A stretch of 64,000 bases of DNA from Desulfobaccales bacterium. GTDB taxonomy: Bacteria; Desulfobacterota; Desulfobaccia; Desulfobaccales; 0-14-0-80-60-11. Both the position numbers and the translations under genes were made by a program. The notes under the pieces are model-generated. The model was not told the DNA's origin, made no database searches, and worked only from the letters and a program-made list of their open reading frames with translations. Below are positions 1 to 64,000 of this stretch, piece by piece. How positions within the stretch are numbered: position 1 is the stretch's first letter; the number at the start of each line of letters is the position of its first letter. The stretch is from positions 1,892 to 65,891 of the forward strand of contig JBIOJX010000001.1 of NCBI GenBank assembly GCA_044451265.1, given 5' to 3'.

Positions 1-923
1 CCTTTTTGCATCTCCAGCCGGAAAACTCCCTCGGGGGTGAGGATGGCGTCGACGCCCTGGGCCTCCAGGAATTGGGACACGGGCCGGCCGAGTAGCAACT
101 CGGTGGCCGCCGGGGTCAAGTCCCATTCATTGATGAGCATCTGGCGCAGGTAGTGATCGAAGTGCAGGGCCTCGAACAGGACCTCGCTGGCTGCCTCCTG
201 CCCGGCGCTCAACTCTTTCAGGGCCCGGGCCACCTTGCCGTAGTCGCAGCGCACCGAATGCTCGCTGATCAGGTCCCAAATCTCCGGGACCCCTTCGAAC
301 AGGTGCTTTCGGGTCAGCAACTGGGCCACGGCCGGGGGCCGGGGGGGCTCGTTCCAGCAAACCTGGCGCCGGCATTGTTCCGGGCGGTCTGCATAGATGC
401 GGCAAGAATTGTTGGCGGCCAGGAAGAACCAGCACTGGCGGCTGCCGGGGATCTCCCGGACCTTCAGGCGCTCCTCCGGCAAAGCTTCCACCTGGCCGTC
501 CCGGGTGGTCACCTGCTCGCCGGGCCGCAAGGTATAAACGTCGTTCCAGGTAAGGATTTCCTGCTGGAATAGCGGCAGGTCGTGGGTGAGCAGGGTAGGG
601 CTGCCCAACTGGCAGCACTCGCCGCAGCGGATGCAGCTTTCGCCCACGGCCTGACGTCTCTCCCCGGCCGCGGTCATCAGGCGGCGCCAGGCGGCGCCCC
701 GGGCCGGGAGGGGCAGGCTGTTCCAGTGGTCATAGACCTCTTTAAAGCCGGCGGCCGCTTCGATCTGGCGGCGCAGAATCTTGAAGCGACCGCTTTGGGC
801 GGAGATTTGCAGGACGGCGGACAGATATTCCTCCCAGACGGAGGCCATCACCTCCCGGGTGCCCTTGGCCAGGGCCTCGCCGGGGTCTTCGTGGACCTTT
901 CCCATAAACTTTCTTGGTGACAT
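1..923 (-). CDS. YkgJ/UPF0153-type CxxCxxCC Fe-S/Zn-binding protein, partial (3' end outside window)
   Basis: Absent from the ORF track because it runs off the window. Reverse translation from ATG at 923 gives MSPRKFMGKVHEDPGEALAKG... with a CIRCGECC motif and later NSCRIYADRPEQC. No stop down to nt 1. Confidence 0.6.
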   Translation of the reverse strand, partial: MSPRKFMGKVHEDPGEALAKGTREVMASVWEEYLSAVLQISAQSGRFKILRRQIEAAAGFKEVYDHWNSLPLPARGAAWRRLMTAAGERRQAVGESCIRCGECCQLGSPTLLTHDLPLFQQEILTWNDVYTLRPGEQVTTRDGQVEALPEERLKVREIPGSRQCWFFLAANNSCRIYADRPEQCRRQVCWNEPPRPPAVAQLLTRKHLFEGVPEIWDLISEHSVRCDYGKVARALKELSAGQEAASEVLFEALHFDHYLRQMLINEWDLTPAATELLLGRPVSQFLEAQGVDAILTPEGVFRLEMQK

Positions 924-1078
924 GCAGATTCCTTGGATAGCTTTTTATGATTGCCGGGATTTTATCATTTTCCGGCGAATAATGCACCGGCGTCCCGCCT
1001 GGTCTGGCGCAGGCTAAAGCCTGCGGCTACAGAAAAACCTTATCTGATCTAGGGCGGCCTGTGGCCGCCGTCAGCAGG

Positions 1079-2047
1079 CTAGTTCCCTGCCGCCTGCAGA
1101 AAATTAACCAGGCCCAGCACCAGTTCGGTCATCGCCTCCAGGTCGAGGTTCGCCATCACGTCCCCCGGACCGTGATAGTGGGGGTTGCGCATAAAGGCGG
1201 TGTCGGTGAGCATCACCGCGGGGTAGCCGGCGTCCCAAAAATTGGCGTGATCGCTGAGCCTAACTTCGGGCAAGAACAGTTGGCCCCCCGGGGGCACGGC
1301 CAGGGAGACGGTGGGCAGGCGGCCGCCGCCTTTTAAGGCGGACTCCAGGCGCCTAAGCAATCCCCGGGAGCGCTGGTCGCTCACCAGGCCGAGAAAGTTG
1401 CCGGTGGTGGGGTAGCCCAGGAGGCGCAAAGCCAGGGGCAGTTCCTGGCTGTTGGGCTCGGTCCGGTAATAACCAACCATCTCCAGGCAGAGCATGCCCA
1501 GGACCTTGGCCTGGTTTTTCCGGGCCTGCTTGGCATAGACCCGGGAGCCCATGTAGGGAGTGGAAAAGGCCGGAGGCTCTTCGCAGGTGAAGCCAATGAA
1601 GGTCCAGGGGCTGGGCGGCGAGAGGCTTTTGGCCAGGCGGGCCACCTCCAGAAGCACGGCCACGCCGCTGGCGTTGTCGTCGGCGCCGGGAGTGCCGGCC
1701 ACCGTGTCGAAGTGCGCCCCCAGAATATAGTAGCCGCCGGGCGCGGGCTCCCCGGCGATAACGTTGCTCACCTCCTGCCGCAGGTAAGTGTAGCTCTGGC
1801 GGCGGGGCTGATAGTCCAGCCGCCGGAAGTTCTCGAAGACATAATCTGCGGCGGCCTGGAGGTTTTGGGGACGATAGATGGAGCGCTCCCCCAGCGAGAC
1901 GCTGAGGTATTCCAGATGGGTGGTGAGATTGGCGCGGATTTCGGTGCGGTTCATGGTTTCGGCATTTCCCGGGTTCGGGGTCCAAGAGAGCAGGATAGCG
2001 CAGCAACAAAGCAGAAAGATTGACAACTTGGGGAAATTAACAGCCAC
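1079..2047 (-). CDS. M28-family aminopeptidase, secreted
   Basis: 322-aa ORF. N-terminal signal-like helix; GAHFDTV...GADDNASGVAVLLEVARL metal-ligand motifs typical of peptidase M28. Confidence 0.85.
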   Translation of the reverse strand: MAVNFPKLSIFLLCCCAILLSWTPNPGNAETMNRTEIRANLTTHLEYLSVSLGERSIYRPQNLQAAADYVFENFRRLDYQPRRQSYTYLRQEVSNVIAGEPAPGGYYILGAHFDTVAGTPGADDNASGVAVLLEVARLAKSLSPPSPWTFIGFTCEEPPAFSTPYMGSRVYAKQARKNQAKVLGMLCLEMVGYYRTEPNSQELPLALRLLGYPTTGNFLGLVSDQRSRGLLRRLESALKGGGRLPTVSLAVPPGGQLFLPEVRLSDHANFWDAGYPAVMLTDTAFMRNPHYHGPGDVMANLDLEAMTELVLGLVNFLQAAGN

Positions 2048-2155
2048 AATTGGCAGTCCCTCTTAAAACGGCCTGCTCTTCCAAGGGGAGAAGGAAAAAT
2101 ATTACAGGCTGGAAGCCTGCGCTACCAAGGGCGGTTCGAGAACCGCCCCTACAGT

Positions 2156-2500
2156 TCAATCTGCCGAATCCAGAAAATGCAGCGCCAGCCACACGGTTTG
2201 CCGCCTAGGGTCGGTCCACTCCACCCGGTGGCGGCAATGGGCCGGAATGAGGAGATAATCACCCGGACTCAGCACCCGAATTTCGGTTTCCCCGGCGAAT
2301 AACAAGCCGGCACTCCCCGACAGCAGGACCACCCATTCGTGGGTCTCCTGGTCATACCACTGGCCGATAGGGGTGGCCTGGCCGGCGGAGACGATGCGTT
2401 CCAACTGAAAGCCAGGGGTTTTCAGGAGGATCTCGCTGAGCTCTGCGGGGATGCTCTCGGGAATCCCGGCGAAGAGATGGTTTATCGGCGGCTGGGGCAA
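2156..2500 (-). CDS. cupin-domain protein
   Basis: C-terminal part of the 176-aa ORF has cupin beta-barrel motifs (HEWVVLLSG...GDYLLIPAHCRHRV). The long N-terminal extension overlaps the neighbouring gene. TTG at 2500 preceded by GAGAGAGG is the likely start (start uncertain). Confidence 0.65.
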   Translation of the reverse strand: MPQPPINHLFAGIPESIPAELSEILLKTPGFQLERIVSAGQATPIGQWYDQETHEWVVLLSGSAGLLFAGETEIRVLSPGDYLLIPAHCRHRVEWTDPRRQTVWLALHFLDSAD

Positions 2501-2600
2501 GTAACCTCTCTCTCTTATCGAAAAATGCGTCAGGTGGGGCGGGCCTCGTGGCGCGGGCGTCCCCGCCCGCCCGCCGCCCAGTGACGGCCGCCCTACCAGC

Positions 2601-3725
2601 TTAAGATTTAGCTTCTCCGTCTTGGCAGCGCCCCAGACTCCAGTGTTGGACCCGTCCTGCGGCGTCCAGTTGCAGTTGCAGGACAAAGGGGAAATCCCGG
2701 CCCGGGACGCTGAAGCGCAGGTCCAGCCATTCCAGCAATTCGCCGTCGCTCCGGGGCTCCAGGCGGCGCAGCAGGGGGAAGCGGGCGAACTCCAGGTATT
2801 GATCCAGGATTTTTTGGGCCTCCGGGGGTCCGATCAGGTTCGGCGCCGGTAAACCGGTCCAGACCTGGACCTGCATCTCCCGCGGGCGCTGGTAGCCGCC
2901 GTTCGGCACCCGGCACCCGGCATGCACCGGTAGGCGGGTCGCCGGCGGTGCGGTCGACCGGGATTCCAGCCAAGCCAGATAAGGCAATAGTACGAAGCTC
3001 TGCTGCACTTCTTCGCAATTGGCGGCGACCAGCTGCCAGCGGCGGCAGGAAAAGGGCTGGGGCAGGGCGGCCACGGTCGTGGCTCCGGAATCGGTAGGGA
3101 AGACCTGCCAGGGCAGGGTTACGGTCTGTCGGCGTATCAGACTACCAGGGGGCCGTCCCAGCAAGGGAGTCTCAGGAAACACCTGTCGGGCCAGGGTCAG
3201 GGCCTGTTGGTGATAAAAGCCGCAGAGAAGAACATAGGCCCCGACCGCGGCCAGAAAGTAAGATCCGGCGGTGCGGCCCCAGATGGCCGAAGCTAAGGCG
3301 GCTATGGCGCCGAACAGCAGCAGACCGGTGAGATAAGGGTCAATAATGAAGAGCCAGTCCAGGGTGAAGCGTTGCCGGGAGAAGGGGAACAGGATTTGGG
3401 TGCCGTAAGAGGTGGCCAAGTCCAGGAGCAGGTGGCTGGCCAGGACCGCCAGCCCCAGGAAAAGCATGGGGCGAAACCAGCGGGGACCGCCCAGGGCCCG
3501 CCCCAGCGCGGCCCCCAGCAGGGCGAACAGGAACAGGGCCGCCAGGGAATGGGTAAAGCCCCGATGGTGGCGGATAAAGGCCAGACGGTCGGCAAAGATC
3601 ATGAAATAGTCGATGTCCGGCAACAGGGCGAAGGCCGCCCCGGCCAGGGCGCTCCAGCCCCGGGAGGGGCCGGGCATCACCTGGGAGATCAGGACTCCCG
3701 CGGCCACGTGGGTTACTGGATCCAT
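2601..3725 (-). CDS. membrane-bound metal-dependent hydrolase, YdjM/DUF457-like
   Basis: Internal start MDPVTHVAAGVLISQ..., HRGFTHSL motif, several hydrophobic helices. The upstream 35 codons of the track ORF are probably not translated. Confidence 0.6.
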   Translation of the reverse strand: MDPVTHVAAGVLISQVMPGPSRGWSALAGAAFALLPDIDYFMIFADRLAFIRHHRGFTHSLAALFLFALLGAALGRALGGPRWFRPMLFLGLAVLASHLLLDLATSYGTQILFPFSRQRFTLDWLFIIDPYLTGLLLFGAIAALASAIWGRTAGSYFLAAVGAYVLLCGFYHQQALTLARQVFPETPLLGRPPGSLIRRQTVTLPWQVFPTDSGATTVAALPQPFSCRRWQLVAANCEEVQQSFVLLPYLAWLESRSTAPPATRLPVHAGCRVPNGGYQRPREMQVQVWTGLPAPNLIGPPEAQKILDQYLEFARFPLLRRLEPRSDGELLEWLDLRFSVPGRDFPFVLQLQLDAAGRVQHWSLGRCQDGEAKS

Positions 3726-5395
3726 GGCCACCTGCCGGTCTGGGTGCCGTAATGGGGGAAGTGGCGCAGCAGGTCCTCCTTCAGGTCCAGGGCGTGCGGA
3801 TAGCGTTCCTCCACGTTTTTCTTCAGGCACCTCAGGATAATCGCCTCCAGAGGGGCGGGAATCTCGGGGTTCAGCTCCCGGGGCGGTTCGGGCTCCTGCT
3901 CCAGGATCAGGTCGATGAGCAGCTTTTCCACCTCGCTGTAGAAAGGCAGTTCCCCGGTGTACAACAGATACATGAGCACCCCAATGGCCCAGATGTCGCT
4001 GCGCCGTTCACTCTTGCCCATGATCTGCTCCGGGGCCATGAAGGGGCGGGAGCCCACCATGGTGGCGCTGATGTCTTTGTCGCCCAGGATCTTGGCGGCG
4101 CCGAAATCGAGCAGCTTCAGGGTGCCGTCCGGCTGGATGATAATGTTGTTGGGCTTGATATCCCGGTGCATGACCCGGTGGCGGTGGGCGTGGGAGACCA
4201 CGTCGATGAGCTGTAAGATGATGCGTTCCACCAGGGGCCGGGGCAACTCCTGCTCCAGCATGTCCCCCAGGGTTTTGCCTTCGACGTACTCCTGGATCAG
4301 GATCAGTCGGCCCTCGTTTTCGACCTGATCCACCAGCTTCACCACCCCGGGGTGGGGAGCCAGCCGGGTGCAGATGGCCGCCTCCTTGCGGAATTTGACG
4401 TTGGCCGCCTTGAGAAAGGGGATCTTGGCGACAAAGCGGCGATTCGCCCCCACGGCTTCGGTATCCAGCACCAGCCAGACCTCGCCGAAACTCCCTTGCC
4501 CCAGCTTTTCGAGCTTTTCATAGCGGCCGCCGAGGAGCGGGGTCAACCGGAGCAGGGACAGGTAGTCCCGGGCGCTGGGAATCAGATGATCTACCAGCCC
4601 CTGGATGGCCTGGCGCAGGGGAGAGGGGGAGCCCACCGGCCGCACCTGGAAACTGCGCACCTCCGGGGATACGGGCAGGGTCAGATTGTTCAGCAGGACC
4701 GTCATGGGCTGGCCGGCTCGGTTGGTCAGGCGCACCTTGACATGGTCGGTGTCGGCCGCGCCGGACTGGACCTGGCGGAAGCGCTCCCGGTCCTCCGGGC
4801 CATAAAGCAGTTCCTCGACGGAGAGGGGGTCGGCCGCACCGGCGGTGGAGTAGCCCAAAAAGCGCCGCAGGGCGGGATTGAGCCGGCAGGAATCACCGCC
4901 TGGCGGGCAGAAGAACAGGGGATGGCTGGTTTCCCGGAAAAGGCGGGAAAATTCCTGGGGGGATTCCGCGAGGAGCCGCCGGTCGGCCTGGAGCCGCAAC
5001 ACCACCCGGATGCGGGCCAACACCTCGGCGGGCTTGAAGGGTGCCGCCAGGTATTCGTCGGCTCCGGCCTCCAACGCCCAGGCCGCGGTGGTTTCGGAGA
5101 AACGGGGCAGGGCCACGACCACGGGCACCTCCCGCAAGACCTCATCCTTCTTGAAGTCGTGGATCAGGCCATGTATCCGCGGCAGGTCGTCCAGGATAAT
5201 CACGAGATCAGGCGGGCGCTCCCGGGCCTGGGCCAGAAGTTCCTCGGCAAGACTGAGGCGCACCGGGTAACCGTTGCCGCTAAGGATGTCCGCCAACTTC
5301 TGGCGGGCCTTGTTGGCCGGCCCGGCGACAAGAACCGAAATCTCTGTGGCCACCCGGAACCTCTGCAGGCTGGATTTTTCATCAATTAGAGACAT
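3713..5395 (-). CDS. receiver-like domain / PAS-like linker / Ser-Thr protein kinase fusion
   Basis: GQGSFGEVWLV (Gly loop), VAKIP, HRDIKPNNIII, DFGAAK, APE motifs in the C-terminal half; N-terminal CheY-like fold (DLVIILDD...KP). The track start at 5422 is TTG without an SD; ATG at 5395 is preferred. Confidence 0.85.
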   Translation of the reverse strand: MSLIDEKSSLQRFRVATEISVLVAGPANKARQKLADILSGNGYPVRLSLAEELLAQARERPPDLVIILDDLPRIHGLIHDFKKDEVLREVPVVVALPRFSETTAAWALEAGADEYLAAPFKPAEVLARIRVVLRLQADRRLLAESPQEFSRLFRETSHPLFFCPPGGDSCRLNPALRRFLGYSTAGAADPLSVEELLYGPEDRERFRQVQSGAADTDHVKVRLTNRAGQPMTVLLNNLTLPVSPEVRSFQVRPVGSPSPLRQAIQGLVDHLIPSARDYLSLLRLTPLLGGRYEKLEKLGQGSFGEVWLVLDTEAVGANRRFVAKIPFLKAANVKFRKEAAICTRLAPHPGVVKLVDQVENEGRLILIQEYVEGKTLGDMLEQELPRPLVERIILQLIDVVSHAHRHRVMHRDIKPNNIIIQPDGTLKLLDFGAAKILGDKDISATMVGSRPFMAPEQIMGKSERRSDIWAIGVLMYLLYTGELPFYSEVEKLLIDLILEQEPEPPRELNPEIPAPLEAIILRCLKKNVEERYPHALDLKEDLLRHFPHYGTQTGRWPWIQ

Positions 5396-5564
5396 TTTCC
5401 CAATAACCGGGGGATTTGGCAAGGAGATAGGGTAAGAATTTTAAATATTTCGGGGGTGCAGGGTAGGCAGCAGCCGGGATAGGAACGCCATGGGTAAATC
5501 CAGACGATGTCCAGGCGTCATGCGGGCCGGAGAGTTTTTTCGCCCACAAATGGCGCTGAGGGTC

Positions 5565-5593
5565 TTGACAAAAACCCGAGAGCGGGATAAACA
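5565..5593 (+). promoter_or_regulatory. sigma-70-like promoter for tRNA-Phe
   Basis: TTGACA (5565-5570), 17-nt spacer, TAAACA (5588-5593), 11 nt upstream of the tRNA 5' end. Confidence 0.4.
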
Positions 5594-5604
5594 ACTTATC
5601 GGTC

Positions 5605-5680
5605 GGCGGGGTAGCTCAGTCGGTAGAGCAGGGGACTGAAAATCCCCGTGTCGGCAGTTCGATTCTGTCCCCCGCCACCA
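5605..5680 (+). tRNA. tRNA-Phe (anticodon GAA)
   Basis: Cloverleaf read by eye: acceptor GGCGGGG/CCCCGCC, D arm GCTC-AGTCGGTA-GAGC, anticodon stem-loop GGGGA-CTGAAAA-TCCCC, T arm GGCAG-TTCGATT-CTGTC, encoded CCA. Confidence 0.95.
5636..5680 (+). repeat. attL core: 45-nt 3' part of tRNA-Phe, repeated perfectly at 61701-61745
   Basis: ctgaaaatccccgtgtcggcagttcgattctgtcccccgccacca is identical at both positions, same orientation. Confidence 0.85.
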
Positions 5681-5699
5681 GTGATTTCAATGGGTTAGC

Positions 5700-6941
5700 C
5701 TAAATCGGCTGCCCTTTTTTTATGCCTTGGTCAACGTTTTGGTCAACACTTGCCAAAATAAGTTGACCAGCTAACCACTCGGTGTATCTATCCATGGCCC
5801 GGTGAAGGTCGTCCTCAGAGGGGGCCAGATAGTGAATGTCCATCCCCTGCAAGCTATGGCCCAAGATCAGGTCCCGATGCACCTTATCAACACCAGCATT
5901 CAACATATTGGTCTTGACCGTCCGCCGGAAGTCGTGGAAGGTGATCCCGTTTGGTTTATTGTGGCCCTGGGGGATTCCGGCCCTTGTGCAAGCTGTGATG
6001 AAAGATTTTTTGAATCCGCCATTTGTTCCTATGGGTTCACCCTTATAGGTGAACACAAAATCATGGTGGATAGTCCGGGTAAGTCCTGCCAGGACCTCTT
6101 TAACGTGGTGATTCATGGGAATAATCTTAGCGCGGCTCTCTTTGGTCACGTCAGCCGGAAGTCTGATAACCCCTTTTTCCCGGTCGATATGTGACCATCG
6201 CAACCCCAGGAGTTCGCCGGTCCTCATCCCGGTATTAAAAGCCGTGGTGATGATCCCCTTTAGGTGTGGGGCGGCCACGTCCACCAGCCGAAGATATTCA
6301 TCCACGGTCAGGGTCCGTTTTCTGGCATTGTCTCCCCGTCTCAATTTTCTCTTGACCCGCCGGAATGCCTTGACCGTCCTACCATCCACCAGGTCGTTAT
6401 CGAATGCCTTAGTTATCATGGTCTTGGTAATGCTGATCTCCATGTCGATGGTAGCCGCGGCCCGGCCTTCCTCTTCCCGCTTCTCCTGGTACTCTTCCAG
6501 GTCTTGCAGTTTAATGCTGCTTACAATCCGGCTACCGAAAACTTCATTGAAGTTTTTCGAAATCGCCTGAATCCGCCGATAGGAAGCAAGTTTCTTGACG
6601 GTTTTCTGTTCAAGATACCAATCTGAAAGTTTGGCAAAGGTCATTTTCTCGGCGGGTACTTTTGCCAGAATGCCAGGGTTTTCAAACTTTTGGGCTTTGC
6701 GCTTGCCCTCCGCTGCCCTGGCTTCTTCGATTCCGGCCGGCCGACCCGACCCATCAGGGAGATTCCCCACAAATTCCCGGCGCTGCTGGCCATTGGGCAG
6801 CCGGTAGTTTACCCAATAGCGCACCTTCTGCCTGCGCTTGGCCTTCACCAGGTCTTCACCACAGGCACAGAGGCGGTTCTTGACCGCCTGTTTCTTGTGG
6901 CAGAGCGGGCATTCAGCTAAAATTGCCATTAGTCCTTTCAC
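5700..6941 (-). CDS. int: tyrosine-type site-specific integrase
   Basis: 413 aa. N-terminal CPLCHKK..CACG zinc-finger-like region, SAM-like core-binding region, C-terminal catalytic region with R (MRTGELLGLRW), HDFRRT and LGHSLQGMDIHY (catalytic Tyr). Confidence 0.9.
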   Translation of the reverse strand: MKGLMAILAECPLCHKKQAVKNRLCACGEDLVKAKRRQKVRYWVNYRLPNGQQRREFVGNLPDGSGRPAGIEEARAAEGKRKAQKFENPGILAKVPAEKMTFAKLSDWYLEQKTVKKLASYRRIQAISKNFNEVFGSRIVSSIKLQDLEEYQEKREEEGRAAATIDMEISITKTMITKAFDNDLVDGRTVKAFRRVKRKLRRGDNARKRTLTVDEYLRLVDVAAPHLKGIITTAFNTGMRTGELLGLRWSHIDREKGVIRLPADVTKESRAKIIPMNHHVKEVLAGLTRTIHHDFVFTYKGEPIGTNGGFKKSFITACTRAGIPQGHNKPNGITFHDFRRTVKTNMLNAGVDKVHRDLILGHSLQGMDIHYLAPSEDDLHRAMDRYTEWLAGQLILASVDQNVDQGIKKGQPI

Positions 6942-7116
6942 CCCCTTTTAAAAAAGTTTCCAGGTCGCTTTCTCGGACCCGCCACAGGCGGCCTACCTTC
7001 ACGCCCTTTAGCTTCCCACTCCTAAGCCAATTACCCACAGTCAAGCGGCTTATATGTAGCCGCATGGCTACATCTTCCGGGGTCAAAAGGTTATCTTGGG
7101 CTTGGTTCTCGGACAT
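6913..7116 (-). CDS. xis: excisionase-family helix-turn-helix DNA-binding protein
   Basis: 67 aa: LLTPEDVAMRLHISRLTVGNWLRSGKLKGVKVGRLWRVRESDLETFL, typical HTH_17/excisionase pattern. Overlaps the integrase start. Confidence 0.8.
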   Translation of the reverse strand: MSENQAQDNLLTPEDVAMRLHISRLTVGNWLRSGKLKGVKVGRLWRVRESDLETFLKGGERTNGNFS

Positions 7117-7302
7117 AGGGGCAGGCTCCCTGCTCTTGTTTTGCTTATCCTAAGTCAACTAAAGTTAATTGTAAATACGTTTGATTAATTATTCGTATAA
7201 AAATAGGCAGGGTGAAAAACTTCCCGGCCCTCTGTTCTTGATGGTAAATTCGCTTTGTCGCCCTACCTAGGCCTATTCTCTATGCCCTTCCCCCTTATCG
7301 CC

Positions 7303-7776
7303 TCAAATTGGAGGCGTTTTCCTGTCTTCTACCCCGTCAATTTGAGATTTAAAACGGTTGGCCGAACCCCGTTTTACCAGTTCCGCCTTTTGCTCTGAGG
7401 TCAACAGCCGTTTTTTCTTCGCCCCACCCATTTCCGCCGCGGTCGGCAGGGCCTCTTGGGTGAAGTAGAGTTCGGCTTCGCCCTCAAAATGGAAATCGGC
7501 CTTGATGAATCCGGGGGCGTCCTTGATGGCCTCGTAAATATTCCGGGCCATTTTAACCCGGTCTATCCAGAGTTTGAAGGTCAGGGGTTGGATGGATTGC
7601 ACCCCGATAAAGCCGCCTTTCACCGGGATGCGTTCGTACCAAACGCGATTAGGCTCCCGTTCTTCCGCCAGTTCGTGATAATAGGAAGGATCTAAATCAA
7701 AGCGGTAGCGGCTGCCCATGATTTTAGCAAGATGGAATCGGCCTTTACGGGTCGTGGTTCTGGTATTTTCAGCCAT
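7303..7776 (-). CDS. hypothetical protein (island cargo)
   Basis: 157-aa ORF with ordinary amino-acid composition, no motif recognised. The start may be the internal ATG at 7719, because the divergent neighbour begins only 2 nt away. Confidence 0.45.
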   Translation of the reverse strand: MAENTRTTTRKGRFHLAKIMGSRYRFDLDPSYYHELAEEREPNRVWYERIPVKGGFIGVQSIQPLTFKLWIDRVKMARNIYEAIKDAPGFIKADFHFEGEAELYFTQEALPTAAEMGGAKKKRLLTSEQKAELVKRGSANRFKSQIDGVEDRKTPPI

Positions 7777-7778
7777 TT

Positions 7779-8300
7779 TTGGTAGGAGTATCTATTCTGA
7801 GAATTGCCGCCATAAATCCCCCAGGCCAAAGGATACGGTATCCACATGGCGGTTACCGCTCGTCGATACTGACCGAGGCGCAACGCCTCTCTATCCTGGA
7901 CAAAATTGCCAGCCTGGTCGACGAAAACCTATGTGGCCGCTCCGAGATGTGCATACAATTTGCAAATCTCCTTTCACGCGCACTCACCCATCTCGGATTT
8001 CCAGGACGCCCTGTTCTCGGGACGGCAATTTATTACGACAATAAAGGGAGCGAGATTTTTAGGTGGAAACATGCCTGGGTTCGGGTTGGAGAAGAGGTAA
8101 TCGATGGAAACGTCGATTGCCTGTCCGAGAATCCTATGGTTCCTTCCTCCGTCAACATTGCCCCATATTGGGGGCCTATAAAAAAAACCCCGGCTGACAG
8201 AAAACTCCGTGAGGATCGCGAAGCAAAATTAAATCCCGATAGTGATGTCGAAGATATCTGGTGGCCAGAGCTACTGACTTTGCTCGATGAGACACAATAA
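7779..8300 (+). CDS. transglutaminase-like (Cys-His-Asp) superfamily protein, hypothetical
   Basis: CGRSEMC ... KHAWVRV ... DGNVD spacing resembles a papain/transglutaminase-like core. TTG start uncertain; lower GC than surroundings. Confidence 0.45.
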   Translation: MVGVSILRIAAINPPGQRIRYPHGGYRSSILTEAQRLSILDKIASLVDENLCGRSEMCIQFANLLSRALTHLGFPGRPVLGTAIYYDNKGSEIFRWKHAWVRVGEEVIDGNVDCLSENPMVPSSVNIAPYWGPIKKTPADRKLREDREAKLNPDSDVEDIWWPELLTLLDETQ

Positions 8301-8310
8301 ACTGGACAAA

Positions 8311-8500
8311 ATGACAAATTCCCGGAAAAACCACACCGGCAGCGAGGTCGAAAAGCTCTTGGCCGCCGCCAAGGGCAGCCGGAACGAGGTCCACGACCGC
8401 TCCTCATGCTCCTGATGTTTCGGCACGGATTGCGCGTGTCGAAGTCGTGCGGCCTTGAAGGACAAGGACCCGCATTAGTCGCGGAAAGATTTTAGCCGCA
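8311..8500 (+). pseudogene. N-terminal fragment of a small tyrosine recombinase (FimB/XerD-like), frameshifted and truncated
   Basis: MTNSRKNHTGSEVEKLLAAAKGSRNEVHDR then, after a +1 shift, LLMLLMFRHGLRVSKS.. This matches the ..RDR.LLLL.YRHGLRVSE.. arm-region pattern of recombinases. No catalytic domain follows. Confidence 0.5.
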
Positions 8501-8973
8501 TCAAGTCGCCCAAGACATAGACTCCAAGACACACTATACAGGGGTTTTCTTATCCTGCAAAGTGGTTGGACTACGACCCGGCTGCCCGTCTCCCCCGTAA
8601 GCCGTGATCCCGGCTTTTTGCAGGCGACCGGCATCAGCCCTTCCTTGAGCCTCTTATCCTGTTGCCGCCCATGTGTATGCTCAGGCGACGTGACCTCTTC
8701 ACCAGGCCGAGGCCCAGGAGCAACCCACAACCTTCCTGGGAGCGCCGTAGACGGCCCTGGGTGAACGCTCAGGGCTGACTCCTCCTCCCCTTGGCGCTGG
8801 TGTGCTGGCCGATGAGCTGAGATATATTGACTATGTGCCCCTACGGGCTTGAAGGCAACGGAAGCCGAAAAATGATAGAGAAAGCGGCTGGGCCGGCCAA
8901 CAAAGTACACATATGGATTGGGTATCGAAGCATTTTAGCAGGACCCAAAGTATTGAAGATATAGCAGATATAT

Positions 8974-9450
8974 TCAGCCTCTATCGGGGGCTGTTCCCGG
9001 AGGAGCCGGGCTGACCACCAGCACCGGCAAATCCGCGGCCTCCAGGACGCGCTCCGTCACCGAACCCAACAGGGAGCGCCGGTGCCCTTTTCGCCCCATC
9101 TTACCCATAACGATCAGGTCCACCCTAAGCTGCTCAGCCTCCGACATAATGATTTCATCGGGCATGCCGGTGCGGAGATCTATAGTTACCATAACTCTCC
9201 GGTGCTGGGCCTCTCGAGATAAGGTGCTCAGCATTCTTTTGCCGCTTTCTTCCATATCCTGGAGCAGGCGGGGTTGTTCCTGGCCGGAAAGACGGGAAAG
9301 CTCAGCCAATGCCGAAGAATCAACGACATAAAGCAAGATAACTTCGGCTCCATAAGTAGCTCCCAAATCCAGGGCCAGCCGGTGGGCCTCCAAAGAGGCG
9401 GCGGAGCCGTCAATGGGAACCAGAATCTTGCGAAAGCCCGGCATGCTCAT
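8974..9450 (-). CDS. universal stress protein (UspA family)
   Basis: ILVPIDGS...VILLYVVD...GKMGRKGHRRSLLGSVTERVLEAADLPVLVV. Confidence 0.85.
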   Translation of the reverse strand: MSMPGFRKILVPIDGSAASLEAHRLALDLGATYGAEVILLYVVDSSALAELSRLSGQEQPRLLQDMEESGKRMLSTLSREAQHRRVMVTIDLRTGMPDEIIMSEAEQLRVDLIVMGKMGRKGHRRSLLGSVTERVLEAADLPVLVVSPAPPGTAPDRG

Positions 9451-10073
9451 ACCCTTTTGGTCTTGCGGGCCTTAACCCGCTTTAGCTGGAACAGAGCCTC
9501 ACGTTCCCTTTCCTCCAAGGCCCCTTCCAGGTAGTGGATGGTTTCCCTATAGCTCGGGATCATTACATAATTTAAGGCATTGCTGCGCCGCACCGTACGC
9601 TGCAATTCCCCGGCCAGACGCCAAAGCACCGCCTCTACTTCGGCCAAGGCGGTGATTTGGCCCAGGGCTTCCCGGATGGCCAACTGGCACTCGTCCAGAG
9701 AGGATACGGTGCCCCCGAAACTGAACTCAGGGCGGCGGGACCCGGGGTGGAATTCCACTACGGGCATGGGCATCCCCAAAAAGGCGCGGTCCTTTAAGAG
9801 GACCCGATCGTCTCCCTCGACCCCCAGCGCCGCACGAGCCACGGCAGCGCTTCCCAGGGTCAACAGCCCGGCGGTCAATGACTGATAGGCGTCCTCCAGG
9901 GCCCGTGCCATAGCCCGGCGCATCTTGACGGCCTGGGCTTGCAGCCGCAGCAATTCCTCCAGCAGCAGGTCTCTTTTCTCTTCCAAAAAGGTCAGGGCAT
10001 CGGCGGCCAGAACATATTCTTCCCGGAGTTTAAGAAGATTCCCCTTGGTCGCTGATACGGTCAGCCGCGCCAT
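9447..10073 (-). CDS. atpD: V/A-type ATP synthase subunit D
   Basis: MARLTVSATKGNLLKLREEYVLAADALTFLEEKRDLLLEEL is the typical subunit D N-terminus. Last gene of the ATPase operon. Confidence 0.9.
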   Translation of the reverse strand: MARLTVSATKGNLLKLREEYVLAADALTFLEEKRDLLLEELLRLQAQAVKMRRAMARALEDAYQSLTAGLLTLGSAAVARAALGVEGDDRVLLKDRAFLGMPMPVVEFHPGSRRPEFSFGGTVSSLDECQLAIREALGQITALAEVEAVLWRLAGELQRTVRRSNALNYVMIPSYRETIHYLEGALEEREREALFQLKRVKARKTKRV

Positions 10074-10119
10074 GTTCGCTCCTGCTTGGCAAGAAAAATG
10101 CGGAGGGGGGCTGGGGCCT

Positions 10120-11517
10120 TTAGCCTGCCTCCCAAAAAGTACTGATTTCTTCTGCGGTAACCCGCGTCAATTCGGAGCGGGACAATTCCCTCAGCACTTT
10201 CCAGGCCAGGTCGAGGGTGTAGGTGAGGTCCCGGTTCTCATCCTGTCCCTGGCGGATAAATTGTTCCTCAAAGGCCCGGCCGAACTTAAGGATCTGGCGA
10301 TCCGGCGGTGACAGGCTATCTTCTCCGATAATATTGGTCAAGGCCTGAATCCGTTGCACCCTGGCATAAGCCGCGTAGAGTTGGGAGGCCACATGGGCGT
10401 GGTCGGCTCGGGTGCGATTGGCGCCAATGCCGTCGCTCATCAGGCGGGACAGAGACGGCAGCACATTAATGGGCGGATAGATGCCTCGCTGGTGTAGGGC
10501 CCGGTCCAGGACGATCTGCCCTTCAGTGATATAGCCGGTGAGGTCCGGGATAGGATGGGTGATGTCGTCATTGGGCATGGTAAGGATGGGCAGTTGGGTT
10601 ATGGACCCCCCGCTGGTGACGATCTTCCCGGCTCGCTCATAGAGCGCGGCCAAATCACTGTATAAGTAGCCCGGATAACCCTTGCGACTGGGGACCTCAC
10701 CCTTGGACGAGGCCACTTCCCGCAGGGCCTCACAATAGTTGGTCATATCCGTGAGGACCACCAAGATGTGGCGGCCCTTCTCGAAGGCCAGATATTCAGC
10801 GACGGTTAGCGCCAGCCGTGGGGTAATCAGGCGTTCAATGGCCGGGTCGTCTGCCAGGTTGAGGAACATCACCACATTATTGAGCACTCCGCTGGCTTCA
10901 AAAGATTGGCGAAAGAGACCGGCGATGTCGTGTTGCACCCCCATGGCGGCAAAGACGATGGCAAAACGTTCTTCTTCGCCCGGCAGCCGGGCCTGACGGA
11001 CAATCTGGGCCGCCAGTTCGTGGTGGGGCAAACCGCTCATGGCGAAGATGGGTAGTTTTTGCCCGCGGACCAGGGTATTCATCCCATCAATGGCAGAAAT
11101 GCCGGTCTGGATGACTTCCTGGGGGTAGGCCCGGGCCGTGGGATTAATAGGTTGGCCATTGATATTCCGGGTAGTTTCGCCCACCGGCGGTGGGCCGCCA
11201 TCCCGAGGTTGCCCCAGGCCGTCAAAGATTCGGCCCAGCAGATCTTCCGATACCGGCAGCATCAGCGGCGAGCCGACAAAACGTACCTGAGTCTGGTTCA
11301 GGGACAGGCCCATGGTTTCGCCGAAGAGTTCGATCACCGCTTCCTGTCGACCAACTGCCAGCACCCGGCCCATTTTTCGGGAGCCATCCCCGAAGGTGAC
11401 TTCCACGCTTTCGCCGTAGCCCACCCCCTGGACCCCCTCCACTACCAGCAAGGGGCCGGCAATGCTCTTGAGGGAGAGGTATTCCCGGCCGGAAGGTCGG
11501 TGGTTAGGCGCTGCCAT
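10120..11517 (-). CDS. atpB: V/A-type ATP synthase subunit B
   Basis: Non-catalytic B-subunit motifs ([36 protein letters not shown]-like [21 protein letters not shown]). Likely start is the internal ATG ([13 protein letters not shown]..). Confidence 0.92.
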
Positions 11518-13276
11518 GGTTGACCAGGGCCTCCATTCGGGCTGATAGGGTATTAGCCAATTCCTCAAACCGGTCCAGTTGATCCTCGCCCCAGCGGGAT
11601 TTCATCTGCAGCAAATCGGTTAGCTCGGCAATGGCGCGAATCTGATAGAAGGGTATGCCCTGGGCCAGCACACCGCGAGCCTGGCGGTAGGCCCCCAAGA
11701 TCAGGTGCAGCATCTTCATCTGTTTTTGTGGCGAGCAGAACATGTCCTGGGGATCAAAGGCGCTTTGCTGTAGGAAACCTTCTTTGAGCCAGCGGGCCGC
11801 CTCCAGGGTCAGCCGCTTGGAGTCCGGGAGGGCTTCCTCGCCCAGGAGCTTAACGATGCGCTGCAATTGATAATCCTCCTGGAGTAAGGCCAGGGTTTCC
11901 TCTCGCATTTCCTTCCAGGCCGGGTCGATGTTCTTGGTCCACCAAGCCGCGATGGCGTCGGCGTATTCGCTGTAGCTGTCTGTGGTATTGATGGCGGGAA
12001 AATAACGGGCCGCGGCCAGTTCTTTATCCAGGCCCCAAAAACACCGCACAAAGCGTTTGGTATGGGTGGTTACGGGTTCGGAAAAATCCCCGCCCGGGGG
12101 AGAGACCGCACCGATGATGGACACCGAAGCCCGCGCCCCATTCAAGGTGACGACGCTGCCGGCCCGTTCATAGAACTCCGCCAGCCGGGTGGCCAGATAG
12201 GCCGGGAAGCCTTCTTCGGCCGGCATTTCTTCCAGACGGCCGGAAATCTCCCGGAGGGCCTCGGCCCAGCGAGAGGTGGAGTCGGCCATTAAGGCCACCT
12301 GATAACCCATATCCCGGAAGGCTTCGGCCAGGGTGATGCCGGTGTAAATGGAGGCTTCCCGGGCCGCCACAGGCATATTTGAGGTGTTGGCAATCATCAG
12401 GGTCCGCTCTATCAGGGCATGGCCGCTGCGGGGATCCTGCAGCCGCGGGAGCTCGGCCAAAATACCGGTTATCTCATTGCCCCGCTCGCCGCAACCCACA
12501 TAAACGATCAGGTCGGCGGCGCACCACTTGGACAACTGCTGCTGGGTGATGGTCTTGCCGGTGCCGAACCCCCCGGGGATGGCCGCGGTTCCCCCCTTAG
12601 CCAGGGGAAAGAGGGTGTCCACCACCCGTTGCCCGGTGATTAGCGGTTCCGTGGGCAACAGCCGCTGCCGATAAGGCCTGACCCGGCGCACCGGCCAGCG
12701 ATGCCAGAGGTAGAGGCTAACCTCTTTGCCTTTAGGAGTGCGCACCCGGGCGATGGTCTCAGTCAGGGTATAATCCCCGGGTGGCGCCAGGTAAGTGAGC
12801 GTCCCTTGGAGCAGGGGCGGGGCCAAAACCCGATGTTCCAGGGCCGGGGTTTCCGGCACAGTGCCCAGAACTTCGCCGCCTTGTAAGGTAATCCCCACCT
12901 GCAGGCTGGGTGTGAAGGACCAGACTCGTTCCCGGTCCAGGGGAGTGACCGCCAGGCCTCGGGAAATAAAGGAACCTTGGACTTGCTGCAGAACGTTCAA
13001 GGGTCGCTGGATGCCATCAAAGATCTGGCCTATCAGGCCCGGCCCGATCTCCACGGAGAGGGGCGCTCCCTGGCCTACCACCGGGTCCCCGGGGCGAATG
13101 GACTCGGTATCCTCATAAACCTGGATCGTGGCGGCATCCCCGGCCAGTTCAATAACCTCCCCAATGAGGCGTTCCTCTCCCACCTCCACCACCTCATACA
13201 TGGAGAGATCTCCCCCGCCGGAGGCTTTGACTACCGGCCCGCTGACCCAACTGACTTCACTTTGTTTGTCCGGCAT
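11504..13276 (-). CDS. atpA: V/A-type ATP synthase catalytic subunit A
   Basis: Walker [10 protein letters not shown]; GERGNE and [22 protein letters not shown] motifs; 590 aa. Confidence 0.95.
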
Positions 13277-13334
13277 ATTTTATTTCGGGAGCATGGGGAC
13301 CAAAACGACGGTTAGGGCTCTCCCTTCTCACAAC

Positions 13335-13952
13335 TCATTGGCTTTCCCATAACTTCCGGGCTATTTCCGTACGCAGCCTTTCCATCTGTCGGTTAATAAT
13401 TCCCTGGAAGGTCTGGTCCAGACGCATCCGACCATCCTCCCGAACCGCGATGAAGCCGCCGGGAGGTACCTCGTCATCCAATTCCAACTCAAGATGGGCC
13501 CCCGTCTTTTGGCCCACTTCCGTAAGGAGCTCAGCGGTCAGCCACTTGGCATCTTCGGGGTTGGCCAAGATGCGCAAGCCTGCCCCGGTAAGCTCGTGCA
13601 GGGCCTTGAGCAGCAGGCGCCGAAGCCAGTCTGGGTAATCGGCCTGGTGTCGGAAGGCCTGCAGGCGTTCCATCCCGAGTTTAAAGATCTCGCCCAGCAA
13701 AGTCTCTTTGGCTTCGGCTATCCGGCGCTTACTTTCCAAAGCCGCGCGGTCTACCAGGTTGCGGGCGGTGAGCAAGGCCTGGGCCCGCATTTCTTCGCTG
13801 GCTCGGCGTACCGCCTCCCGGCCCCGCGCCTCTTCGGCAGCCACCAGTTGGTCGGCTTTTCCCCGGGCCTGGCTGACGATCTTTTCAGCCTCTTGTTTCC
13901 CCTGCGTCAGGATTTCCTGGCAGAGAAGTTCCACTTGATCATAGAGGGGCAT
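13335..13952 (-). CDS. atpE: V/A-type ATP synthase subunit E
   Basis: 205 aa. N-terminal charged coiled coil (QEAEKIVSQARGKADQLV...) and C-terminal GGFIAVREDGRMRLDQTFQGII pattern. Confidence 0.8.
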   Translation of the reverse strand: MPLYDQVELLCQEILTQGKQEAEKIVSQARGKADQLVAAEEARGREAVRRASEEMRAQALLTARNLVDRAALESKRRIAEAKETLLGEIFKLGMERLQAFRHQADYPDWLRRLLLKALHELTGAGLRILANPEDAKWLTAELLTEVGQKTGAHLELELDDEVPPGGFIAVREDGRMRLDQTFQGIINRQMERLRTEIARKLWESQ

Positions 13953-13958
13953 GGCTTC

Positions 13959-14273
13959 TCACCTGGGTAGGCCCATCAAAGAGCGCAGCCGGTCCAGCAA
14001 CGATTCTTTCTGGGCCATCGGCCCGGCCAGGTCGGGGATTTCCAAAATCAAAGGTCTTAGCCGGTCTCGCCGGGCTCCATCTACTGCCTCCCGGACCTGG
14101 TCGGCCAGTCGTTCGGTAATCAGGACCAGTCCCACCTCAGGGTCTTCCCAAGACTTGACTAACAATTCCTGGACCTTGCCGGGGGTATGCGCCACTTCTC
14201 CCCTTATTCCGGCCAGGGAAAAGGCGTTAATGGTGTGTTCATCGGCAATAACAAAAAACTTCAGATTGTCCAT
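13959..14273 (-). CDS. atpF: V/A-type ATP synthase subunit F
   Basis: 104 aa: KFFVIADEHTINAFSLAGIRG...LVLITERLADQV. Confidence 0.85.
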   Translation of the reverse strand: MDNLKFFVIADEHTINAFSLAGIRGEVAHTPGKVQELLVKSWEDPEVGLVLITERLADQVREAVDGARRDRLRPLILEIPDLAGPMAQKESLLDRLRSLMGLPR

Positions 14274-14294
14274 GACATTATGGTTCTGGGCCGG

Positions 14295-16585
<2,291 letters not shown>

Positions 16586-16593
<8 letters not shown>

Positions 16594-17653
16594 AACGGCC
16601 TCCCGCGGCCCTTCCCCGGATCAGGGGGCTTAGCCGATCGGATGGGATTCTGAGGATAATACCGGTGAACAGGGTGATCAGGTTACGGATCTCCAATTCT
16701 TTTAATAGTAAATAAGTTATGGGCAAGCCGATCTGGAAGGGCGGCAGGGTAAAGACCTTCTCCAAGGTCTTCACCCAGTAACGGGTCAAACGTTCTTCCA
16801 CCGCGGCCAGGTCAGAGGCCCCTTCCAGCACCTCTCCATAAGGTCGCCGGGGTAAACGGGTGATCACGGCAGCCAGATTCGGGGCAAAGGCCAGGTCATG
16901 CCGTCGGCGTGGCTCCCCCAGGCTCCCGGCCTCCAGGAGGTACTGGTAGGTTTCCTCTCCGGGGAAGCCGTAGATCTCCCGAAAGCGTCCCGCCCAGATG
17001 ATGTTGTTGATATCCGCCAGGGTTCCAAGAAGTTGGCCTGATAGACGCCGGTCCCGTCCAGACAGGCTGTTCCGTCCTCGCAGGATGTAGTCGAATACCC
17101 AGAGATCTAATGACATTTCCAGGGGGAAGAGACTGTGCTCCCGCAAGTACCGGGGCAACCCCCGCACCAGGGGCGGCCCCCAAGGGGTGTTAGCCAGATA
17201 ATTCACCAGGGCGCTGATATCTCTCTGATTCAGCAACTCCCGGAAGTTCAACGGGGATAACCTATCCAACGGTATGAGCAGGCGAACCGCCTGGTCGGGG
17301 GCCAGCCCCCGGTGGAGTGTCCGCAGCACCACCTTGAGATTTTCCGCCACCAGCCTCTGCGCCAATATCCCGATAAAGAGCCGCTCCCGTTTCTTCAATC
17401 CCCGGCCCACCTTCTGGAAGGCCTGAGCCAACTCGCCATAGAGACGCTGGCTGAACTCACTTTCTGCCTCTGGGCTATGCCAGTCCCACCCACTTAAGGC
17501 CACTCCATATGCCGTGGTGGAGAGATATCCCAGAAAGTCATCGAGATGACGAGACCGCAGGAGAAAATGATAATCTTCCGCGGTTAGTAGAAAGCTTTTG
17601 AGAGCCATGATCTTGGCTCCCCCATAGGCATAGCGCCAGACCCTGAAGATCAT
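16586..17653 (-). CDS. atpC: V/A-type ATP synthase subunit C (d/AC39 family)
   Basis: 355-aa all-helical protein in the expected operon position. ATGA overlap with the upstream gene. Confidence 0.8.
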
Positions 17654-17964
17654 TCCGCTAACACCAGGGATAGGAGAAAAGCTGCGACCTCTTCCCCATG
17701 GGTATCTCGTTTCTCACGCAGTCCCGCAATATACCGTTCGGTGCTCTCTGCCACCTCAGCGGCCCTTGTCTTGGCCTGGCGCAGAATCTCTTCCTGGACG
17801 GTTTCTTGGAGTTGGGCGAGCTCACCTTGAAGTTTTGCCTGGATCGCCTCAATCCGGATTTGAGCGTAGTCCAGCAGCGTCCGCGCCTCTTTTTGGGCCT
17901 GGGCCACCAGAGCTCGAGCCTCACGGTCGGCGAGGATGATTTTTTCTAAATCAGGTACCATCAA
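17650..17964 (-). CDS. V/A-type ATP synthase peripheral-stalk subunit (G/H-like coiled coil)
   Basis: 104 aa, highly charged heptad-like sequence (EARALVAQAQKEARTLLDYAQIRIEAIQAKLQ). First gene of the operon. Confidence 0.55.
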   Translation of the reverse strand: MMVPDLEKIILADREARALVAQAQKEARTLLDYAQIRIEAIQAKLQGELAQLQETVQEEILRQAKTRAAEVAESTERYIAGLREKRDTHGEEVAAFLLSLVLAE

Positions 17965-18291
17965 TTCCTACCAGAGGCTGAAAATAGTGGTTTTTAGTGA
18001 ACATATAGAAGACCCTGCGTCTGCGGCTCAGGCTGACGGGGGAGGCAATTTTAAATAAAAAACTCTGACATATCCAATTAGTAATGGCGCTATCGGTATA
18101 AATCAATGGGCGGAAGCCTGCTGGGCTTTTAGCTGCTAGCCTCCCGCTTCATCGGGCTGGGACCCAGTTTGTGTGCCCTCTCTGACATGCATTTCCTGAC
18201 AGATGGCCGTGAACCGGGGCCCTTCGGAGAACGAGAGATTGAACATTTCCAGCCTTTCCAGCTCCCCCTTGTGTAATCTACGTTCAAGGTA

Positions 18292-19503
18292 TTACAGACC
18301 CTTGCCCGTCTCCTGGACGGCCCGTTCCATTTCCTTTTCCAGGGCGGCCGGTAGTCCCTCAATCTTAACTTTGAGGAAGCCTCGAACAATGGTGGAGACG
18401 GCCTCGTCTTCATCTAGTCCCCGGGCCATGAGGTATTCCACTTCCTCTGCGGCGATTTTGCCCACCGCGGCTTCATGAGACATATCCACCCCGGCCACCC
18501 GGCCTTCCAGTTCGGGGATGGCGTAGATGATCCCGGTAGGGGAGAGGATAAGCCCGCGACATTCCAGGTGGGCCTTGATCTCGGGAGCCTGGCCGACCAG
18601 GTGGCCGCGACTAATGCACTTGCCGCCGATGGTGAGGCTGCGGGCGATGACCTCGGCCCGGGTTTGGGGGGCCTGCAGGATCACCCGGCCACCGATATCC
18701 AGCTCGGAACCTGGATGAGCGATAAGAATGGAGTTGAGGCGAGCCACAGCTCCCGGACCCGCCAGGGTCACGGTGGGATAGGTTTGCACCGTTTTAACCG
18801 GCTTGAGGAGGATATAGTTGGAGATGTAGCAGCCGCCCTCTTCCACCCAGACCCCGGTGCGGGGGCGCACATGGACGTCTTCCGCCCAATTGTGGATCAT
18901 GGTGAAGGTGAGCTGCCCCCCGGCCCGCACATAAAACTCCGAGACCCCCACATGGAGGCCGGAGTGCACCGAGGGATGAGTGGTGCAGCCAGTGATGATA
19001 TGGAGCTGGGCCCCGGGCTCGACGATTACCAGATTATGGATGTATTGGGCGAAGAGGTCGGTGCGCAGATAGAGGCAGGACTCCACCGGCTGCGCCAGGC
19101 GCACCCCGGGCAGGGCTCGGGTGAAGTAGCCGTTGTCCAGCTCCAATTCTGCCCGGGCCGTATATTTATCGGCATCCACCTCTACCAAACGCCAGAGGTA
19201 ATCGGACACCCAATCGTAACGGTGCACGGCCTCGGTGATGGGCAACACTTCCACCCCCGGCTGGTTTACCCGGCAGTGCACTACCTTGGCATCGGCCTGC
19301 AAAAAAGTACCGGCATGTTCCTCGTCGGTCAATTCAATACCGGCTTTGAGCAGATGCTGCCGCTCTTCGGAAGTGAATTGACGGTACTCGGGATCGTAAG
19401 CCCAGTCGCCCCCCTGGCGGGAGAAGTCCTCCAGATTGAGATCTGGCCCCAGGGCGGCTTTCTTATCCCGACTCTTGGCGGCGCGGGTTTTTACCTCAGA
19501 CAT
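18292..19503 (-). CDS. sufB: Fe-S cluster assembly scaffold SufB/SufD-family protein
   Basis: C-terminal beta-helix repeats and ..HEAAVGKIAAEEVEYLMARGLDEDEAVSTIVRGF.. signature. Likely start MSEVKTRAAK, overlapping the sufC stop. Confidence 0.85.
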   Translation of the reverse strand: MSEVKTRAAKSRDKKAALGPDLNLEDFSRQGGDWAYDPEYRQFTSEERQHLLKAGIELTDEEHAGTFLQADAKVVHCRVNQPGVEVLPITEAVHRYDWVSDYLWRLVEVDADKYTARAELELDNGYFTRALPGVRLAQPVESCLYLRTDLFAQYIHNLVIVEPGAQLHIITGCTTHPSVHSGLHVGVSEFYVRAGGQLTFTMIHNWAEDVHVRPRTGVWVEEGGCYISNYILLKPVKTVQTYPTVTLAGPGAVARLNSILIAHPGSELDIGGRVILQAPQTRAEVIARSLTIGGKCISRGHLVGQAPEIKAHLECRGLILSPTGIIYAIPELEGRVAGVDMSHEAAVGKIAAEEVEYLMARGLDEDEAVSTIVRGFLKVKIEGLPAALEKEMERAVQETGKGL

Positions 19504-20213
19504 CGGGCGCACTCCTCGTAGCCGTACTGCTTGAGATGCTGGAGAATTTCCCGGGGGTTTCCCTGACACGGTATTTTCCCGTCCAACAAGATATAGCCGC
19601 TGTCAGCATTAACATAATCCAGGATAAAGCCGGTATGGGTGATGATCAGTCCGGATTTTTCCCGGTGCCCCCGGCGCCGGTCTTTCTGCAGCAGTCGACC
19701 GATGATTTCCCCCACCACTTCGAGGTTCTCCAGGTCCACCCCCGATTCAGGCTCATCCAGAAGCACCAGCAACGGGTCCTGCACCAGCAATTGCAGGAGT
19801 TCCGAGCGTTTCAGCTCGCCTCCGGAAAAGCCGTAGTTAACCTCCCGATCCAGAAAAGGAGTGAAGTTGTACTGCTCCACCAGGGGCAGGTAGGGTTTCA
19901 TACCGGCGCAGGCGTAAAGGACATCTCCGGTTTTCACCCCGCGAATCGAGGGCGGCCGCTGAAAGGCCAGCCCCAAGCCCAGGCGGGCCCGCTCATAAAT
20001 AGGCGAGTGCGTGATGTCCCGGCCTTGGAAGGAGATCTTCCCCTGCTTTACCTGGTAACGCTGAAAACCCATGATGGTCATGAGCAGGGTAGATTTTCCA
20101 GAGCCGTTCTTGCCGAAGAGGACATGCGTCTCTCCCAGTGGGATGTGCAGATTGATCCCTCTGAGAATTTCCTTGCCGTCAATGCTCACCCACAAATCTT
20201 CGATCTTGAGCAT
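19491..20213 (-). CDS. sufC: Fe-S cluster assembly ATPase SufC
   Basis: Walker A GKNGSGKSTLL, signature FSGGELKRSELLQL, Walker B LVLLDEPESGVD. Confidence 0.92.
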   Translation of the reverse strand: MLKIEDLWVSIDGKEILRGINLHIPLGETHVLFGKNGSGKSTLLMTIMGFQRYQVKQGKISFQGRDITHSPIYERARLGLGLAFQRPPSIRGVKTGDVLYACAGMKPYLPLVEQYNFTPFLDREVNYGFSGGELKRSELLQLLVQDPLLVLLDEPESGVDLENLEVVGEIIGRLLQKDRRRGHREKSGLIITHTGFILDYVNADSGYILLDGKIPCQGNPREILQHLKQYGYEECARCLR

Positions 20214-20268
20214 AAGTCACCATAAATTGTAACGCTAAACCTATCTTCCGCCATGCATACTTATAGAC

Positions 20269-20718
20269 CTACCACGCCTCTGGAAAGGCTACCGTGTCAT
20301 AAAGATTTTCCAGTTTTTCCTTGTGGCTTGACTCCGCCCGGGCCAGGTAGTCCAGGCGACGCCGGATTTCGCCCTCCGGTTGAAGTTCGACCAGGGATTG
20401 GTAAAACCGGCAGAGCCCGTCAGATCGCTTGATAGCCAGCGCCAGGGCATCCTTGGGAGACAAATCTTCGGTAATTTTGGGAACCTGCAAGTGCTCCGCC
20501 AGGTGGACGTCGTGCACCGGTGGGACTACCGGGCAGCCATCCGGGGTCAGGCACTGATGCAGCCGGGCCTTGTTCTCTTCCGCCTCCTTGGCCAGATACT
20601 TGAACATCTCCCGAGTGTCAGCATGGGACACCCGGTGGGCCAGGCGGTGATAGAAATCCCGGGCCAGTTCGTGTTGGTCCATGGCTTCCTGAATGAGGTC
20701 GACAAGCTCTTTTCTCAT
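20269..20718 (-). CDS. ferritin-like / rubrerythrin-family di-iron domain protein
   Basis: Two E..H-type helices (AKEAEENK.., ARAESSHKEKL). ATG at 20718 preceded by AGGAGG. Confidence 0.7.
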   Translation of the reverse strand: MRKELVDLIQEAMDQHELARDFYHRLAHRVSHADTREMFKYLAKEAEENKARLHQCLTPDGCPVVPPVHDVHLAEHLQVPKITEDLSPKDALALAIKRSDGLCRFYQSLVELQPEGEIRRRLDYLARAESSHKEKLENLYDTVAFPEAW

Positions 20719-20778
20719 GGGATTGTTCCTCCTGTCGCAGGGGTTATCCATGAATCGGCCCTGCGTCCTGATCGTGGT

Positions 20779-21492
20779 TCATTGGCCTCCCGCCGAAGGC
20801 AGGGAAAGCTCCCCAAAAACCCGCATGATTAACCGGGGACGCTTGGGGGAGGTGGTAGAAAGTTCAATCACTCCCGCATAATTTCCGGTTTCCTGCCGTT
20901 TGTTACGGACTTCCACCACGTAAATCCGGCCCGGCTCTTCCGCTTTCACGGTCACGTCGATGTACTGGGGGATGTTGGTTTTAAATTCGGTAATCTCAAA
21001 GTTCCCGGGAAGGTGGGAGGTGAAGCGCACCTGACTGCGCAGTTCATCTTCCGGCTTGCCCCGGAAACGAATGATGTGGCTCGGCTGAATTTCAATAAAA
21101 GGCTTGCCGTAACCTTGCAGGGTCAGGACCACCTGAGGATGTTCCGGGTCGTTAAAAAACACCTTGGTTTTTTTGGTGAATTGCCGGAGCACCGAGTAAG
21201 GAGCGATGGTCAGGGTGATGCGGCCTTGTCCGCCGGGAGGGATGCGCCGGTCGGAGTCGGCCGCGGTGCAGGCGCAATCGGAGTCTATGTCCTTGATTTC
21301 CAAAAGGGCGTCGCCGATATTCCTGATGTCGAAGGTATGGGTCAACTTCCGGTCTTCAAAAACTTCGCCGAAATCAAATGTGGTCTCGGGAACCTGGGCC
21401 TTCGGGCCAATACTGGCCGTTCCTGCGGCGGGCGAGCCGAGCAGCAATAATATCAAGATCAAAATCCGGTAGGCCGATTTAGTGATAACCAT
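20779..21492 (-). CDS. secreted DUF1573-domain protein
   Basis: Signal peptide, then FDFGEVFEDRKLTHTFDIRNIGDALLEIKDIDSDCACT, the DUF1573 hallmark. Confidence 0.8.
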   Translation of the reverse strand: MVITKSAYRILILILLLLGSPAAGTASIGPKAQVPETTFDFGEVFEDRKLTHTFDIRNIGDALLEIKDIDSDCACTAADSDRRIPPGGQGRITLTIAPYSVLRQFTKKTKVFFNDPEHPQVVLTLQGYGKPFIEIQPSHIIRFRGKPEDELRSQVRFTSHLPGNFEITEFKTNIPQYIDVTVKAEEPGRIYVVEVRNKRQETGNYAGVIELSTTSPKRPRLIMRVFGELSLPSAGGQ

Positions 21493-21506
21493 AGTTCTCC
21501 TTGCTC

Positions 21507-22061
21507 CTAGTCCGCGTCCAGGGCCCGCCAGCCGAAGCTTTCCAGATAGGCCTGAAGCTTTTCCCGTTTCTCCCGGTATTTTTCTTCCCAGATAGGCGGG
21601 CAGTCATTGGGGCTGATCTCGCCTTCCCGCAGGGCCGCGGCATAGGCCATGCAGGTGCTATAGCCGCAGGCCTTGCAGTTGGTCATGGGCAGCAGCCTCA
21701 AGATGTCCATGACCCTAAGCCCGGCCTGCCCGGTGAAGCGGGGGGTGATCTCCTCCCGGCGCTCATACACCTGGTTGATTTGCCCCTTGATCCACTCCAG
21801 CATGGCGTGGGATTCCTCTATATCCCGTGCTCCTTTGACGGCAATCTCGTGCGGCTGCAAGGTGAACCCTTTGCCGGCGGAGAGCTTGAGTAGCAACACG
21901 TGATTATCCCCGTCATAATCCCAGCCGCCCAGTTCGGCGTTCAGGTAGGGGAAGACCGGGGAAATGTCCGTGTCAAAGGTTGCGAGGCCGTGCAGGATTT
22001 CCTTGCTAGAGTCGCATTTGGGCCGGAAGATCTCGAAGTTTTTGATTTGTTCCAGTAACAT
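21507..22061 (-). CDS. uncharacterised protein with C-terminal RnfB-type 4Fe-4S-binding domain (paralog 1)
   Basis: LPMTNCKACGYSTCMAYAAALREGEISPNDCPP matches the LPxTNCGxCGxxxC...C motif of the RnfB/AcsC N-terminal Fe-S domain. 184 aa. Confidence 0.75.
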   Translation of the reverse strand: MLLEQIKNFEIFRPKCDSSKEILHGLATFDTDISPVFPYLNAELGGWDYDGDNHVLLLKLSAGKGFTLQPHEIAVKGARDIEESHAMLEWIKGQINQVYERREEITPRFTGQAGLRVMDILRLLPMTNCKACGYSTCMAYAAALREGEISPNDCPPIWEEKYREKREKLQAYLESFGWRALDAD

Positions 22062-22099
22062 CTCGCCTCCGGGGTTATGGCCCCTGATTCAAGTGGATG

Positions 22100-22654
22100 T
22101 CAAAATTCATCCAAGGCCCGCCAGCCGTAGCCCTGCAGATAGACCTCGAGCTTTTCCCGCCTTTCCCGGTATTTTTCTTCCCACAAAGGTTTGCAGGCCT
22201 GCAGGGAAATCTCGCCTTCCCGGAGGGCCGCGGCGTAGGCCATGCAAGTGGCATAGCCGCACAGTTTGCAGTTGGTCAGGGGCAATAGCTTCAAGATCTC
22301 CATGATCTTGAGGCCGGCCTGGCTCACGTAGCGAGGAGTGATGGTTTGCCGGCGCTCATAGATATCGTTGATCTGCGCCTGAATCCAGGTGAGCAGGGCC
22401 CGAGCCTCTTCCATGTCCCGGGCCCCGCGAATGGCGATTTTTTGAGGGTGCAGGGTGATCCATTTGCCGTCCGACAGCTTGAGCAGGAGCACCTGATTGG
22501 CTTGATCATAGTCCCAGCCGCCCAATTCGGCATTCACATAGGGGAAGGACGGGGAGATGTCCGCCTCGAATGTGGCGATGGCGTGCAGGACCTCTTTAGA
22601 GGAGTCCATCTTGGGACGGAAGATTTCAAAGTTTTCAATCTTCTCCAACAACAT
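22100..22654 (-). CDS. uncharacterised protein with C-terminal RnfB-type 4Fe-4S-binding domain (paralog 2)
   Basis: Same length (184 aa) and collinear with paralog 1, roughly two-thirds to three-quarters identical by eye. LPLTNCKLCGYATCMAYAAALREGEISLQAC. Confidence 0.75.
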   Translation of the reverse strand: MLLEKIENFEIFRPKMDSSKEVLHAIATFEADISPSFPYVNAELGGWDYDQANQVLLLKLSDGKWITLHPQKIAIRGARDMEEARALLTWIQAQINDIYERRQTITPRYVSQAGLKIMEILKLLPLTNCKLCGYATCMAYAAALREGEISLQACKPLWEEKYRERREKLEVYLQGYGWRALDEF

Positions 22655-22675
22655 GGTTCACCTTCCCCAGGGCTA

Positions 22676-23017
22676 TCAGGAACTTTTGGCGACGAATCCT
22701 CTTAATTTCTCCCAAGCACTTTTCCCATATTGCCACAAACAAGCGAAGACGCCGCCCACCAAAGCCGCTGAGCCGCCGCCCACCGGGCAGCCAGGAGTGC
22801 CTCAGAAGACACACACCGAGGAACTGGCATAGATCCCAAAGAAGACCAGCCACCAGCTACAGAATCTCAGCAAATGACCAATGACCGGGGAGTTATAGAA
22901 TCTCCCCTGCTCCAACTTAGCCGGTGGCGATATCTTGTCATCCAAAGGCTCCGTTGATTCTTGACAGCGGCAATTGGGGTCCTGGCAGACATGGGTTAAC
23001 TCACTATGAACCTGCAT
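22676..23017 (-). CDS. small Cys-rich membrane protein; possible selenoprotein with in-frame UGA (CVF-U) read-through, otherwise 71 aa ending at 22802
   Basis: Strong SD (TAGGAGAAGGC-ATG) 8 nt after the arsC stop. HVCQDPNCRCQ N-terminus plus a hydrophobic helix. The UGA at 22804-22802 is followed in frame by 41 sense codons encoding a second Gly-rich helix, ending 21 nt before the next gene. Hairpin GCUGCC-CGGUG-GGCGGC starts 10 nt after the UGA. Confidence 0.3.
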
Positions 23018-23025
23018 GCCTTCTC

Positions 23026-23442
23026 CTACGGCAGTTTTCCCTGTAGAAGCGGAATAAGCTGTTGTCGCATCTCATCGCGCACCTGCCGGAAGGTAGCCAT
23101 GATCTCTTCTTCGGTGCCGGTGGCCTGGGCCGGATCCGGAAAGCCGACGTGCATGACCTCGGTGTCTCCGGGGAAGAAGGGGCATTGCTGCTGGGCCTGG
23201 TCGCAGACGGTGATCACCAGGTCGAACTGTTCCCCGGCCAGGTCGTCCACCGACTTGGAGCGGTGATGACTAATATCGATTCCCAGCTCACTCATGACCT
23301 GGATGGCCCGGGGGTTGACCCGGCTGGGCCGCACCCCGGCGGAAAAGGCCTTCGCCTTGTCGGCCAGATCGTGGTTGACGAGACCTTCGGCCATCTGGCT
23401 GCGGCAGGCGTTTTCGGTACAGAGAAAGAGCACTTTAAACAT
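23026..23442 (-). CDS. arsC: arsenate reductase, thioredoxin-coupled LMW-PTPase type
   Basis: P-loop LFLCTENACRSQMAEG plus downstream Cys pair VITVCDQAQQQCPFFPG. Confidence 0.88.
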   Translation of the reverse strand: MFKVLFLCTENACRSQMAEGLVNHDLADKAKAFSAGVRPSRVNPRAIQVMSELGIDISHHRSKSVDDLAGEQFDLVITVCDQAQQQCPFFPGDTEVMHVGFPDPAQATGTEEEIMATFRQVRDEMRQQLIPLLQGKLP

Positions 23443-23487
23443 TTCTCTTCGTCCTATGGGCTGGTTAATTCAGCCTAAGCGGGGAGC

Positions 23488-23928
23488 TTAATCCAGTTCC
23501 TGTAGCCAGGCCTGGATACGGTGATCGACCTGGTCCCTGATGGCCCGGAACTTTGCCAGCTTTTCCGCCTCCGTCCTCGAAAGGGCCGCCGGGTCCTCAA
23601 AAGGCCAGAACAGCCGCGTTATGACGCCTGGGAAAACCCTCGGACAGGTTTTTTCGGCCTGGTCACAGACGATGATCAAAAACCGGATAGTCACCTTGCC
23701 CAAGAAATCTCCCACTCCCTTAGCATGTTGCCCGCTGAGGTCGAAACCGGCTTCCTCCATTACTTTAATGGTATAGGGGTTAATTGCCTTGGGTTCATAG
23801 CCGGCGCTGTACACCTCAAAGCGCTCTCCGGCATATTGTTTCAGAAAAGCCTCGGCCATTTGGCTGCGAGCCGTATTGCCGGTGCAAAGGAAAAGAACCA
23901 CCGGTTTAATGGCTTCCCCTTTATCCAT
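23488..23928 (-). CDS. second LMW-PTPase-type arsenate reductase / phosphatase paralog
   Basis: LFLCTGNTARSQMAEAF, IIVCDQAEKTCPRVFPG. Confidence 0.8.
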   Translation of the reverse strand: MDKGEAIKPVVLFLCTGNTARSQMAEAFLKQYAGERFEVYSAGYEPKAINPYTIKVMEEAGFDLSGQHAKGVGDFLGKVTIRFLIIVCDQAEKTCPRVFPGVITRLFWPFEDPAALSRTEAEKLAKFRAIRDQVDHRIQAWLQELD

Positions 23929-23967
23929 CGTCTTATATCTCCTTCATTAATCTGAATTTATGAAACC

Positions 23968-24201
23968 TCAGGCAATTATCTTTTTAATCTCCTCCACGCT
24001 GGGTACCTGGCCCACCACCTTAACCTCGCCGTCCACCACCAAGGCTGGAGTGGTGAAGATGCCGAAGGCCATAATCTTGCTCAGTTCGCTCACTTTCTCT
24101 ACTTCAAAGTCCCCACCGAGAGCTTTGGCCGCTTCTGTCGTCCGCTTGGCCAGTTCTACACATTTGGGGCAACCCGGACCCAAGACCTGTACTTTCTTCA
24201 T
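23968..24201 (-). CDS. small thioredoxin-fold protein (Thioredoxin_3 / redox-active disulfide protein 2 type)
   Basis: 77 aa: VQVLGPGCPKC...FGIFTTPALVVDGEVKVVGQVPSVEEIKKII. Confidence 0.85.
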   Translation of the reverse strand: MKKVQVLGPGCPKCVELAKRTTEAAKALGGDFEVEKVSELSKIMAFGIFTTPALVVDGEVKVVGQVPSVEEIKKIIA

Positions 24202-24231
24202 GGTTTAATTTCACCTCAGCTTATTTGATTT

Positions 24232-24627
24232 TTAGCCGCCGAACTGGCTAAGCTTCTCCGTGATATCCTTTTCCGCCAATTCCCCCAAGGCCATCCAAAG
24301 TACGTTGCCCTGGGCGTCGAGAAACAGCAGAGCCGGCGCCTGGGTAATGCGATATTTTTTGACGTATTCCTTGGCCTCCTTAGCCGTGGAATAATCGAAG
24401 CGCTTCAGGAGCCGCTTTCTTTCGCCGGTAAAGACATTGCCCACGATAATGTCCCCAGCTTGACATCGTTCCAAGGTGCAGCTACAGGCCTTGGTCAAGG
24501 TAATATATACCACCTGGTCAAGCTTCGGCTGCCAGCCGTAAGAAGCGCTGGGCCCGAAAATCCCCAAGAGCAATACTATAGTTAGAACGATCTTTTTAGT
24601 CTGCAAACTGCCCATGAGCCTCTCCAA
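24232..24627 (-). CDS. secreted thioredoxin-like-fold protein with CxC motif (paralog A)
   Basis: Signal peptide; VVYITLTKACSCTLERC; C-terminal ..APALLFLDAQGNVLWMALGELAEKDITEKLSQFGG. Confidence 0.6.
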   Translation of the reverse strand: MERLMGSLQTKKIVLTIVLLLGIFGPSASYGWQPKLDQVVYITLTKACSCTLERCQAGDIIVGNVFTGERKRLLKRFDYSTAKEAKEYVKKYRITQAPALLFLDAQGNVLWMALGELAEKDITEKLSQFGG

Positions 24628-24648
24628 TTGTCACTCCTGGAAATGGGT

Positions 24649-25029
24649 TCAACCACCGAATTGGGAGAGCTTGGCTGCTACGTCCTCCTTCGCCACCTCG
24701 CCCACGGCCATCCAGAGCATGTGTTTCTGACCGTCCAGTAAAATTAAGGCCGGTAACCTAATGAGGTGGTACTCGCCGATGTACGGCACCGCGGCTTGGC
24801 GATCGGTGTCATAATCAATGCGCGTCAACAATGCCTGGCGCGGCCCGGTAAAGGTTTTGTTCACCAAGGCATCCGCGTCTTGCACAACCTTGGCGGTGCA
24901 GCCGCAAGCTTTGCTCCTGGTTATATAAACGACTTGGGCCACCTTGGTTGTTTCGGCATGGGTCAGGACAGCCGCACCCAAGATCGCCAGAACTAAGATA
25001 CCAATAACACCATATTTCCCTTTCGCCAT
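24649..25029 (-). CDS. secreted thioredoxin-like-fold protein with CxC motif (paralog B)
   Basis: Signal peptide; VVYITRSKACGCTAKV; C-terminal ..LPALILLDGQKHMLWMAVGEVAKEDVAAKLSQFGG. Collinear with paralog A. Confidence 0.6.
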   Translation of the reverse strand: MAKGKYGVIGILVLAILGAAVLTHAETTKVAQVVYITRSKACGCTAKVVQDADALVNKTFTGPRQALLTRIDYDTDRQAAVPYIGEYHLIRLPALILLDGQKHMLWMAVGEVAKEDVAAKLSQFGG

Positions 25030-25111
25030 TTCTCCTCCCTCGCTGAGTTATTGGGTATTCATCGTAATCAAATTCTTTTAATTTAGTTAAGCGGCTGACC
25101 TTGATCTGCCC

Positions 25112-25282
25112 TTAACGGCTTACGCCCTTCAGACCATCTGAAGGATTATTACTGAAGAAATTAATGGAAGGCGAACAGCACTTATTATTTTGTCCAGCCG
25201 GCTTACCCAGGCTCAGAATTACCTGCAACATCAATGCAATCAAAGCCAAGAGCACAAAGACCAATATCCTGGATTTCTTCAT
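25112..25282 (-). CDS. possible small exported peptide with vicinal Cys pair (56 aa)
   Basis: Below the ORF-track cutoff. MKKSRILVFVLLALIALMLQVILSLGKPAGQNNKCCSPSINFF...; sits in the gap between two operon genes. No family recognised. Confidence 0.3.
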   Translation of the reverse strand: MKKSRILVFVLLALIALMLQVILSLGKPAGQNNKCCSPSINFFSNNPSDGLKGVSR

Positions 25283-25298
25283 ATAAAGTTCGCCTTGA

Positions 25299-25799
25299 TC
25301 ACCCCAGCGATGCTACAGTTTCCTGTAACCATTTTTTCAGCGCTTCCCGGTCGGGTACCTGGCCCACAGCCTTAACCTCATCATTGATCAGCAAAGCCGG
25401 AGTGCCAAAGACCCCTAACGCGGTAATTTCTTTCATATCCCGGACGTGCTCCACTTCCCCCGGAAGGCCCAACTCATCCAAGACCGCCATAACGGTCTGC
25501 TCCAACCGGTCGCAAGAAGGACAGCCGGGGCCCAGGATCTTGATGCTCAGCCCACCTCTTTCCTCTTCCACCTTCTCGCCCAGGGCCTTTTTAAATTCCC
25601 GCAAGAAGGCCCGTTTATAATCTTCCTGGGCGGAGGCGGGAATGTAGTTTCTGGGCTTAACCGCGGCAAACAAAGCCTGGGCGATCTCTTCCTCAGGACG
25701 CTCCCGCCAGGATTTGGCCTCTTCGATGGCGGCTTTCAGGCCGGTGATGCCGACCCGGAACCGACCGAGGGAGATCTGGGTGATATCCTCGTCGGGCAT
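25299..25799 (-). CDS. two-domain protein: unknown N-terminal domain + C-terminal Thioredoxin_3 domain (CPSC)
   Basis: ..IKILGPGCPSCDRLEQTV...FGTPALLINDEVKAVGQVPDREALKKWL. Start MPDEDITQ (ATG 25799) overlaps the 3' tail of the upstream gene. Confidence 0.7.
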   Translation of the reverse strand: MPDEDITQISLGRFRVGITGLKAAIEEAKSWRERPEEEIAQALFAAVKPRNYIPASAQEDYKRAFLREFKKALGEKVEEERGGLSIKILGPGCPSCDRLEQTVMAVLDELGLPGEVEHVRDMKEITALGVFGTPALLINDEVKAVGQVPDREALKKWLQETVASLG

Positions 25800-26581
25800 G
25801 ACTCCTTTTCGACCTCCTGATTTGCCATGTCTTGGGCCAAGGCCCATTCTCCGGGCGTTAGGTCTCCCTGGTCAAACCTTACCTCAAGCGTCCGAGCGAG
25901 GCCCTCTCGAATGGCCGCCTTGACCTCTGCAACCTCGGGTAGCCGCCCCAGGACCTCCTGGAGCGATGTGATCTGGCCTTCCAACTTAGTCTGCCGCGCT
26001 TCCGGCGAATCGGCGATACCCGGCCATAAACTGACTAATGTATCAATCTGTGGCGCTAAAATAATAGAGCCGTGCTGTAGCATGGAGGAGGCATGCCAGG
26101 TCTGGGCGCTTCCCACGAATTTTCTCTCCTGATACACAATGGAACCCAGGGTGCCCCGCAGGAAACAGATATCCATTTGAGGCGGTTTGATGACGCCGCG
26201 GCCCATGACTGCCTCAATCCCCAGCAGACGGAAACCTTGCAGCAGGCCGTCGCAGATCAGGCGGTAGGCCGCGGTGACCGCAGACGGTATGCCATCGTCG
26301 GTACCAGCGATGAAGGCGTAAGTGAGATCCCCCAGGTGCAGCACCGCCCGACCGCCGCTGGGCCGCCTGACGACCTCGATACCTAGGCGACGGCAAGCCG
26401 CCATATCCAAATTGTGGTTCTTCTGGCAATACCCCAGGGATACGGCGGGTGGGGTCCATTGGTAAAAACGCAAAGTAGGCGGCGACTTGCCGTTGGCGTG
26501 CAGCCCCAGGATAGCCTGATCGATGGCCATGTTGAGAGCGCCGGGCAGGGCCCCGGTATCTAAAAAACGCCAGGCGTTCAT
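25736..26581 (-). CDS. lipoate/octanoate-protein ligase family protein (LplA/LipM-like catalytic domain only)
   Basis: MNAWRFLDTG..NMAIDQAIL...LRFYQWTPPAVSLGY.Q......GIEVVRRPSGGRAVLH...RKFVGSAQ (catalytic Lys region). Confidence 0.85.
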   Translation of the reverse strand: MNAWRFLDTGALPGALNMAIDQAILGLHANGKSPPTLRFYQWTPPAVSLGYCQKNHNLDMAACRRLGIEVVRRPSGGRAVLHLGDLTYAFIAGTDDGIPSAVTAAYRLICDGLLQGFRLLGIEAVMGRGVIKPPQMDICFLRGTLGSIVYQERKFVGSAQTWHASSMLQHGSIILAPQIDTLVSLWPGIADSPEARQTKLEGQITSLQEVLGRLPEVAEVKAAIREGLARTLEVRFDQGDLTPGEWALAQDMANQEVEKESCPTRISPRSPSVGSGSASPA

Positions 26582-27453
26582 CGGATTTCCTTAAAAAATA
26601 CCGGCGCCTTATAGGAACTGCGCACCAAAGGCCCGGCGGCCACGCTTTTAAAGCCGAGCTTCAGAGCTTGCCGCTGCCAGGAAGCAAACTCCTCCGGCCT
26701 CACATAGCGGGCCACCGGGACATGGTGGAGGGAGGGGGTTAGATATTGACCGAGGGTAAGCATGTCACAATTGACCTGTCGTAAATCCTGGAGTACCTGG
26801 TTGATCTCCCGAGAATCTTCTCCCAGACCCAGCATCAGGCCGGATTTGGAGACGATTTTAGGGGCAAGCTTCTTGGCCTGCTCCAGCACCTTCAGGGAAC
26901 GCCCGTAATTTGCGCCCCGCCGCACTTGGGGGTAGAGCCGGGGCACGGTTTCCAGGTTGTGGGCCAGGATATCGGGTTGGGAAGCCAGCACCACCGCCAG
27001 GGTCTCCCTGGACCCGGCAAAATCCGGCACCAGGAGTTCTACCCGGACCCCGGGGCAGTGCTGCCGCAAGGCTGCCACTACCCGGGCATAATGGGCTGCA
27101 CCGCCGTCATGAAGATCATCCCGGGTCACCGAGGTAATGACCACGTGGCGCAGCCCCAACTCGGCCACCGCCTGGGCCAGGCGCCGGGGTTCGTCCGCCT
27201 CCGGTTCAGAGGGCCTCCCCTTCTTCACCGCGCAAAAGGCGCAACCCCGGGTGCAAACCTCCCCCAGGATCAGGAAGGTGGCGGTATGGTGAGAGAAGCA
27301 CTCGCCCTGGTTGGGGCAGTGGGCGCTGTCGCACACCGTGGGCAAATTGAGGCGGTCCAACAGGTCGCGGGTTTGCGAGACCATTTCTGCGCCTTGGCCT
27401 CGCTTGGCGCGGCGCACCTCGGTAATCAGCCACTCGGGAGCCGGCATAGACAT
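26578..27453 (-). CDS. lipA: lipoyl synthase
   Basis: Auxiliary-cluster motif CDSAHCPNQGEC (Cx4Cx5C) and radical-SAM motif CTRGCAFC (Cx3Cx2C). 291 aa. Confidence 0.93.
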   Translation of the reverse strand: MSMPAPEWLITEVRRAKRGQGAEMVSQTRDLLDRLNLPTVCDSAHCPNQGECFSHHTATFLILGEVCTRGCAFCAVKKGRPSEPEADEPRRLAQAVAELGLRHVVITSVTRDDLHDGGAAHYARVVAALRQHCPGVRVELLVPDFAGSRETLAVVLASQPDILAHNLETVPRLYPQVRRGANYGRSLKVLEQAKKLAPKIVSKSGLMLGLGEDSREINQVLQDLRQVNCDMLTLGQYLTPSLHHVPVARYVRPEEFASWQRQALKLGFKSVAAGPLVRSSYKAPVFFKEIR

Positions 27454-28841
27454 CAGGCGCCTCCCGGGGGCATATGAATGGCCTGGCCGTGGAGGGCCTG
27501 GGCCACTTCCAGTACTGCTTCGGATAAGCTGGGGTGGGCGTGGATGGTCTCCATAAGCACCCGGCTGGGGAGTCCGCCCCGCATGGCCACCGCGACTTCA
27601 TGAATCATATCCGCGGCATGGGGACCGATGATGTGGGCTCCTAAAATTTGGTCGGTCTGGGCGTGGGTGATGATCTTCACCAGTCCTTCCAACTCTCCCA
27701 GGCATTGTCCCATTCCCAAAGATTTGAAGGGAAAGCGAGCCACTTTGACAGGGTATTTGGCTTCGGCTTCCTCTTCCGAAACCCCCACCGCGGCGTATTC
27801 CGGGAGCGTAAAGGTGCAGCGGGGGACAACGTTATAGTCCATCCTGCTTCCCAGACCCAGGGCGTGCTCTGCGGCGCAGATGCCTTCGGCAAAGGCCACA
27901 TGAGCCAGCAGCCACCCTCCGATGACGTCGCCGGCGGCATAAATACCGGGGACGTTGGTCATCATGTGTCCGTCCGCCAGGACGCGTCCTTTTTCCATCT
28001 GGACGCCCAATTCTTCCAGGCCCAAACCCTCGGTATTGAAACGCCGCCCGGTGGCCAGGAGGATGGTGTCAGGGGCAAGGTCGGACCGGTCGTCCAGGCT
28101 ACAGGTAAAATTCTCCGCCTCTTCCTCCACAGAGCACACCTGGATACCACACTTGACCGTGATCTTGCGCCGCTTCAGCACCCCCGCCAGATACTCCGCC
28201 ATCTCGGCGTCGTCGTAAGGCAGCAGGCGGTCCATCACCTCCACCAGGGTCACCTGGGAACCCAGTTCCCGGAAAATGGCGGCCATTTCCACCCCGACCG
28301 CGCCGCCGCCCACTACCAGCAGATGTTGGGGAAGGTAGTCGAGAGTGAGAATCTCGTCGGCCAGGAAGACCCGGGGGCTCTGTGGAAACCCAGGCAGGCG
28401 GGCTGGCCGAGAACCGGTGGCAATTACCACTTTGGCGGTTTCCACCAAGTTAAGCTTTCCATCCTTCTCCACTTCGATCTTATCAGCGGCAATGAGCCGG
28501 CCCCGGCCTTCCACCAAGGCGATGCGATTCGCCTGAAAGAGGCCGGCAATGCTGCGGCGCAGCCCCGTAACCACCCGCTCTTTCCGGGCGATAATGGCCT
28601 TGATGTCGGGGTTCGCTTCCACTGGCTGAAAGCCATACTCCCGGGCCCGGCGCATAGACCTGGCCACCTCGGCGGAAGCCCGTACCGTCTTGGTGGGGAT
28701 GCAGCCCCGGTTGAGGCAGACACCGCCCAGGAAGCCTTCCTCCACCACCGCCACCTTCGCGCCCAATTGAGCCGCTCGGATCGCTCCCTGGTAACCCGCC
28801 GGGCCGCCACCCAGAAAAGCGATGTCAAAATGTTCCGGCAT
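27453..28841 (-). CDS. lpdA: dihydrolipoyl dehydrogenase (E3-type flavoprotein disulfide reductase)
   Basis: FAD fold GGGPAGY, redox disulfide GGVCLNRGCIPTK, NAD fold VVGGGAVGVE, C-terminal HAHPSLSE. Confidence 0.93.
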   Translation of the reverse strand: MPEHFDIAFLGGGPAGYQGAIRAAQLGAKVAVVEEGFLGGVCLNRGCIPTKTVRASAEVARSMRRAREYGFQPVEANPDIKAIIARKERVVTGLRRSIAGLFQANRIALVEGRGRLIAADKIEVEKDGKLNLVETAKVVIATGSRPARLPGFPQSPRVFLADEILTLDYLPQHLLVVGGGAVGVEMAAIFRELGSQVTLVEVMDRLLPYDDAEMAEYLAGVLKRRKITVKCGIQVCSVEEEAENFTCSLDDRSDLAPDTILLATGRRFNTEGLGLEELGVQMEKGRVLADGHMMTNVPGIYAAGDVIGGWLLAHVAFAEGICAAEHALGLGSRMDYNVVPRCTFTLPEYAAVGVSEEEAEAKYPVKVARFPFKSLGMGQCLGELEGLVKIITHAQTDQILGAHIIGPHAADMIHEVAVAMRGGLPSRVLMETIHAHPSLSEAVLEVAQALHGQAIHMPPGGA

Positions 28842-28851
28842 GAGATTACCT

Positions 28852-29274
28852 TTACTGGATCACGATGTCCGGTTTAATAACCAGTTCGGACTTGAAGGAC
28901 TGGTTGATGGTGGAGTACTTCATGGCCATGTCGAGGGCCCGCTGCACCATCTCTTTGGATTTGCCCTTGACTACGATCCTGGGATAAAAGGTCACCCGCT
29001 TGAACCAGGAGGTGCGGTCCAGGTGTTCTTCCACCTCACCTTCGACGTCGATTTGCAGAGATACCAGGTCCATCTTAAAGCGTTCCGCGGCCCAGACCAC
29101 CATCATGAAGTAGCAGGTATTGGCCGAGGCCACAAAGGCGTCTTCCGGAGTAAGGACACCTGCCTTTCCAAACAGGTCCGGTGGCGCCGAGAATTCCATT
29201 TCCACGCCATTTTGCATCCAGGTATACCCCAGATGCTCGCCCCGCCACTCCACTTTATTCTTATAAATTGCCAT
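28852..29274 (-). CDS. OsmC/Ohr-family thiol peroxidase-like protein
   Basis: ..LTPEDAFVASANTCYFMMVVWAAE.. and the overall OsmC pattern. Likely start MAIYKNKVEW. Confidence 0.8.
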   Translation of the reverse strand: MAIYKNKVEWRGEHLGYTWMQNGVEMEFSAPPDLFGKAGVLTPEDAFVASANTCYFMMVVWAAERFKMDLVSLQIDVEGEVEEHLDRTSWFKRVTFYPRIVVKGKSKEMVQRALDMAMKYSTINQSFKSELVIKPDIVIQ

Positions 29275-29287
29275 AGGTGCTCCTTGG

Positions 29288-29698
29288 TTATTCTTCTTCC
29301 AAAACCTCATCTACCGCCTTGGCGATTTCCGCCGCCACCGCCTTGACCGCGGCTTCTTCCTCCGGCCCGAAGTGACGCAGTTTGGTTGGGGGCTTTAAGC
29401 CGTGCTTCTGGAGAATCTCGGGGATGGAGAGCGACTTGGCAGGCTTGCCCGACAGCATCTCCGTGGCCTTAGCGGCGCAAAGCTTGTCGCAGCCGTCCAC
29501 CGTGATGGTGGGGTAGTCGGATGCAAAGGTGCGCTCTTCTTCCCCTCCTGCGATAAAAAGGGGCAGGCAGATGGTAACGGTCTCTCCGGGGCGTTCATCC
29601 AGCACTTTGCGGCAGGCCAGGCGGCACAGGGTGCCCTCGGGAATTTCTTCGCCGCTACAGGAGACCACACCCACTTTCATGACCTGGATGTCCATCAC
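29288..29698 (-). CDS. DGC-domain (putative Zn/thiol-binding) protein
   Basis: VGVVSCSGEE...TICLPLF...PTITVDGCDKLCAAK matches the CSG...C...DGCxxxC layout of PF08859-type proteins. Confidence 0.8.
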   Translation of the reverse strand: MMDIQVMKVGVVSCSGEEIPEGTLCRLACRKVLDERPGETVTICLPLFIAGGEEERTFASDYPTITVDGCDKLCAAKATEMLSGKPAKSLSIPEILQKHGLKPPTKLRHFGPEEEAAVKAVAAEIAKAVDEVLEEE

Positions 29699-30108
29699 TT
29701 CCCCTCCCCGGCGGCCAGCTCGTCCACCACTTTCGCCACTTCTTCCGCGGCCACCGCCGCCAGCTTCCGGCCGGTCTCATTCACTTCAGAGATGCCCTCG
29801 GGCTTGAGGTCTTTGTGCTCTTTGTAGAACTTGATGGCCTCGAAAGCCTGGTCCACCGCTTTGCCCAGGGCCTCGACGCTTTTTTTGGCGCAGTCCTTGG
29901 GGCAGCCGTCGATGGTGATCACCGGGTTCCCGGTGACCAGGGCCACCGCCTCGGGGTCCTTAATTACCAGGAGTGGCAGGCAGGTGGTCACCACCATGTC
30001 GGGCCGCACCCGCTCCAGCAGTTCATACATGGTCTCCCGGGCCAGGGCGCCATAGACCTTGCCGATGCCGCTGCAGGGGAGCACCACCACCTTCTTATGC
30101 TTACCCAT
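29695..30108 (-). CDS. DGC-domain (putative Zn/thiol-binding) protein
   Basis: VVVLPCSGIGK...TTCLPLL...PVITIDGCPKDCAKK. ATGA overlap with the downstream DGC paralog. Confidence 0.8.
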   Translation of the reverse strand: MGKHKKVVVLPCSGIGKVYGALARETMYELLERVRPDMVVTTCLPLLVIKDPEAVALVTGNPVITIDGCPKDCAKKSVEALGKAVDQAFEAIKFYKEHKDLKPEGISEVNETGRKLAAVAAEEVAKVVDELAAGEGK

Positions 30109-30556
30109 AAAGCTTCTTTGCCTCCCGGGCGATCTTGTCCTTCATTGCCTCGGAATATTCCTTGGCGTCCATGAGTTGGGCTTTGTCGCCTTCGGGGTCG
30201 CTGAGTGCGATGCGATAGATCCAGCCGGCGCCGTAAGGGTCGTGGTTGATCAGGTACGGGTTGGCATCCATTTCTGGATTGACCTCTGCTATTTTGCCGG
30301 AAACCGGTGAGATGATCGCGAAGGTAGCCTTGATGGTCTCGATCTTGCCGATCTCCTGGCCCCGCTTGACCTCGGCGCCCGGATCCACGGTCTCCAGGAA
30401 AGCCACGTCGCCCTTGGCCTTCTGTTGGAAATCGGTGAGTCCCACGGTGGCCACGTTCCCCTGGATATCCGCCCAGAATTCTTCCTGGCTATACAGATAG
30501 CCCTCTTTCACTTTGAAGATGAATTTCTCGTACCGATGTTCCAGAAATTCCGCCAT
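30101..30556 (-). CDS. GcvH-like lipoyl-carrier protein
   Basis: ..ATVGLTDFQQKAKGDVAFLE...GKIETIKATFAIISPVSGKIAEVN...DPYGAGWIYRI. The Lys of ETIKA aligns with the lipoyl-lysine of ESVKA in GcvH. Confidence 0.88.
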   Translation of the reverse strand: MAEFLEHRYEKFIFKVKEGYLYSQEEFWADIQGNVATVGLTDFQQKAKGDVAFLETVDPGAEVKRGQEIGKIETIKATFAIISPVSGKIAEVNPEMDANPYLINHDPYGAGWIYRIALSDPEGDKAQLMDAKEYSEAMKDKIAREAKKLYG

Positions 30557-30572
30557 AACCGGCTCCTTTCCT

Positions 30573-30911
30573 TTAGCTGAGAACAGTTTCCACTTCTTTG
30601 AGGATCTTTTTCACCTGGATGGACCCGGCGAACTTGGGTTCCCCGTCGATCACCACCAGAGGAGGAGGATACTTCTTGGTGGCTAGTAGCTGCCCAAGTT
30701 CGCTTTCTTTCTCTGCCGGATGTTCCCTAAGGTCCACATACTCCACCCCAGTCTTACCGGGATAGTTTTCTTCCAAGACGGCCTTGAGTTCGGCCACCTT
30801 TTGCTGCAACATGGCGGCATATTCCGGGGAAAGGCTGGGGTTGCTGCAGGCGCAACCACCACCGACACCCGGCAGGTCGAGGACCTTTACTTCGACAAAG
30901 TCTTTTGCCAT
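30573..30911 (-). CDS. thioredoxin-fold protein with GGGCACS motif (YuzD/ArsD-like)
   Basis: 112 aa. N-terminal CxC in a Gly-rich loop; C-terminal ..YPPPLVVIDGEPKFAGSIQVKKI resembles the ArsD/YuzD C-terminal strand. Family assignment by eye only. Confidence 0.55.
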   Translation of the reverse strand: MAKDFVEVKVLDLPGVGGGCACSNPSLSPEYAAMLQQKVAELKAVLEENYPGKTGVEYVDLREHPAEKESELGQLLATKKYPPPLVVIDGEPKFAGSIQVKKILKEVETVLS

Positions 30912-30945
30912 AGGATTTTCTCCTTAGAGCATCGCATATAATCAA

Positions 30946-30961
30946 AACCGGATAAGCGATT
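30946..30961. promoter_or_regulatory. operator-like 16-mer (weak copy) AACCGGATAAGCGATT upstream of the yuzD/gcvH-like block
   Basis: Member of the AnnCGGnT-AnnCGGAT family seen at six promoters; second half-site degenerate. Confidence 0.25.
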
Positions 30962-31043
30962 ATATTTCAATAAATTATTCGCTGTCCCGCTAGGCCCATA
31001 ACATCCCGGTTAAAAGGGCTTAGATTAATAACTCTCCCGGCCG

Positions 31044-31802
31044 TCATGAACTCTTGAGGGCACGCACTTTTACGCTGAGGATCTTCCCGCGCAAACGCTC
31101 ATCCATTCCCGGCGCCTCATAGTAAGATTCATCAACTACTGCTACTTCCGTAAAGCCGGCGCGCCGGATGGTTTCCAGATAAGCCTCCTTTGCCATGGCT
31201 CCCGCCAGGCAGTCGGCCCAGGCTGCGGCGCTGGCCCGCACGTCCGGGGGCAGTTCGCCGCCCGTCACCAGATCCGCGATCAGTATGCGCCCGCCCGGCT
31301 TCAAAACCCGATGCACCTCTTTAAAACTCGCCAGTTTGTCCGGGGTCAGGTTGATCACGCAATTGCTGATGACCACATCCACGGTCGCCGAATCCACCGG
31401 GAGATGCTCAATATCGCCCTGACGGAACTCCACGTTGCCGAAGCCATGCTCCTGGGCCAGTTGCCGCCCGCGGGCCACCATGTCCTCGGTCATGTCCACG
31501 CCGATGACCCGCCCTTGCTCCCCGACTTTTTTGGCCGCTAGGAAGACGTCGATGCCGGCGCCGGAGCCCAGGTCCAAGACGGTTTCAGCCTCTTTGAGGT
31601 CCGCCAGTGCCGTAGGGTTCCCGCATCCCACGCCCAAAACGGCCAATTCTGGGACCAATTGCAGATCCTCCGCGGTATAGCCCACGGCCAGGCACTGGTC
31701 GGTGGTCGTCGGCCCGCAGGTGGGGCAACAGAAAGTCTGCTCCCCCCGGGCGATCTTGCCGTAACGGTCCTTAATAACATCCTTCAGTTTCTGATTAGCC
31801 AC
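31044..31802 (-). CDS. arsM: arsenite S-adenosylmethionine methyltransferase
   Basis: ..IKDRYGKIA...CC.TCG...VLDLGSGAGIDVFLAAKKVG..GRVIGVDMT..M...VISNCVINL..DK. GTG at 31802 preceded by AAGGAG. Confidence 0.9.
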   Translation of the reverse strand: MANQKLKDVIKDRYGKIARGEQTFCCPTCGPTTTDQCLAVGYTAEDLQLVPELAVLGVGCGNPTALADLKEAETVLDLGSGAGIDVFLAAKKVGEQGRVIGVDMTEDMVARGRQLAQEHGFGNVEFRQGDIEHLPVDSATVDVVISNCVINLTPDKLASFKEVHRVLKPGGRILIADLVTGGELPPDVRASAAAWADCLAGAMAKEAYLETIRRAGFTEVAVVDESYYEAPGMDERLRGKILSVKVRALKSS

Positions 31803-31824
31803 TCTTGCTCCTTGAATGCCGCCC

Positions 31825-32955
31825 TCACAAAATGGCATTGAAGATATAGCCGACGATGGTAATCCCCACGGCCACCACACCGATGAAGACCGCGATGAGC
31901 TTGGGCTTCAATACCTTCCGGAGGATGACTACTTCCGGGAAGGAAATGGCGATGACCGACATCATGAACGCCAGCGTCGTGCCCAGGGCCGCGCCTTTCT
32001 CCATCAGAGCCTGAACGATAGGAATAACGCCAGCTGCGTTGGAGTACCAAGGAACCCCGAAAAGAACCATTGCCGGCACCGACCACCAGGCCTTACCCAT
32101 ATATTTTGCCATCATGCCGGCGGGAATATAGCCGTGAATCGCCGCTCCGGCCCCGATCCCCAAGATGATATAGGGCCAGACCCGGCCCACGATTTCTCTT
32201 ACCTGGTGAAAGCCGTAATCGATGCGGCCCAGCCAGGTTAAGGTTTGCAGGTGGGCCGGAGCCTGCCCCATGCGGATCTCATAGACCCAGTCCTCCACCT
32301 GGCGCTCCATTCCCAGGCGCCCAATGATTATGCCGGTGGAGATGGCAATGATCAGTCCGGTGGTCATATAGAGCAGGGCGATACGCCAGCCGAACATGGC
32401 CCAAAGCAGTGCCAGGGCGATCTCATTCACCATGGGAGCCGTGATTAGAAAGGAAAAGGTGACGCCGATGGGAATGCCCGCTTCCATAAAGCCGATAAAC
32501 AGGGGCACCGCCGAACAAGAACAGAACGGCGTCACCACCCCCAGCGCCCCCGCCAGCCCATGGCCGAGGAACTCCCGTTTGCCAGCCAGGATGGTCCGGG
32601 TGCGCTCGGGGGTGAAAAAGGAGCGTATAACGCCTACGGCCCAGACGATCAGGAGCAGCAGCATGAAGACCTTGGGAATGTCCAGGAAGAAAAAGGCGAC
32701 GGATTCACCCAGGTGGGAGCCCTGGGCGATCCGGAAGGCGTCGTAGGCAATCCAACGGGAGAAGGGGTCCAGCCGGCTATAAATCGGATACCAGGCAATT
32801 AGCGCCAGGGCCAGTAAAAGCATCTTGAGGGTTTGACTGGCCGACACCGCCGCGATTGCGGCTTTCAATTTGGAAATGGGTTGTTCGGTCGTTTCAGCGG
32901 CGATTTCCATCGCCACCGCCTGCTCTTGAGGATTTTGGTTATCCATGGTTGACAT
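31825..32955 (-). CDS. arsP: ArsP-type permease (PF03773-like; organoarsenical efflux candidate)
   Basis: Multi-helix membrane protein with the TPFCSCSAVPLF vicinal-Cys motif characteristic of this permease family. Confidence 0.75.
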   Translation of the reverse strand: MSTMDNQNPQEQAVAMEIAAETTEQPISKLKAAIAAVSASQTLKMLLLALALIAWYPIYSRLDPFSRWIAYDAFRIAQGSHLGESVAFFFLDIPKVFMLLLLIVWAVGVIRSFFTPERTRTILAGKREFLGHGLAGALGVVTPFCSCSAVPLFIGFMEAGIPIGVTFSFLITAPMVNEIALALLWAMFGWRIALLYMTTGLIIAISTGIIIGRLGMERQVEDWVYEIRMGQAPAHLQTLTWLGRIDYGFHQVREIVGRVWPYIILGIGAGAAIHGYIPAGMMAKYMGKAWWSVPAMVLFGVPWYSNAAGVIPIVQALMEKGAALGTTLAFMMSVIAISFPEVVILRKVLKPKLIAVFIGVVAVGITIVGYIFNAIL

Positions 32956-32994
32956 CCCTTAAAGGAAAACAATTTTCCTAATCAAACTAATTAA

Positions 32995-33690
32995 TTACCA
33001 GGAGCGAACTCCCTGGAAAAAAAAATAACATCCGGCAAAGAAGATCAGGCCGCCGGCCGCCTTCTGGAGCATGGTACCCACCCTGGCGCTTTTAGATTGC
33101 AGGTAACTCTCGATCACTCCGGTAAAGGTGCCGGCCAGCAAGATCAGCGTCCCCTGTCCCAGAGCATAAGCGAACAGCAAAGTGCTTCCATAGGCCACCT
33201 CGCCCTTTACCGCGGCCATGGTCAGGATTACCGCCAACACCGGGGAGGCGCAGGGAGAGAGCACCAAGCCGAACAGCGCCCCTAAAATCAAGGCGCCGAT
33301 CAAGCCGGTGCGTTGGGGCAAAAATCGTTGCGCGTTGCCGCCCAGCTTCAGGTTTATGACTCCGGCCAATTGCAACCCCATGACGATGAGGATGACGCCT
33401 ACCACAAAATACCAGTAGGTCCCCACATCGCCGAACATGGTGCCCATTAGAGCCGCCATCGCCCCCAGGATGGACATGACCACGGCCAGCCCCACCACGA
33501 AGGTGAGGGAGTAGAAAAAGGCCTGTTTTTTATTGCCGCCGGCATAGCCGCCGACGAAGCCGATGACCAGGGGGATGCTGGCCAGGATACAGGGACTGGC
33601 GGTGGCGATCACCCCACCCAAATAACTGGCGCCGTAGGCCAGGACGGGACGGGTCTGCATGACCTGGCCCAAAGTTTCACTCCATGCCAT
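32995..33690 (-). CDS. ccdA: cytochrome c biogenesis/thiol-disulfide electron transporter CcdA (DsbD membrane core)
   Basis: Two conserved membrane Cys: ..TASPCILASIPLV.. and ..VLSPCASPVLAVIL.. Confidence 0.88.
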   Translation of the reverse strand: MAWSETLGQVMQTRPVLAYGASYLGGVIATASPCILASIPLVIGFVGGYAGGNKKQAFFYSLTFVVGLAVVMSILGAMAALMGTMFGDVGTYWYFVVGVILIVMGLQLAGVINLKLGGNAQRFLPQRTGLIGALILGALFGLVLSPCASPVLAVILTMAAVKGEVAYGSTLLFAYALGQGTLILLAGTFTGVIESYLQSKSARVGTMLQKAAGGLIFFAGCYFFFQGVRSW

Positions 33691-33705
33691 GAATGGTCTC
33701 CTAAG

Positions 33706-34092
33706 TTAGCGGATGAACTTCAATTCCTGCAGCTTCTTGAGGACCTCTTCTTTGGATAAGGCGCCCAAATGGCGATCCACTTCTTTGCCTTCGGGATTCA
33801 GGAACACCTGGGTGGGGATGGCTACGATCTTGTATTCCCCGAACATGGGCTTTTCCTCATCCACATAGATCATGCGAAATTCCACCTGATCGCCATGGCT
33901 GGTTTTCAAGGCCGCCATGACCTCTTTCATCTCTTTACAGGGGATGCAATACTTGGAGCCGAATTCGAAAAGCGCCGGCTTGCCTTTAGCCGCAGCCGAA
34001 CCCTGCGCCTGGGTCGGCATGGCCTGCCAGACCAGCAGAAAACCGACCACCAGGCAAAACAAACCGACCAAAGTTCCACGTAACAATTTCAT
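33706..34092 (-). CDS. exported thioredoxin (TlpA/ResA-like)
   Basis: Signal/anchor helix; ALFEFGSKYCIPCKEM (CxxC); thioredoxin-fold C-terminus. Confidence 0.85.
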   Translation of the reverse strand: MKLLRGTLVGLFCLVVGFLLVWQAMPTQAQGSAAAKGKPALFEFGSKYCIPCKEMKEVMAALKTSHGDQVEFRMIYVDEEKPMFGEYKIVAIPTQVFLNPEGKEVDRHLGALSKEEVLKKLQELKFIR

Positions 34093-34141
34093 TAGTACCC
34101 TTCCTTAGTGCAGTGATTGAAGTCAGACTCGCTGACTTAAT

Positions 34142-34157
34142 AACCGGGTATCCGGAT
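34142..34157. promoter_or_regulatory. operator-like 16-mer AACCGGGTATCCGGAT upstream of the trx-ccdA-arsP-arsM block
   Basis: Lies in the 161-nt gap upstream of the trx start (34092). Same AnnCGGnT-AnnCGGAT pattern as the arsR/acr3 promoters. Confidence 0.4.
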
Positions 34158-34253
34158 TTATAAATATTAAACCATGGCAGGAGATAAATCCGGCGCGCCT
34201 CGAATAACTTTTTTCGCCCGGACCCAAATATCTTCCCATTAGTTCCCCCAGAA

Positions 34254-35129
34254 TTACCGAGACGCCGGCGGGATCAACAGCACCGGGCACATCGCCAACC
34301 GGGAAACATTATGGGCCACGCTGCCCAGGAAAACCTCTTTGATAAAACCTTTCCCCTGAGTGCCCATGACGACGAGAGCGATGTCCTGGGTTTCCAACAC
34401 CCGCAGAATTGCCGGGAGCGGATGGCCCGGATCAAAGACCGAGTGCACCAGAGGAATATCAGCGCCGTTAAGACGCACCGTCCAGGCATTTAGGGAATCC
34501 CTGGCTTTGGCTTCCGCCATCTCCTGGTAGCCCGGCGGGTAGGCCTCTCCTCCCGGCACGTCCAGAGCGTGGAGCAGGGTAACCTCTCTCAGGCCTTTGG
34601 CCGCCAGGCGCTCCACATAATCCAAGGCCCGGAACGATATTACCGAAAAGTCCGTAGGCAAGAGCACATGACGGAGCATCTGGGTGCAGGAGATTTCACA
34701 CGAGCCCGGCTTACCAGGCATTTTTAATCGCACATTGAGCAGCAATACGGGGTATTCGGCATGATGCAACACCGCACAGGTAAAGCACCCCAGCACCCCT
34801 TCCCGCCAGAGCGATTGGCCGTGGGAGCCCAGCACGATCAGATCGGCGCCATAGCGACAGGCGATATCGTTCAAAGAATCGGCCGGCAGGCCCACCGGGG
34901 TCTCCACCGTCACTTGCAGCCCCTGGGCTTCCAGTTGCTGCTGCTGCTCCTCCAGTCTGGGCCGGGCCGCAGCCTGGAGGCTGCCTTCCATCCCCGCCAT
35001 GAACTTAATGCTAATCACATAGGTCAAGATTATCTGTTTACACCCCAGGGCTTTAAATTCTCCGGCGCAGGCCACAACTTCATCCCAGGCGGGAGACAGG
35101 TCGGTGGCCAGGACAATGCGCTCGAACAT
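34254..35129 (-). CDS. tandem-domain universal stress protein
   Basis: Two Usp repeats, each ending in G(S/T)(H/Q)G....GSVA..V / VLLI motifs. Confidence 0.85.
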   Translation of the reverse strand: MFERIVLATDLSPAWDEVVACAGEFKALGCKQIILTYVISIKFMAGMEGSLQAAARPRLEEQQQQLEAQGLQVTVETPVGLPADSLNDIACRYGADLIVLGSHGQSLWREGVLGCFTCAVLHHAEYPVLLLNVRLKMPGKPGSCEISCTQMLRHVLLPTDFSVISFRALDYVERLAAKGLREVTLLHALDVPGGEAYPPGYQEMAEAKARDSLNAWTVRLNGADIPLVHSVFDPGHPLPAILRVLETQDIALVVMGTQGKGFIKEVFLGSVAHNVSRLAMCPVLLIPPASR

Positions 35130-35172
35130 CCCTCAACTCCTTCTTGGTGAAGGTTTATCCGTCTCCTTGAGG

Positions 35173-36051
35173 TCAGCGCTGCGCCGGCGGGATCAACAGC
35201 ACCGGGCACGTCGCCAGCCGGGAGACATTATGGGCCAAGCTGCCCAGAAAAAGTTCTTGGATAAAACCTTTCCCCTGGGTGCCCATGACGATTAACGAGA
35301 TATCTTGAGATTCCAGGACCTGTAGGATGGCCGGAAGGGGATGTCCCGGGTCGAAGCGGTCATGAACTGCGGGAACGCCGCCTTTCAGCAGCCGTTGCTT
35401 CCATTGCTCCAGCAAGTCCCGGGTCGCCCCTTCGGCGATCTCCTGGTAGCCCGGCGGATAGGCCGCCTCCCCTCCAGGCACATCCAGGGCACTGAGCAGA
35501 GTTACCTGGCCTATTCCCTTGGCCGCCAAACTCTCGACAAATTCACCGGCCCGCACCCCGATTGCCGAAAAATCAGTGGGAAAGAGGACGTGGCGCAACA
35601 ATGAGCCGCAATGCAGACGGCAGGGGTCCGCTTCCTGGTCCTTTCTAACCCGCACATTAATGAGCAAGGTGGGATACCTGCTATGGTGGAGCACCGCGCA
35701 GCTGAAGCACCCCAGCACCGCCTCCCTCCAGAGAGCGGTGCCGTGGGAGCCCAACACGATCAGATCAGCGCCATAGCGACAGGCGATATCGTTCAAAGAA
35801 TAGGCCGGCAAGCCGATGGGCATCTCCACTTCTGCTTGCAATCCCTGAGCTTCCAGTTGCTGTCGCTGCGCTTCCAGCTTGGGTCGGACATCGGCCCGCA
35901 GCCTTTCTTCCAGCCCCACCAGGAATTTGGTGACGATGACGTTGGTCAAGATCACCCGGGAACACCCAAGGGCCTTAAATTCTCCGGCGCAGGCTACCAC
36001 TTCATCCAAGGCGGGTGACAGGTCGGTGGCCAGCACGATGGTCTTAAACAT
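35173..36051 (-). CDS. tandem-domain universal stress protein (paralog)
   Basis: Collinear with 34254-35129 at high identity, including at nucleotide level near the 3' ends. Confidence 0.85.
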   Translation of the reverse strand: MFKTIVLATDLSPALDEVVACAGEFKALGCSRVILTNVIVTKFLVGLEERLRADVRPKLEAQRQQLEAQGLQAEVEMPIGLPAYSLNDIACRYGADLIVLGSHGTALWREAVLGCFSCAVLHHSRYPTLLINVRVRKDQEADPCRLHCGSLLRHVLFPTDFSAIGVRAGEFVESLAAKGIGQVTLLSALDVPGGEAAYPPGYQEIAEGATRDLLEQWKQRLLKGGVPAVHDRFDPGHPLPAILQVLESQDISLIVMGTQGKGFIQELFLGSLAHNVSRLATCPVLLIPPAQR

Positions 36052-36094
36052 GAGGATACCTCTTGAATTTCATAAAATTCTTGCTCCCCTCGGA

Positions 36095-37267
36095 TTAATC
36101 AGCCTGACTGGGTGGATTTGCATGGGCGCAAGTGGGACAGACATATAAGTCTTGATCCCCGCGCCGCCCCTTCAGAAGAGTGGCTTGAGTCGCCTCGATG
36201 CCGCAATCTGCACAGCATAAGGGAGTAAAATATTTTTTCCTGAACCATAGAGCCACGCCCACCAGGCTGATCAGCACCGGCACCTCCACCAGGGGGCCGA
36301 TGACTGCGGCGAAGGCCTCGCCCGACTGGAGCCCGAAGACTGCCACGGCCACTGCGATGGCCAGTTCGAAATTATTGCTGGCGGCAGTAAACGACAGGGT
36401 GGCGGAAATGCGATAGCCCGCCCCGGCCTTGGCCGACATATAAAACGTCACAAAAAACATGATGAAGAAATAGATGGTCAGGGGAATGGCGATGCGCACC
36501 ACATCCAGAGGGAGTTGCACGATATACTCGCCCTTGAGAGAGAACATCACCGCAATGGTGAATAGCAAGGCAATGAGGGTGATGGGGCTGATCTTGGGCA
36601 TGAATTTTTCTTCATACCACTTAATCCCCTTACGTTTGACCAGGAAGAAGCGGGTGAACATGCCGCCGAAGAAGGGGATGCCCAGGTAAATCATCACGCT
36701 TTCCGCCACCTGGAGGATGGTGACCTTGACTTCCAGACCCGAGGCGACCCCCAGCCAGGCGGGTAGCACCGTGACAAAAAGATAGGCGTAGATGGAGAAG
36801 AACAGCATCTGGAAGATGGAGTTGAAGGCCACCAGCCCGGCGCAGTATTCCGTATCGCCCTGGGCCAGGTCGTTCCAGACGATGACCATGGCGATGCAGC
36901 GGGCCAGGCCGATGATGATCAGCCCCACCATGTAGTGCGGGTAGCCCTGGAGAAAGGTGATAGCCAGCAGGAACATGAGGATGGGGCCGATCACCCAATT
37001 CTGCATCAAGGATAGGAACAAGACCTTGAAGTTTTTAAAAACCTGGGGCAGTTCCTCGTAGCGCACCTTGGCCAGCGGCGGGTACATCATCAGAATCAAG
37101 CCAATGGCGATGGGAATATTGGTGGTGCCCACCTGAAAGTAGGTCAACGCCTTGGTAAAACTGGGGACCAAATACCCCAGGGCAACTCCGGTAGCCATGG
37201 TCAGGAAAATCCAGAGGGTCAAGAAGCGCTCAACGAAACCCAGGCGTTTGGCAACAGTGGCGGCCAT
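36095..37267 (-). CDS. acr3: arsenite efflux transporter, ACR3 family, with extra C-terminal Cys-rich tail
   Basis: ..[14 protein letters not shown].., ..[12 protein letters not shown].., ..[13 protein letters not shown].. ACR3 hallmarks. Last 43 aa: [10 protein letters not shown]21-CPTCAH. Confidence 0.92.
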
Positions 37268-37289
37268 ATCGAGCTCCTATCTCTTTGAT

Positions 37290-37305
37290 ATCCGTATAAC
37301 CGTTT
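37290..37305. promoter_or_regulatory. operator-like 16-mer ATCCGTATAACCGTTT (reverse complement AAACGGTTATACGGAT) upstream of acr3
   Basis: 22 nt upstream of the acr3 ATG. A TTGACT -35-like hexamer lies further upstream on the coding strand. Confidence 0.4.
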
Positions 37306-37339
37306 TATTAAGTATCATCTAGTCAAAAAAATTTAGTTT

Positions 37340-37735
37340 TCAGGCAGTTTCGGGGGGCACCTCTTGATGACCGGTGGTCGGCACCTTCGCACACTTGGAA
37401 TGCCTTTTGGCCTCCAGGCAATGTTCCAGTTGCCCCCTTAATTCCTGGGCTTCGGGTTGAGGCGCCAACATTTCCGAAAGGAGCTTGAGCAGCTTCTCCC
37501 CCGGGCTACCGGGGAGTACGGTTAGGCGGTAGTTCATCCACAGTCCGTCCCGCCGGTCCGTGACCCAACCCAGGTGATAGAGATAGCGCAGGTGCCTGGA
37601 GGCCTTGGATTGGGTGATGCCCAAGACGTTGATAACATCGCAAACACAAAGTTCTTCAGCCGCTGACAAGAGCCAGAGGATTTTCAGCCGGGTCTCGTCC
37701 GCCAGGGATTTGAAGAATCTTGCCTCTCTTTTCAT
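37340..37735 (-). CDS. arsR: ArsR-family metalloregulator
   Basis: LADETRLKILWLLSAAEELCVCDVINVLGITQSKASRHLRYL, with the ELCVCD As(III)-binding motif. Confidence 0.88.
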   Translation of the reverse strand: MKREARFFKSLADETRLKILWLLSAAEELCVCDVINVLGITQSKASRHLRYLYHLGWVTDRRDGLWMNYRLTVLPGSPGEKLLKLLSEMLAPQPEAQELRGQLEHCLEAKRHSKCAKVPTTGHQEVPPETA

Positions 37736-37748
37736 ACTATTTCTTTAT

Positions 37749-37764
37749 ATCCGGTTAACCGAAT
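37749..37764. promoter_or_regulatory. operator-like 16-mer ATCCGGTTAACCGAAT (near-palindrome) upstream of arsR (37340-37735)
   Basis: On the coding strand: TTGACT-attcggttaaccgga-TATAAA, so the motif fills the -35/-10 spacer. Confidence 0.45.
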
Positions 37765-37813
37765 AGTCAACATAAAAAATTCTATCAATCCGATTAGGTA
37801 TAAGCAATCGACT

Positions 37814-38188
37814 TCAGGAGCACTGACAGGCCGCGGCGCTCGCCTCCTTGCTTTGGCCTTTGGCTGCCAGCCACTGTTCCAAACGATCCCGCAGAGTCTC
37901 GGCTTCCGGATGGGAACTAAAAATGTCTGCCAGCAATTTTAGCTGTTTGTCCTCCGGGCTGCCGGGGGTGACACTCAGCCGATAATTCATCCACGCTCCT
38001 TCCCGACGGTCGGTGACCCAACCCAGGTGATAAAGATAACGGAGATGACGGGAAGCCTTGGACTGGGTGATCCCCAGGACTCCCATGATGTCGCAGACAC
38101 AGAGCTCTTCTTTCAACATCAGGAGCCAGAAGATCTTCAGCCGAGTTTCATCGGCCAGGGATTTAAAGAGGGCGGCTTCGTTTTTCAT
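37814..38188 (-). CDS. arsR: ArsR-family metalloregulator (paralog)
   Basis: LADETRLKIFWLLMLKEELCVCDIMGVLGITQSKASRHLRYL. Confidence 0.88.
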   Translation of the reverse strand: MKNEAALFKSLADETRLKIFWLLMLKEELCVCDIMGVLGITQSKASRHLRYLYHLGWVTDRREGAWMNYRLSVTPGSPEDKQLKLLADIFSSHPEAETLRDRLEQWLAAKGQSKEASAAACQCS

Positions 38189-38199
38189 AAATTTTTTAT

Positions 38200-38215
38200 A
38201 ACCGGATAACCGGAT
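38200..38215. promoter_or_regulatory. operator-like 16-mer AACCGGATAACCGGAT upstream of arsR (37814-38188)
   Basis: On the coding strand: TTGACA-acatccggttatccggt-TATAAA, so the motif fills the 17-nt -35/-10 spacer. Confidence 0.45.
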
Positions 38216-38378
38216 GTTGTCAACTGATTATTATATTGGTCTCTTGGGGGCAAGATTTGCTGCCGGCTTGTCTGCTGCCGCCGGTGGTTGGGCGTATTAC
38301 AGATTGAAATAGCCCCTGAAATGAACCTGGCCATTTACAGGGGCTGTCCCTCAACCGCTCAGCACTTGTGGCGTAAGG

Positions 38379-38861
38379 CTATACGGCTGTAATTGTTATC
38401 GGAGTGGCTGCCGCGATCGTATCCGAGATAGGGCATCTTAAGCGCAACTCTGCAAAGAAGCATTTTCGCTCCATCTCCGACATTGCAGAGTCAAGTGTCA
38501 CGCTGACATTAATGCCAGTGACGCCTGGTCTGCTGTCTCGGCTTTTGCCGTATAAGATATTCAAATCCAATGAACCTTCGACTGTTATATCCATGCCGTT
38601 CAAATCGAGTTTCTTCTGGTTGGCAATGATTCTGGCCGTAGTGGCAATGCAACCTGCCAATGAAGCAAACAGATACTCCATCGGGCTGGCTCCGGCGTCG
38701 GTGCCGCCGGCAAACAACGGCTGATCAACATAAAGAGTCCGCTCCCCCGCTTCTACGGCAACCTTATATTTATCATCCGTCCTCGCCTCAATGCGGAAAG
38801 TTTTTATTTTGGCCTTCGTTTCCGCGTTACTGCCTGTTGCGCAACAACCGGTGTTACTCAT
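38379..38861 (-). CDS. OsmC-family protein with N-terminal MSNTGCC tag
   Basis: ..AGGTDAGASPMEYLFASLAGCIATT.. and ..LRCPISDTI.. OsmC pattern. Start taken as ATGAGT after the GGAGG SD; the long upstream extension in the track is rejected. Confidence 0.75.
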   Translation of the reverse strand: MSNTGCCATGSNAETKAKIKTFRIEARTDDKYKVAVEAGERTLYVDQPLFAGGTDAGASPMEYLFASLAGCIATTARIIANQKKLDLNGMDITVEGSLDLNILYGKSRDSRPGVTGINVSVTLDSAMSEMERKCFFAELRLRCPISDTIAAATPITITAV

Positions 38862-38913
38862 AAGTACCTCCATCCAGGGTAGGTCTCCCTGGAATTGTCT
38901 CAGTCGGTAAGGA

Positions 38914-39417
38914 TTACAAGGTAGCCGCCACCTTCTGGGCGACGGTATGGGCAAGGGCCTGGATCTCCTCGGGCGGCATCTCCTCAATCCCGAACAGATT
39001 CCGGTCAAAGTCGTAGAGGAGGTCGGCAATGATGACTTCCGGTGCGAGGCCCTCGATCACCCCATTCATCATGCGTGACGAACAGTTGACGAAACACCCT
39101 TCCAAGGCGATCAGACGCGTGGCCTTGCGGACGAGGTTCCGTTGTCCCGTATCCTTGGTGAATGCTCCGCCGAGGCAAATCCTGACGGTCTTCTCGGGAG
39201 CCAGCGTGTGGCAAAGAATGTTAGCCGCCTGGCGGGCCACCTCGCCCCGCAGGCAGGCGCCCTCACAGCACATAACGACCACCGGCTTGGATTTTTGGCG
39301 TTCTGCATAGTCCTCGCAGAGATTGCAGCTGTTTTTTGCCTTCTCCAGGCGCACCAATTCATAATCGCCGGTTGTTCCCGCTTCGCTGCCTGTTCCGCAA
39401 CAACCTGTGTTACTCAT
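38914..39417 (-). CDS. DGC-like (EGC variant) Cys-rich protein with N-terminal MSNTGCC tag
   Basis: VVVMCCEGACLRGE...VRICLGGAF...RLIALEGCFVNCSSR follows the DGC-domain layout. Start taken as ATGAGT after the GGAGG SD. Confidence 0.65.
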   Translation of the reverse strand: MSNTGCCGTGSEAGTTGDYELVRLEKAKNSCNLCEDYAERQKSKPVVVMCCEGACLRGEVARQAANILCHTLAPEKTVRICLGGAFTKDTGQRNLVRKATRLIALEGCFVNCSSRMMNGVIEGLAPEVIIADLLYDFDRNLFGIEEMPPEEIQALAHTVAQKVAATL

Positions 39418-39495
39418 AAGTTCCTCCATCTGTGGTAGTCCTCGACATTTAATTAGATTATGCGATAGCTGATCGAAGCGCTTCGGTCTTGCATG

Positions 39496-39526
39496 TTAAG
39501 ACGGATTAGCATCAGGAAAAGTTACA
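39496..39526 (-). promoter_or_regulatory. ECF-type promoter P2: TGTAACTTT-N14-CGTCTTAA upstream of the DGC-like/OsmC-like pair
   Basis: Coding-strand sequence tgtaacttttcctgatgctaatccgtcttaac. The -35 and -10 blocks and the spacing are identical to P1 at 40446-40476. Confidence 0.55.
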
Positions 39527-39608
39527 GAACCTTGCCAGACGGGAGATAGGGCAGAGAGAGGGGAACAAGAGTATCAGGACCGGAGACTCCCCCGTTCCGG
39601 TGATAGGT

Positions 39609-40136
39609 TCACCGGCCGAGGCATTGGTGTGCTCCGTTTTGTGAATACCGCTTTTCTTCAAGGATGGCCTTGAGTTGTTTCCGGGCCCGGTGCAGCCGGA
39701 CTTTGACATTTTCCAGCGAAATACCCAGGAGATCTGCGGCCTCTTGATGACTCTCCTCTTTGATGTCACAGAGAAATACCACCTGGCGCATAGGTTCCGG
39801 CAAGAGCTTGATCAACTCCTGCACCCACAGGCTCGTTTGGTACTGTTCAATCTCCTTTTCCAAGGAGGATTCGCCCGGCAATTCTCCGGCCGGATTGTCT
39901 TCGAAGGGAATTAACTTCCGGCTGGGGCTGCGAAAATAATCCTGGCGGAGATTGGTGGCGATACGGAAAATCCAACCGGACAGTTTGGCCTGGTCCCTAA
40001 CTTTGGGAAGATTTTGCAAAACCCGGAGAAAAGTCTCCTGCACTAGGTCGTCGGCAACCCAGCGGTTCTTCACCGAGGCCAGGATGAACCTTCTGACACG
40101 GTCGTAGTGCTGCTCGTAGACCTCGTAAAAATCCAC
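39609..40136 (-). CDS. ECF-family RNA polymerase sigma factor
   Basis: Region 2 (..DLVQETFLRVLQNL..) and region 4 (..EESHQEAADLLGISLENVKVRLHRARKQL). GTG start 3 nt after the upstream stop. Confidence 0.9.
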   Translation of the reverse strand: MDFYEVYEQHYDRVRRFILASVKNRWVADDLVQETFLRVLQNLPKVRDQAKLSGWIFRIATNLRQDYFRSPSRKLIPFEDNPAGELPGESSLEKEIEQYQTSLWVQELIKLLPEPMRQVVFLCDIKEESHQEAADLLGISLENVKVRLHRARKQLKAILEEKRYSQNGAHQCLGR

Positions 40137-40139
40137 TCA

Positions 40140-40415
40140 CTAATCTCCCTCAGGCTTCTCCCAACACGGCCGCCCCGCCTCTTCCAGGGCGGCAAAGACA
40201 TCTTCTTCCTTCACCCCGATGGCTTTTCTAACGTGATTTCCCATCAACATGCTGAGGCTATTTTTGATTTTATTGGCTATCTCCATAGCCTGGAGCACCT
40301 CGTCCGGGTCCAGCCCCAGTTTTTCTGCTTGCTGGTAATAATAGTTGAAACAGGGCATGCAATTGGCGGCCATGGAGGCCCCCAAGCTCACCAGCAGTTC
40401 GGTTTTCTTGTCCAT
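40140..40415 (-). CDS. AhpD-like / carboxymuconolactone decarboxylase-family protein with CxxC
   Basis: 91 aa: ..ELLVSLGASMAANCMPCFNYYY.. (CMD-domain CxxC helix). Confidence 0.85.
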   Translation of the reverse strand: MDKKTELLVSLGASMAANCMPCFNYYYQQAEKLGLDPDEVLQAMEIANKIKNSLSMLMGNHVRKAIGVKEEDVFAALEEAGRPCWEKPEGD

Positions 40416-40445
40416 GGATTCTCTCCTTCTGGTGATAGATCAAGT

Positions 40446-40476
40446 TTAAGACGATCAAGACCATGAGAAAGTTACA
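40446..40476 (-). promoter_or_regulatory. ECF-type promoter P1: TGTAACTTT-N14-CGTCTTAA upstream of the ahpD-like/ECF sigma operon
   Basis: Coding-strand sequence tgtaactttctcatggtcttgatcgtcttaaac, about 30 nt upstream of the ahpD-like ATG. AAC...CGT with 17-nt separation fits ECF promoters. Confidence 0.55.
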
Positions 40477-40707
40477 ATAAATCTTGCTGAGAATTCCTGC
40501 AACAGGAGAAAGATAGATTAACCGAGCCTACCGGATCGGCTTAGTCTGGTAGTCTAAGGTAAAATCCTCGATTTTCTTCTAAGCTGTATTTTCACTCCTC
40601 CATTCCTGTTATGCGCAGCCAAATGGGAAAGAATTTTTTTAACCTATGTCAAAAAAAAATCTACCCCCGCGCCGGATTTGGATGATATAAGGGTTTTCTA
40701 TGATAAC

Positions 40708-40723
40708 AACCGGATACCCGGAT
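40708..40723. promoter_or_regulatory. operator-like 16-mer AACCGGATACCCGGAT upstream of the Spy/CpxP-like gene
   Basis: Starts 2 nt after a TATGAT -10-like hexamer and ends 26 nt before the ATG at 40750. Confidence 0.4.
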
Positions 40724-40749
40724 ATTCAATTTATGAACAAGGAGGCCAC

Positions 40750-41193
40750 ATGAATAAAAAATCACTGATGAAAACCTGGGTAATCATTTCCCTGCTCGCG
40801 GCTCTGGGCTTGAGTTTAGGGGCCGTGGATATCGCCTGGGCGCAGGACGGTAGGGGAGGGATGAATGCCAACCTGACCCCGGAGCAGAGCGCCCAGCTCT
40901 TTGATCTCAGGCAGCAGTTCAGGCATGACACCGCAGGACTGCGCAAGCAGATGTTGGTCAAGAGAACCGAGTTGGCGGCGTTATGGCAAAGCCCCGCACC
41001 CGACCAAAACCAGATTCAGGCCAAGCAGCAAGAAATCAATGCGTTGAGAGATCAACTCCAGGCGAAACGCACGGCTTTTCGGCTCCAGAACCAGCAAATC
41101 TGTCCGCAAGCCGGCATGGGCATGGGACGTGGCGGTGGCAGAGGCATGGCCATGGGTCAGGGTTGCGGCCAGGGCCGCGGCTGCAACTGGTAA
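40750..41193 (+). CDS. periplasmic Spy/CpxP/ZraP-family protein
   Basis: Signal peptide, LTPEQ motif, helical Q-rich repeats, Gly/Met-rich C-terminal tail with Cys. ATG at 40750 preceded by AAGGAGG. Confidence 0.75.
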   Translation: MNKKSLMKTWVIISLLAALGLSLGAVDIAWAQDGRGGMNANLTPEQSAQLFDLRQQFRHDTAGLRKQMLVKRTELAALWQSPAPDQNQIQAKQQEINALRDQLQAKRTAFRLQNQQICPQAGMGMGRGGGRGMAMGQGCGQGRGCNW

Positions 41194-41242
41194 GGTTAAA
41201 CAGGGGAAAGGTGGCCGCCCCCTTCTCCTTTCCCCTGCCCCA

Positions 41243-41273
41243 CCTTCTCCCAACCGGCTGGGTTGGGAGAAGG
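41243..41273 (+). terminator. 13-bp perfect stem-loop after the Spy-like gene (no canonical U tract)
   Basis: ccttctcccaacc-ggctg-ggttgggagaagg; preceded by a second hairpin, GGGGAAAGG...CCTTTCCCC. Confidence 0.4.
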
Positions 41274-41392
41274 TTAAAGGGGTGACTTTAGCCGCCGGTT
41301 AACTGATCAAAGATTATGCCGCAGCCTCGGCCACCACGATCAAATAGTTATGGAACTTTTATTACGAGAGAGGCGTGAAAGGGATAAAGGAG

Positions 41393-42088
41393 ATGAAAAG
41401 GATAAAATTTGTGGGAACCTTGCTGGTGTTAACGGCCATGGTCATGTTGCCAATCTCCTTGGCGCCAAGCTGGGCCTTGGGCAAGACGGGTAGCCGGCAA
41501 CGTGCCTGTAACTTGGTAACTTCAGACAACCCCTCATTGGCCAAAAACGAATCAGAGGTGAGGATATTAAGCATCCTTGATGACATAGGGGAGGGGCCCT
41601 GCACGGAGGAACTGCACGGAAGATTGCTATGGATCCTGGCCGAGTCCACCAAGGCCATGAATGTCGTGGAGATCGGCACCGGGAACGGCTACTCGGCTCT
41701 CTGGCTGTGCCTGGGCCTTAAGAACACGGGAGGCAAGCTGGTTACGCATGAAATAGACCACAAACAGGTTTTGTTGGCCAGAGCGAACTTCAAACGGGCC
41801 GGGGTAGAGAACCTGGTTACGGTGGTTGAGGGCGATGCCCACGATACGGTCGGCCAACTGAAGGAGCCCATCGATATACTCTTTATGGATGCGGAGGGGG
41901 GTAACCTGGATTATCTCAACCAGCTTCTGCCCATGGTTCGCCCCGGTGGATTAATCCTGGCAGATAACGTGAGCAAGCCCAACCCCGACCCCCAGTTCAT
42001 CAAGGCCATCACCAACAACCCGAACCTGGAGACGATCTTTTTGAACATGCAGTCCACTGGCCTCAGTGTGACGATCAAAAAACCCTGA
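41393..42088 (+). CDS. class I SAM-dependent O-methyltransferase (family 3) with N-terminal signal-like helix
   Basis: VVEIGTGNGYSALWL (motif I), ..ILFMDAEGG.., ..RPGGLILADN. ATG at 41393 preceded by AAAGGAG. Confidence 0.85.
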   Translation: MKRIKFVGTLLVLTAMVMLPISLAPSWALGKTGSRQRACNLVTSDNPSLAKNESEVRILSILDDIGEGPCTEELHGRLLWILAESTKAMNVVEIGTGNGYSALWLCLGLKNTGGKLVTHEIDHKQVLLARANFKRAGVENLVTVVEGDAHDTVGQLKEPIDILFMDAEGGNLDYLNQLLPMVRPGGLILADNVSKPNPDPQFIKAITNNPNLETIFLNMQSTGLSVTIKKP

Positions 42089-42112
42089 AGCCCCATCCAT
42101 ACGAAGGAGATT

Positions 42113-43441
42113 GTGGTGGAGGGAGTTCCAAAGAAAGAACTTTCACTGTTTGACTCAACCTGCATTATTGTGGGGATCATTATCGGCGCCGGCATTTATG
42201 AAACTGCCCCGATAGTGGCCAAATGCTTGGGAAGTGGGCCTGGCCTGATGCTTGTCTGGCTGACAGGAGGGCTCCTGGCGTTGACGGGCGCCCTGTGCTA
42301 TGCGGAGCTGGCCACCGCCTATCCCCGGGAAGGCGGCGACTACGTTTACCTGACCCGCGCCTATGGCCGCTGGCCGGGCTATATGTTCGGTTGGTCCCAG
42401 TTGGCCATTGTCAGGCCTGGGGATATCGCCCTGATGGCCTTCATCTTTGCCCGATATGCCCAGACACTGTATGCCCCATTTGAACATAGTGGCCTGTTCT
42501 ATGCCGCATCGGCCATCGTGGTGCTGACCATCATCAACATCCTGGGCGTCAAGGCGGGGAAATGGACGCAAAACCTGCTCACCATCACCAAGATCCTGGG
42601 ACTGGTGGGCATCAGTGTAGTCGGCCTAACGGCCCCTCTTGCGGCGCCCCTGCCCCCCGCATCTGGGAGCTTTACTTGGGAAGGGCTGCAACTGGCCTTT
42701 ATCTTGGTGTTTTTCACCTTTGGTGGCTGGAACGAAATGGCTTATGTGGCCGCCGAGGTCAAGCGGCCACACCCAAATATCGTCCGTGCCTTGGTGGCGG
42801 GGACCATAGCGGTAACCGTCCTCTATCTACTGATCAATGGCGCTTTCCTCTCCGCTCTGGGGCTATCGGGCTTGTCTTCCTCCCCAGCTGTGGCCGTTGA
42901 GATGATGGGGAAGGTTTTTCCGCAGGCTGCCGGCCGGGTCATCGCTATCCTCATTTGCATATCGGCCCTGGGGGCGGTTAATGGCCTGGTCTTTACCGGG
43001 GCGCGTATTTCCTATGCCCTGGGTGTCGACCATAAATCCTTCCGTCCTTTGGGCAGATGGAGCCCGAGTCTCGGCACACCGGTGTGGGCCCTGGTAGTTC
43101 AAGGGGTCTTGAGCCTGGCCATCGTCCTGACAGCCGGCTCTTTTTTAGATACCATCCTTTACACCGCTCCCGTGGTTTGGTTATTCTTTCTCGCTACCGG
43201 ATTGTCGGTTTTCGTTCTCCGGCACAAGGAACCAGGCATACTGCGCCCTTATAAGGTACTGGCCTATCCCCTGGTCCCCCTGCTCTTTTCTGGCTGCTGC
43301 CTTTTTATGCTATTCAGTTCCTCTTCATACGCCCTACTCAAGAAACCCATAGGTCTGCTTTTCCTGTCGGCAGTAATCCTGTTGGGGGTGATAGTTTACT
43401 GGTTCAGCGCTGGGTGGGAACATAGGAGATCAGAGAGTTAG
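42113..43441 (+). CDS. APC-superfamily amino acid/polyamine permease
   Basis: 442 aa, about 12 hydrophobic helices; N-terminal ..IVGIIIGAGIYETAP.. motif and ..FTFGGWNEMAYVAAEVK.. Confidence 0.88.
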   Translation: MVEGVPKKELSLFDSTCIIVGIIIGAGIYETAPIVAKCLGSGPGLMLVWLTGGLLALTGALCYAELATAYPREGGDYVYLTRAYGRWPGYMFGWSQLAIVRPGDIALMAFIFARYAQTLYAPFEHSGLFYAASAIVVLTIINILGVKAGKWTQNLLTITKILGLVGISVVGLTAPLAAPLPPASGSFTWEGLQLAFILVFFTFGGWNEMAYVAAEVKRPHPNIVRALVAGTIAVTVLYLLINGAFLSALGLSGLSSSPAVAVEMMGKVFPQAAGRVIAILICISALGAVNGLVFTGARISYALGVDHKSFRPLGRWSPSLGTPVWALVVQGVLSLAIVLTAGSFLDTILYTAPVVWLFFLATGLSVFVLRHKEPGILRPYKVLAYPLVPLLFSGCCLFMLFSSSSYALLKKPIGLLFLSAVILLGVIVYWFSAGWEHRRSES

Positions 43442-43598
43442 CCATTCACTTGAGATTTCCCGCGGCTCGACGCGGTTGAGGCAAGGTGCCAGGAAATGGA
43501 GCAAGAAAATGTAGCATCCAAAAAAGTTGACTTAACAACCGCCGATTTCTTTTTTTTACGCTGTTGTATATGCATGAAACCGATTATCCGCTTTTGAG

Positions 43599-43727
43599 AT
43601 GGAAATGCTGAAGAAGATCGCCAAAGAAAGCCAGTCGGCCGTAATCGTGGTCACCCACGATGTGCGGATGATTGAAGGGTTTGACTGTGTTTATCAACTG
43701 AAGGACGGCCGACTGAACCAGGGGTAG
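43599..43727 (+). pseudogene. C-terminal fragment of an ABC-transporter ATPase (LolD/MacB-like)
   Basis: ..[41 protein letters not shown] is the H-loop/C-terminal end only. A stop lies 24 nt upstream; no Walker motifs present. Confidence 0.6.
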
Positions 43728-43783
43728 GTAGATGGTTTTGCCATTAGCAGAGCGAAGAGTGAATGAAGATAAAAGGATAGGAT

Positions 43784-44296
43784 ATGGCGATAAAGCGCGT
43801 GACTGGGCGTCATGACTTCTTCCTGGCGGCCGGCCTCCTCGGTCTTGCCATGATTCTTGGGGTCATGTTCCATTGGCCCCTGGTGCGGGCTTCCTTGAGA
43901 GGAAACCTGACAACGCTGCTTGACCAGAAGCGCCAGGAACGACGAGAGGTGCAATTCCAAGGAGTAAAAACTTTGGATTTGGCGCAAGCCTACCAAATCT
44001 GGCAGCAAAAGCGAGTTCTCTTCGTGGACGCCCGCAAGGCCGAAGAATATCAGGAGTTACACGTTCAGGGGGCGATGAATGTCCCTCCGGAAACCTGGGG
44101 GGAGCTTGCATCTTCTGAATTGATGAAGAAGGATAGAATGGGGGAACTGGTGGTCTATTGCAGCCAGGAAAGCTGCGACGACGCCCTCAAATTGGCCAAA
44201 AAGCTGCGGGAGGCCGGTTTTACCCGGGTGCTGGCCTTTACTGGGGGCTTCCGGGCCTGGGACGAAGCCGGCTACCCGGCGGATACCAGTCGATAG
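43784..44296 (+). CDS. membrane-anchored rhodanese-domain sulfurtransferase
   Basis: N-terminal helix; ..VLFVDARKAEEYQELHVQGAMNVP...VVYCSQESCDDA (active-site Cys loop) ...GGFRAWDEAGYP. Confidence 0.85.
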   Translation: MAIKRVTGRHDFFLAAGLLGLAMILGVMFHWPLVRASLRGNLTTLLDQKRQERREVQFQGVKTLDLAQAYQIWQQKRVLFVDARKAEEYQELHVQGAMNVPPETWGELASSELMKKDRMGELVVYCSQESCDDALKLAKKLREAGFTRVLAFTGGFRAWDEAGYPADTSR

Positions 44297-44297
44297 C

Positions 44298-44801
44298 ATG
44301 ATAAAGGGGAGGGGGAATTTGTCAGCCTCGATTAAGCGGTTTGTATTTTCGATCTTAGGTTTGGGACTAGGTGGGGTTTTCGTCTATGCAGGCATCCAGA
44401 AGCACCTGGCCCCTTATGAGTTCGCCGAAGCCATCCTGGCCTACCAATTGCTGCCATTTGGACTGGTGGGTCTGGTGGCCGTAACCCTGCCCTGGTTGGA
44501 GATGGTTTCCGGGTTCTCCCTGGCCATGGGATACCTCATGCGAGGCCGGCGATTTTCCAACCCGATCCAAATGGGAGGCCTTCTCCGGCGCAGCGCCCTC
44601 CTGCTGATCTTGGGCCAGTCGCTCCTGTTTGTCGCCGTGCTACTTATCGCCATGGCCCGGGGGCTGAAAATCGACTGTGGCTGTGGTCTTTTTATGGATC
44701 GGCAAGTGGGATTTGGAGCCATCCTGGAAGACGCCTTGCTTTTGGGGGTGCTGGGGTGGCTTTACTGGCGGGAACGCCGGGCCGGGGTCCGAGAGCTTTA
44801 A
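44298..44801 (+). CDS. MauE/DoxX-family membrane protein
   Basis: Four hydrophobic helices; ..VYAGIQKHLAPYEFAEAILAYQLLP.. and a ..DCGCG.. motif. Commonly paired with rhodanese genes. Confidence 0.7.
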   Translation: MIKGRGNLSASIKRFVFSILGLGLGGVFVYAGIQKHLAPYEFAEAILAYQLLPFGLVGLVAVTLPWLEMVSGFSLAMGYLMRGRRFSNPIQMGGLLRRSALLLILGQSLLFVAVLLIAMARGLKIDCGCGLFMDRQVGFGAILEDALLLGVLGWLYWRERRAGVREL

Positions 44802-44822
44802 AGCAAAAGAACCGCGGCTGAG

Positions 44823-44999
44823 CTATCCCAGGTGGGATTTCAAGCCCCGGTTTTTCTGTTCCTTCAGGCGTTTGACGAATTTTTTGAGGAGGCGTAAGGC
44901 TTCACCAGCGTCGCCGTCCAGCACGGTGCTCTCCATCTGTTGAAACTCATCCGGGGTCATGGTCAAAACGATAGGGGTCGCCTTGCCCTCTGTTATCAT
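44823..44999 (-). CDS. small hypothetical protein (58 aa)
   Basis: Below the track cutoff. MITEGKATPIVLTMTPDEFQQMESTVLDGDAGEALRLLKKFVKRLKEQKNRGLKSHLG; no family recognised. Confidence 0.3.
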   Translation of the reverse strand: MITEGKATPIVLTMTPDEFQQMESTVLDGDAGEALRLLKKFVKRLKEQKNRGLKSHLG

Positions 45000-45133
45000 C
45001 GTAAATCCTCCGAAGGAATAATTTGCCGCACCGTTTACGGTAGAATACCGAAGGCGGCAATGAATCTCATCACCGCCCCAGCGGATTGAGTTTAACCAAG
45101 GATTTTGGCAAGCTTCATTTCCATGCTGCGCGG

Positions 45134-45598
45134 TTATTTATCGAACGGATTGACCAGGTGGACCGGTACCTGGGCATTGCGAATGACTTTTTCAACTACA
45201 CTACCGAAGACCGGGCTTTTCTGGTCAATTTCATCATGCCCACGGCCATGGGTGGTAATGACCACCAGGTCGGCCTTTTCTGCCTGAACCGCCTTGAGAA
45301 TTTCGCTGGCTGCGTCGCCCCGGACCAGCCGGATCTCCATATTCGGGCAGGCTTTCAGTTCGGTCTCGCAGATTTGTTGCATCTTACTCTTCGCCTGTTT
45401 CAGTTCCCATTCCTGAAAATGCTGGAGATGATGTTCGCCCGGTTCATGGGCATAGCCGCCAAACATGGAGGCCAAGTCCGTAGCCACATACAGCATAATG
45501 ATCTTCGCCTGATATTTTTCCGCCAGGGAAACAACGTGCTTGACGGATTTTAACGAGTTCCTAGATAAATCGGTGGGCCAAAGAATTGTCCGGATCAT
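45134..45598 (-). CDS. universal stress protein (UspA family)
   Basis: ILWPTDLS....AKIIMLYV...VVITTHGRG....FGSVVEKVIRNAQVPVHLV. Confidence 0.85.
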   Translation of the reverse strand: MIRTILWPTDLSRNSLKSVKHVVSLAEKYQAKIIMLYVATDLASMFGGYAHEPGEHHLQHFQEWELKQAKSKMQQICETELKACPNMEIRLVRGDAASEILKAVQAEKADLVVITTHGRGHDEIDQKSPVFGSVVEKVIRNAQVPVHLVNPFDK

Positions 45599-45670
45599 GG
45601 AGACCCTCCTGAATTAGTGAATCGACCCTTTTCAGCAGCGAGCCGGTCAGTGATAAAGTCCGGCCTCTTC

Positions 45671-45847
45671 TTAGCCGGCAATTTTCTGGGAGCAAACCGG
45701 AGAGCCAGAAACCTGGTGCTCCACCTGTGAATCCGCTGGAACCTGTAAATGGGAGCTGCTTGACCGCAGCTTTTGGGCTCCGCCTCAGCAACCGTAAATG
45801 AAGAAAAGTCCGCCGATGCAGATGCATAAGACCAATTTTTTTCTCAT
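45671..45847 (-). CDS. micro-ORF with signal peptide ending ..IYGC-UGA; possible Sec read-through peptide (GCUG) of 58 aa, or a 20-aa leader/decayed gene
   Basis: AAAGGAGAG SD 4 nt before the ATG. MRKKLVLCICIGGLFFIYGC then UGA (45787-45785), then an open frame to TAA at 45671. 6-bp hairpin AGCUGC-GGUCAA-GCAGCU begins 13 nt after the UGA. Confidence 0.2.
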
Positions 45848-45983
45848 TTTTCTCTCCTTTTATAATATGAGATCGCGGGCTGCCGTCAGTGCTCACCGAC
45901 ATCAGACCCCGGCTTCAAAGGCAATATTGCTCCCTGCTGCGGCTTTCGTAAGGAAATGATAATAGGAAATTCCTATGGCACCG

Positions 45984-46415
45984 TCAACTTTGCCGGCAGC
46001 CGCAAGTCACCCCGGTCGCCGCCGGCCGGGCTGGTTCGCCAGCACCACCCTGCAACCGGCGGACTGCCTCTTTGACCTGGTCAATTTCTTCTCGCTTGAG
46101 ATTCAAGTCTTTGTTTTTGTCAATGCCCAAACCGGTAATCACCAGGTAGCCCCGCAGCGGCACCTCTGCCTGCTCAAGCACGCCTTTGGCGCAGCCAACC
46201 TCGCAGCCGTCAATGACCACCAGATTGTCGATATCCCTGGCTGACTGAACAAAACCGCTTAAGTGTGCTCCAACCCCGGCAAGGCAAGAGAGTTTACCGA
46301 AACCCTCTTGGGTCAATTCAATGGCGGCCTGGTTAGACAACTGCCCCACGTTGGAGCCTCCCGAGCAGGCCAGTATCATGGTGTTAACTGTGGGCTGACA
46401 GCAATCTGCGGCCAT
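45984..46415 (-). CDS. DGC-domain protein with N-terminal vicinal Cys (MAADCC)
   Basis: MILACSGGSNVGQLSNQAA...LSCLAGVGAH...LVVIDGCEVGCAKG is the canonical DGC layout. Start after the GGGAGG SD. Confidence 0.8.
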   Translation of the reverse strand: MAADCCQPTVNTMILACSGGSNVGQLSNQAAIELTQEGFGKLSCLAGVGAHLSGFVQSARDIDNLVVIDGCEVGCAKGVLEQAEVPLRGYLVITGLGIDKNKDLNLKREEIDQVKEAVRRLQGGAGEPARPAATGVTCGCRQS

Positions 46416-46504
46416 GGCGTTGCCTCCCAATTAAATATAATTTTGTACTTGATTAAGAACGTCAAATTTCTATATAGTAATATATAATTTTTAGGAGAGA
46501 GCAA

Positions 46505-46918
46505 GTGAAAATTTTGCTGAAGTCGTTAAAAGCCCTGGCGGACGGCAATCGTCTACGTATCATCAGGCTCCTGATGGATCGGCCGCGCTGCGTCTGTGAA
46601 CTGCAAGCGGCCTTGCGCATTGCCCAGCCCACCGTCTCCAAGCACTTGAGCATCTTGGAAGAGGCAGGTTGGGTGGATAAACAGCGCCAGGGGAAGAATT
46701 TTATCTTCTACCAGCTCATTGAAGGGTTAGCACCTGAAGATCACCATGCCGCGCTACTGTCCCTGTTAAGCCATTGGCTGCTTGAAGACCCCGAGCTGAT
46801 AACCCTCAGCCTCCTGGCGCATGATCTTAATCCCGAAGAGATTTTAAAGAGGGCGGGAAGCCCCCGACCCGGCCTCTGCCGGGAATGCGGCGCCGAAATT
46901 GCCCCTACCGAACGTTAA
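46505..46918 (+). CDS. ArsR/SmtB-family transcriptional regulator (third copy, divergent from the DGC gene)
   Basis: LKALADGNRLRIIRLLMDRPRCVCELQAALRIAQPTVSKHLSILEEAGWV. GTG start. Confidence 0.85.
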   Translation: MKILLKSLKALADGNRLRIIRLLMDRPRCVCELQAALRIAQPTVSKHLSILEEAGWVDKQRQGKNFIFYQLIEGLAPEDHHAALLSLLSHWLLEDPELITLSLLAHDLNPEEILKRAGSPRPGLCRECGAEIAPTER

Positions 46919-46953
46919 TTCAAATAAAAATTTCAATAAGGAGACTCGCTGTC

Positions 46954-47478
46954 ATGTCCATGTCCCGCGGCACCTTCGGAATCTTCTTGCTGTTTTTGGC
47001 TCTAACCCTGGCCAATGCCGGCTGGGCCCAAACCACCAAACCCGCTTCACCCGACCATGTCATCCTTTATAAGCGGGCAGTCTCGCTCTTGGACCAGGCC
47101 CAACAGCAATTGAATGCCGGCAACCTCTCTGCGGCCAAGTCCCAGTCGAAAGAGGCCAATTCTCTTTTCACTCTCCTTAAGAAACAATACGACTCACTGC
47201 TGGCGGAGCATGAGCTTACTCCCCAAGAGGAGCAGCAACTGGCCATCAACCAAAAACTGTCCAGCGACGCCCACGCCCAGGCGGATCGCTTGATGGCAAC
47301 CGCCGCTGCCCAGGATAAGAAGGCCCGGGAGCTTGAGACGCAAGGACGTGAGGCGGATTCCAAAGCCTCGTATCGGCAGTCCAGGGACGAATATAACCGG
47401 GCGCAAAATCTCTACATCAAGTCCTCGATTTACGCCCTGCGCAATCAGCAGAGGGTCTTTCTCTTCCTGGCTCCTTAA
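46954..47478 (+). CDS. secreted alpha-helical/coiled-coil protein, hypothetical
   Basis: Signal peptide MSMSRGTFGIFLLFLALTLANAGWA, then Q/A/E/K-rich helices. Confidence 0.5.
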   Translation: MSMSRGTFGIFLLFLALTLANAGWAQTTKPASPDHVILYKRAVSLLDQAQQQLNAGNLSAAKSQSKEANSLFTLLKKQYDSLLAEHELTPQEEQQLAINQKLSSDAHAQADRLMATAAAQDKKARELETQGREADSKASYRQSRDEYNRAQNLYIKSSIYALRNQQRVFLFLAP

Positions 47479-47504
47479 ATCGGGGTATTCAACCGAAAGG
47501 CACC

Positions 47505-48629
47505 ATGATCAGGTCCCTTAACAGTTTTTTCCGGAGATTCTGGGTCTCAAAACCTCCTGCGTTCCAGTACCTCCAGGTGGAAGTGACCACCCGTTGCGAT
47601 CTCTCCGGCTGCTTGATGTGCCCCCGGAGCGCCTGGCCGGAGCGCTGGTTACACCAGGATCTCTCCTGGCAAAATTTTGAACGGCTCATCCCGGCTCTCA
47701 AATTTTTCAAACATGTTCATTTAAGCGGCTGGGGTGAGCCCCTGTTACACCCGCGGCTATGGGATATGGCCCAAGCAGCCCGCTCCCAGGGCTGCACCGT
47801 CAGCCTGACTACCAACGGCATGAATTTAACCGAAGCCATGCAGGTGCAGGTCTTGGAGCATCTGGACATGGTTGCGGTGTCACTGGATGGGGCAACGGCT
47901 GAAACTTTTGAGCGGCTGCGGCCTGGGGCCGATTTTCAGCGAGTCACCCAACAGGTTGCGGCGCTTTGCTCTCGCAAGCGGTCTCTGGGAAGACCGCGGC
48001 CGGAGGTGGTCTTACTGTTTATGAAGATGCGGCCTAATCTTACCGAATTACCTGCTTTCATCGAATTGGCTGCATCGTTTGGAGTTGATCGGGTCAATGC
48101 CACTAACCTGGATTTTATCCCAAATCCGGCAATGGAAGGCTTATCCCTCATAGCACCCAGTCCTCCAAGCCGGAAAATTGCAGAAGTGCTTGAACGGGCT
48201 GGTCAGAAGGCCAGGGAATTAAACTTGCCATTTCGCGATCTTAGCCTAATCTCGGCTGACGATCTTATGGTCTGCGCCGCCAATCCTCTTGAGAATGTCT
48301 TTGTCACCGCTTCCGGCGACCTCGCACCTTGCGTTTACCTGGGTCTGCCCTTATCTGGAGATTTCTCCAGGCAGTTCTTTCAAAAATCTGTCACCGCGCA
48401 AAATTACCTTTATGGCAGTATCCATCTCCAGGAATTTCTGGAAATCTTTCAACAACGGGCTTATCAGGAGTTCATTGGCTGTTTTCGCCGTCGGGTGCAA
48501 GAAAGTTCGAACCTGATTAATGATTTGGTGCCGAACTGCCAGACTTCAATTACGCAAAATCGGCTTACCTCGGAGCGATTTCCTTGGCCGCCTGCTTGCC
48601 AGGGATGTTACAAAAAACTCGGTTTTTAA
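47505..48629 (+). CDS. radical SAM protein with SPASM/twitch-like C-terminal domain
   Basis: ..LQVEVTTRCDLSGCLMCP.. cluster motif, GWGEPLLHP, SLDGATAETFERLR; C-terminal Cys-rich region ..CAANPLENVFVTASGDLAPCVYLG. Confidence 0.85.
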   Translation: MIRSLNSFFRRFWVSKPPAFQYLQVEVTTRCDLSGCLMCPRSAWPERWLHQDLSWQNFERLIPALKFFKHVHLSGWGEPLLHPRLWDMAQAARSQGCTVSLTTNGMNLTEAMQVQVLEHLDMVAVSLDGATAETFERLRPGADFQRVTQQVAALCSRKRSLGRPRPEVVLLFMKMRPNLTELPAFIELAASFGVDRVNATNLDFIPNPAMEGLSLIAPSPPSRKIAEVLERAGQKARELNLPFRDLSLISADDLMVCAANPLENVFVTASGDLAPCVYLGLPLSGDFSRQFFQKSVTAQNYLYGSIHLQEFLEIFQQRAYQEFIGCFRRRVQESSNLINDLVPNCQTSITQNRLTSERFPWPPACQGCYKKLGF

Positions 48630-48808
48630 GCATTGAACCCTATACAGACGATTTAGCCATCACCTTTGCGACTTCGCAATTAACCTGTCATCACTCCTCA
48701 TATTTCCCCCGAATCTAATCAGTTGCATTTATGGATAAATTTAGGGAAAATAATCATTAGGATGCACTTGGAACCATTACATTTTTTCTGTTAAAGGCCG
48801 TTCTGCAA

Positions 48809-49768
48809 ATGCGTATTCTCCTGAAACACGCTTGCCTGGTCCATGTGGTTCTGGCATTGGGCCTGGTCTTAATGATCAGCAGTTGCAGCGACGACCGCGA
48901 TAAAACGGTAGTGGACTTCTCCAGGACCGTGCCAGTGGCCCGGCCAGGAGAGCGGGCCTCCCCGACTCCGCCTTTGCGGGTTGCCGTGGCCGCCATGATT
49001 TCTCCAAAGGAGACCTTCGACCTCTACCGGCAACTTCTGGCCTACCTGGGGAGCAAGCTCGGTAAAGACCTGGAATTCGTACAACGTAAAACTTATGCGG
49101 AAATCGATGAACTTCTCAAAAAAGGCGAAATTGATCTGGCCTTCATCTGCTCGGGCCCTTATGTAGCCGGCAGGGGAAATTTTGGCTTCGAGTCCTTGGC
49201 CGTGCCAGAAATCCACGGCAGCCATTTCTACCACTCCTACCTGATTGTCAATAAAGAAAGCCCCATCCATCGCCTGGAAGAACTTAAAGGGCATACCTTT
49301 GCTTTTACTGACCCCGATTCCAATACCGGCCGGCTGGTCCCCACTTCCTGGCTGGCGGAAGTACATGAGAAGCCGGAAACCTTTTTCAACCGCATTGTCT
49401 ATACTTATAGCCATGATAATTCCATCATGGCGGTTGCCAGAAATCTGGTGGACGGCGCGACGGTGGACGGACTGATTTGGGACTTTTACCAACTGAAGAA
49501 TCCAACTTTTACTTCCCAAACCCGAATTATCAAGAAATCTGAACCATTCGGTAACCCGCCCCTGGTAGCTTCCAAGAACCTCTCAGTCGATTCCAAAGAG
49601 CGGATTCGGCAGATCTTATTCTCCATGCACCAGGACCCGGAAGGCAAAAAGATCCTAGCGGAATTGATGATTGACCGGTTTATCGCTCCTCAGGATGAAT
49701 GGTACGACAACCTGAGGCAGATGTACCAACGGGTAGCGGGAGGAAAAGATAAATCCCATGCGCCTTAG
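48809..49768 (+). CDS. PhnD-like periplasmic substrate-binding protein
   Basis: Signal/lipobox-like MISSCSD; ..[64 protein letters not shown].. Confidence 0.8.
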
Positions 49769-51950
49769 GAGCCTTCAGAGTAAGTTACTCCTTGCGGTCA
49801 GTGCCCTGGTTATCGCCAGTGGGCTGGTTATAACACTATTGCTCACCCGCCAATACAGTTCTGCCCTGCGCAAGGCCATGGTCAGCCAGGTGGAAAACGC
49901 TGCCCAAACCATTGCCCTGGATGCCGCAGACAAGATTCTCGTCAACGACCTGGTCTCCTTGCAAAGAATGCTGGACCAGCAGATTCAGAGCAACACCGCA
50001 CTTGGCTATATCTTGATTTTGAGAGATAGCCAGGTTCTTGCCCATACCTTTGAACGTGGCGTTCCCGCAGAATTGCTGGGCGCTAACCATACCGTTGCTG
50101 GAGAACGGCCCCACCTGCGGGAAATCGTTTCCCAAAAAGGGGAATACTTCCTCGATGCCGCCTGGCCTATCTTTGGAGGCAAGGCCGGAGTCTTGCGGCT
50201 GGGTTTTTCTGAAAGTCAATACCGCCGCCAGGTGGCCCAATTGTGGTTGGAGATCGGTTTGTTTACCCTGGGAATACTATTGATCGCCTGGATTGGGAGT
50301 CTGTTTTTCGTGCGGCGCATAACCCGACCCCTGGCTGCCCTGGTCCAGGCGACGCAAGAGATTGACCGGGGTGAATCGAATGTACAGGTTGACGTGCAGG
50401 GGCAGGATGAAATCGCAGCACTGGCGGAATCCTTCAACCACATGGTCAGCCGCCAGCAGGAATACACCCATCGTCTCGAAGAGCAGGCCATGGAGCTGGA
50501 GCGCTCCCATGGGCAGACTGTCACGGCCTGTAAAATTGTCCAAGAGGTCAGCGCCCTGCGTACCCTGGATGAGATGGGCGCCATTTTGTTGAAAAGACTG
50601 AAGGACTCCATGCTCTGCCAGCATCTGGTGTTGGCTCTCCTCAGCTCCGCTAAGGATACGCTTTATGTCCTGTCAGGCCAGAAGGCTAGGATATTTCATG
50701 ATCCGCAAATCATCCAGGCGGTCAAAGACAACTTGGAAGGGCTTAAAAATGTGACGTTCTCCCGCCGCAAACTCTTCAAAGCGCCTTTACTCCCCGAAGA
50801 CTTTACCCTGGCGGAGCGTCAGGCCATTATCCCGCTAAGCAGTGAGCAACTTTGCGGCGCCGCAATCGTAGCCTGCCCGGGAGGATGCGCCTGCAATCAA
50901 GAGGAGATCGAGCGGGTCCGCCTCATCTTGAACCAGACTGCTGGTGCTTTGGGCCGGGCCGTTTTCCACGAAGACGAGGTCATTGGGCTCAAAAAGCGGC
51001 TGGACGCGGCTACTGGATTTGGGGATTTGATCGGCAAAGACCCCAAGATGCAGCTGGTCTATAAGCTCATCGAAGACGTGGCGCCCTCGGATGCCACAGT
51101 ACTGATCCAGGGCGAAAGCGGGACTGGCAAGGAACTGGTGGCCCGGGCCATTCATCAGCATAGCCCCAGGAAAGACGGACCTTTCGTGGTAATTAATTGC
51201 TCGGCGTATCCCGCCACGCTGTTGGAGAGCGAACTTTTCGGCCATGAGAAAGGCTCCTTCACCGGGGCCTTGCGCCAAAAGGCGGGGCGGTTTGAGCAGG
51301 CCAATGGCGGCACGGTTTTTCTTGACGAGGTAGGGGACATTCCGCTCCCCGCCCAGGTCAAATTGCTGCGGGTCCTGCAAACCCGGAAATTTGAGCGAGT
51401 GGGAGGAGAGCAGACGCTCACGGTAGATGTGCGGGTCTTGGCGGCCAGCCATAAAGACCTGGTCCAAGAGGTCAAGAACGGCAACTTTCGGGAGGATCTC
51501 TTCTATCGACTCGATGTAATCCCCATCCACCTGCCGCCATTGCGGGAGCGCAAAAACGATATTCCTTTGCTGGTTGAGCATTTCCTGAAGCTTTTTTCTG
51601 CAGAAAGAAGAAAAGACATCCAAGGGCTCAGTTCTGAAGCCTTGCGAATACTTTTGAATTACTCCTGGCCGGGCAATGTCCGTGAACTGGAAAATACTAT
51701 CGAGCATGCCGTCGTCTTGGCTAAGGCTGGACAGGTGGACGCCTGGGATTTGCCTGCCGCCATTCAGGCTAGTTCGCCGGGAGCTTCGCCCACTCTGGCA
51801 CAGAGAGAGGGAAAAACCCTTCTGGAAATCCTGGAAGAATGCGGCTGGAATAAAAAATTGGCAGCCCAGCGCTTAGGGATTAGCCGCAGCACCCTCTATC
51901 TCATGCTGAAAAGGCACAAGATTTCCGGCTCCAAACCCACCACTCATTAA
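49758..51950 (+). CDS. membrane-anchored sigma-54-dependent transcriptional activator (2 TM + periplasmic domain + HAMP + GAF-like + AAA+ + Fis-type HTH)
   Basis: Hydrophobic helices near residues 10-30 and 165-190; HAMP ([10 protein letters not shown]...AESFNHMV); [14 protein letters not shown] Walker A; GSFTGA (GAFTGA variant); C-terminal [21 protein letters not shown]. 11-nt overlap with the PhnD-like gene. Confidence 0.9.
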
Positions 51951-51977
51951 GTCCACATCTCTTTCTCAACAGCCATT

Positions 51978-52079
51978 TGTGTCCGAAGGACCGTTTTCGC
52001 GTCCGATTTTAGGACATAGCTAATTAGCTGCAATAATTACTTATTTATAAAAGTGTCTAAGAGTGTCGTGTCCGATAGG
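51978..52079 (+). promoter_or_regulatory. candidate upstream activator sites: three GTCCGA-containing inverted repeats
   Basis: tGTGTCCgaaGGACc (51978-51991), gcGTCCgattttaGGACa (51999-52015), gtGTCCgataGGCC (52068-52079). They lie 110-215 nt upstream of the sigma-54 promoter, with an AT-rich stretch between. Confidence 0.3.
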
Positions 52080-52191
52080 CCTTGTCGGCCGATTGAGATC
52101 ATCCAGTTCGCACAACTTCCTCAAGGAAGTTTCATTATAATTTCAATCACATAAGGTTTGCGTAAGGAATTTCTGCAAAGCCCAGAAGGCT

Positions 52192-52207
52192 TGGCCTGAA
52201 ATATGCT
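52192..52207 (+). promoter_or_regulatory. sigma-54 (-24/-12) promoter TGGCCTGAAATATGCT
   Basis: The GG and GC dinucleotides are spaced exactly as in TGGCAC-N5-TTGCW. Located 34-49 nt upstream of the receiver gene that heads the molybdoenzyme operon. Confidence 0.55.
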
Positions 52208-52255
52208 CTTTAGATCAGGCAAAACTCCAATTAAGGGTCTTTGGGTAATTCAGTC

Positions 52256-52648
52256 ATGGGAATGCTCAGGGTTGCGGTAGTTGATGCTGATGTACAGTAT
52301 TGCCGGGAACTCTGCGCCTTGTTGGAGGAGGCCAATGTCCCGGTAGCCCCGCTCTATTCCCTGGAAGATTTGGCCGCGCACTTAAGGAGAGAGCCGGTTG
52401 CGGTGTTGATCATTGATCTGGATACCTTGCCAATCGACAATAACGTTTTTCGGAACCTTAAAAAACAATACGCCAACATGCATATCCTGTGTCTCTCCAG
52501 CCGCAATTATCACCCGGGCCTGGAAGAGGCTATGGGAGCGCATATTTGCGCCAGCCTGGCTAAGCCCTTAGACTCCGAGGAACTTTTTTACTGGCTTAAG
52601 GCCATTGCCGAAATTAACCCAGTGGAGCAAACCGAAAAACCCGGATGA
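52256..52648 (+). CDS. single-domain response-regulator receiver protein
   Basis: VAVVDAD...VLIIDLD...LCLSS...AKP pattern of CheY-like receivers. The track start (TTG 52241) is possible; ATG at 52256 is preferred. Confidence 0.7.
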
Positions 52649-52695
52649 AGGGTTGGTCCTTTAGTGCGGGGAATATGAATGAAGGAGATATCAGC

Positions 52696-53586
52696 ATGGA
52701 CAGACGTTCTTTTGTGAAGATAGGCGGTCTCCTAGGCGGCGCCCTTGGGGCGGCCGATCTTTTATTTATTGGAGACGCGCTTGCCAACCCTGCGGCTGAC
52801 CGAAGCGCCAGCCTGCCTGTGCTTGATCGGGTAAAAGCCGAGCCGGGCGAAGACGTGCTGATTCGCATGCAGCGTGAACTGGTCCGAGCGATGAACAAAC
52901 CCCTCGAGCAGCGGCGCTGGGGGATGGTCATCGACACGCGCAAGTGCGTTGGGTGTCATTCCTGTAATGTGGGCTGCATCATGGAAAACAAGCTCCCTCC
53001 CGGGGTGGTTTATCGCCCGGTGATCGACCAGGAAGTCGGCAGCTATCCCAATGTCGGCCGCAGGTTTCTGCCGCGGCCCTGCATGCATTGCGATAATCCT
53101 CCCTGCGTTCCGGTCTGCCCGGTCAAAGCCACCTGGAAGCGCCCCGACGGCGCGGTGGTGATTGATTATAATGTCTGTATCGGCTGCCGTTACTGCCTCA
53201 CCGCCTGCCCGTACCAGGCGCGGACGTTCGACTTCGGAGAGAACTGGGACAGTAAGGCCGCTTCCGGAAACGATGGGGGCCTGGCGCTGGAGACTTGCCG
53301 AAAATATGGGCAAGAGCCTTCTTTTGAGTATGGCTCCACCTGGCACCGCGGCGAAGGCGTCATCCCGAAAAGTCCGGTCGGTAATGCCCGGAAGTGCACC
53401 TTCTGTGTGCACCGGCTGGAGCATCGCCAATTGCCCATGTGCGTCACAACCTGCATCGGGAGGGCGACTTTTTTCGGCGACCTCAATGACCCGACGACTC
53501 TCGTATCCCAGCAAGCCGTACAAAACAACGCCGTGAGCTTAAAGCCGGAGCTTGGTACTACACCTAAGGTTCGTTACCTGCTTTAA
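52696..53586 (+). CDS. 4x[4Fe-4S] ferredoxin-type electron-transfer subunit (TtrB/PsrB/DmsB-like) with its own twin-arginine signal
   Basis: [20 protein letters not shown]; [45 protein letters not shown]...CVTTC. ATG at 52696 preceded by GAAGGAG. Confidence 0.9.
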
Positions 53587-53602
53587 CGCCAAGGAGGTCA
53601 CA

Positions 53603-54829
53603 ATGGCTGTCTCTTCCGTCTCTTCAATTGACATTGCCAGTCCTGCCAACCGGGCGCGCCTGTTATGGACCCTGTGGATTCTGGCGGCTATCATCGGCGG
53701 GATTGGTTTTATTGAGCGTTTGGTCCACGGCGAACAGGCCGCGGACTTTTCCAGTTATATCCCCTGGGGTCTGTGGGTTGCCGCTTATATCTATTTCAGT
53801 GGCTTGTCGGCCGGAGCGTTCCTGCTTGCCGCCGCTGCCTACGTTTTTAGAATACGGGTGCTCGAACCGATTGTCCGCCCGGCACTTCTCCTTGCTGCGG
53901 TGACGCTTCCCATGGGCCTGCTGCTCATCGGCTTTGACCTGGGCCATTTGGAAAGAGCTCTCCTGGTCTTCATCCGCCCCCAATTTCATTCGATGATGGC
54001 CTGGATGGTCTGGCTTTATACCGCCTACCTGATCCTGGTGATCGCGATGCTGTGGTTGAGCCTCAGGAGCATTCAGCCCGGCAGGAATCCTGAAGCGGTG
54101 GCCAATGACCGGGCCAGGGTGCGCCAGTTAGCAATTATTGGTATTCCCCTGGCTATCGCGTTTGCCGGAGGCGTCGGCGCCCTGTTTGCGACCCTCAACG
54201 CCCGGGAGTTTTGGAATTCCTCGTTATTTCCGGTCTTTTTCCTGGTCGGGGCCCTGACGTCCGGGACGGCCTTGGTGACTGCGGTGGTTGCCTGGCTCTG
54301 GCCTTCCCGGGATGCCGCCTGGAAAGACCTCGTGACTTTACTGGGTCGTATCGTTTTGGTGTTCATCCTCATCGATGTTGTCCTGGAATGGGCGGAGTTT
54401 TCGACCCCGTCATGGTATCAGATCGGCTCGTTTTTTGAGATCACCAGGTATGTCCTGTTTGGACCATACTGGTATGTGTTCTGGCTGGTGCACCTGCTGC
54501 TGGGCGTCCTCGTGCCGATTCTGCTCCTGGCAAAAGCCCGCAGCCCGGTGGTCACGGGAGTCGCTGCCGCCCTGGTGACGATCACCTTCTTCGCGGTACG
54601 GCTGAATCTGGTGATCCCCGGTCTGATCACTCCGGAACTTCGAGGCCTGGAGCAGGCATATCGCGATCCCATCGGCAACCGGCTCACCTTCGCCTACTTC
54701 CCGTCCTGGTCTGAGTGGGAATTGCTCCTGGGCGTGATTGCTGTCGGCGTTGCCCTTTGGTACGTGGTGGTACGACGATTCCCGCAAGTTTTCCTTAGTC
54801 CTGCGCAATCCAGTGAGGTGAGCCAATGA
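53603..54829 (+). CDS. NrfD/PsrC/TtrC-family integral membrane quinol-interacting subunit
   Basis: About 8-10 helices; ..YIPWGLWVAAYIYFSGLSAGAFLL.. typical NrfD N-terminal motif. ATG at 53603 preceded by AAGGAGG. Confidence 0.88.
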   Translation: MAVSSVSSIDIASPANRARLLWTLWILAAIIGGIGFIERLVHGEQAADFSSYIPWGLWVAAYIYFSGLSAGAFLLAAAAYVFRIRVLEPIVRPALLLAAVTLPMGLLLIGFDLGHLERALLVFIRPQFHSMMAWMVWLYTAYLILVIAMLWLSLRSIQPGRNPEAVANDRARVRQLAIIGIPLAIAFAGGVGALFATLNAREFWNSSLFPVFFLVGALTSGTALVTAVVAWLWPSRDAAWKDLVTLLGRIVLVFILIDVVLEWAEFSTPSWYQIGSFFEITRYVLFGPYWYVFWLVHLLLGVLVPILLLAKARSPVVTGVAAALVTITFFAVRLNLVIPGLITPELRGLEQAYRDPIGNRLTFAYFPSWSEWELLLGVIAVGVALWYVVVRRFPQVFLSPAQSSEVSQ

Positions 54830-57800
54830 GCGAGAAACATGAAACGGAAAAAGTGAGCCGGCGGTATTTTCTAACCGCCTGCAGCGCCCTGGCCGGTGGC
54901 GTGGCCCTCAGCGCCTGGGGTTGCAGCTCTGAGCAAAAGGGCTTGGACGGCACCAAGCCTGGGCCCTATCCCATGGCCGACGCCGAGAACATCATCCACT
55001 CCACCTGCCTGCAATGCAATACGCAGTGCACCCTCAAGGTCAAGATCCAGGACGGCCTGGTTACCAAAATAGACGGAAATCCTTATAGCCCCATTGCGTT
55101 GTTTCCGCATTTGCCTTATGAAACCCCGCCCAAAGAAGCCGTGGCGGTTGATGGGGCGATTTGCCCGAAAGGTCAAGGCGGCGTGCAGACCCTCTATGAC
55201 CCCTATCGCGTGCGACGGGTCCTCAAACGCGCCGGGGCTCGCGGTTCGAACAAATGGCGCGCCATTCCCTTCGAACAGGCCATCCAGGAGATCAGCGAGG
55301 GCGGCCAACTATTTGCCGACCTTGGTGAGAAACGCGTGGTGCCGGGGTTCAAGGAGGTCATCAGGCTTAAGGACGCCAAGCTGGCCAAAGAACTGGCAGC
55401 CGATGTGGAGGCCATCCGTAGCGGTGCAATGACCGTAGAGGCTTTCAAAGCCAAGCATTCCGCACACCTGGATATGCTGATCGATCCGGATCATCCCGAC
55501 CTGGGGCCCAAGAACAATCAATTTGTCTTGCAGGGCGGACGTATCTCCCCGGATCGTGAAGTGATCACCAAACGTTTCGTTTTCGGGACCCTGGGATCGG
55601 CCAACTGGTTCGGGCACACGACCATTTGCGAACAGGCTCATCATGTGGCCTTCATGTACTCCCTGGCCCAATGGCACGAAAAAGACGGCAAGTTCTCCTG
55701 GGCCAAGGGCCCCAATCATATGAAGCCCGATTATACCCAGGCAGAGTTCGTGATCTTCTGGGGCACCGGCTTCAACGAAGCGAATTTCGGGCCTACCCCG
55801 ATGAGCCCCCGGGTGGCGCAGGCCATCGTGGACGGAAAGCTCAAGATCGCCGTGATCGACCCGCGGCTGTCGAAGAGTGCGGCCAAAGGCTGGTGGATTC
55901 CCGTCAATCCAACCGGCAACTTGGCGCTGGCCCTGGCCATGACCCGATGGATCATCGACAACAAAGGCTATGACGAAAAGTTCCTGCGGAATGCGAACAA
56001 GGCCGCGGCCAACGCCGCCGGCGAGAAGAGCTGGACCAATGCTACCTGGCTGGTGAACCCCAAAACCGGCAAATTTCTCCGTGCCGCCGAGGCGGGCGTG
56101 GGAACCCCGAACCAGTTCGTGGCGCTGGTGGGGGGCACACCGGTAGCCGTAGATCCTTCTGACACCAAGACCCCGGTGGTCGGCGATCTGGATGTGGCGG
56201 CAACTATTAACGGAATTCCGGTCTCTTCAAGCTTTAGACTGCTCAAGGAGGCGGCAGCCGTCAAAAGTCTGGCTGAATACGCCGAAATTGCCGGATTGGA
56301 CGCATCTCAGATTGAAGCCTTGGCAAGGGAGTTCACCGGTCACGGGAAAAAGGCTGCCATCGACTTTTACCGCGGTCCCATCAAAACGACTTATGGCTAT
56401 TATACCGCGCAAGCGATTATCATCCTGAACTTCCTCATCGGCAATGTGGACCATGTGGGCGGATTCATGAAAGGGGGTGGCGCCTGGGACGGCACCGGCG
56501 GGAAGCCGGGACAGCCTTTCCCGGTGGCCAAGCTGCATCCGAATGCACTGACGAACTTCGGCATCAAGCTGACGCGGGAAAGCTCGGGCCCGTACGAAAC
56601 CTGCACCCTCTTCAAGCGGGACGGCTATCCGGCGAAGCGGCCCTGGTTTCCCTTTACCGATGATGTGTACCAGGAGATTATCCCTACCGCGACCGCCGGC
56701 TACCCGTATCCGATTAAGATTCTCTGGATTCATTATGGCACCCCGGTGATGGCCTCGCCCGCCGGGCACCTCCAGATCAAGATGCTCCAGGATACCGAAA
56801 AGATTCCGCTCCTCATCGCCACGGATATCGTGATCGGCGAGACGAGCATGTACGCCGACTACATCTTTCCGGACCTGTCGTATCTGGAGCGCTGGTCCAA
56901 CCCGCTGGGCACCAGCCCGGTGGTCCTGACGCAGATCAGCAAATTCAGGCAACCGGTGGCGGCGCCGATCCCCGAGATCGTCACCATTGACGGCGAGGAG
57001 ATGCCGATCAGCCTTGATGCCACCCTGATAGCCCTGGCCAAAAAGTTGGGAGTATCCGGATTTGGCAAAGACGCCTTCGGACCCGGTCAAAACCTGAACC
57101 GGCCTGAGGATTTTTATCTCAAGATGGTCGCCAATCTTGCTGCCGGCGATAAGCCCGGAAATGCGGTGCCTGCAGCCGACGCGGCCGAGATGGAGTTATT
57201 GCGCCAAGCCAGGCGGCATCTGCCTAAGGCCGTTTTTGACGAGGAGAAGTGGCGGGCCGCGGTGGGCGACCATTGGCCGCAGGTGGCCTATCTGCTCAAC
57301 CGCGGCGGGCGGTTCGAGGCTAAATCGGGCGCTTACGAAGGAGGCTTTGCCAAGCACCCCTGGGCGAATCAACTGAACATCTATGTCGAGCCGGTCGGAA
57401 CAGGCATACACGCCGTGCAGGGCCAGCGGTTTTCGGGCGTGCCGGTTTATCAAGAGCTTGAATCCATCGACGGGAAGCCGGTATCGTCCCCAGATGAGTT
57501 CAACTTGGCGCTGATCACTTATAAGGAAATTCATGGCTGTGAGTCCCGCACGATCGGCAACTACGCCGCGCAGATGGCGATTATGCCGGAGAATTTCGTC
57601 AACTTGAATGCACTCGACGCCAAGCGCCTGGGCTTGGTTGACGGCGACACCGTGAGGGTCGAGACCGGGGGGTTCAAAGGGAGCTTCGAAGTGGGGCCGG
57701 GCCAGGCGCCAAGCAAAGTGGAAGGCAAGGTCCGCGTTACCCAAGGGCTGCGGCCGGGGGTGGTCAGCGTCTCTTTCCATTATGGCCACTGGGCTTACGG

Positions 57801-57978
57801 GTCTCGTGATATCGAAATAGATGGCCAGCGGATCCCTGGAGAGCCGGCGCGCGGTAAGGGGCTGGCGACCAATGCGGCGATGGCCGTCGATGGTTACCTT
57901 AAGGATGTCTGCCTGACGGACCCGATTGCCGGAGACAGCGCGTTCACTGGCAGGATAAAACTGGTCAAGATTGCCTAG
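54826..57978 (+). CDS. molybdopterin (bis-MGD) oxidoreductase catalytic subunit, 1050 aa, Tat signal with lipobox
   Basis: SRRYFLTACSALAGGVALSAWGCSS; N-terminal Fe-S motif HSTCLQCNTQCTLKV...CPKG; large MopB-type body; C-terminal ..GDTVRVET..G.....V.VT.G.RPGVVSVS.HYGHW beta-barrel domain. Confidence 0.92.
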   Translation: MSEKHETEKVSRRYFLTACSALAGGVALSAWGCSSEQKGLDGTKPGPYPMADAENIIHSTCLQCNTQCTLKVKIQDGLVTKIDGNPYSPIALFPHLPYETPPKEAVAVDGAICPKGQGGVQTLYDPYRVRRVLKRAGARGSNKWRAIPFEQAIQEISEGGQLFADLGEKRVVPGFKEVIRLKDAKLAKELAADVEAIRSGAMTVEAFKAKHSAHLDMLIDPDHPDLGPKNNQFVLQGGRISPDREVITKRFVFGTLGSANWFGHTTICEQAHHVAFMYSLAQWHEKDGKFSWAKGPNHMKPDYTQAEFVIFWGTGFNEANFGPTPMSPRVAQAIVDGKLKIAVIDPRLSKSAAKGWWIPVNPTGNLALALAMTRWIIDNKGYDEKFLRNANKAAANAAGEKSWTNATWLVNPKTGKFLRAAEAGVGTPNQFVALVGGTPVAVDPSDTKTPVVGDLDVAATINGIPVSSSFRLLKEAAAVKSLAEYAEIAGLDASQIEALAREFTGHGKKAAIDFYRGPIKTTYGYYTAQAIIILNFLIGNVDHVGGFMKGGGAWDGTGGKPGQPFPVAKLHPNALTNFGIKLTRESSGPYETCTLFKRDGYPAKRPWFPFTDDVYQEIIPTATAGYPYPIKILWIHYGTPVMASPAGHLQIKMLQDTEKIPLLIATDIVIGETSMYADYIFPDLSYLERWSNPLGTSPVVLTQISKFRQPVAAPIPEIVTIDGEEMPISLDATLIALAKKLGVSGFGKDAFGPGQNLNRPEDFYLKMVANLAAGDKPGNAVPAADAAEMELLRQARRHLPKAVFDEEKWRAAVGDHWPQVAYLLNRGGRFEAKSGAYEGGFAKHPWANQLNIYVEPVGTGIHAVQGQRFSGVPVYQELESIDGKPVSSPDEFNLALITYKEIHGCESRTIGNYAAQMAIMPENFVNLNALDAKRLGLVDGDTVRVETGGFKGSFEVGPGQAPSKVEGKVRVTQGLRPGVVSVSFHYGHWAYGSRDIEIDGQRIPGEPARGKGLATNAAMAVDGYLKDVCLTDPIAGDSAFTGRIKLVKIA

Positions 57979-58067
57979 GCGCTCGCCTTGGGGTGGTAGC
58001 CCTTCACCAGGATGAACTGGACCGCATCATAATCGGTGGCGCCATAGCCTTACAGGAGCCTAATGAG

Positions 58068-58784
58068 ATGGAGCAAGCCGTAAATACCAAGACCTCGGTG
58101 CAAACCTTTGAGGAGTTGCTGGCCGGTTCGGTAGCGGCTCATGGCCACCTGTGCCCAGGTCAGATCGTGGGAGTACGGATGGGCCTCCTGGGCCTGCGCC
58201 TCCTGGGTTTCGAGGCCCCGCCGACGTATCCCCAACTGAAGCAGCTCGTCGTCTTTATCGAGATGGACCGCTGCACCGGCGACGCGGTGGCTTTTGTCAC
58301 CAATGTTAAGCTGGGGCGGCGGTCCCTGAAGTTCATGGACTACGGCATCATGGCGGCCACCTTCGTAAATCTGGAAAGTGGCCGGGCCTTCCGGGTCATC
58401 TCTACTGAGGAATCCCGGGACCTGGCCCTGATGTACGCCCCCCTGGAGACCGACAAGCGCGCGGCCCAATTGACCGCGTACCGGATTATGCCGGATAGCG
58501 TGCTCTTCCGGGTGCAGCAGGTGCAAGTCGACCTGACCCCCTTTGACCTGCCGGGCCCGACCCGCCGCAAAGTTACCTGCGTGCACTGCGGCCAGGTGGT
58601 CCGGGATAACCGGGAGGTGGTCAAAGATGGCCTGTCTTACTGTCGGCCATGCGCCGGCGGGGGATATTTTACGGCGGCCCGAGAGATTGCCTGGGAAGAA
58701 ATGAACTGGGCGCCGATATCACCGGGTCTGAAAAAACCTGGTTTACCGATCCCAAATGAGTCGGCCGCAGGGAGCCGCCAGTAG
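58068..58784 (+). CDS. FmdE-family protein with C-terminal zinc ribbon
   Basis: ..AAHGHLCPGQIVGVRMG.. FmdE signature; ..CVHCGQVV...SYCRPCAG. Internal ATG at 58068 preferred over GTG at 57993. Confidence 0.8.
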   Translation: MEQAVNTKTSVQTFEELLAGSVAAHGHLCPGQIVGVRMGLLGLRLLGFEAPPTYPQLKQLVVFIEMDRCTGDAVAFVTNVKLGRRSLKFMDYGIMAATFVNLESGRAFRVISTEESRDLALMYAPLETDKRAAQLTAYRIMPDSVLFRVQQVQVDLTPFDLPGPTRRKVTCVHCGQVVRDNREVVKDGLSYCRPCAGGGYFTAAREIAWEEMNWAPISPGLKKPGLPIPNESAAGSRQ

Positions 58785-58800
58785 TCATGAGGTCATTGAG

Positions 58801-59832
58801 ATGATTAAAACCATAAAGCTGGAAGAAGCCATCGGGACCGAACTGGCACATGATATCACCGAGATTCGACCGGGAGAATTCAAGGGTCCCGCCTTCCGCA
58901 AGGGTCACACTGTCTGCCAGGACGATATCTGCCGCATGCAGCGCCTGGGGAAAAACCACCTCTACGTTATCGATCTCGAGGCCGATGAAATCCATGAGAA
59001 CGAAGCTGCGGCCATCCTGGCCGGGGCCCTGGCCGGCGAGGGAGTGACCTGGGAAAATAATCCCAGGGAAGGAAAAATCAATCTCTATGCCGATCGGGAT
59101 GGTCTGCTCCAGGTGGGCGTCCAGGCCCTGGCTGCGTTTAATCTGGTGGATGAGGTGATGTGCGCCACCCTACATAATCATACCATGGTGAAGAAAGGGG
59201 AACTCATTGGCGCCACCCGAGCCATCCCACTGATCATGAAACGAGCCGCCATCGAACGTGCCGCGAGCATTGCCCGTCAAAATGACGCGGTGCTGGCAGT
59301 GCGCCCCCTGACGCAGGCTAAAGCCGGCCTGGTCATCACCGGCAACGAAGTCTATCATGGCCTGATCCAGGACCGGTTCGCTCCCATCCTCTCAGCCAAG
59401 TTGGAGCGTCTGGGGTCCGAGGTGGCTGCTCTTACCTTCGCCCCGGATGATGCCGGGATGATCACCGCCGCCATTCGCGACCATCTAAGCCGGGGCTGCA
59501 ACCTGCTCCTGCTCAGCGGCGGCATGAGCGTGGACCCGGATGACGTCACCCGCCACGCCATCCGCCAGGCCGGGGCCACCGAAATGCATTACGGGTCAGC
59601 GGTCCTGCCCGGGGCAATGTTCCTGGTGGCTTATCTGGGAGAGACGCCCTTGCTGGGGGTGCCCGCCTGTGCCCTGCACCACCCGGTTACCGCCCTGGAC
59701 CTGGTTTTGCCGCGCATCCTGGCGGGGGAACGCCTCGGCAAGCTGGAACTGGCCCTCCTGGGGCATGGCGGCCTGTGCCGGGACTGCCCCCAGTGCAGCT
59801 ACCCCCATTGCCCCTTCGGCAAAGGCATGTGA
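58801..59832 (+). CDS. molybdopterin-binding (MoeA/MoaB-like domain) protein
   Basis: ..VITGNEVYHGLIQDRFAPILSAKLERLGSEV....LLLLSGGMSVDPDDVT.. MoCF-biosynthesis-domain pattern. Start MIKTIKL. Confidence 0.7.
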   Translation: MIKTIKLEEAIGTELAHDITEIRPGEFKGPAFRKGHTVCQDDICRMQRLGKNHLYVIDLEADEIHENEAAAILAGALAGEGVTWENNPREGKINLYADRDGLLQVGVQALAAFNLVDEVMCATLHNHTMVKKGELIGATRAIPLIMKRAAIERAASIARQNDAVLAVRPLTQAKAGLVITGNEVYHGLIQDRFAPILSAKLERLGSEVAALTFAPDDAGMITAAIRDHLSRGCNLLLLSGGMSVDPDDVTRHAIRQAGATEMHYGSAVLPGAMFLVAYLGETPLLGVPACALHHPVTALDLVLPRILAGERLGKLELALLGHGGLCRDCPQCSYPHCPFGKGM

Positions 59833-59835
59833 GTC

Positions 59836-60813
59836 ATGGAAGAAGCCGCTGCACGGCAAATCAATTATCTGCGGATTTCCATTACGGACCGCTGCAATCT
59901 CCGTTGCGGCTATTGTACCTATTGGCAGGAATTTGAACGGTTGCCGCCCGGGGAGATCCTCAGCTATGAGGAGTTGTTGCGGCTTGCCGCGGTGGCGGCG
60001 AAGATTGGCATTCGGAAAATCAGGGTCACCGGCGGCGAGCCCCTGGTGCGCCGGGGAGTGGTGGACTTTCTCCATAACCTGCACCGGACGCCCGGGATTG
60101 AGGAAGTATGCCTGACCACCAATGGCGTGCTGCTGGCGGACTTGGCTCCGGCCTTATATGAGACAGGACTCCGCCACCTTAACCTCAGCCTGGACACCCT
60201 GCGCCGTGAGCGCTATCGAGAAATCACCGGCCGGGATAATTTGGGGGAGGTCCTGGCCGGACTGGAGCGGGCCGTCACCCTGGGCTTCGGCCCTTTAAAA
60301 ATCAATTGTGTGGTGTTGGCCGGCATCAATGACGATGAGCTGATGGATCTGGCCCTCCTGGCCAGGGATCACCCCTATCAGGTGCGGTTCATCGAGCTGA
60401 TGCCCACGGTTTCGCCCCGGCAGTGGCAGCAGAACTTTCTTCCCATGGCGGAGGTCCGCCGTCGTCTGGCCGCTCTGGGTCCCATGGCCGCGACGGACCG
60501 CCGGACTACAGACGGTCCGGCCCAGATCTTTCAGCTACCCGGCTTTCAAGGAGAACTGGGGTTTATCACCCCCATCAGTTCCCATCACTGCCGCACCTGC
60601 AATCGCCTGCGTCTGACCGCAGGCGGCGCCTTGCGGCCCTGTCTTTTTGGCGACGCCGAAATTGATGTAAAGACCCCCTTGAGGCAAGGGGCCTCCGAGG
60701 GTTGGCTGGCTTCGCTTTTCGCCGAAGCCATCACCCAAAAATCCGCCAGATTCTCCTTGCCACCCGCTCCTTTCCCCCTTTACAGCTCCTCCATGGTCAG
60801 CATCGGCGGCTGA
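59836..60813 (+). CDS. moaA: GTP 3',8-cyclase (molybdenum cofactor biosynthesis protein A)
   Basis: INYLRISITDRCNLRCGYCTY, VTGGEPLVR, TTNG..L, C-terminal CxxCNRLRLTAGGALRPCLF. Confidence 0.92.
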   Translation: MEEAAARQINYLRISITDRCNLRCGYCTYWQEFERLPPGEILSYEELLRLAAVAAKIGIRKIRVTGGEPLVRRGVVDFLHNLHRTPGIEEVCLTTNGVLLADLAPALYETGLRHLNLSLDTLRRERYREITGRDNLGEVLAGLERAVTLGFGPLKINCVVLAGINDDELMDLALLARDHPYQVRFIELMPTVSPRQWQQNFLPMAEVRRRLAALGPMAATDRRTTDGPAQIFQLPGFQGELGFITPISSHHCRTCNRLRLTAGGALRPCLFGDAEIDVKTPLRQGASEGWLASLFAEAITQKSARFSLPPAPFPLYSSSMVSIGG

Positions 60814-61280
60814 TCTATTAGAAAGTTGGCCTTAGCCCTTACAGTATCTTCTTAGATTCGCACTGCTGAACTGGTTGATAGCTTGTCACTATACGCCCTT
60901 CCGCTAATCTTTCCATATGATTCGTATATCGGAAGGCCTTTGCAAATGAAGTTTGGATTGGGATTTCCGCCGAAAAATTAAAAAATCTCCGAGGCCATCA
61001 TATTTACCCGGGGATAGTCATAGTGCGAAGATTTCCGGTTTCCGACCCAGACTAAGGCCAGAGCGCGAGATCGGGTAGTGATGACGCCAAAACGGCGGGC
61101 GTGAAGAAATCGGCACGGGGTGCCTTCTCTTAGCCGACGTTGCCTACCTGGAGCGCCGGCAATCTGAAATGCGCCCCCAGACCTCCCTCCAGAAAGATAA
61201 ATCTATGGCGCACAGGACCACTCACAGCCCCGCCACGGCCTGGGAAAGGAGACAGCCGAGGAAGAGGTCATGGGCGCCTT

Positions 61281-61409
61281 GAAATGCTTAAATCGGCCCA
61301 GGAAGGCCCGCCGCCCAAACATATTTTGCTTATAAAATTTTTAGCTTGGGTCCCATCCCCGGGGGGGGTACTTCGATTTTTCCGTGATCGGATTTTGGAA
61401 AAAAATCTC
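61281..61409 (+). pseudogene. decayed fragment resembling the N-terminal (DUF772-like) region of an IS5-family transposase
   Basis: ..EGPPPKHILLIKFLAWVPSPGGVLRFFRDRILEK.. vaguely matches GRP..P..L....LL......S...L.....DR. Surrounded by homopolymer runs and no intact ORF. Confidence 0.3.
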
Positions 61410-61700
61410 CGTACCACCCATATATTAAACAAGGGGGGGACCACCCTTCATCTCCGGCTTTTGATTCCGGGGCCGAAAAATATGTAGGGAAGGACAGGTG
61501 AGATGGGATGCAAATTGGCAGGGCCAATAGTTGCTCATTGGCTCCGCTTGGTCAACATTTGGTCAACAATTTGCTGAAAATAACCCCCCTTTCCCTTGGG
61601 TTTCCCTGCCTGCCCCGATTGAGGGTATATGGGGATAACTATCTAATTTACTTCTGTGTTGGGCTATCCCCATATATCCCAATTTTTCCACAGATAAGAG

Positions 61701-61745
61701 CTGAAAATCCCCGTGTCGGCAGTTCGATTCTGTCCCCCGCCACCA
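61701..61745 (+). repeat. attR core: perfect 45-nt copy of the tRNA-Phe 3' part
   Basis: Identical to 5636-5680. No 5' half of a tRNA precedes it. Followed by about 60 nt resembling the integrase 3' end. Confidence 0.85.
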
Positions 61746-61936
61746 ATGATTTCAGGGGTTAGCCTCAAAGGCTGCCCTTTTTTTATGCCGCTGTTAACGT
61801 TTTGACCCATCCAGGCTATCCTGGGCCTCTGGTGCTGCCGGAAAATCCAAGGTATCGATTCTTTGTATTCCTGCCTAAGAGAAAATCCTAGAGGGAAAGG
61901 TAAGGAATAATCCCAGCAAAATCTCCAGCTGTGCCG

Positions 61937-62248
61937 TTACCTGGTCTGCGGTTCCCAACAGGAGGAGGCCTCATTAAACACCATGCCCTGGCCATTCAGG
62001 TCGCACCTCCACCGATTGCCGTCTTTGCGCACGTTTCTGGCTTCAGCCGGCGCAATCGGGGACAATTCATTCGGCGTTCCGATCTGGCTGCGCATATAGT
62101 CGGTCATGGGGGGTTGTTCTATCGCAATCACGGGCGATGGTGTTTTAGATGAGGCTGGCTGCAGCGCAGGCGAGGCGCATCCACCCGCCCAGATGATCAA
62201 CATGGAAGCTGCTACAGCCATTCCGGAAAGATAAATCTTTTTCTGCAT
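61937..62248 (-). CDS. small lipoprotein, hypothetical
   Basis: MQKKIYLSGMAVAASMLIIWAGGC lipobox. Confidence 0.6.
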   Translation of the reverse strand: MQKKIYLSGMAVAASMLIIWAGGCASPALQPASSKTPSPVIAIEQPPMTDYMRSQIGTPNELSPIAPAEARNVRKDGNRWRCDLNGQGMVFNEASSCWEPQTR

Positions 62249-62360
62249 CTCCTTAACCTCCCGGCTCTGTTATTAGTCACAAAATCCTTGACAAAATAAT
62301 CCTAATAGCAAATAAGTTAGATACTTATTTCAACCATGTCAAATAGAAAGGAAAATTCCC

Positions 62361-62795
62361 ATGGCCACAGAAACTTTGAAATTAACCGCGCAGATTATCT
62401 TGTCCCATGCCTCCAGGTCTGAATTGTCTTCCCAGGAATTAGTGGAGGAGATTAAAGACGTCTATAACACTTTGGCTGCTTTGGAAGGCGGTGAAGTAAT
62501 TCCAGAGACCATGGCTCCGGAAAAGACTGAAGCAGTGCAGAAACCGTCGATACCTCTGAAAGATATCGTCAAGGAAAAATATGTAGTCTGTCTGGAGTGC
62601 GGGAAAAAGATGCGGACCTTAAAAGCCCATATTCGCAAAGCTCATAATTTGCAACCGAAAGAATATGCGCAGCGCTTTGGTTTGGACCTAAAAAAGTATC
62701 CTCTCGTGTGCAAAGAATATTCTTTGCAGCGGAGCAAGATGGCAAAAGATCGAGGATTTGGAGTGAAGGGAACTCACCATAAAGCGACGGCTTAA
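62361..62795 (+). CDS. MucR/Ros-family zinc-finger transcriptional regulator
   Basis: ..YVVCLECGKKMRTLKAHIRKAHNLQPKEYAQRFGLDLKKYPLVCKEYSLQRSKMAK. Confidence 0.85.
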   Translation: MATETLKLTAQIILSHASRSELSSQELVEEIKDVYNTLAALEGGEVIPETMAPEKTEAVQKPSIPLKDIVKEKYVVCLECGKKMRTLKAHIRKAHNLQPKEYAQRFGLDLKKYPLVCKEYSLQRSKMAKDRGFGVKGTHHKATA

Positions 62796-62914
62796 ACAAC
62801 CTGAGAATTATGATGGGGACTTGACCCGCGGTAAAACCACAGATCCTGGCGCTGGCTATTGCCGGATTGCCAAAACTCCGGCTCGGGTAGCTGCCAGCGC
62901 CGAGCGGCGCTGAG

Positions 62915-63220
62915 CTATTCGGGAATAATTCTCCCCAACTCCCATTCAGCTGCTAATTCCAAGCCCACCAGGAAGCTTCCCGGTTTGGGATCGTGGGGCG
63001 AAATCCAGATTACGTGCCCCTTGCGACAAATCGCGGTTACCTTGTCAGGCAGGGAAAAAATGAATTCTATCTGATCCCCGGGGGTATACTGGAAAGGAGT
63101 CTCGATTTTGGCCCCGGTTTCGCTAAAGTTTAACAGATAGATATCAGCCTGGGGTTGACGATCAATCTCCTTGATTTCCAAGAAGATAGATATCCGCTGG
63201 GAACTGCGTTTTTCTCCCAT
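62915..63220 (-). CDS. PilZ-domain protein
   Basis: RSSQR (RxxxR) and NFSETGAKIE (D/NxSxxG) motifs; 101 aa. Confidence 0.75.
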   Translation of the reverse strand: MGEKRSSQRISIFLEIKEIDRQPQADIYLLNFSETGAKIETPFQYTPGDQIEFIFSLPDKVTAICRKGHVIWISPHDPKPGSFLVGLELAAEWELGRIIPE

Positions 63221-63672
63221 ATCTCGTCCTCACCTCGCCACGCTTTGGCTTTCTGCCGATAGTCAGTGCAAGAATTATGCTACCCGTGCCATAAAATATC
63301 AATGAGTGAATTTATTAACTAATTTAAAGTCTATTTATTAATTAAGGTGATTTTAACACCCCCAATCTTCCATTAATTGGTTAACAATCTTGACGTACCG
63401 TTTAATTTCTTTATCCCTGAGGGCTGATCCAATCAACAAATTTTCCCGACCCGGCCACTGGACCAGAGAGATCAAGGGCCGCCTGGTTCTGAACATCCCC
63501 GCTTAGGCAGTTTGCTCCTGTCCCGGCCAGATAGAAGGTGATAAATCCCGTGGCCCCTAGGTCAGGGGTTCTTTTTAGCCTTTTTAGGACTGCCGATCCT
63601 GTCCGCGTTAGTTTAGCAGTTATTTCAAACCATTGCCCTACCTAGGCACTCGGGTGGCCAGGCGCTCCCAAT

Positions 63673-63699
63673 TTAAGTAAAACCGCTTTGTGCCGATGA
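63673..63699 (+). promoter_or_regulatory. possible sigma-28 (FliA) promoter TTAA-N15-GCCGATGA
   Basis: Matches the -10 GCCGATAA well; the -35 is weaker. About 145 nt upstream of flgM. Confidence 0.3.
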
Positions 63700-63842
63700 A
63701 TGTATATGAAGGAGAAAATTTTCCGCATCTGCAGGGCGAGGGTAATTTTGGGGTGCGGGTCGCACTGATTTATGGAGGTTAATTCGGGGCCTCGCCGGCC
63801 GGGTGAGTACCGGGCAGGCTACTTGGCCGATCTGAGTCGCAT

Positions 63843-64000
63843 ATGGGAGTACCGAGGAAGAAGGCTACCAATCAAAGCGGGAAGGAGGCGGAGTTGCAGC
63901 AATTAGCCTGGCGTTCTCTTAACGAGGTCCCGGAGGTGCGACCGGAGAAGGTGGCGGCCTTGCGGCAGGCTATCCAGCAAGGCAGCTACCGGATCGATCC
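63843..64000 (+). CDS. flgM: anti-sigma-28 factor FlgM, partial (3' end outside window)
   Basis: Absent from the ORF track because it runs off the window. MGVPRKKATNQSGKEAELQQLAWRSLNEVPEVRPEKVAALRQAIQQGSYRID.., matching the FlgM C-terminal E.V..L..AI..G.Y.vD pattern. Confidence 0.65.
   Translation, partial: MGVPRKKATNQSGKEAELQQLAWRSLNEVPEVRPEKVAALRQAIQQGSYRID

Follow-up and report, generated by a model that had tools for sequence, protein, structure and literature searches.

An operon for a probable Ttr-like arsenate reductase, with an ArrX-like sensor upstream, on a tRNA-Phe genomic island of a Desulfobaccales bacterium

Ttr-like enzymes of Pyrobaculum and Anaeromyxobacter PSR-1 are cited as arsenate reductases in PMC12949373 and PMC11462812. 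Tetrathionate is not a substrate of Ttr-like arsenate reductase, and a Gly-Arg motif that every As-metabolising Arr, Arx and Ttr-like enzyme retains is reported to be lacking in bona fide Ttr (PMC12949373). The ttrA gene of M. roseus is induced by arsenate and stands in the same ArrT(X)SR and ars gene context (PMC5492636), and a hot-spring survey gives a role in arsenate reduction to homologues from Chloroflexota, Desulfobacterota and Deinococcota (PMC11362583). For the sensor protein ArrX, binding was seen with arsenate (Kd 1 uM) and with phosphate, but not with arsenite, antimonite, selenate, tetrathionate or thiosulfate; antimonate was absent from the ligands tried (PMC5908839).

The operon described here lies in a stretch of 64,000 nucleotides, which we call the window. 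We consider that it probably encodes a menaquinol:arsenate oxidoreductase and belongs with the recently described Ttr-like arsenate reductases, of which the PSR-1 and Pyrobaculum enzymes are characterised. The enzyme is most likely membrane-bound, faces the periplasm, belongs to a non-ArrAB lineage and serves anaerobic arsenate respiration. The promoter and genes are the following.

52192..52207, + strand: sigma-54 -24/-12 promoter TGGCCTGAAATATGCT, unchanged in L005, L009 and L011, one mismatch in L002
52256..52648 (alternative start 52241), + strand: receiver-only protein, first gene of the operon (Response_reg, 31.5 bits)
52696..53586 (alternative start 52645), + strand: subunit B, Tat-exported four-cluster ferredoxin (Fer4_11 and related domains)
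53603..54829 (alternative start 53552), + strand: subunit C, NrfD-type quinol-oxidising membrane anchor (PF03916, E 7e-36)
54826..57978, + strand: subunit A, Tat-exported Mo/W-bisPGD catalytic subunit of 1050 aa (Molybdop_Fe4S4, Molybdopterin and Molydop_binding)
57993..58784, + strand: FmdE-like protein with a C-terminal CxxC...CxxC zinc ribbon (PF02663, E 8e-27)
58756..59832, + strand: distant MoeA-like protein with a MoCF_biosynth domain (PF00994, E 2e-21)
59836..60813, + strand: MoaA, GTP 3',8-cyclase (TIGR02666, 334.5 bits against a cut-off of 284)

All genes that a preliminary description had named between 52192 and 60813, including B, C and the very large A, were found on the + strand at the coordinates it gave, in the order receiver, Fe-S subunit B, NrfD subunit C, subunit A, FmdE-like, MoeA-like and MoaA. 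Because adjacent genes overlap or lie at most 17 nt apart, we regard the seven as one operon, as had been claimed. The receiver-only protein, just over the Response_reg Pfam cut-off of 30.2, carries readable VDAD, IIDLD, LSS and KP motifs, and its gene is missing from the locus of Humidesulfovibrio mexicanus. Subunit B has the signal MDRRSFVK...ALA followed by NP and the Cys motifs of a four-cluster ferredoxin, a hydropathy scan gives about ten hydrophobic or transmembrane segments in subunit C, and the twin-arginine signal of subunit A reads VSRRYFL; the sequence thus bears out the B-C-A order with Tat signals on both A and B. The Srd operon of Bacillus selenatarsenatis is named srdBCA, and the preliminary description was wrong to list Srd among the enzymes ordered A-B-C.

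The B-C-A order and the dual Tat signals, together with TtrA as the top NCBIfam model for subunit A (470.5 bits), uphold the earlier placement of this complex iron-sulfur molybdoenzyme in the Ttr lineage. The same observations, the many homologues called 'tetrathionate reductase subunit A' in IMG and the sulfur-handling genes on the island would also suit a true tetrathionate or other sulfur-compound reductase that happens to stand near arsenic genes. However, we regard this as extremely improbable. The TtrA score is far under the cut-off of 1750 (ArrA reaches 98 bits against 1600), and subunit B scores 192.9 bits with DsrO, 184.8 with TtrB (cut-off 416) and 152.7 with ArrB, each under its own cut-off. 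Subunit A is 31% identical to the PGAP-named TtrA from a ttrSR-ttrBCA plasmid locus, and the TtrSR pair of that real ttr locus was not found here. Whether A is a bona fide TtrA is therefore answered in the negative by these scores, the identity and the lack of TtrSR. In addition, the sensor described below comes from an arsenic-oxyanion subfamily, the Ttr-like arsenate reductase leaves tetrathionate unreduced (PMC12949373), and A has the GR motif and not the TtrA-type active-site sequence.

Subunit A belongs to a clade with 53-98% identity that spans Desulfobacterota, Chloroflexota, Bacillota, Thermus and Acidobacteriota. The clade was monophyletic and separate from the TtrA/Pseudomonas/Azospirillum group in 50/50 bootstrap replicates of an NJ tree that left out PSR-1, OR-1, Pyrobaculum, M. 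roseus and SrdA sequences. No biochemically or genetically characterised member was identified at 53% identity or more. The motifs (G/A)GR and HT(T/S)ICE occur in all 121 clade members examined (121/121) and are absent from the TtrA-type sequences compared. In a phmmer alignment to ArrA (6cz7), GGRI (Arg239) falls on RGRY (R165-Y) and HTTIC (His264/Cys268) on HSSVC (H189/C193). Besides Arg239 and His264, subunit A has Cys61/64/68/113 for FS0, and Cys268 is the predicted metal ligand. An AF2 model (pLDDT 88.4) has ArrA as its top PDB fold match (E 3e-37). Subunit A shares an Arr-like GR/H..C core with ArrA but differs from it at three of six arsenate contacts: Ile replaces Y166, His replaces K198 and Pro probably replaces Y210. 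Because many sister clades that have no assigned function share the GR/HT.ICE motif, it is not specific by itself.

A sensor and an activator gene precede the operon, the sensor gene sitting 3 kb upstream.

48809..49768, + strand: ArrX-like periplasmic oxyanion (arsenate) sensor (Phosphonate-bd, E 1.4e-68)
49758..51950, + strand: membrane-bound sigma-54 enhancer-binding protein (HAMP, Sigma54_activat at E 3e-73, AAA_lid_14 and HTH_8)
51980..52090, no strand: conserved block with GTCC(GA)-N-(TC)GGAC palindromes, candidate activator sites (phylogenetic footprint)

The ArrX-like protein is a Sec lipoprotein (signal ...LMISS followed by C). Among PDB entries it matches ArrX of Chrysiogenes arsenatis best (E 1.6e-58, 201.7 bits, 40% identity over 253 aa), followed by AioX (153-156 bits) and by PhnD/PtxB (at most 72 bits). 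With the ArrX pocket defined as in PMC5908839, six of seven residues are identical (Y96, C114, Y141, S171, H202 and D220), and T173 stands in place of Ser. The identical residues include the Cys of the subfamily. At 40% identity the ligand could differ from that of ArrX, and the next best match, AioX, is an arsenite sensor. This match, the close relationship of Arr and Arx, and the sigma-54 activator type that the regulator here shares with AioR and ArxR (PMC5908839) are what would favour an enzyme that oxidises arsenite anaerobically, as Arx does, and passes electrons into the quinone pool. We find this very unlikely, since the sensor is clearly nearer ArrX (201.7 against about 155 bits) and aligns to it without the longer AioX signalling loop, and since the operon has no cytochrome, nitrate-reductase or photosynthetic partner. 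Furthermore, with the As(V)/As(III) couple at +139 mV and menaquinone at -74 mV (PMC13490349), reduction is the favourable direction.

The pair of ArrX-like and activator genes recurs in L001-L005, L009, L011 and H. mexicanus (L026), a cultured carrier whose subunit A is 78% identical. Of 25 related loci from different phyla, 16 have an ArrX-like gene no more than 10 kb from BCA, among them those of H. mexicanus, Thermus, Moorella humiferrea and Symbiobacteriia. The regulators that accompany the ArrX-like gene vary by phylum. Genes for Acr3, ArsM and ArsP are on the operon's own island, and Acr3, ArsM, ArsP, ArsR, LMWP-ArsC and ArsA/D genes are found near BCA among the window, L004, L008, L012, L013, L028 and L029; in several family loci a 10-kb neighbourhood shows none. 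The preliminary description had left the substrate open. The ArrX-type sensor and its co-occurrence, the Arr-like core, the ars genes and the published work on Ttr-like enzymes together narrow it to arsenate as the probable substrate. A respiratory reductase that acts on another oxyanion of the same chemical family, be it antimonate, a thioarsenate or, as in SrdBCA, selenate, and that takes arsenate only as a side substrate if at all, is unlikely, although enzymes of the TtrA/SrdA/alternative-Arr lineage show catalytic versatility (PMC10100899), one in two of the arsenate contacts of ArrA is replaced, the GR motif is common to many uncharacterised sister clades, antimonate was not tried on ArrX (PMC5908839), and the island is rich in thiol/sulfur genes (rhodanese, DsbD, thioredoxins, DGC, OsmC). 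Against it, the nearest solved sensor takes arsenate and phosphate and none of selenate, tetrathionate, thiosulfate or antimonite (PMC5908839), the recurrent neighbours are ars genes and not selenium genes, and the published transcript and genetic evidence on Ttr-like enzymes is about arsenate.

The first 11 nt of the activator gene are shared with the ArrX-like gene. The activator has transmembrane segments at residues 10-28 and 166-184 that flank a periplasmic loop of about 137 aa; neither a receiver nor another Pfam domain was found in residues 233-420. When five orthologous intergenic regions are aligned (A1), TTCGCGTCCGA..T.GGACA and TCGTGTCCG show no variation and the flanks diverge. The palindromes may be binding sites for this HAMP-AAA+ activator. 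A loose -24/-12 pattern has 34 matches in the window, and TGGCCTGAAATATGCT is not significant as a bare pattern. However, it is invariant in three orthologous intergenic regions and changed by one base in a fourth, whereas the neighbouring DNA diverges, and it is this conservation that supports the earlier claim of a sigma-54-driven operon. L003 and L004 carry TGGCATG.TGCTTGC at its position.

Judging from homology and gene arrangement, the ArrX-like lipoprotein would bind periplasmic arsenate and signal to the periplasmic loop of the adjacent HAMP-AAA+ activator, which would bind the palindromes at about 51980-52090 and open the sigma-54 promoter at 52192. On the model of PsrABC and ArrAB, the Tat system would export A and B folded, subunit C would oxidise menaquinol, and electrons would travel along the four [4Fe-4S] clusters in B and then FS0 in A to the Cys268-ligated Mo (or W) bis-PGD, where arsenate, held by Arg239 and His264, would be reduced to arsenite. 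The co-transcribed FmdE-like, MoeA-like and MoaA proteins might boost or specialise cofactor supply, and the island's Acr3, ArsM and ArsP would deal with the arsenite.

The island is mobile and is bounded by a perfect 45-nt direct repeat.

5636..5680, + strand: attL, 3' part of tRNA-Phe, left copy of the repeat
5700-6941, - strand: integrase gene, just after attL
61701..61745, + strand: attR, right copy of the repeat

An exact 28-mer of the repeat was seen twice against 0 expected; by alignment the identity reaches 45 nt, and beyond it an imperfect similarity continues for about 45 nt. Since attR lies about 900 nt past moaA, the entire operon is inside this island of about 56 kb. Thiol- and sulfur-handling genes are abundant on it.

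The FmdE-like protein, which has no match among NCBIfam models, is a candidate enzyme-specific maturation factor; its gene is downstream of A in L001, L002, L009, L011 and the Chloroflexota locus L013, and the Acidobacteriota locus L029 has an FmdE gene 8 kb downstream. The gene earlier called MoeA/MoaB-like does encode a MoCF_biosynth domain and is only a distant relative of MoeA (top PDB match Pyrococcus MoeA, E 1.6e-07); its product may insert the cofactor metal. MoaA carries out the first step of molybdopterin synthesis. This three-gene tail is found in close Desulfobaccales/Syntrophobacterales relatives and partially in one Chloroflexota locus, and is not family-wide. The preliminary description had also read a lipobox in LSAWGC. 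The Cys is present, but only in a Desulfobacterota subclade (most of P0001-P0029, missing in at least P0024 and P0026), not in the rest of the subunit A family, and SAWGC has Trp at -2, a residue that the PROSITE lipobox rule is not known to permit there; in that subclade, A may be lipid-anchored through this Cys. The lipid anchor and dedicated FmdE-like protein, described as unusual, are less widespread than that wording suggests.

One further gene lies upstream of the sensor.

47505..48629, + strand: Radical SAM/SPASM protein, possible metalloenzyme maturase (Radical_SAM and SPASM)

Its best NCBIfam model is a tungsten-cofactor oxidoreductase rSAM maturase, at 147 bits against a cut-off of 380, and it is therefore not an equivalog. 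That it belongs with the operon is uncertain; a gene at the equivalent position occurs only in L009.

The operon for the Fe-S (B), NrfD-type membrane (C) and catalytic (A) subunits at 52192-60813, hereafter the BCA operon, is real and well formed. An ORF listing and profile searches recovered, at 52.2-60.8 kb, the compact plus-strand gene string that had been read from the DNA beforehand, and its junctions consist of overlaps or of gaps of at most 17 nt.

Genes of the BCA operon (window coordinates)
52256-52648, + strand: receiver-only protein that has Asp, Ser and Lys at the canonical positions; first gene of the operon
52696-53586, + strand: subunit B, a four-cluster ferredoxin with the Tat signal DRRSFV
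53603-54829, + strand: subunit C, the NrfD-type membrane subunit, with about 10 hydrophobic segments
54826-57978, + strand: subunit A, 1050 aa, with the twin-arginine signal SRRYFL and the FS0 motif C61-x2-C64-x3-C68...C113
57993-58784, + strand: FmdE-like protein with a zinc ribbon
58756-59832, + strand: distant MoeA-like protein
59836-60813, + strand: bona fide MoaA, above the NCBIfam cut-off

The B-C-A order and the twin-arginine signals on both A and B, claimed in the preliminary description, were confirmed. The same description had announced a MoeA/MoaB-like gene, which is present but is a distant relative of MoeA, and had counted Srd among the systems ordered A-B-C, when the Srd operon is srdBCA. 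It had also read a lipobox, SAWGC, at the end of the signal of subunit A. The cysteine is there, but the Trp at -2 is atypical, and the cysteine is restricted to the Desulfobacterota subclade, where most of the 29 nearest cluster representatives keep it; the Chloroflexota, Bacillota, Thermus and other members of the family lack it. The lipobox was therefore rejected as a family-wide feature, and a lipid anchor on subunit A is putative. The receiver-only gene is present in Desulfobaccales/Syntrophobacterales relatives and absent from Humidesulfovibrio mexicanus, and no histidine kinase was found near it in the window. The roles of the FmdE-like, MoeA-like and receiver proteins are likewise presumptive. 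We did not adopt a tungsten-specific reading, because the upstream rSAM/SPASM protein scores well below the cut-off of the W-cofactor maturase model. One homologue of subunit A, P0056 (1346 aa), is a natural fusion that carries the Fe-S subunit B at the N-terminus of A, with Fer4 and molybdopterin domains in its Pfam list.

The sigma-54 promoter proposed earlier for this operon is borne out by conservation across orthologous loci, not by the pattern alone. Because a loose sigma-54 pattern matches 34 times in the window, the element is not significant as a pattern, and we rejected the bare pattern as evidence. The element at 52192-52207 is identical in three orthologous intergenic regions and one base off in a fourth. 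Moreover, alignment of orthologous intergenic regions revealed invariant GTCC(GA)-N-(TC)GGAC palindromes approximately 110-210 nt upstream of the element, within DNA that has otherwise diverged. Scans of the window for sigma-70 promoters and terminators remained at chance level, and the Rfam search found no Moco or other riboswitch, its sole match being tRNA-Phe.

Subunit A has TtrA (NF011567) as its best NCBIfam model, but at 470.5 bits against a cut-off of 1750; it reaches 98 bits against 1600 for ArrA (NF041714), and subunit B reaches 152.7 against 450 for ArrB (NF041715). In a homologue search covering 5.8 billion proteins, the family at 53-98% identity comprised, among the matches listed, Desulfobaccales/Syntrophobacterales MAGs, Acidobacteriota, Armatimonadota, Chloroflexota and Bacillota; identity to subunit A is 78% in Humidesulfovibrio mexicanus, 69% in Thermus sp. 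and 56% in Moorella humiferrea. A scan of genome contigs gave only close relatives among its matches. As annotated outgroups we took, from plasmid records, a PGAP-named ttrSR-ttrBCA locus, Pseudomonas and Azospirillum Ttr-type loci, a haloarchaeal locus and the Citrobacter arsenatis plasmid locus. The preliminary description had set apart the case of a bona fide TtrA with a TtrRS-like regulator. Instead, the neighbour-joining tree placed the family in a clade of its own, apart from the TtrA group, in 50/50 bootstrap replicates, and TtrSR is absent from the window. A tetrathionate reductase would agree with the B-C-A order, with the Tat signals on A and B, with the NrfD-type anchor and with a catalytic subunit of about 1020-1050 aa, all of which are shared with the Salmonella-type TtrBCA/TtrSR system and a Klebsiella plasmid locus. 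However, the true locus shows ttrR-ttrS. TtrC is a nine-helix protein of about 340 aa; subunit C is larger, with 408-425 aa and, by a simple hydropathy scan, about 10 hydrophobic segments. On account of the low TtrA score, the 31% identity to the PGAP-named TtrA (31-37% to the TtrA group), the absence of TtrSR and the active site described below, we rejected this identity, and we regard tetrathionate or another sulfur compound as an extremely unlikely substrate.

The core of the active site resembles that of ArrA. The arsenate-binding residues of ArrA are R165, Y166, H189, S190, K198 and Y210, with C193 as the Mo ligand (reportedly Glasser 2018). In a phmmer search against the PDB, the query segment GGR239-I...H264-TTI-C268-EQAHH aligned with RGR165-Y...H189-SSV-C193-AEAHK of ArrA, and thus subunit A keeps the Arg and His that contact arsenate as well as the Cys that binds Mo. 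S190 is replaced by Thr, and Tyr166, Lys198 and probably Tyr210 are not conserved, being Ile, His and probably Pro. The signature (G/A)GR[IV] plus HT(T/S)ICE occurs in 121/121 family sequences examined and also in the Citrobacter arsenatis protein. By contrast, TtrA-type sequences lack the Arg at the GR position and have HG(A/S)YCG, so that NTS/HGAYCG in TtrA stands against GGR239/HTTIC268E in subunit A. A 2026 study reports conservation of Gly-Arg among the Arr, Arx and Ttr-like arsenate reductases and its absence from bona fide Ttr (PMC12949373). An exhaustive search of representatives found the GR motif in many sister clades without an assigned function as well. Therefore, the motif looks necessary but is not sufficient, and we rejected it as a stand-alone arsenate marker. 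The AlphaFold model of subunit A (pLDDT 88.4) has ArrA as its best solved fold. No TtrA structure was among the PDB sequence or fold matches for comparison, and this agreement is thus weak evidence.

We consider the protein encoded at 48809-49768, upstream of the operon, to be the strongest clue to the substrate. Described as PhnD-like, it has ArrX of Chrysiogenes arsenatis as its best PDB match (E 1.6e-58, 201.7 bits; 40% identity over 253 residues), compared with about 155 bits for AioX and at most 72 bits for PhnD/PtxB. The binding pocket of the AioX/ArxX/ArrX subfamily consists of Tyr, Cys, Tyr, Ser, Ser, His and Asp (AioX 88/106/131/161/163/192/210), and its Cys is absent from PhnD (PMC5908839). 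In our protein the corresponding residues are Y96, C114, Y141, S171, T173, H202 and D220, which include the subfamily Cys and are identical to those of ArrX at 6/7 positions. By ITC, ArrX binds arsenate (1 uM) and phosphate (150 uM); no binding was seen with arsenite, antimonite, selenate, tetrathionate and thiosulfate (PMC5908839). Another metalloid or selenium as the substrate of the enzyme, which the replaced arsenate-site positions of subunit A might accommodate, is unlikely given so ArrX-like a sensor.

The gene downstream of the ArrX-like gene (49758-51950), which overlaps it by 11 nt and is translationally coupled to it, encodes a protein of 730 aa in which two TM segments and a periplasmic loop of about 137 aa are combined with HAMP, a sigma-54 AAA+ domain and HTH_8. 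It is without a receiver domain, and residues 233-420 gave no Pfam match. No sensor kinase (S) or response regulator (R) lies beside the ArrX-like gene in the window, and this single TM-HAMP-AAA+-HTH activator appears to be a one-protein stand-in for the kinase and regulator pair of AioXSR/ArrXSR, that is, a phosphorelay-free X-S-R system. We regard it as a small variation on that sensing scheme. Of the 25 family loci, 16 have an ArrX-like gene no farther than 10 kb from BCA. Its partner is a membrane activator like ours in Desulfobacterota loci, including that of the isolate H. mexicanus; HisKA_3 kinases and GerE regulators in the Moorella and Symbiobacteriia loci; and a HisKA_3 kinase in the Thermus locus. 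The sensor has been kept with the enzyme while the signal-transduction parts were swapped by phylum, which speaks for a ligand common to sensor and enzyme.

Taken together, the operon most likely encodes a respiratory arsenate reductase of the Ttr-like kind, served by an ArrX-type sensor. Periplasmic arsenate would be bound by the ArrX-like lipoprotein, which could then switch on the membrane activator through putative signalling contacts, and the activator would drive the sigma-54 promoter. The BCA complex would act as a periplasm-facing menaquinol:arsenate oxidoreductase, in which electrons may leave C, cross the four clusters of B and then the FS0 cluster, and reach the Mo/W-bisPGD cofactor, whose ligand is Cys268. 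The reductive direction is favoured because the potential of As(V)/As(III) is +139 mV, compared with -74 mV for menaquinone (PMC13490349). An oxidative, Arx-like direction would agree with the kind of sensing found in ArxXSR, where a PhnD-like sensor whose pocket has the subfamily Cys is likewise combined with sigma-54-dependent activation of a molybdoenzyme operon, as also in AioXSR (PMC5908839). In the window, a single protein takes the place of their histidine kinase and response regulator. The window sensor is nearer to the arsenate-binding ArrX, and we judge an oxidative direction very unlikely.

Arsenate reductases of this kind have been described since 2009-2020, and the operon most likely belongs with them; the fused membrane sigma-54 activator, the FmdE/MoeA-like/MoaA tail and the subclade-specific lipobox are local variations. 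The enzymes of Anaeromyxobacter sp. PSR-1 (a TtrA homologue, reportedly described by Muramatsu et al. in 2020), Pyrobaculum aerophilum (the PAE1265 complex, reportedly by Cozen in 2009 and Haja in 2020) and Melioribacter roseus (MROS_1076) likewise combine a catalytic subunit of the TtrA/SrdA lineage with Fe-S and NrfD partners, and they share with our operon the setting in an arsenic gene island. They differ from it in that the window has the phosphorelay-free activator, the receiver-only gene and the tail. According to PMC12949373, which cites the original work, the homologues of P. aerophilum and PSR-1 are arsenate reductases, proposed or shown, that reportedly do not reduce tetrathionate, and the Gly-Arg motif reported there is the one found in subunit A. 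In M. roseus, ttrA is induced by arsenate, and a PhnD-like sensor ('ArrT', 'ArrT/X'), a kinase, a regulator and ars genes lie upstream, a sensor, regulator and ars setting like that of the window (PMC5492636). A hot-spring survey assigned an arsenate reductase function to homologues in Chloroflexota, Desulfobacterota and Deinococcota, carriers that match the distribution of our clade (PMC11362583).

Among the matches listed for three queries (subunit A, its Moorella homologue P0108 and the Citrobacter arsenatis A), no Anaeromyxobacter, Geobacter, Pyrobaculum, Melioribacter or Bacillus selenatarsenatis name occurred, and none came up in an exhaustive search of representatives or in cluster look-ups, where the representatives are unnamed; at 53% identity or more to subunit A, the matches listed contained neither a Bacillus-named sequence nor a named isolate protein from PSR-1, OR-1, Pyrobaculum, M. 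roseus or the SrdA organisms. Because of the latter absence, the clade may be a sister lineage of the characterised enzymes, or a separate subclade, rather than the same one, and this is why we leave some probability to rival substrates and to the rival direction. A bolder version, distinctly unlikely in our view, is that the clade forms a separate enzyme class for a neighbouring metalloid, most attractively antimonate or thioarsenate, sensed by a diverged ArrX-like lipoprotein that acts directly on the phosphorelay-free activator. If true, the widespread reductase that is missing for such a compound in anoxic soils and peat would be this enzyme, and tRNA-integrated islands would have spread it.

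In canonical ArrAB(C)/ArrXSR systems (Shewanella ANA-3, Chrysiogenes arsenatis), as in the arsenate reductase proposed here, the enzyme is periplasmic, is exported by Tat and has a Cys-ligated Mo-bisPGD cofactor; the Arg165/His189/Cys193 core and a sensor of the ArrX type are shared as well. However, subunit A is about 240 aa longer than ArrA, the ArrAB order is A-B rather than B-C-A, and ArrR is of the CitB/NarL type, whereas the window regulator is a sigma-54 EBP. The plasmid cluster of Citrobacter arsenatis LY-1 likewise has the B-C-A order, the motifs SGRI/HTNICELSHH and an immediately adjacent ars operon, but its catalytic subunit is 39% identical to ours and belongs to a separate Gammaproteobacteria/Vibrio clade, and no ArrX-like sensor is annotated. 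In that cluster (NZ_CP037863.1, 7211-12606), the B-C-A genes are divergent from arsRDABC and annotated only as 'molybdopterin-dependent oxidoreductase'. The same cluster recurs in Citrobacter, Salmonella, Enterobacter and E. coli, where conjugative IncF plasmids carry it, and it is a candidate plasmid-borne arsenate respiration module in Enterobacteriaceae.

Arsenic genes accompany the operon in the window (Acr3, ArsP and an ArsM-like methyltransferase) and are found no more than 10 kb from BCA in at least six other loci. They include Acr3, ArsM, ArsR and LMWP-ArsC in Syntrophobacterales; Acr3, ArsA and ArsD in Chloroflexota; ArsP, ArsR and Acr3 in Moorella; and LMWP-ArsC and ArsR in Acidobacteriota. 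A tRNA-Phe gene (5605-5680) is directly followed by a phage-integrase-family gene (to 6941), and an exact copy of the final 45 nt of the tRNA lies at 61701-61745, approximately 900 nt past moaA, with imperfect similarity over about 45 nt beyond (to 61790). The exact repeat indicates an integrated island of about 56 kb that holds the operon, arsenic and thiol genes and a V-type ATPase operon. At its left border the G+C content falls from 0.61-0.64 to about 0.51-0.59, and a 28-mer of the repeat was absent from 30/30 related loci. A location on an integrated island agrees with the patchy occurrence of the family across phyla.

Through arsenate respiration, arsenic becomes mobile and enters groundwater and rice paddies. 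In paddy soils, ttrA transcripts exceed those of arrA, and surveys based on arrA only miss organisms that use Ttr-like enzymes (PMC11462812). The B-C-A order, the (G/A)GR...HT(T/S)ICE motifs and an adjacent ArrX-type sensor form a clear, portable signature that could flag such enzymes in genomes whose annotation reads no more than 'molybdopterin oxidoreductase' or 'tetrathionate reductase'. With the reading proposed here, the trait would reach the Desulfobaccales/Syntrophobacterales found in peat and sediment, here on a tRNA-Phe island that bears an integrase, and Humidesulfovibrio mexicanus, Moorella humiferrea and Thermus sp. would be its cultured carriers.

The island has further cargo. A complete-looking V/A-type ATPase operon (D, B, A, E, I, C/AC39; 9447-17653, - strand) is unusual cargo next to arsenic genes and might serve as an ion pump for respiratory or detoxification functions of the island. 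Thiol- and sulfur-handling genes are dense around the ars genes, at 25299-33690 and 38379-44801, and encode Thioredoxin_3, DGC-domain proteins, OsmC, a DsbD-like protein, a pyridine-nucleotide disulfide oxidoreductase, rhodanese and MauE, as well as a GcvH-like protein with a lipoate ligase and a radical SAM gene. Thioredoxin_3, DGC and ArsP also occur beside BCA in Moorella humiferrea and in an Acidobacteriota MAG. In Thermus sp. (JBBIMD010000041.1, 1-7655), the 69%-identical A is found with B, C, an ArrX-like protein and the HisKA_3 kinase. Arsenate respiration has reportedly been observed in a Thermus isolate without a known arrA, and this cluster is a candidate for it.
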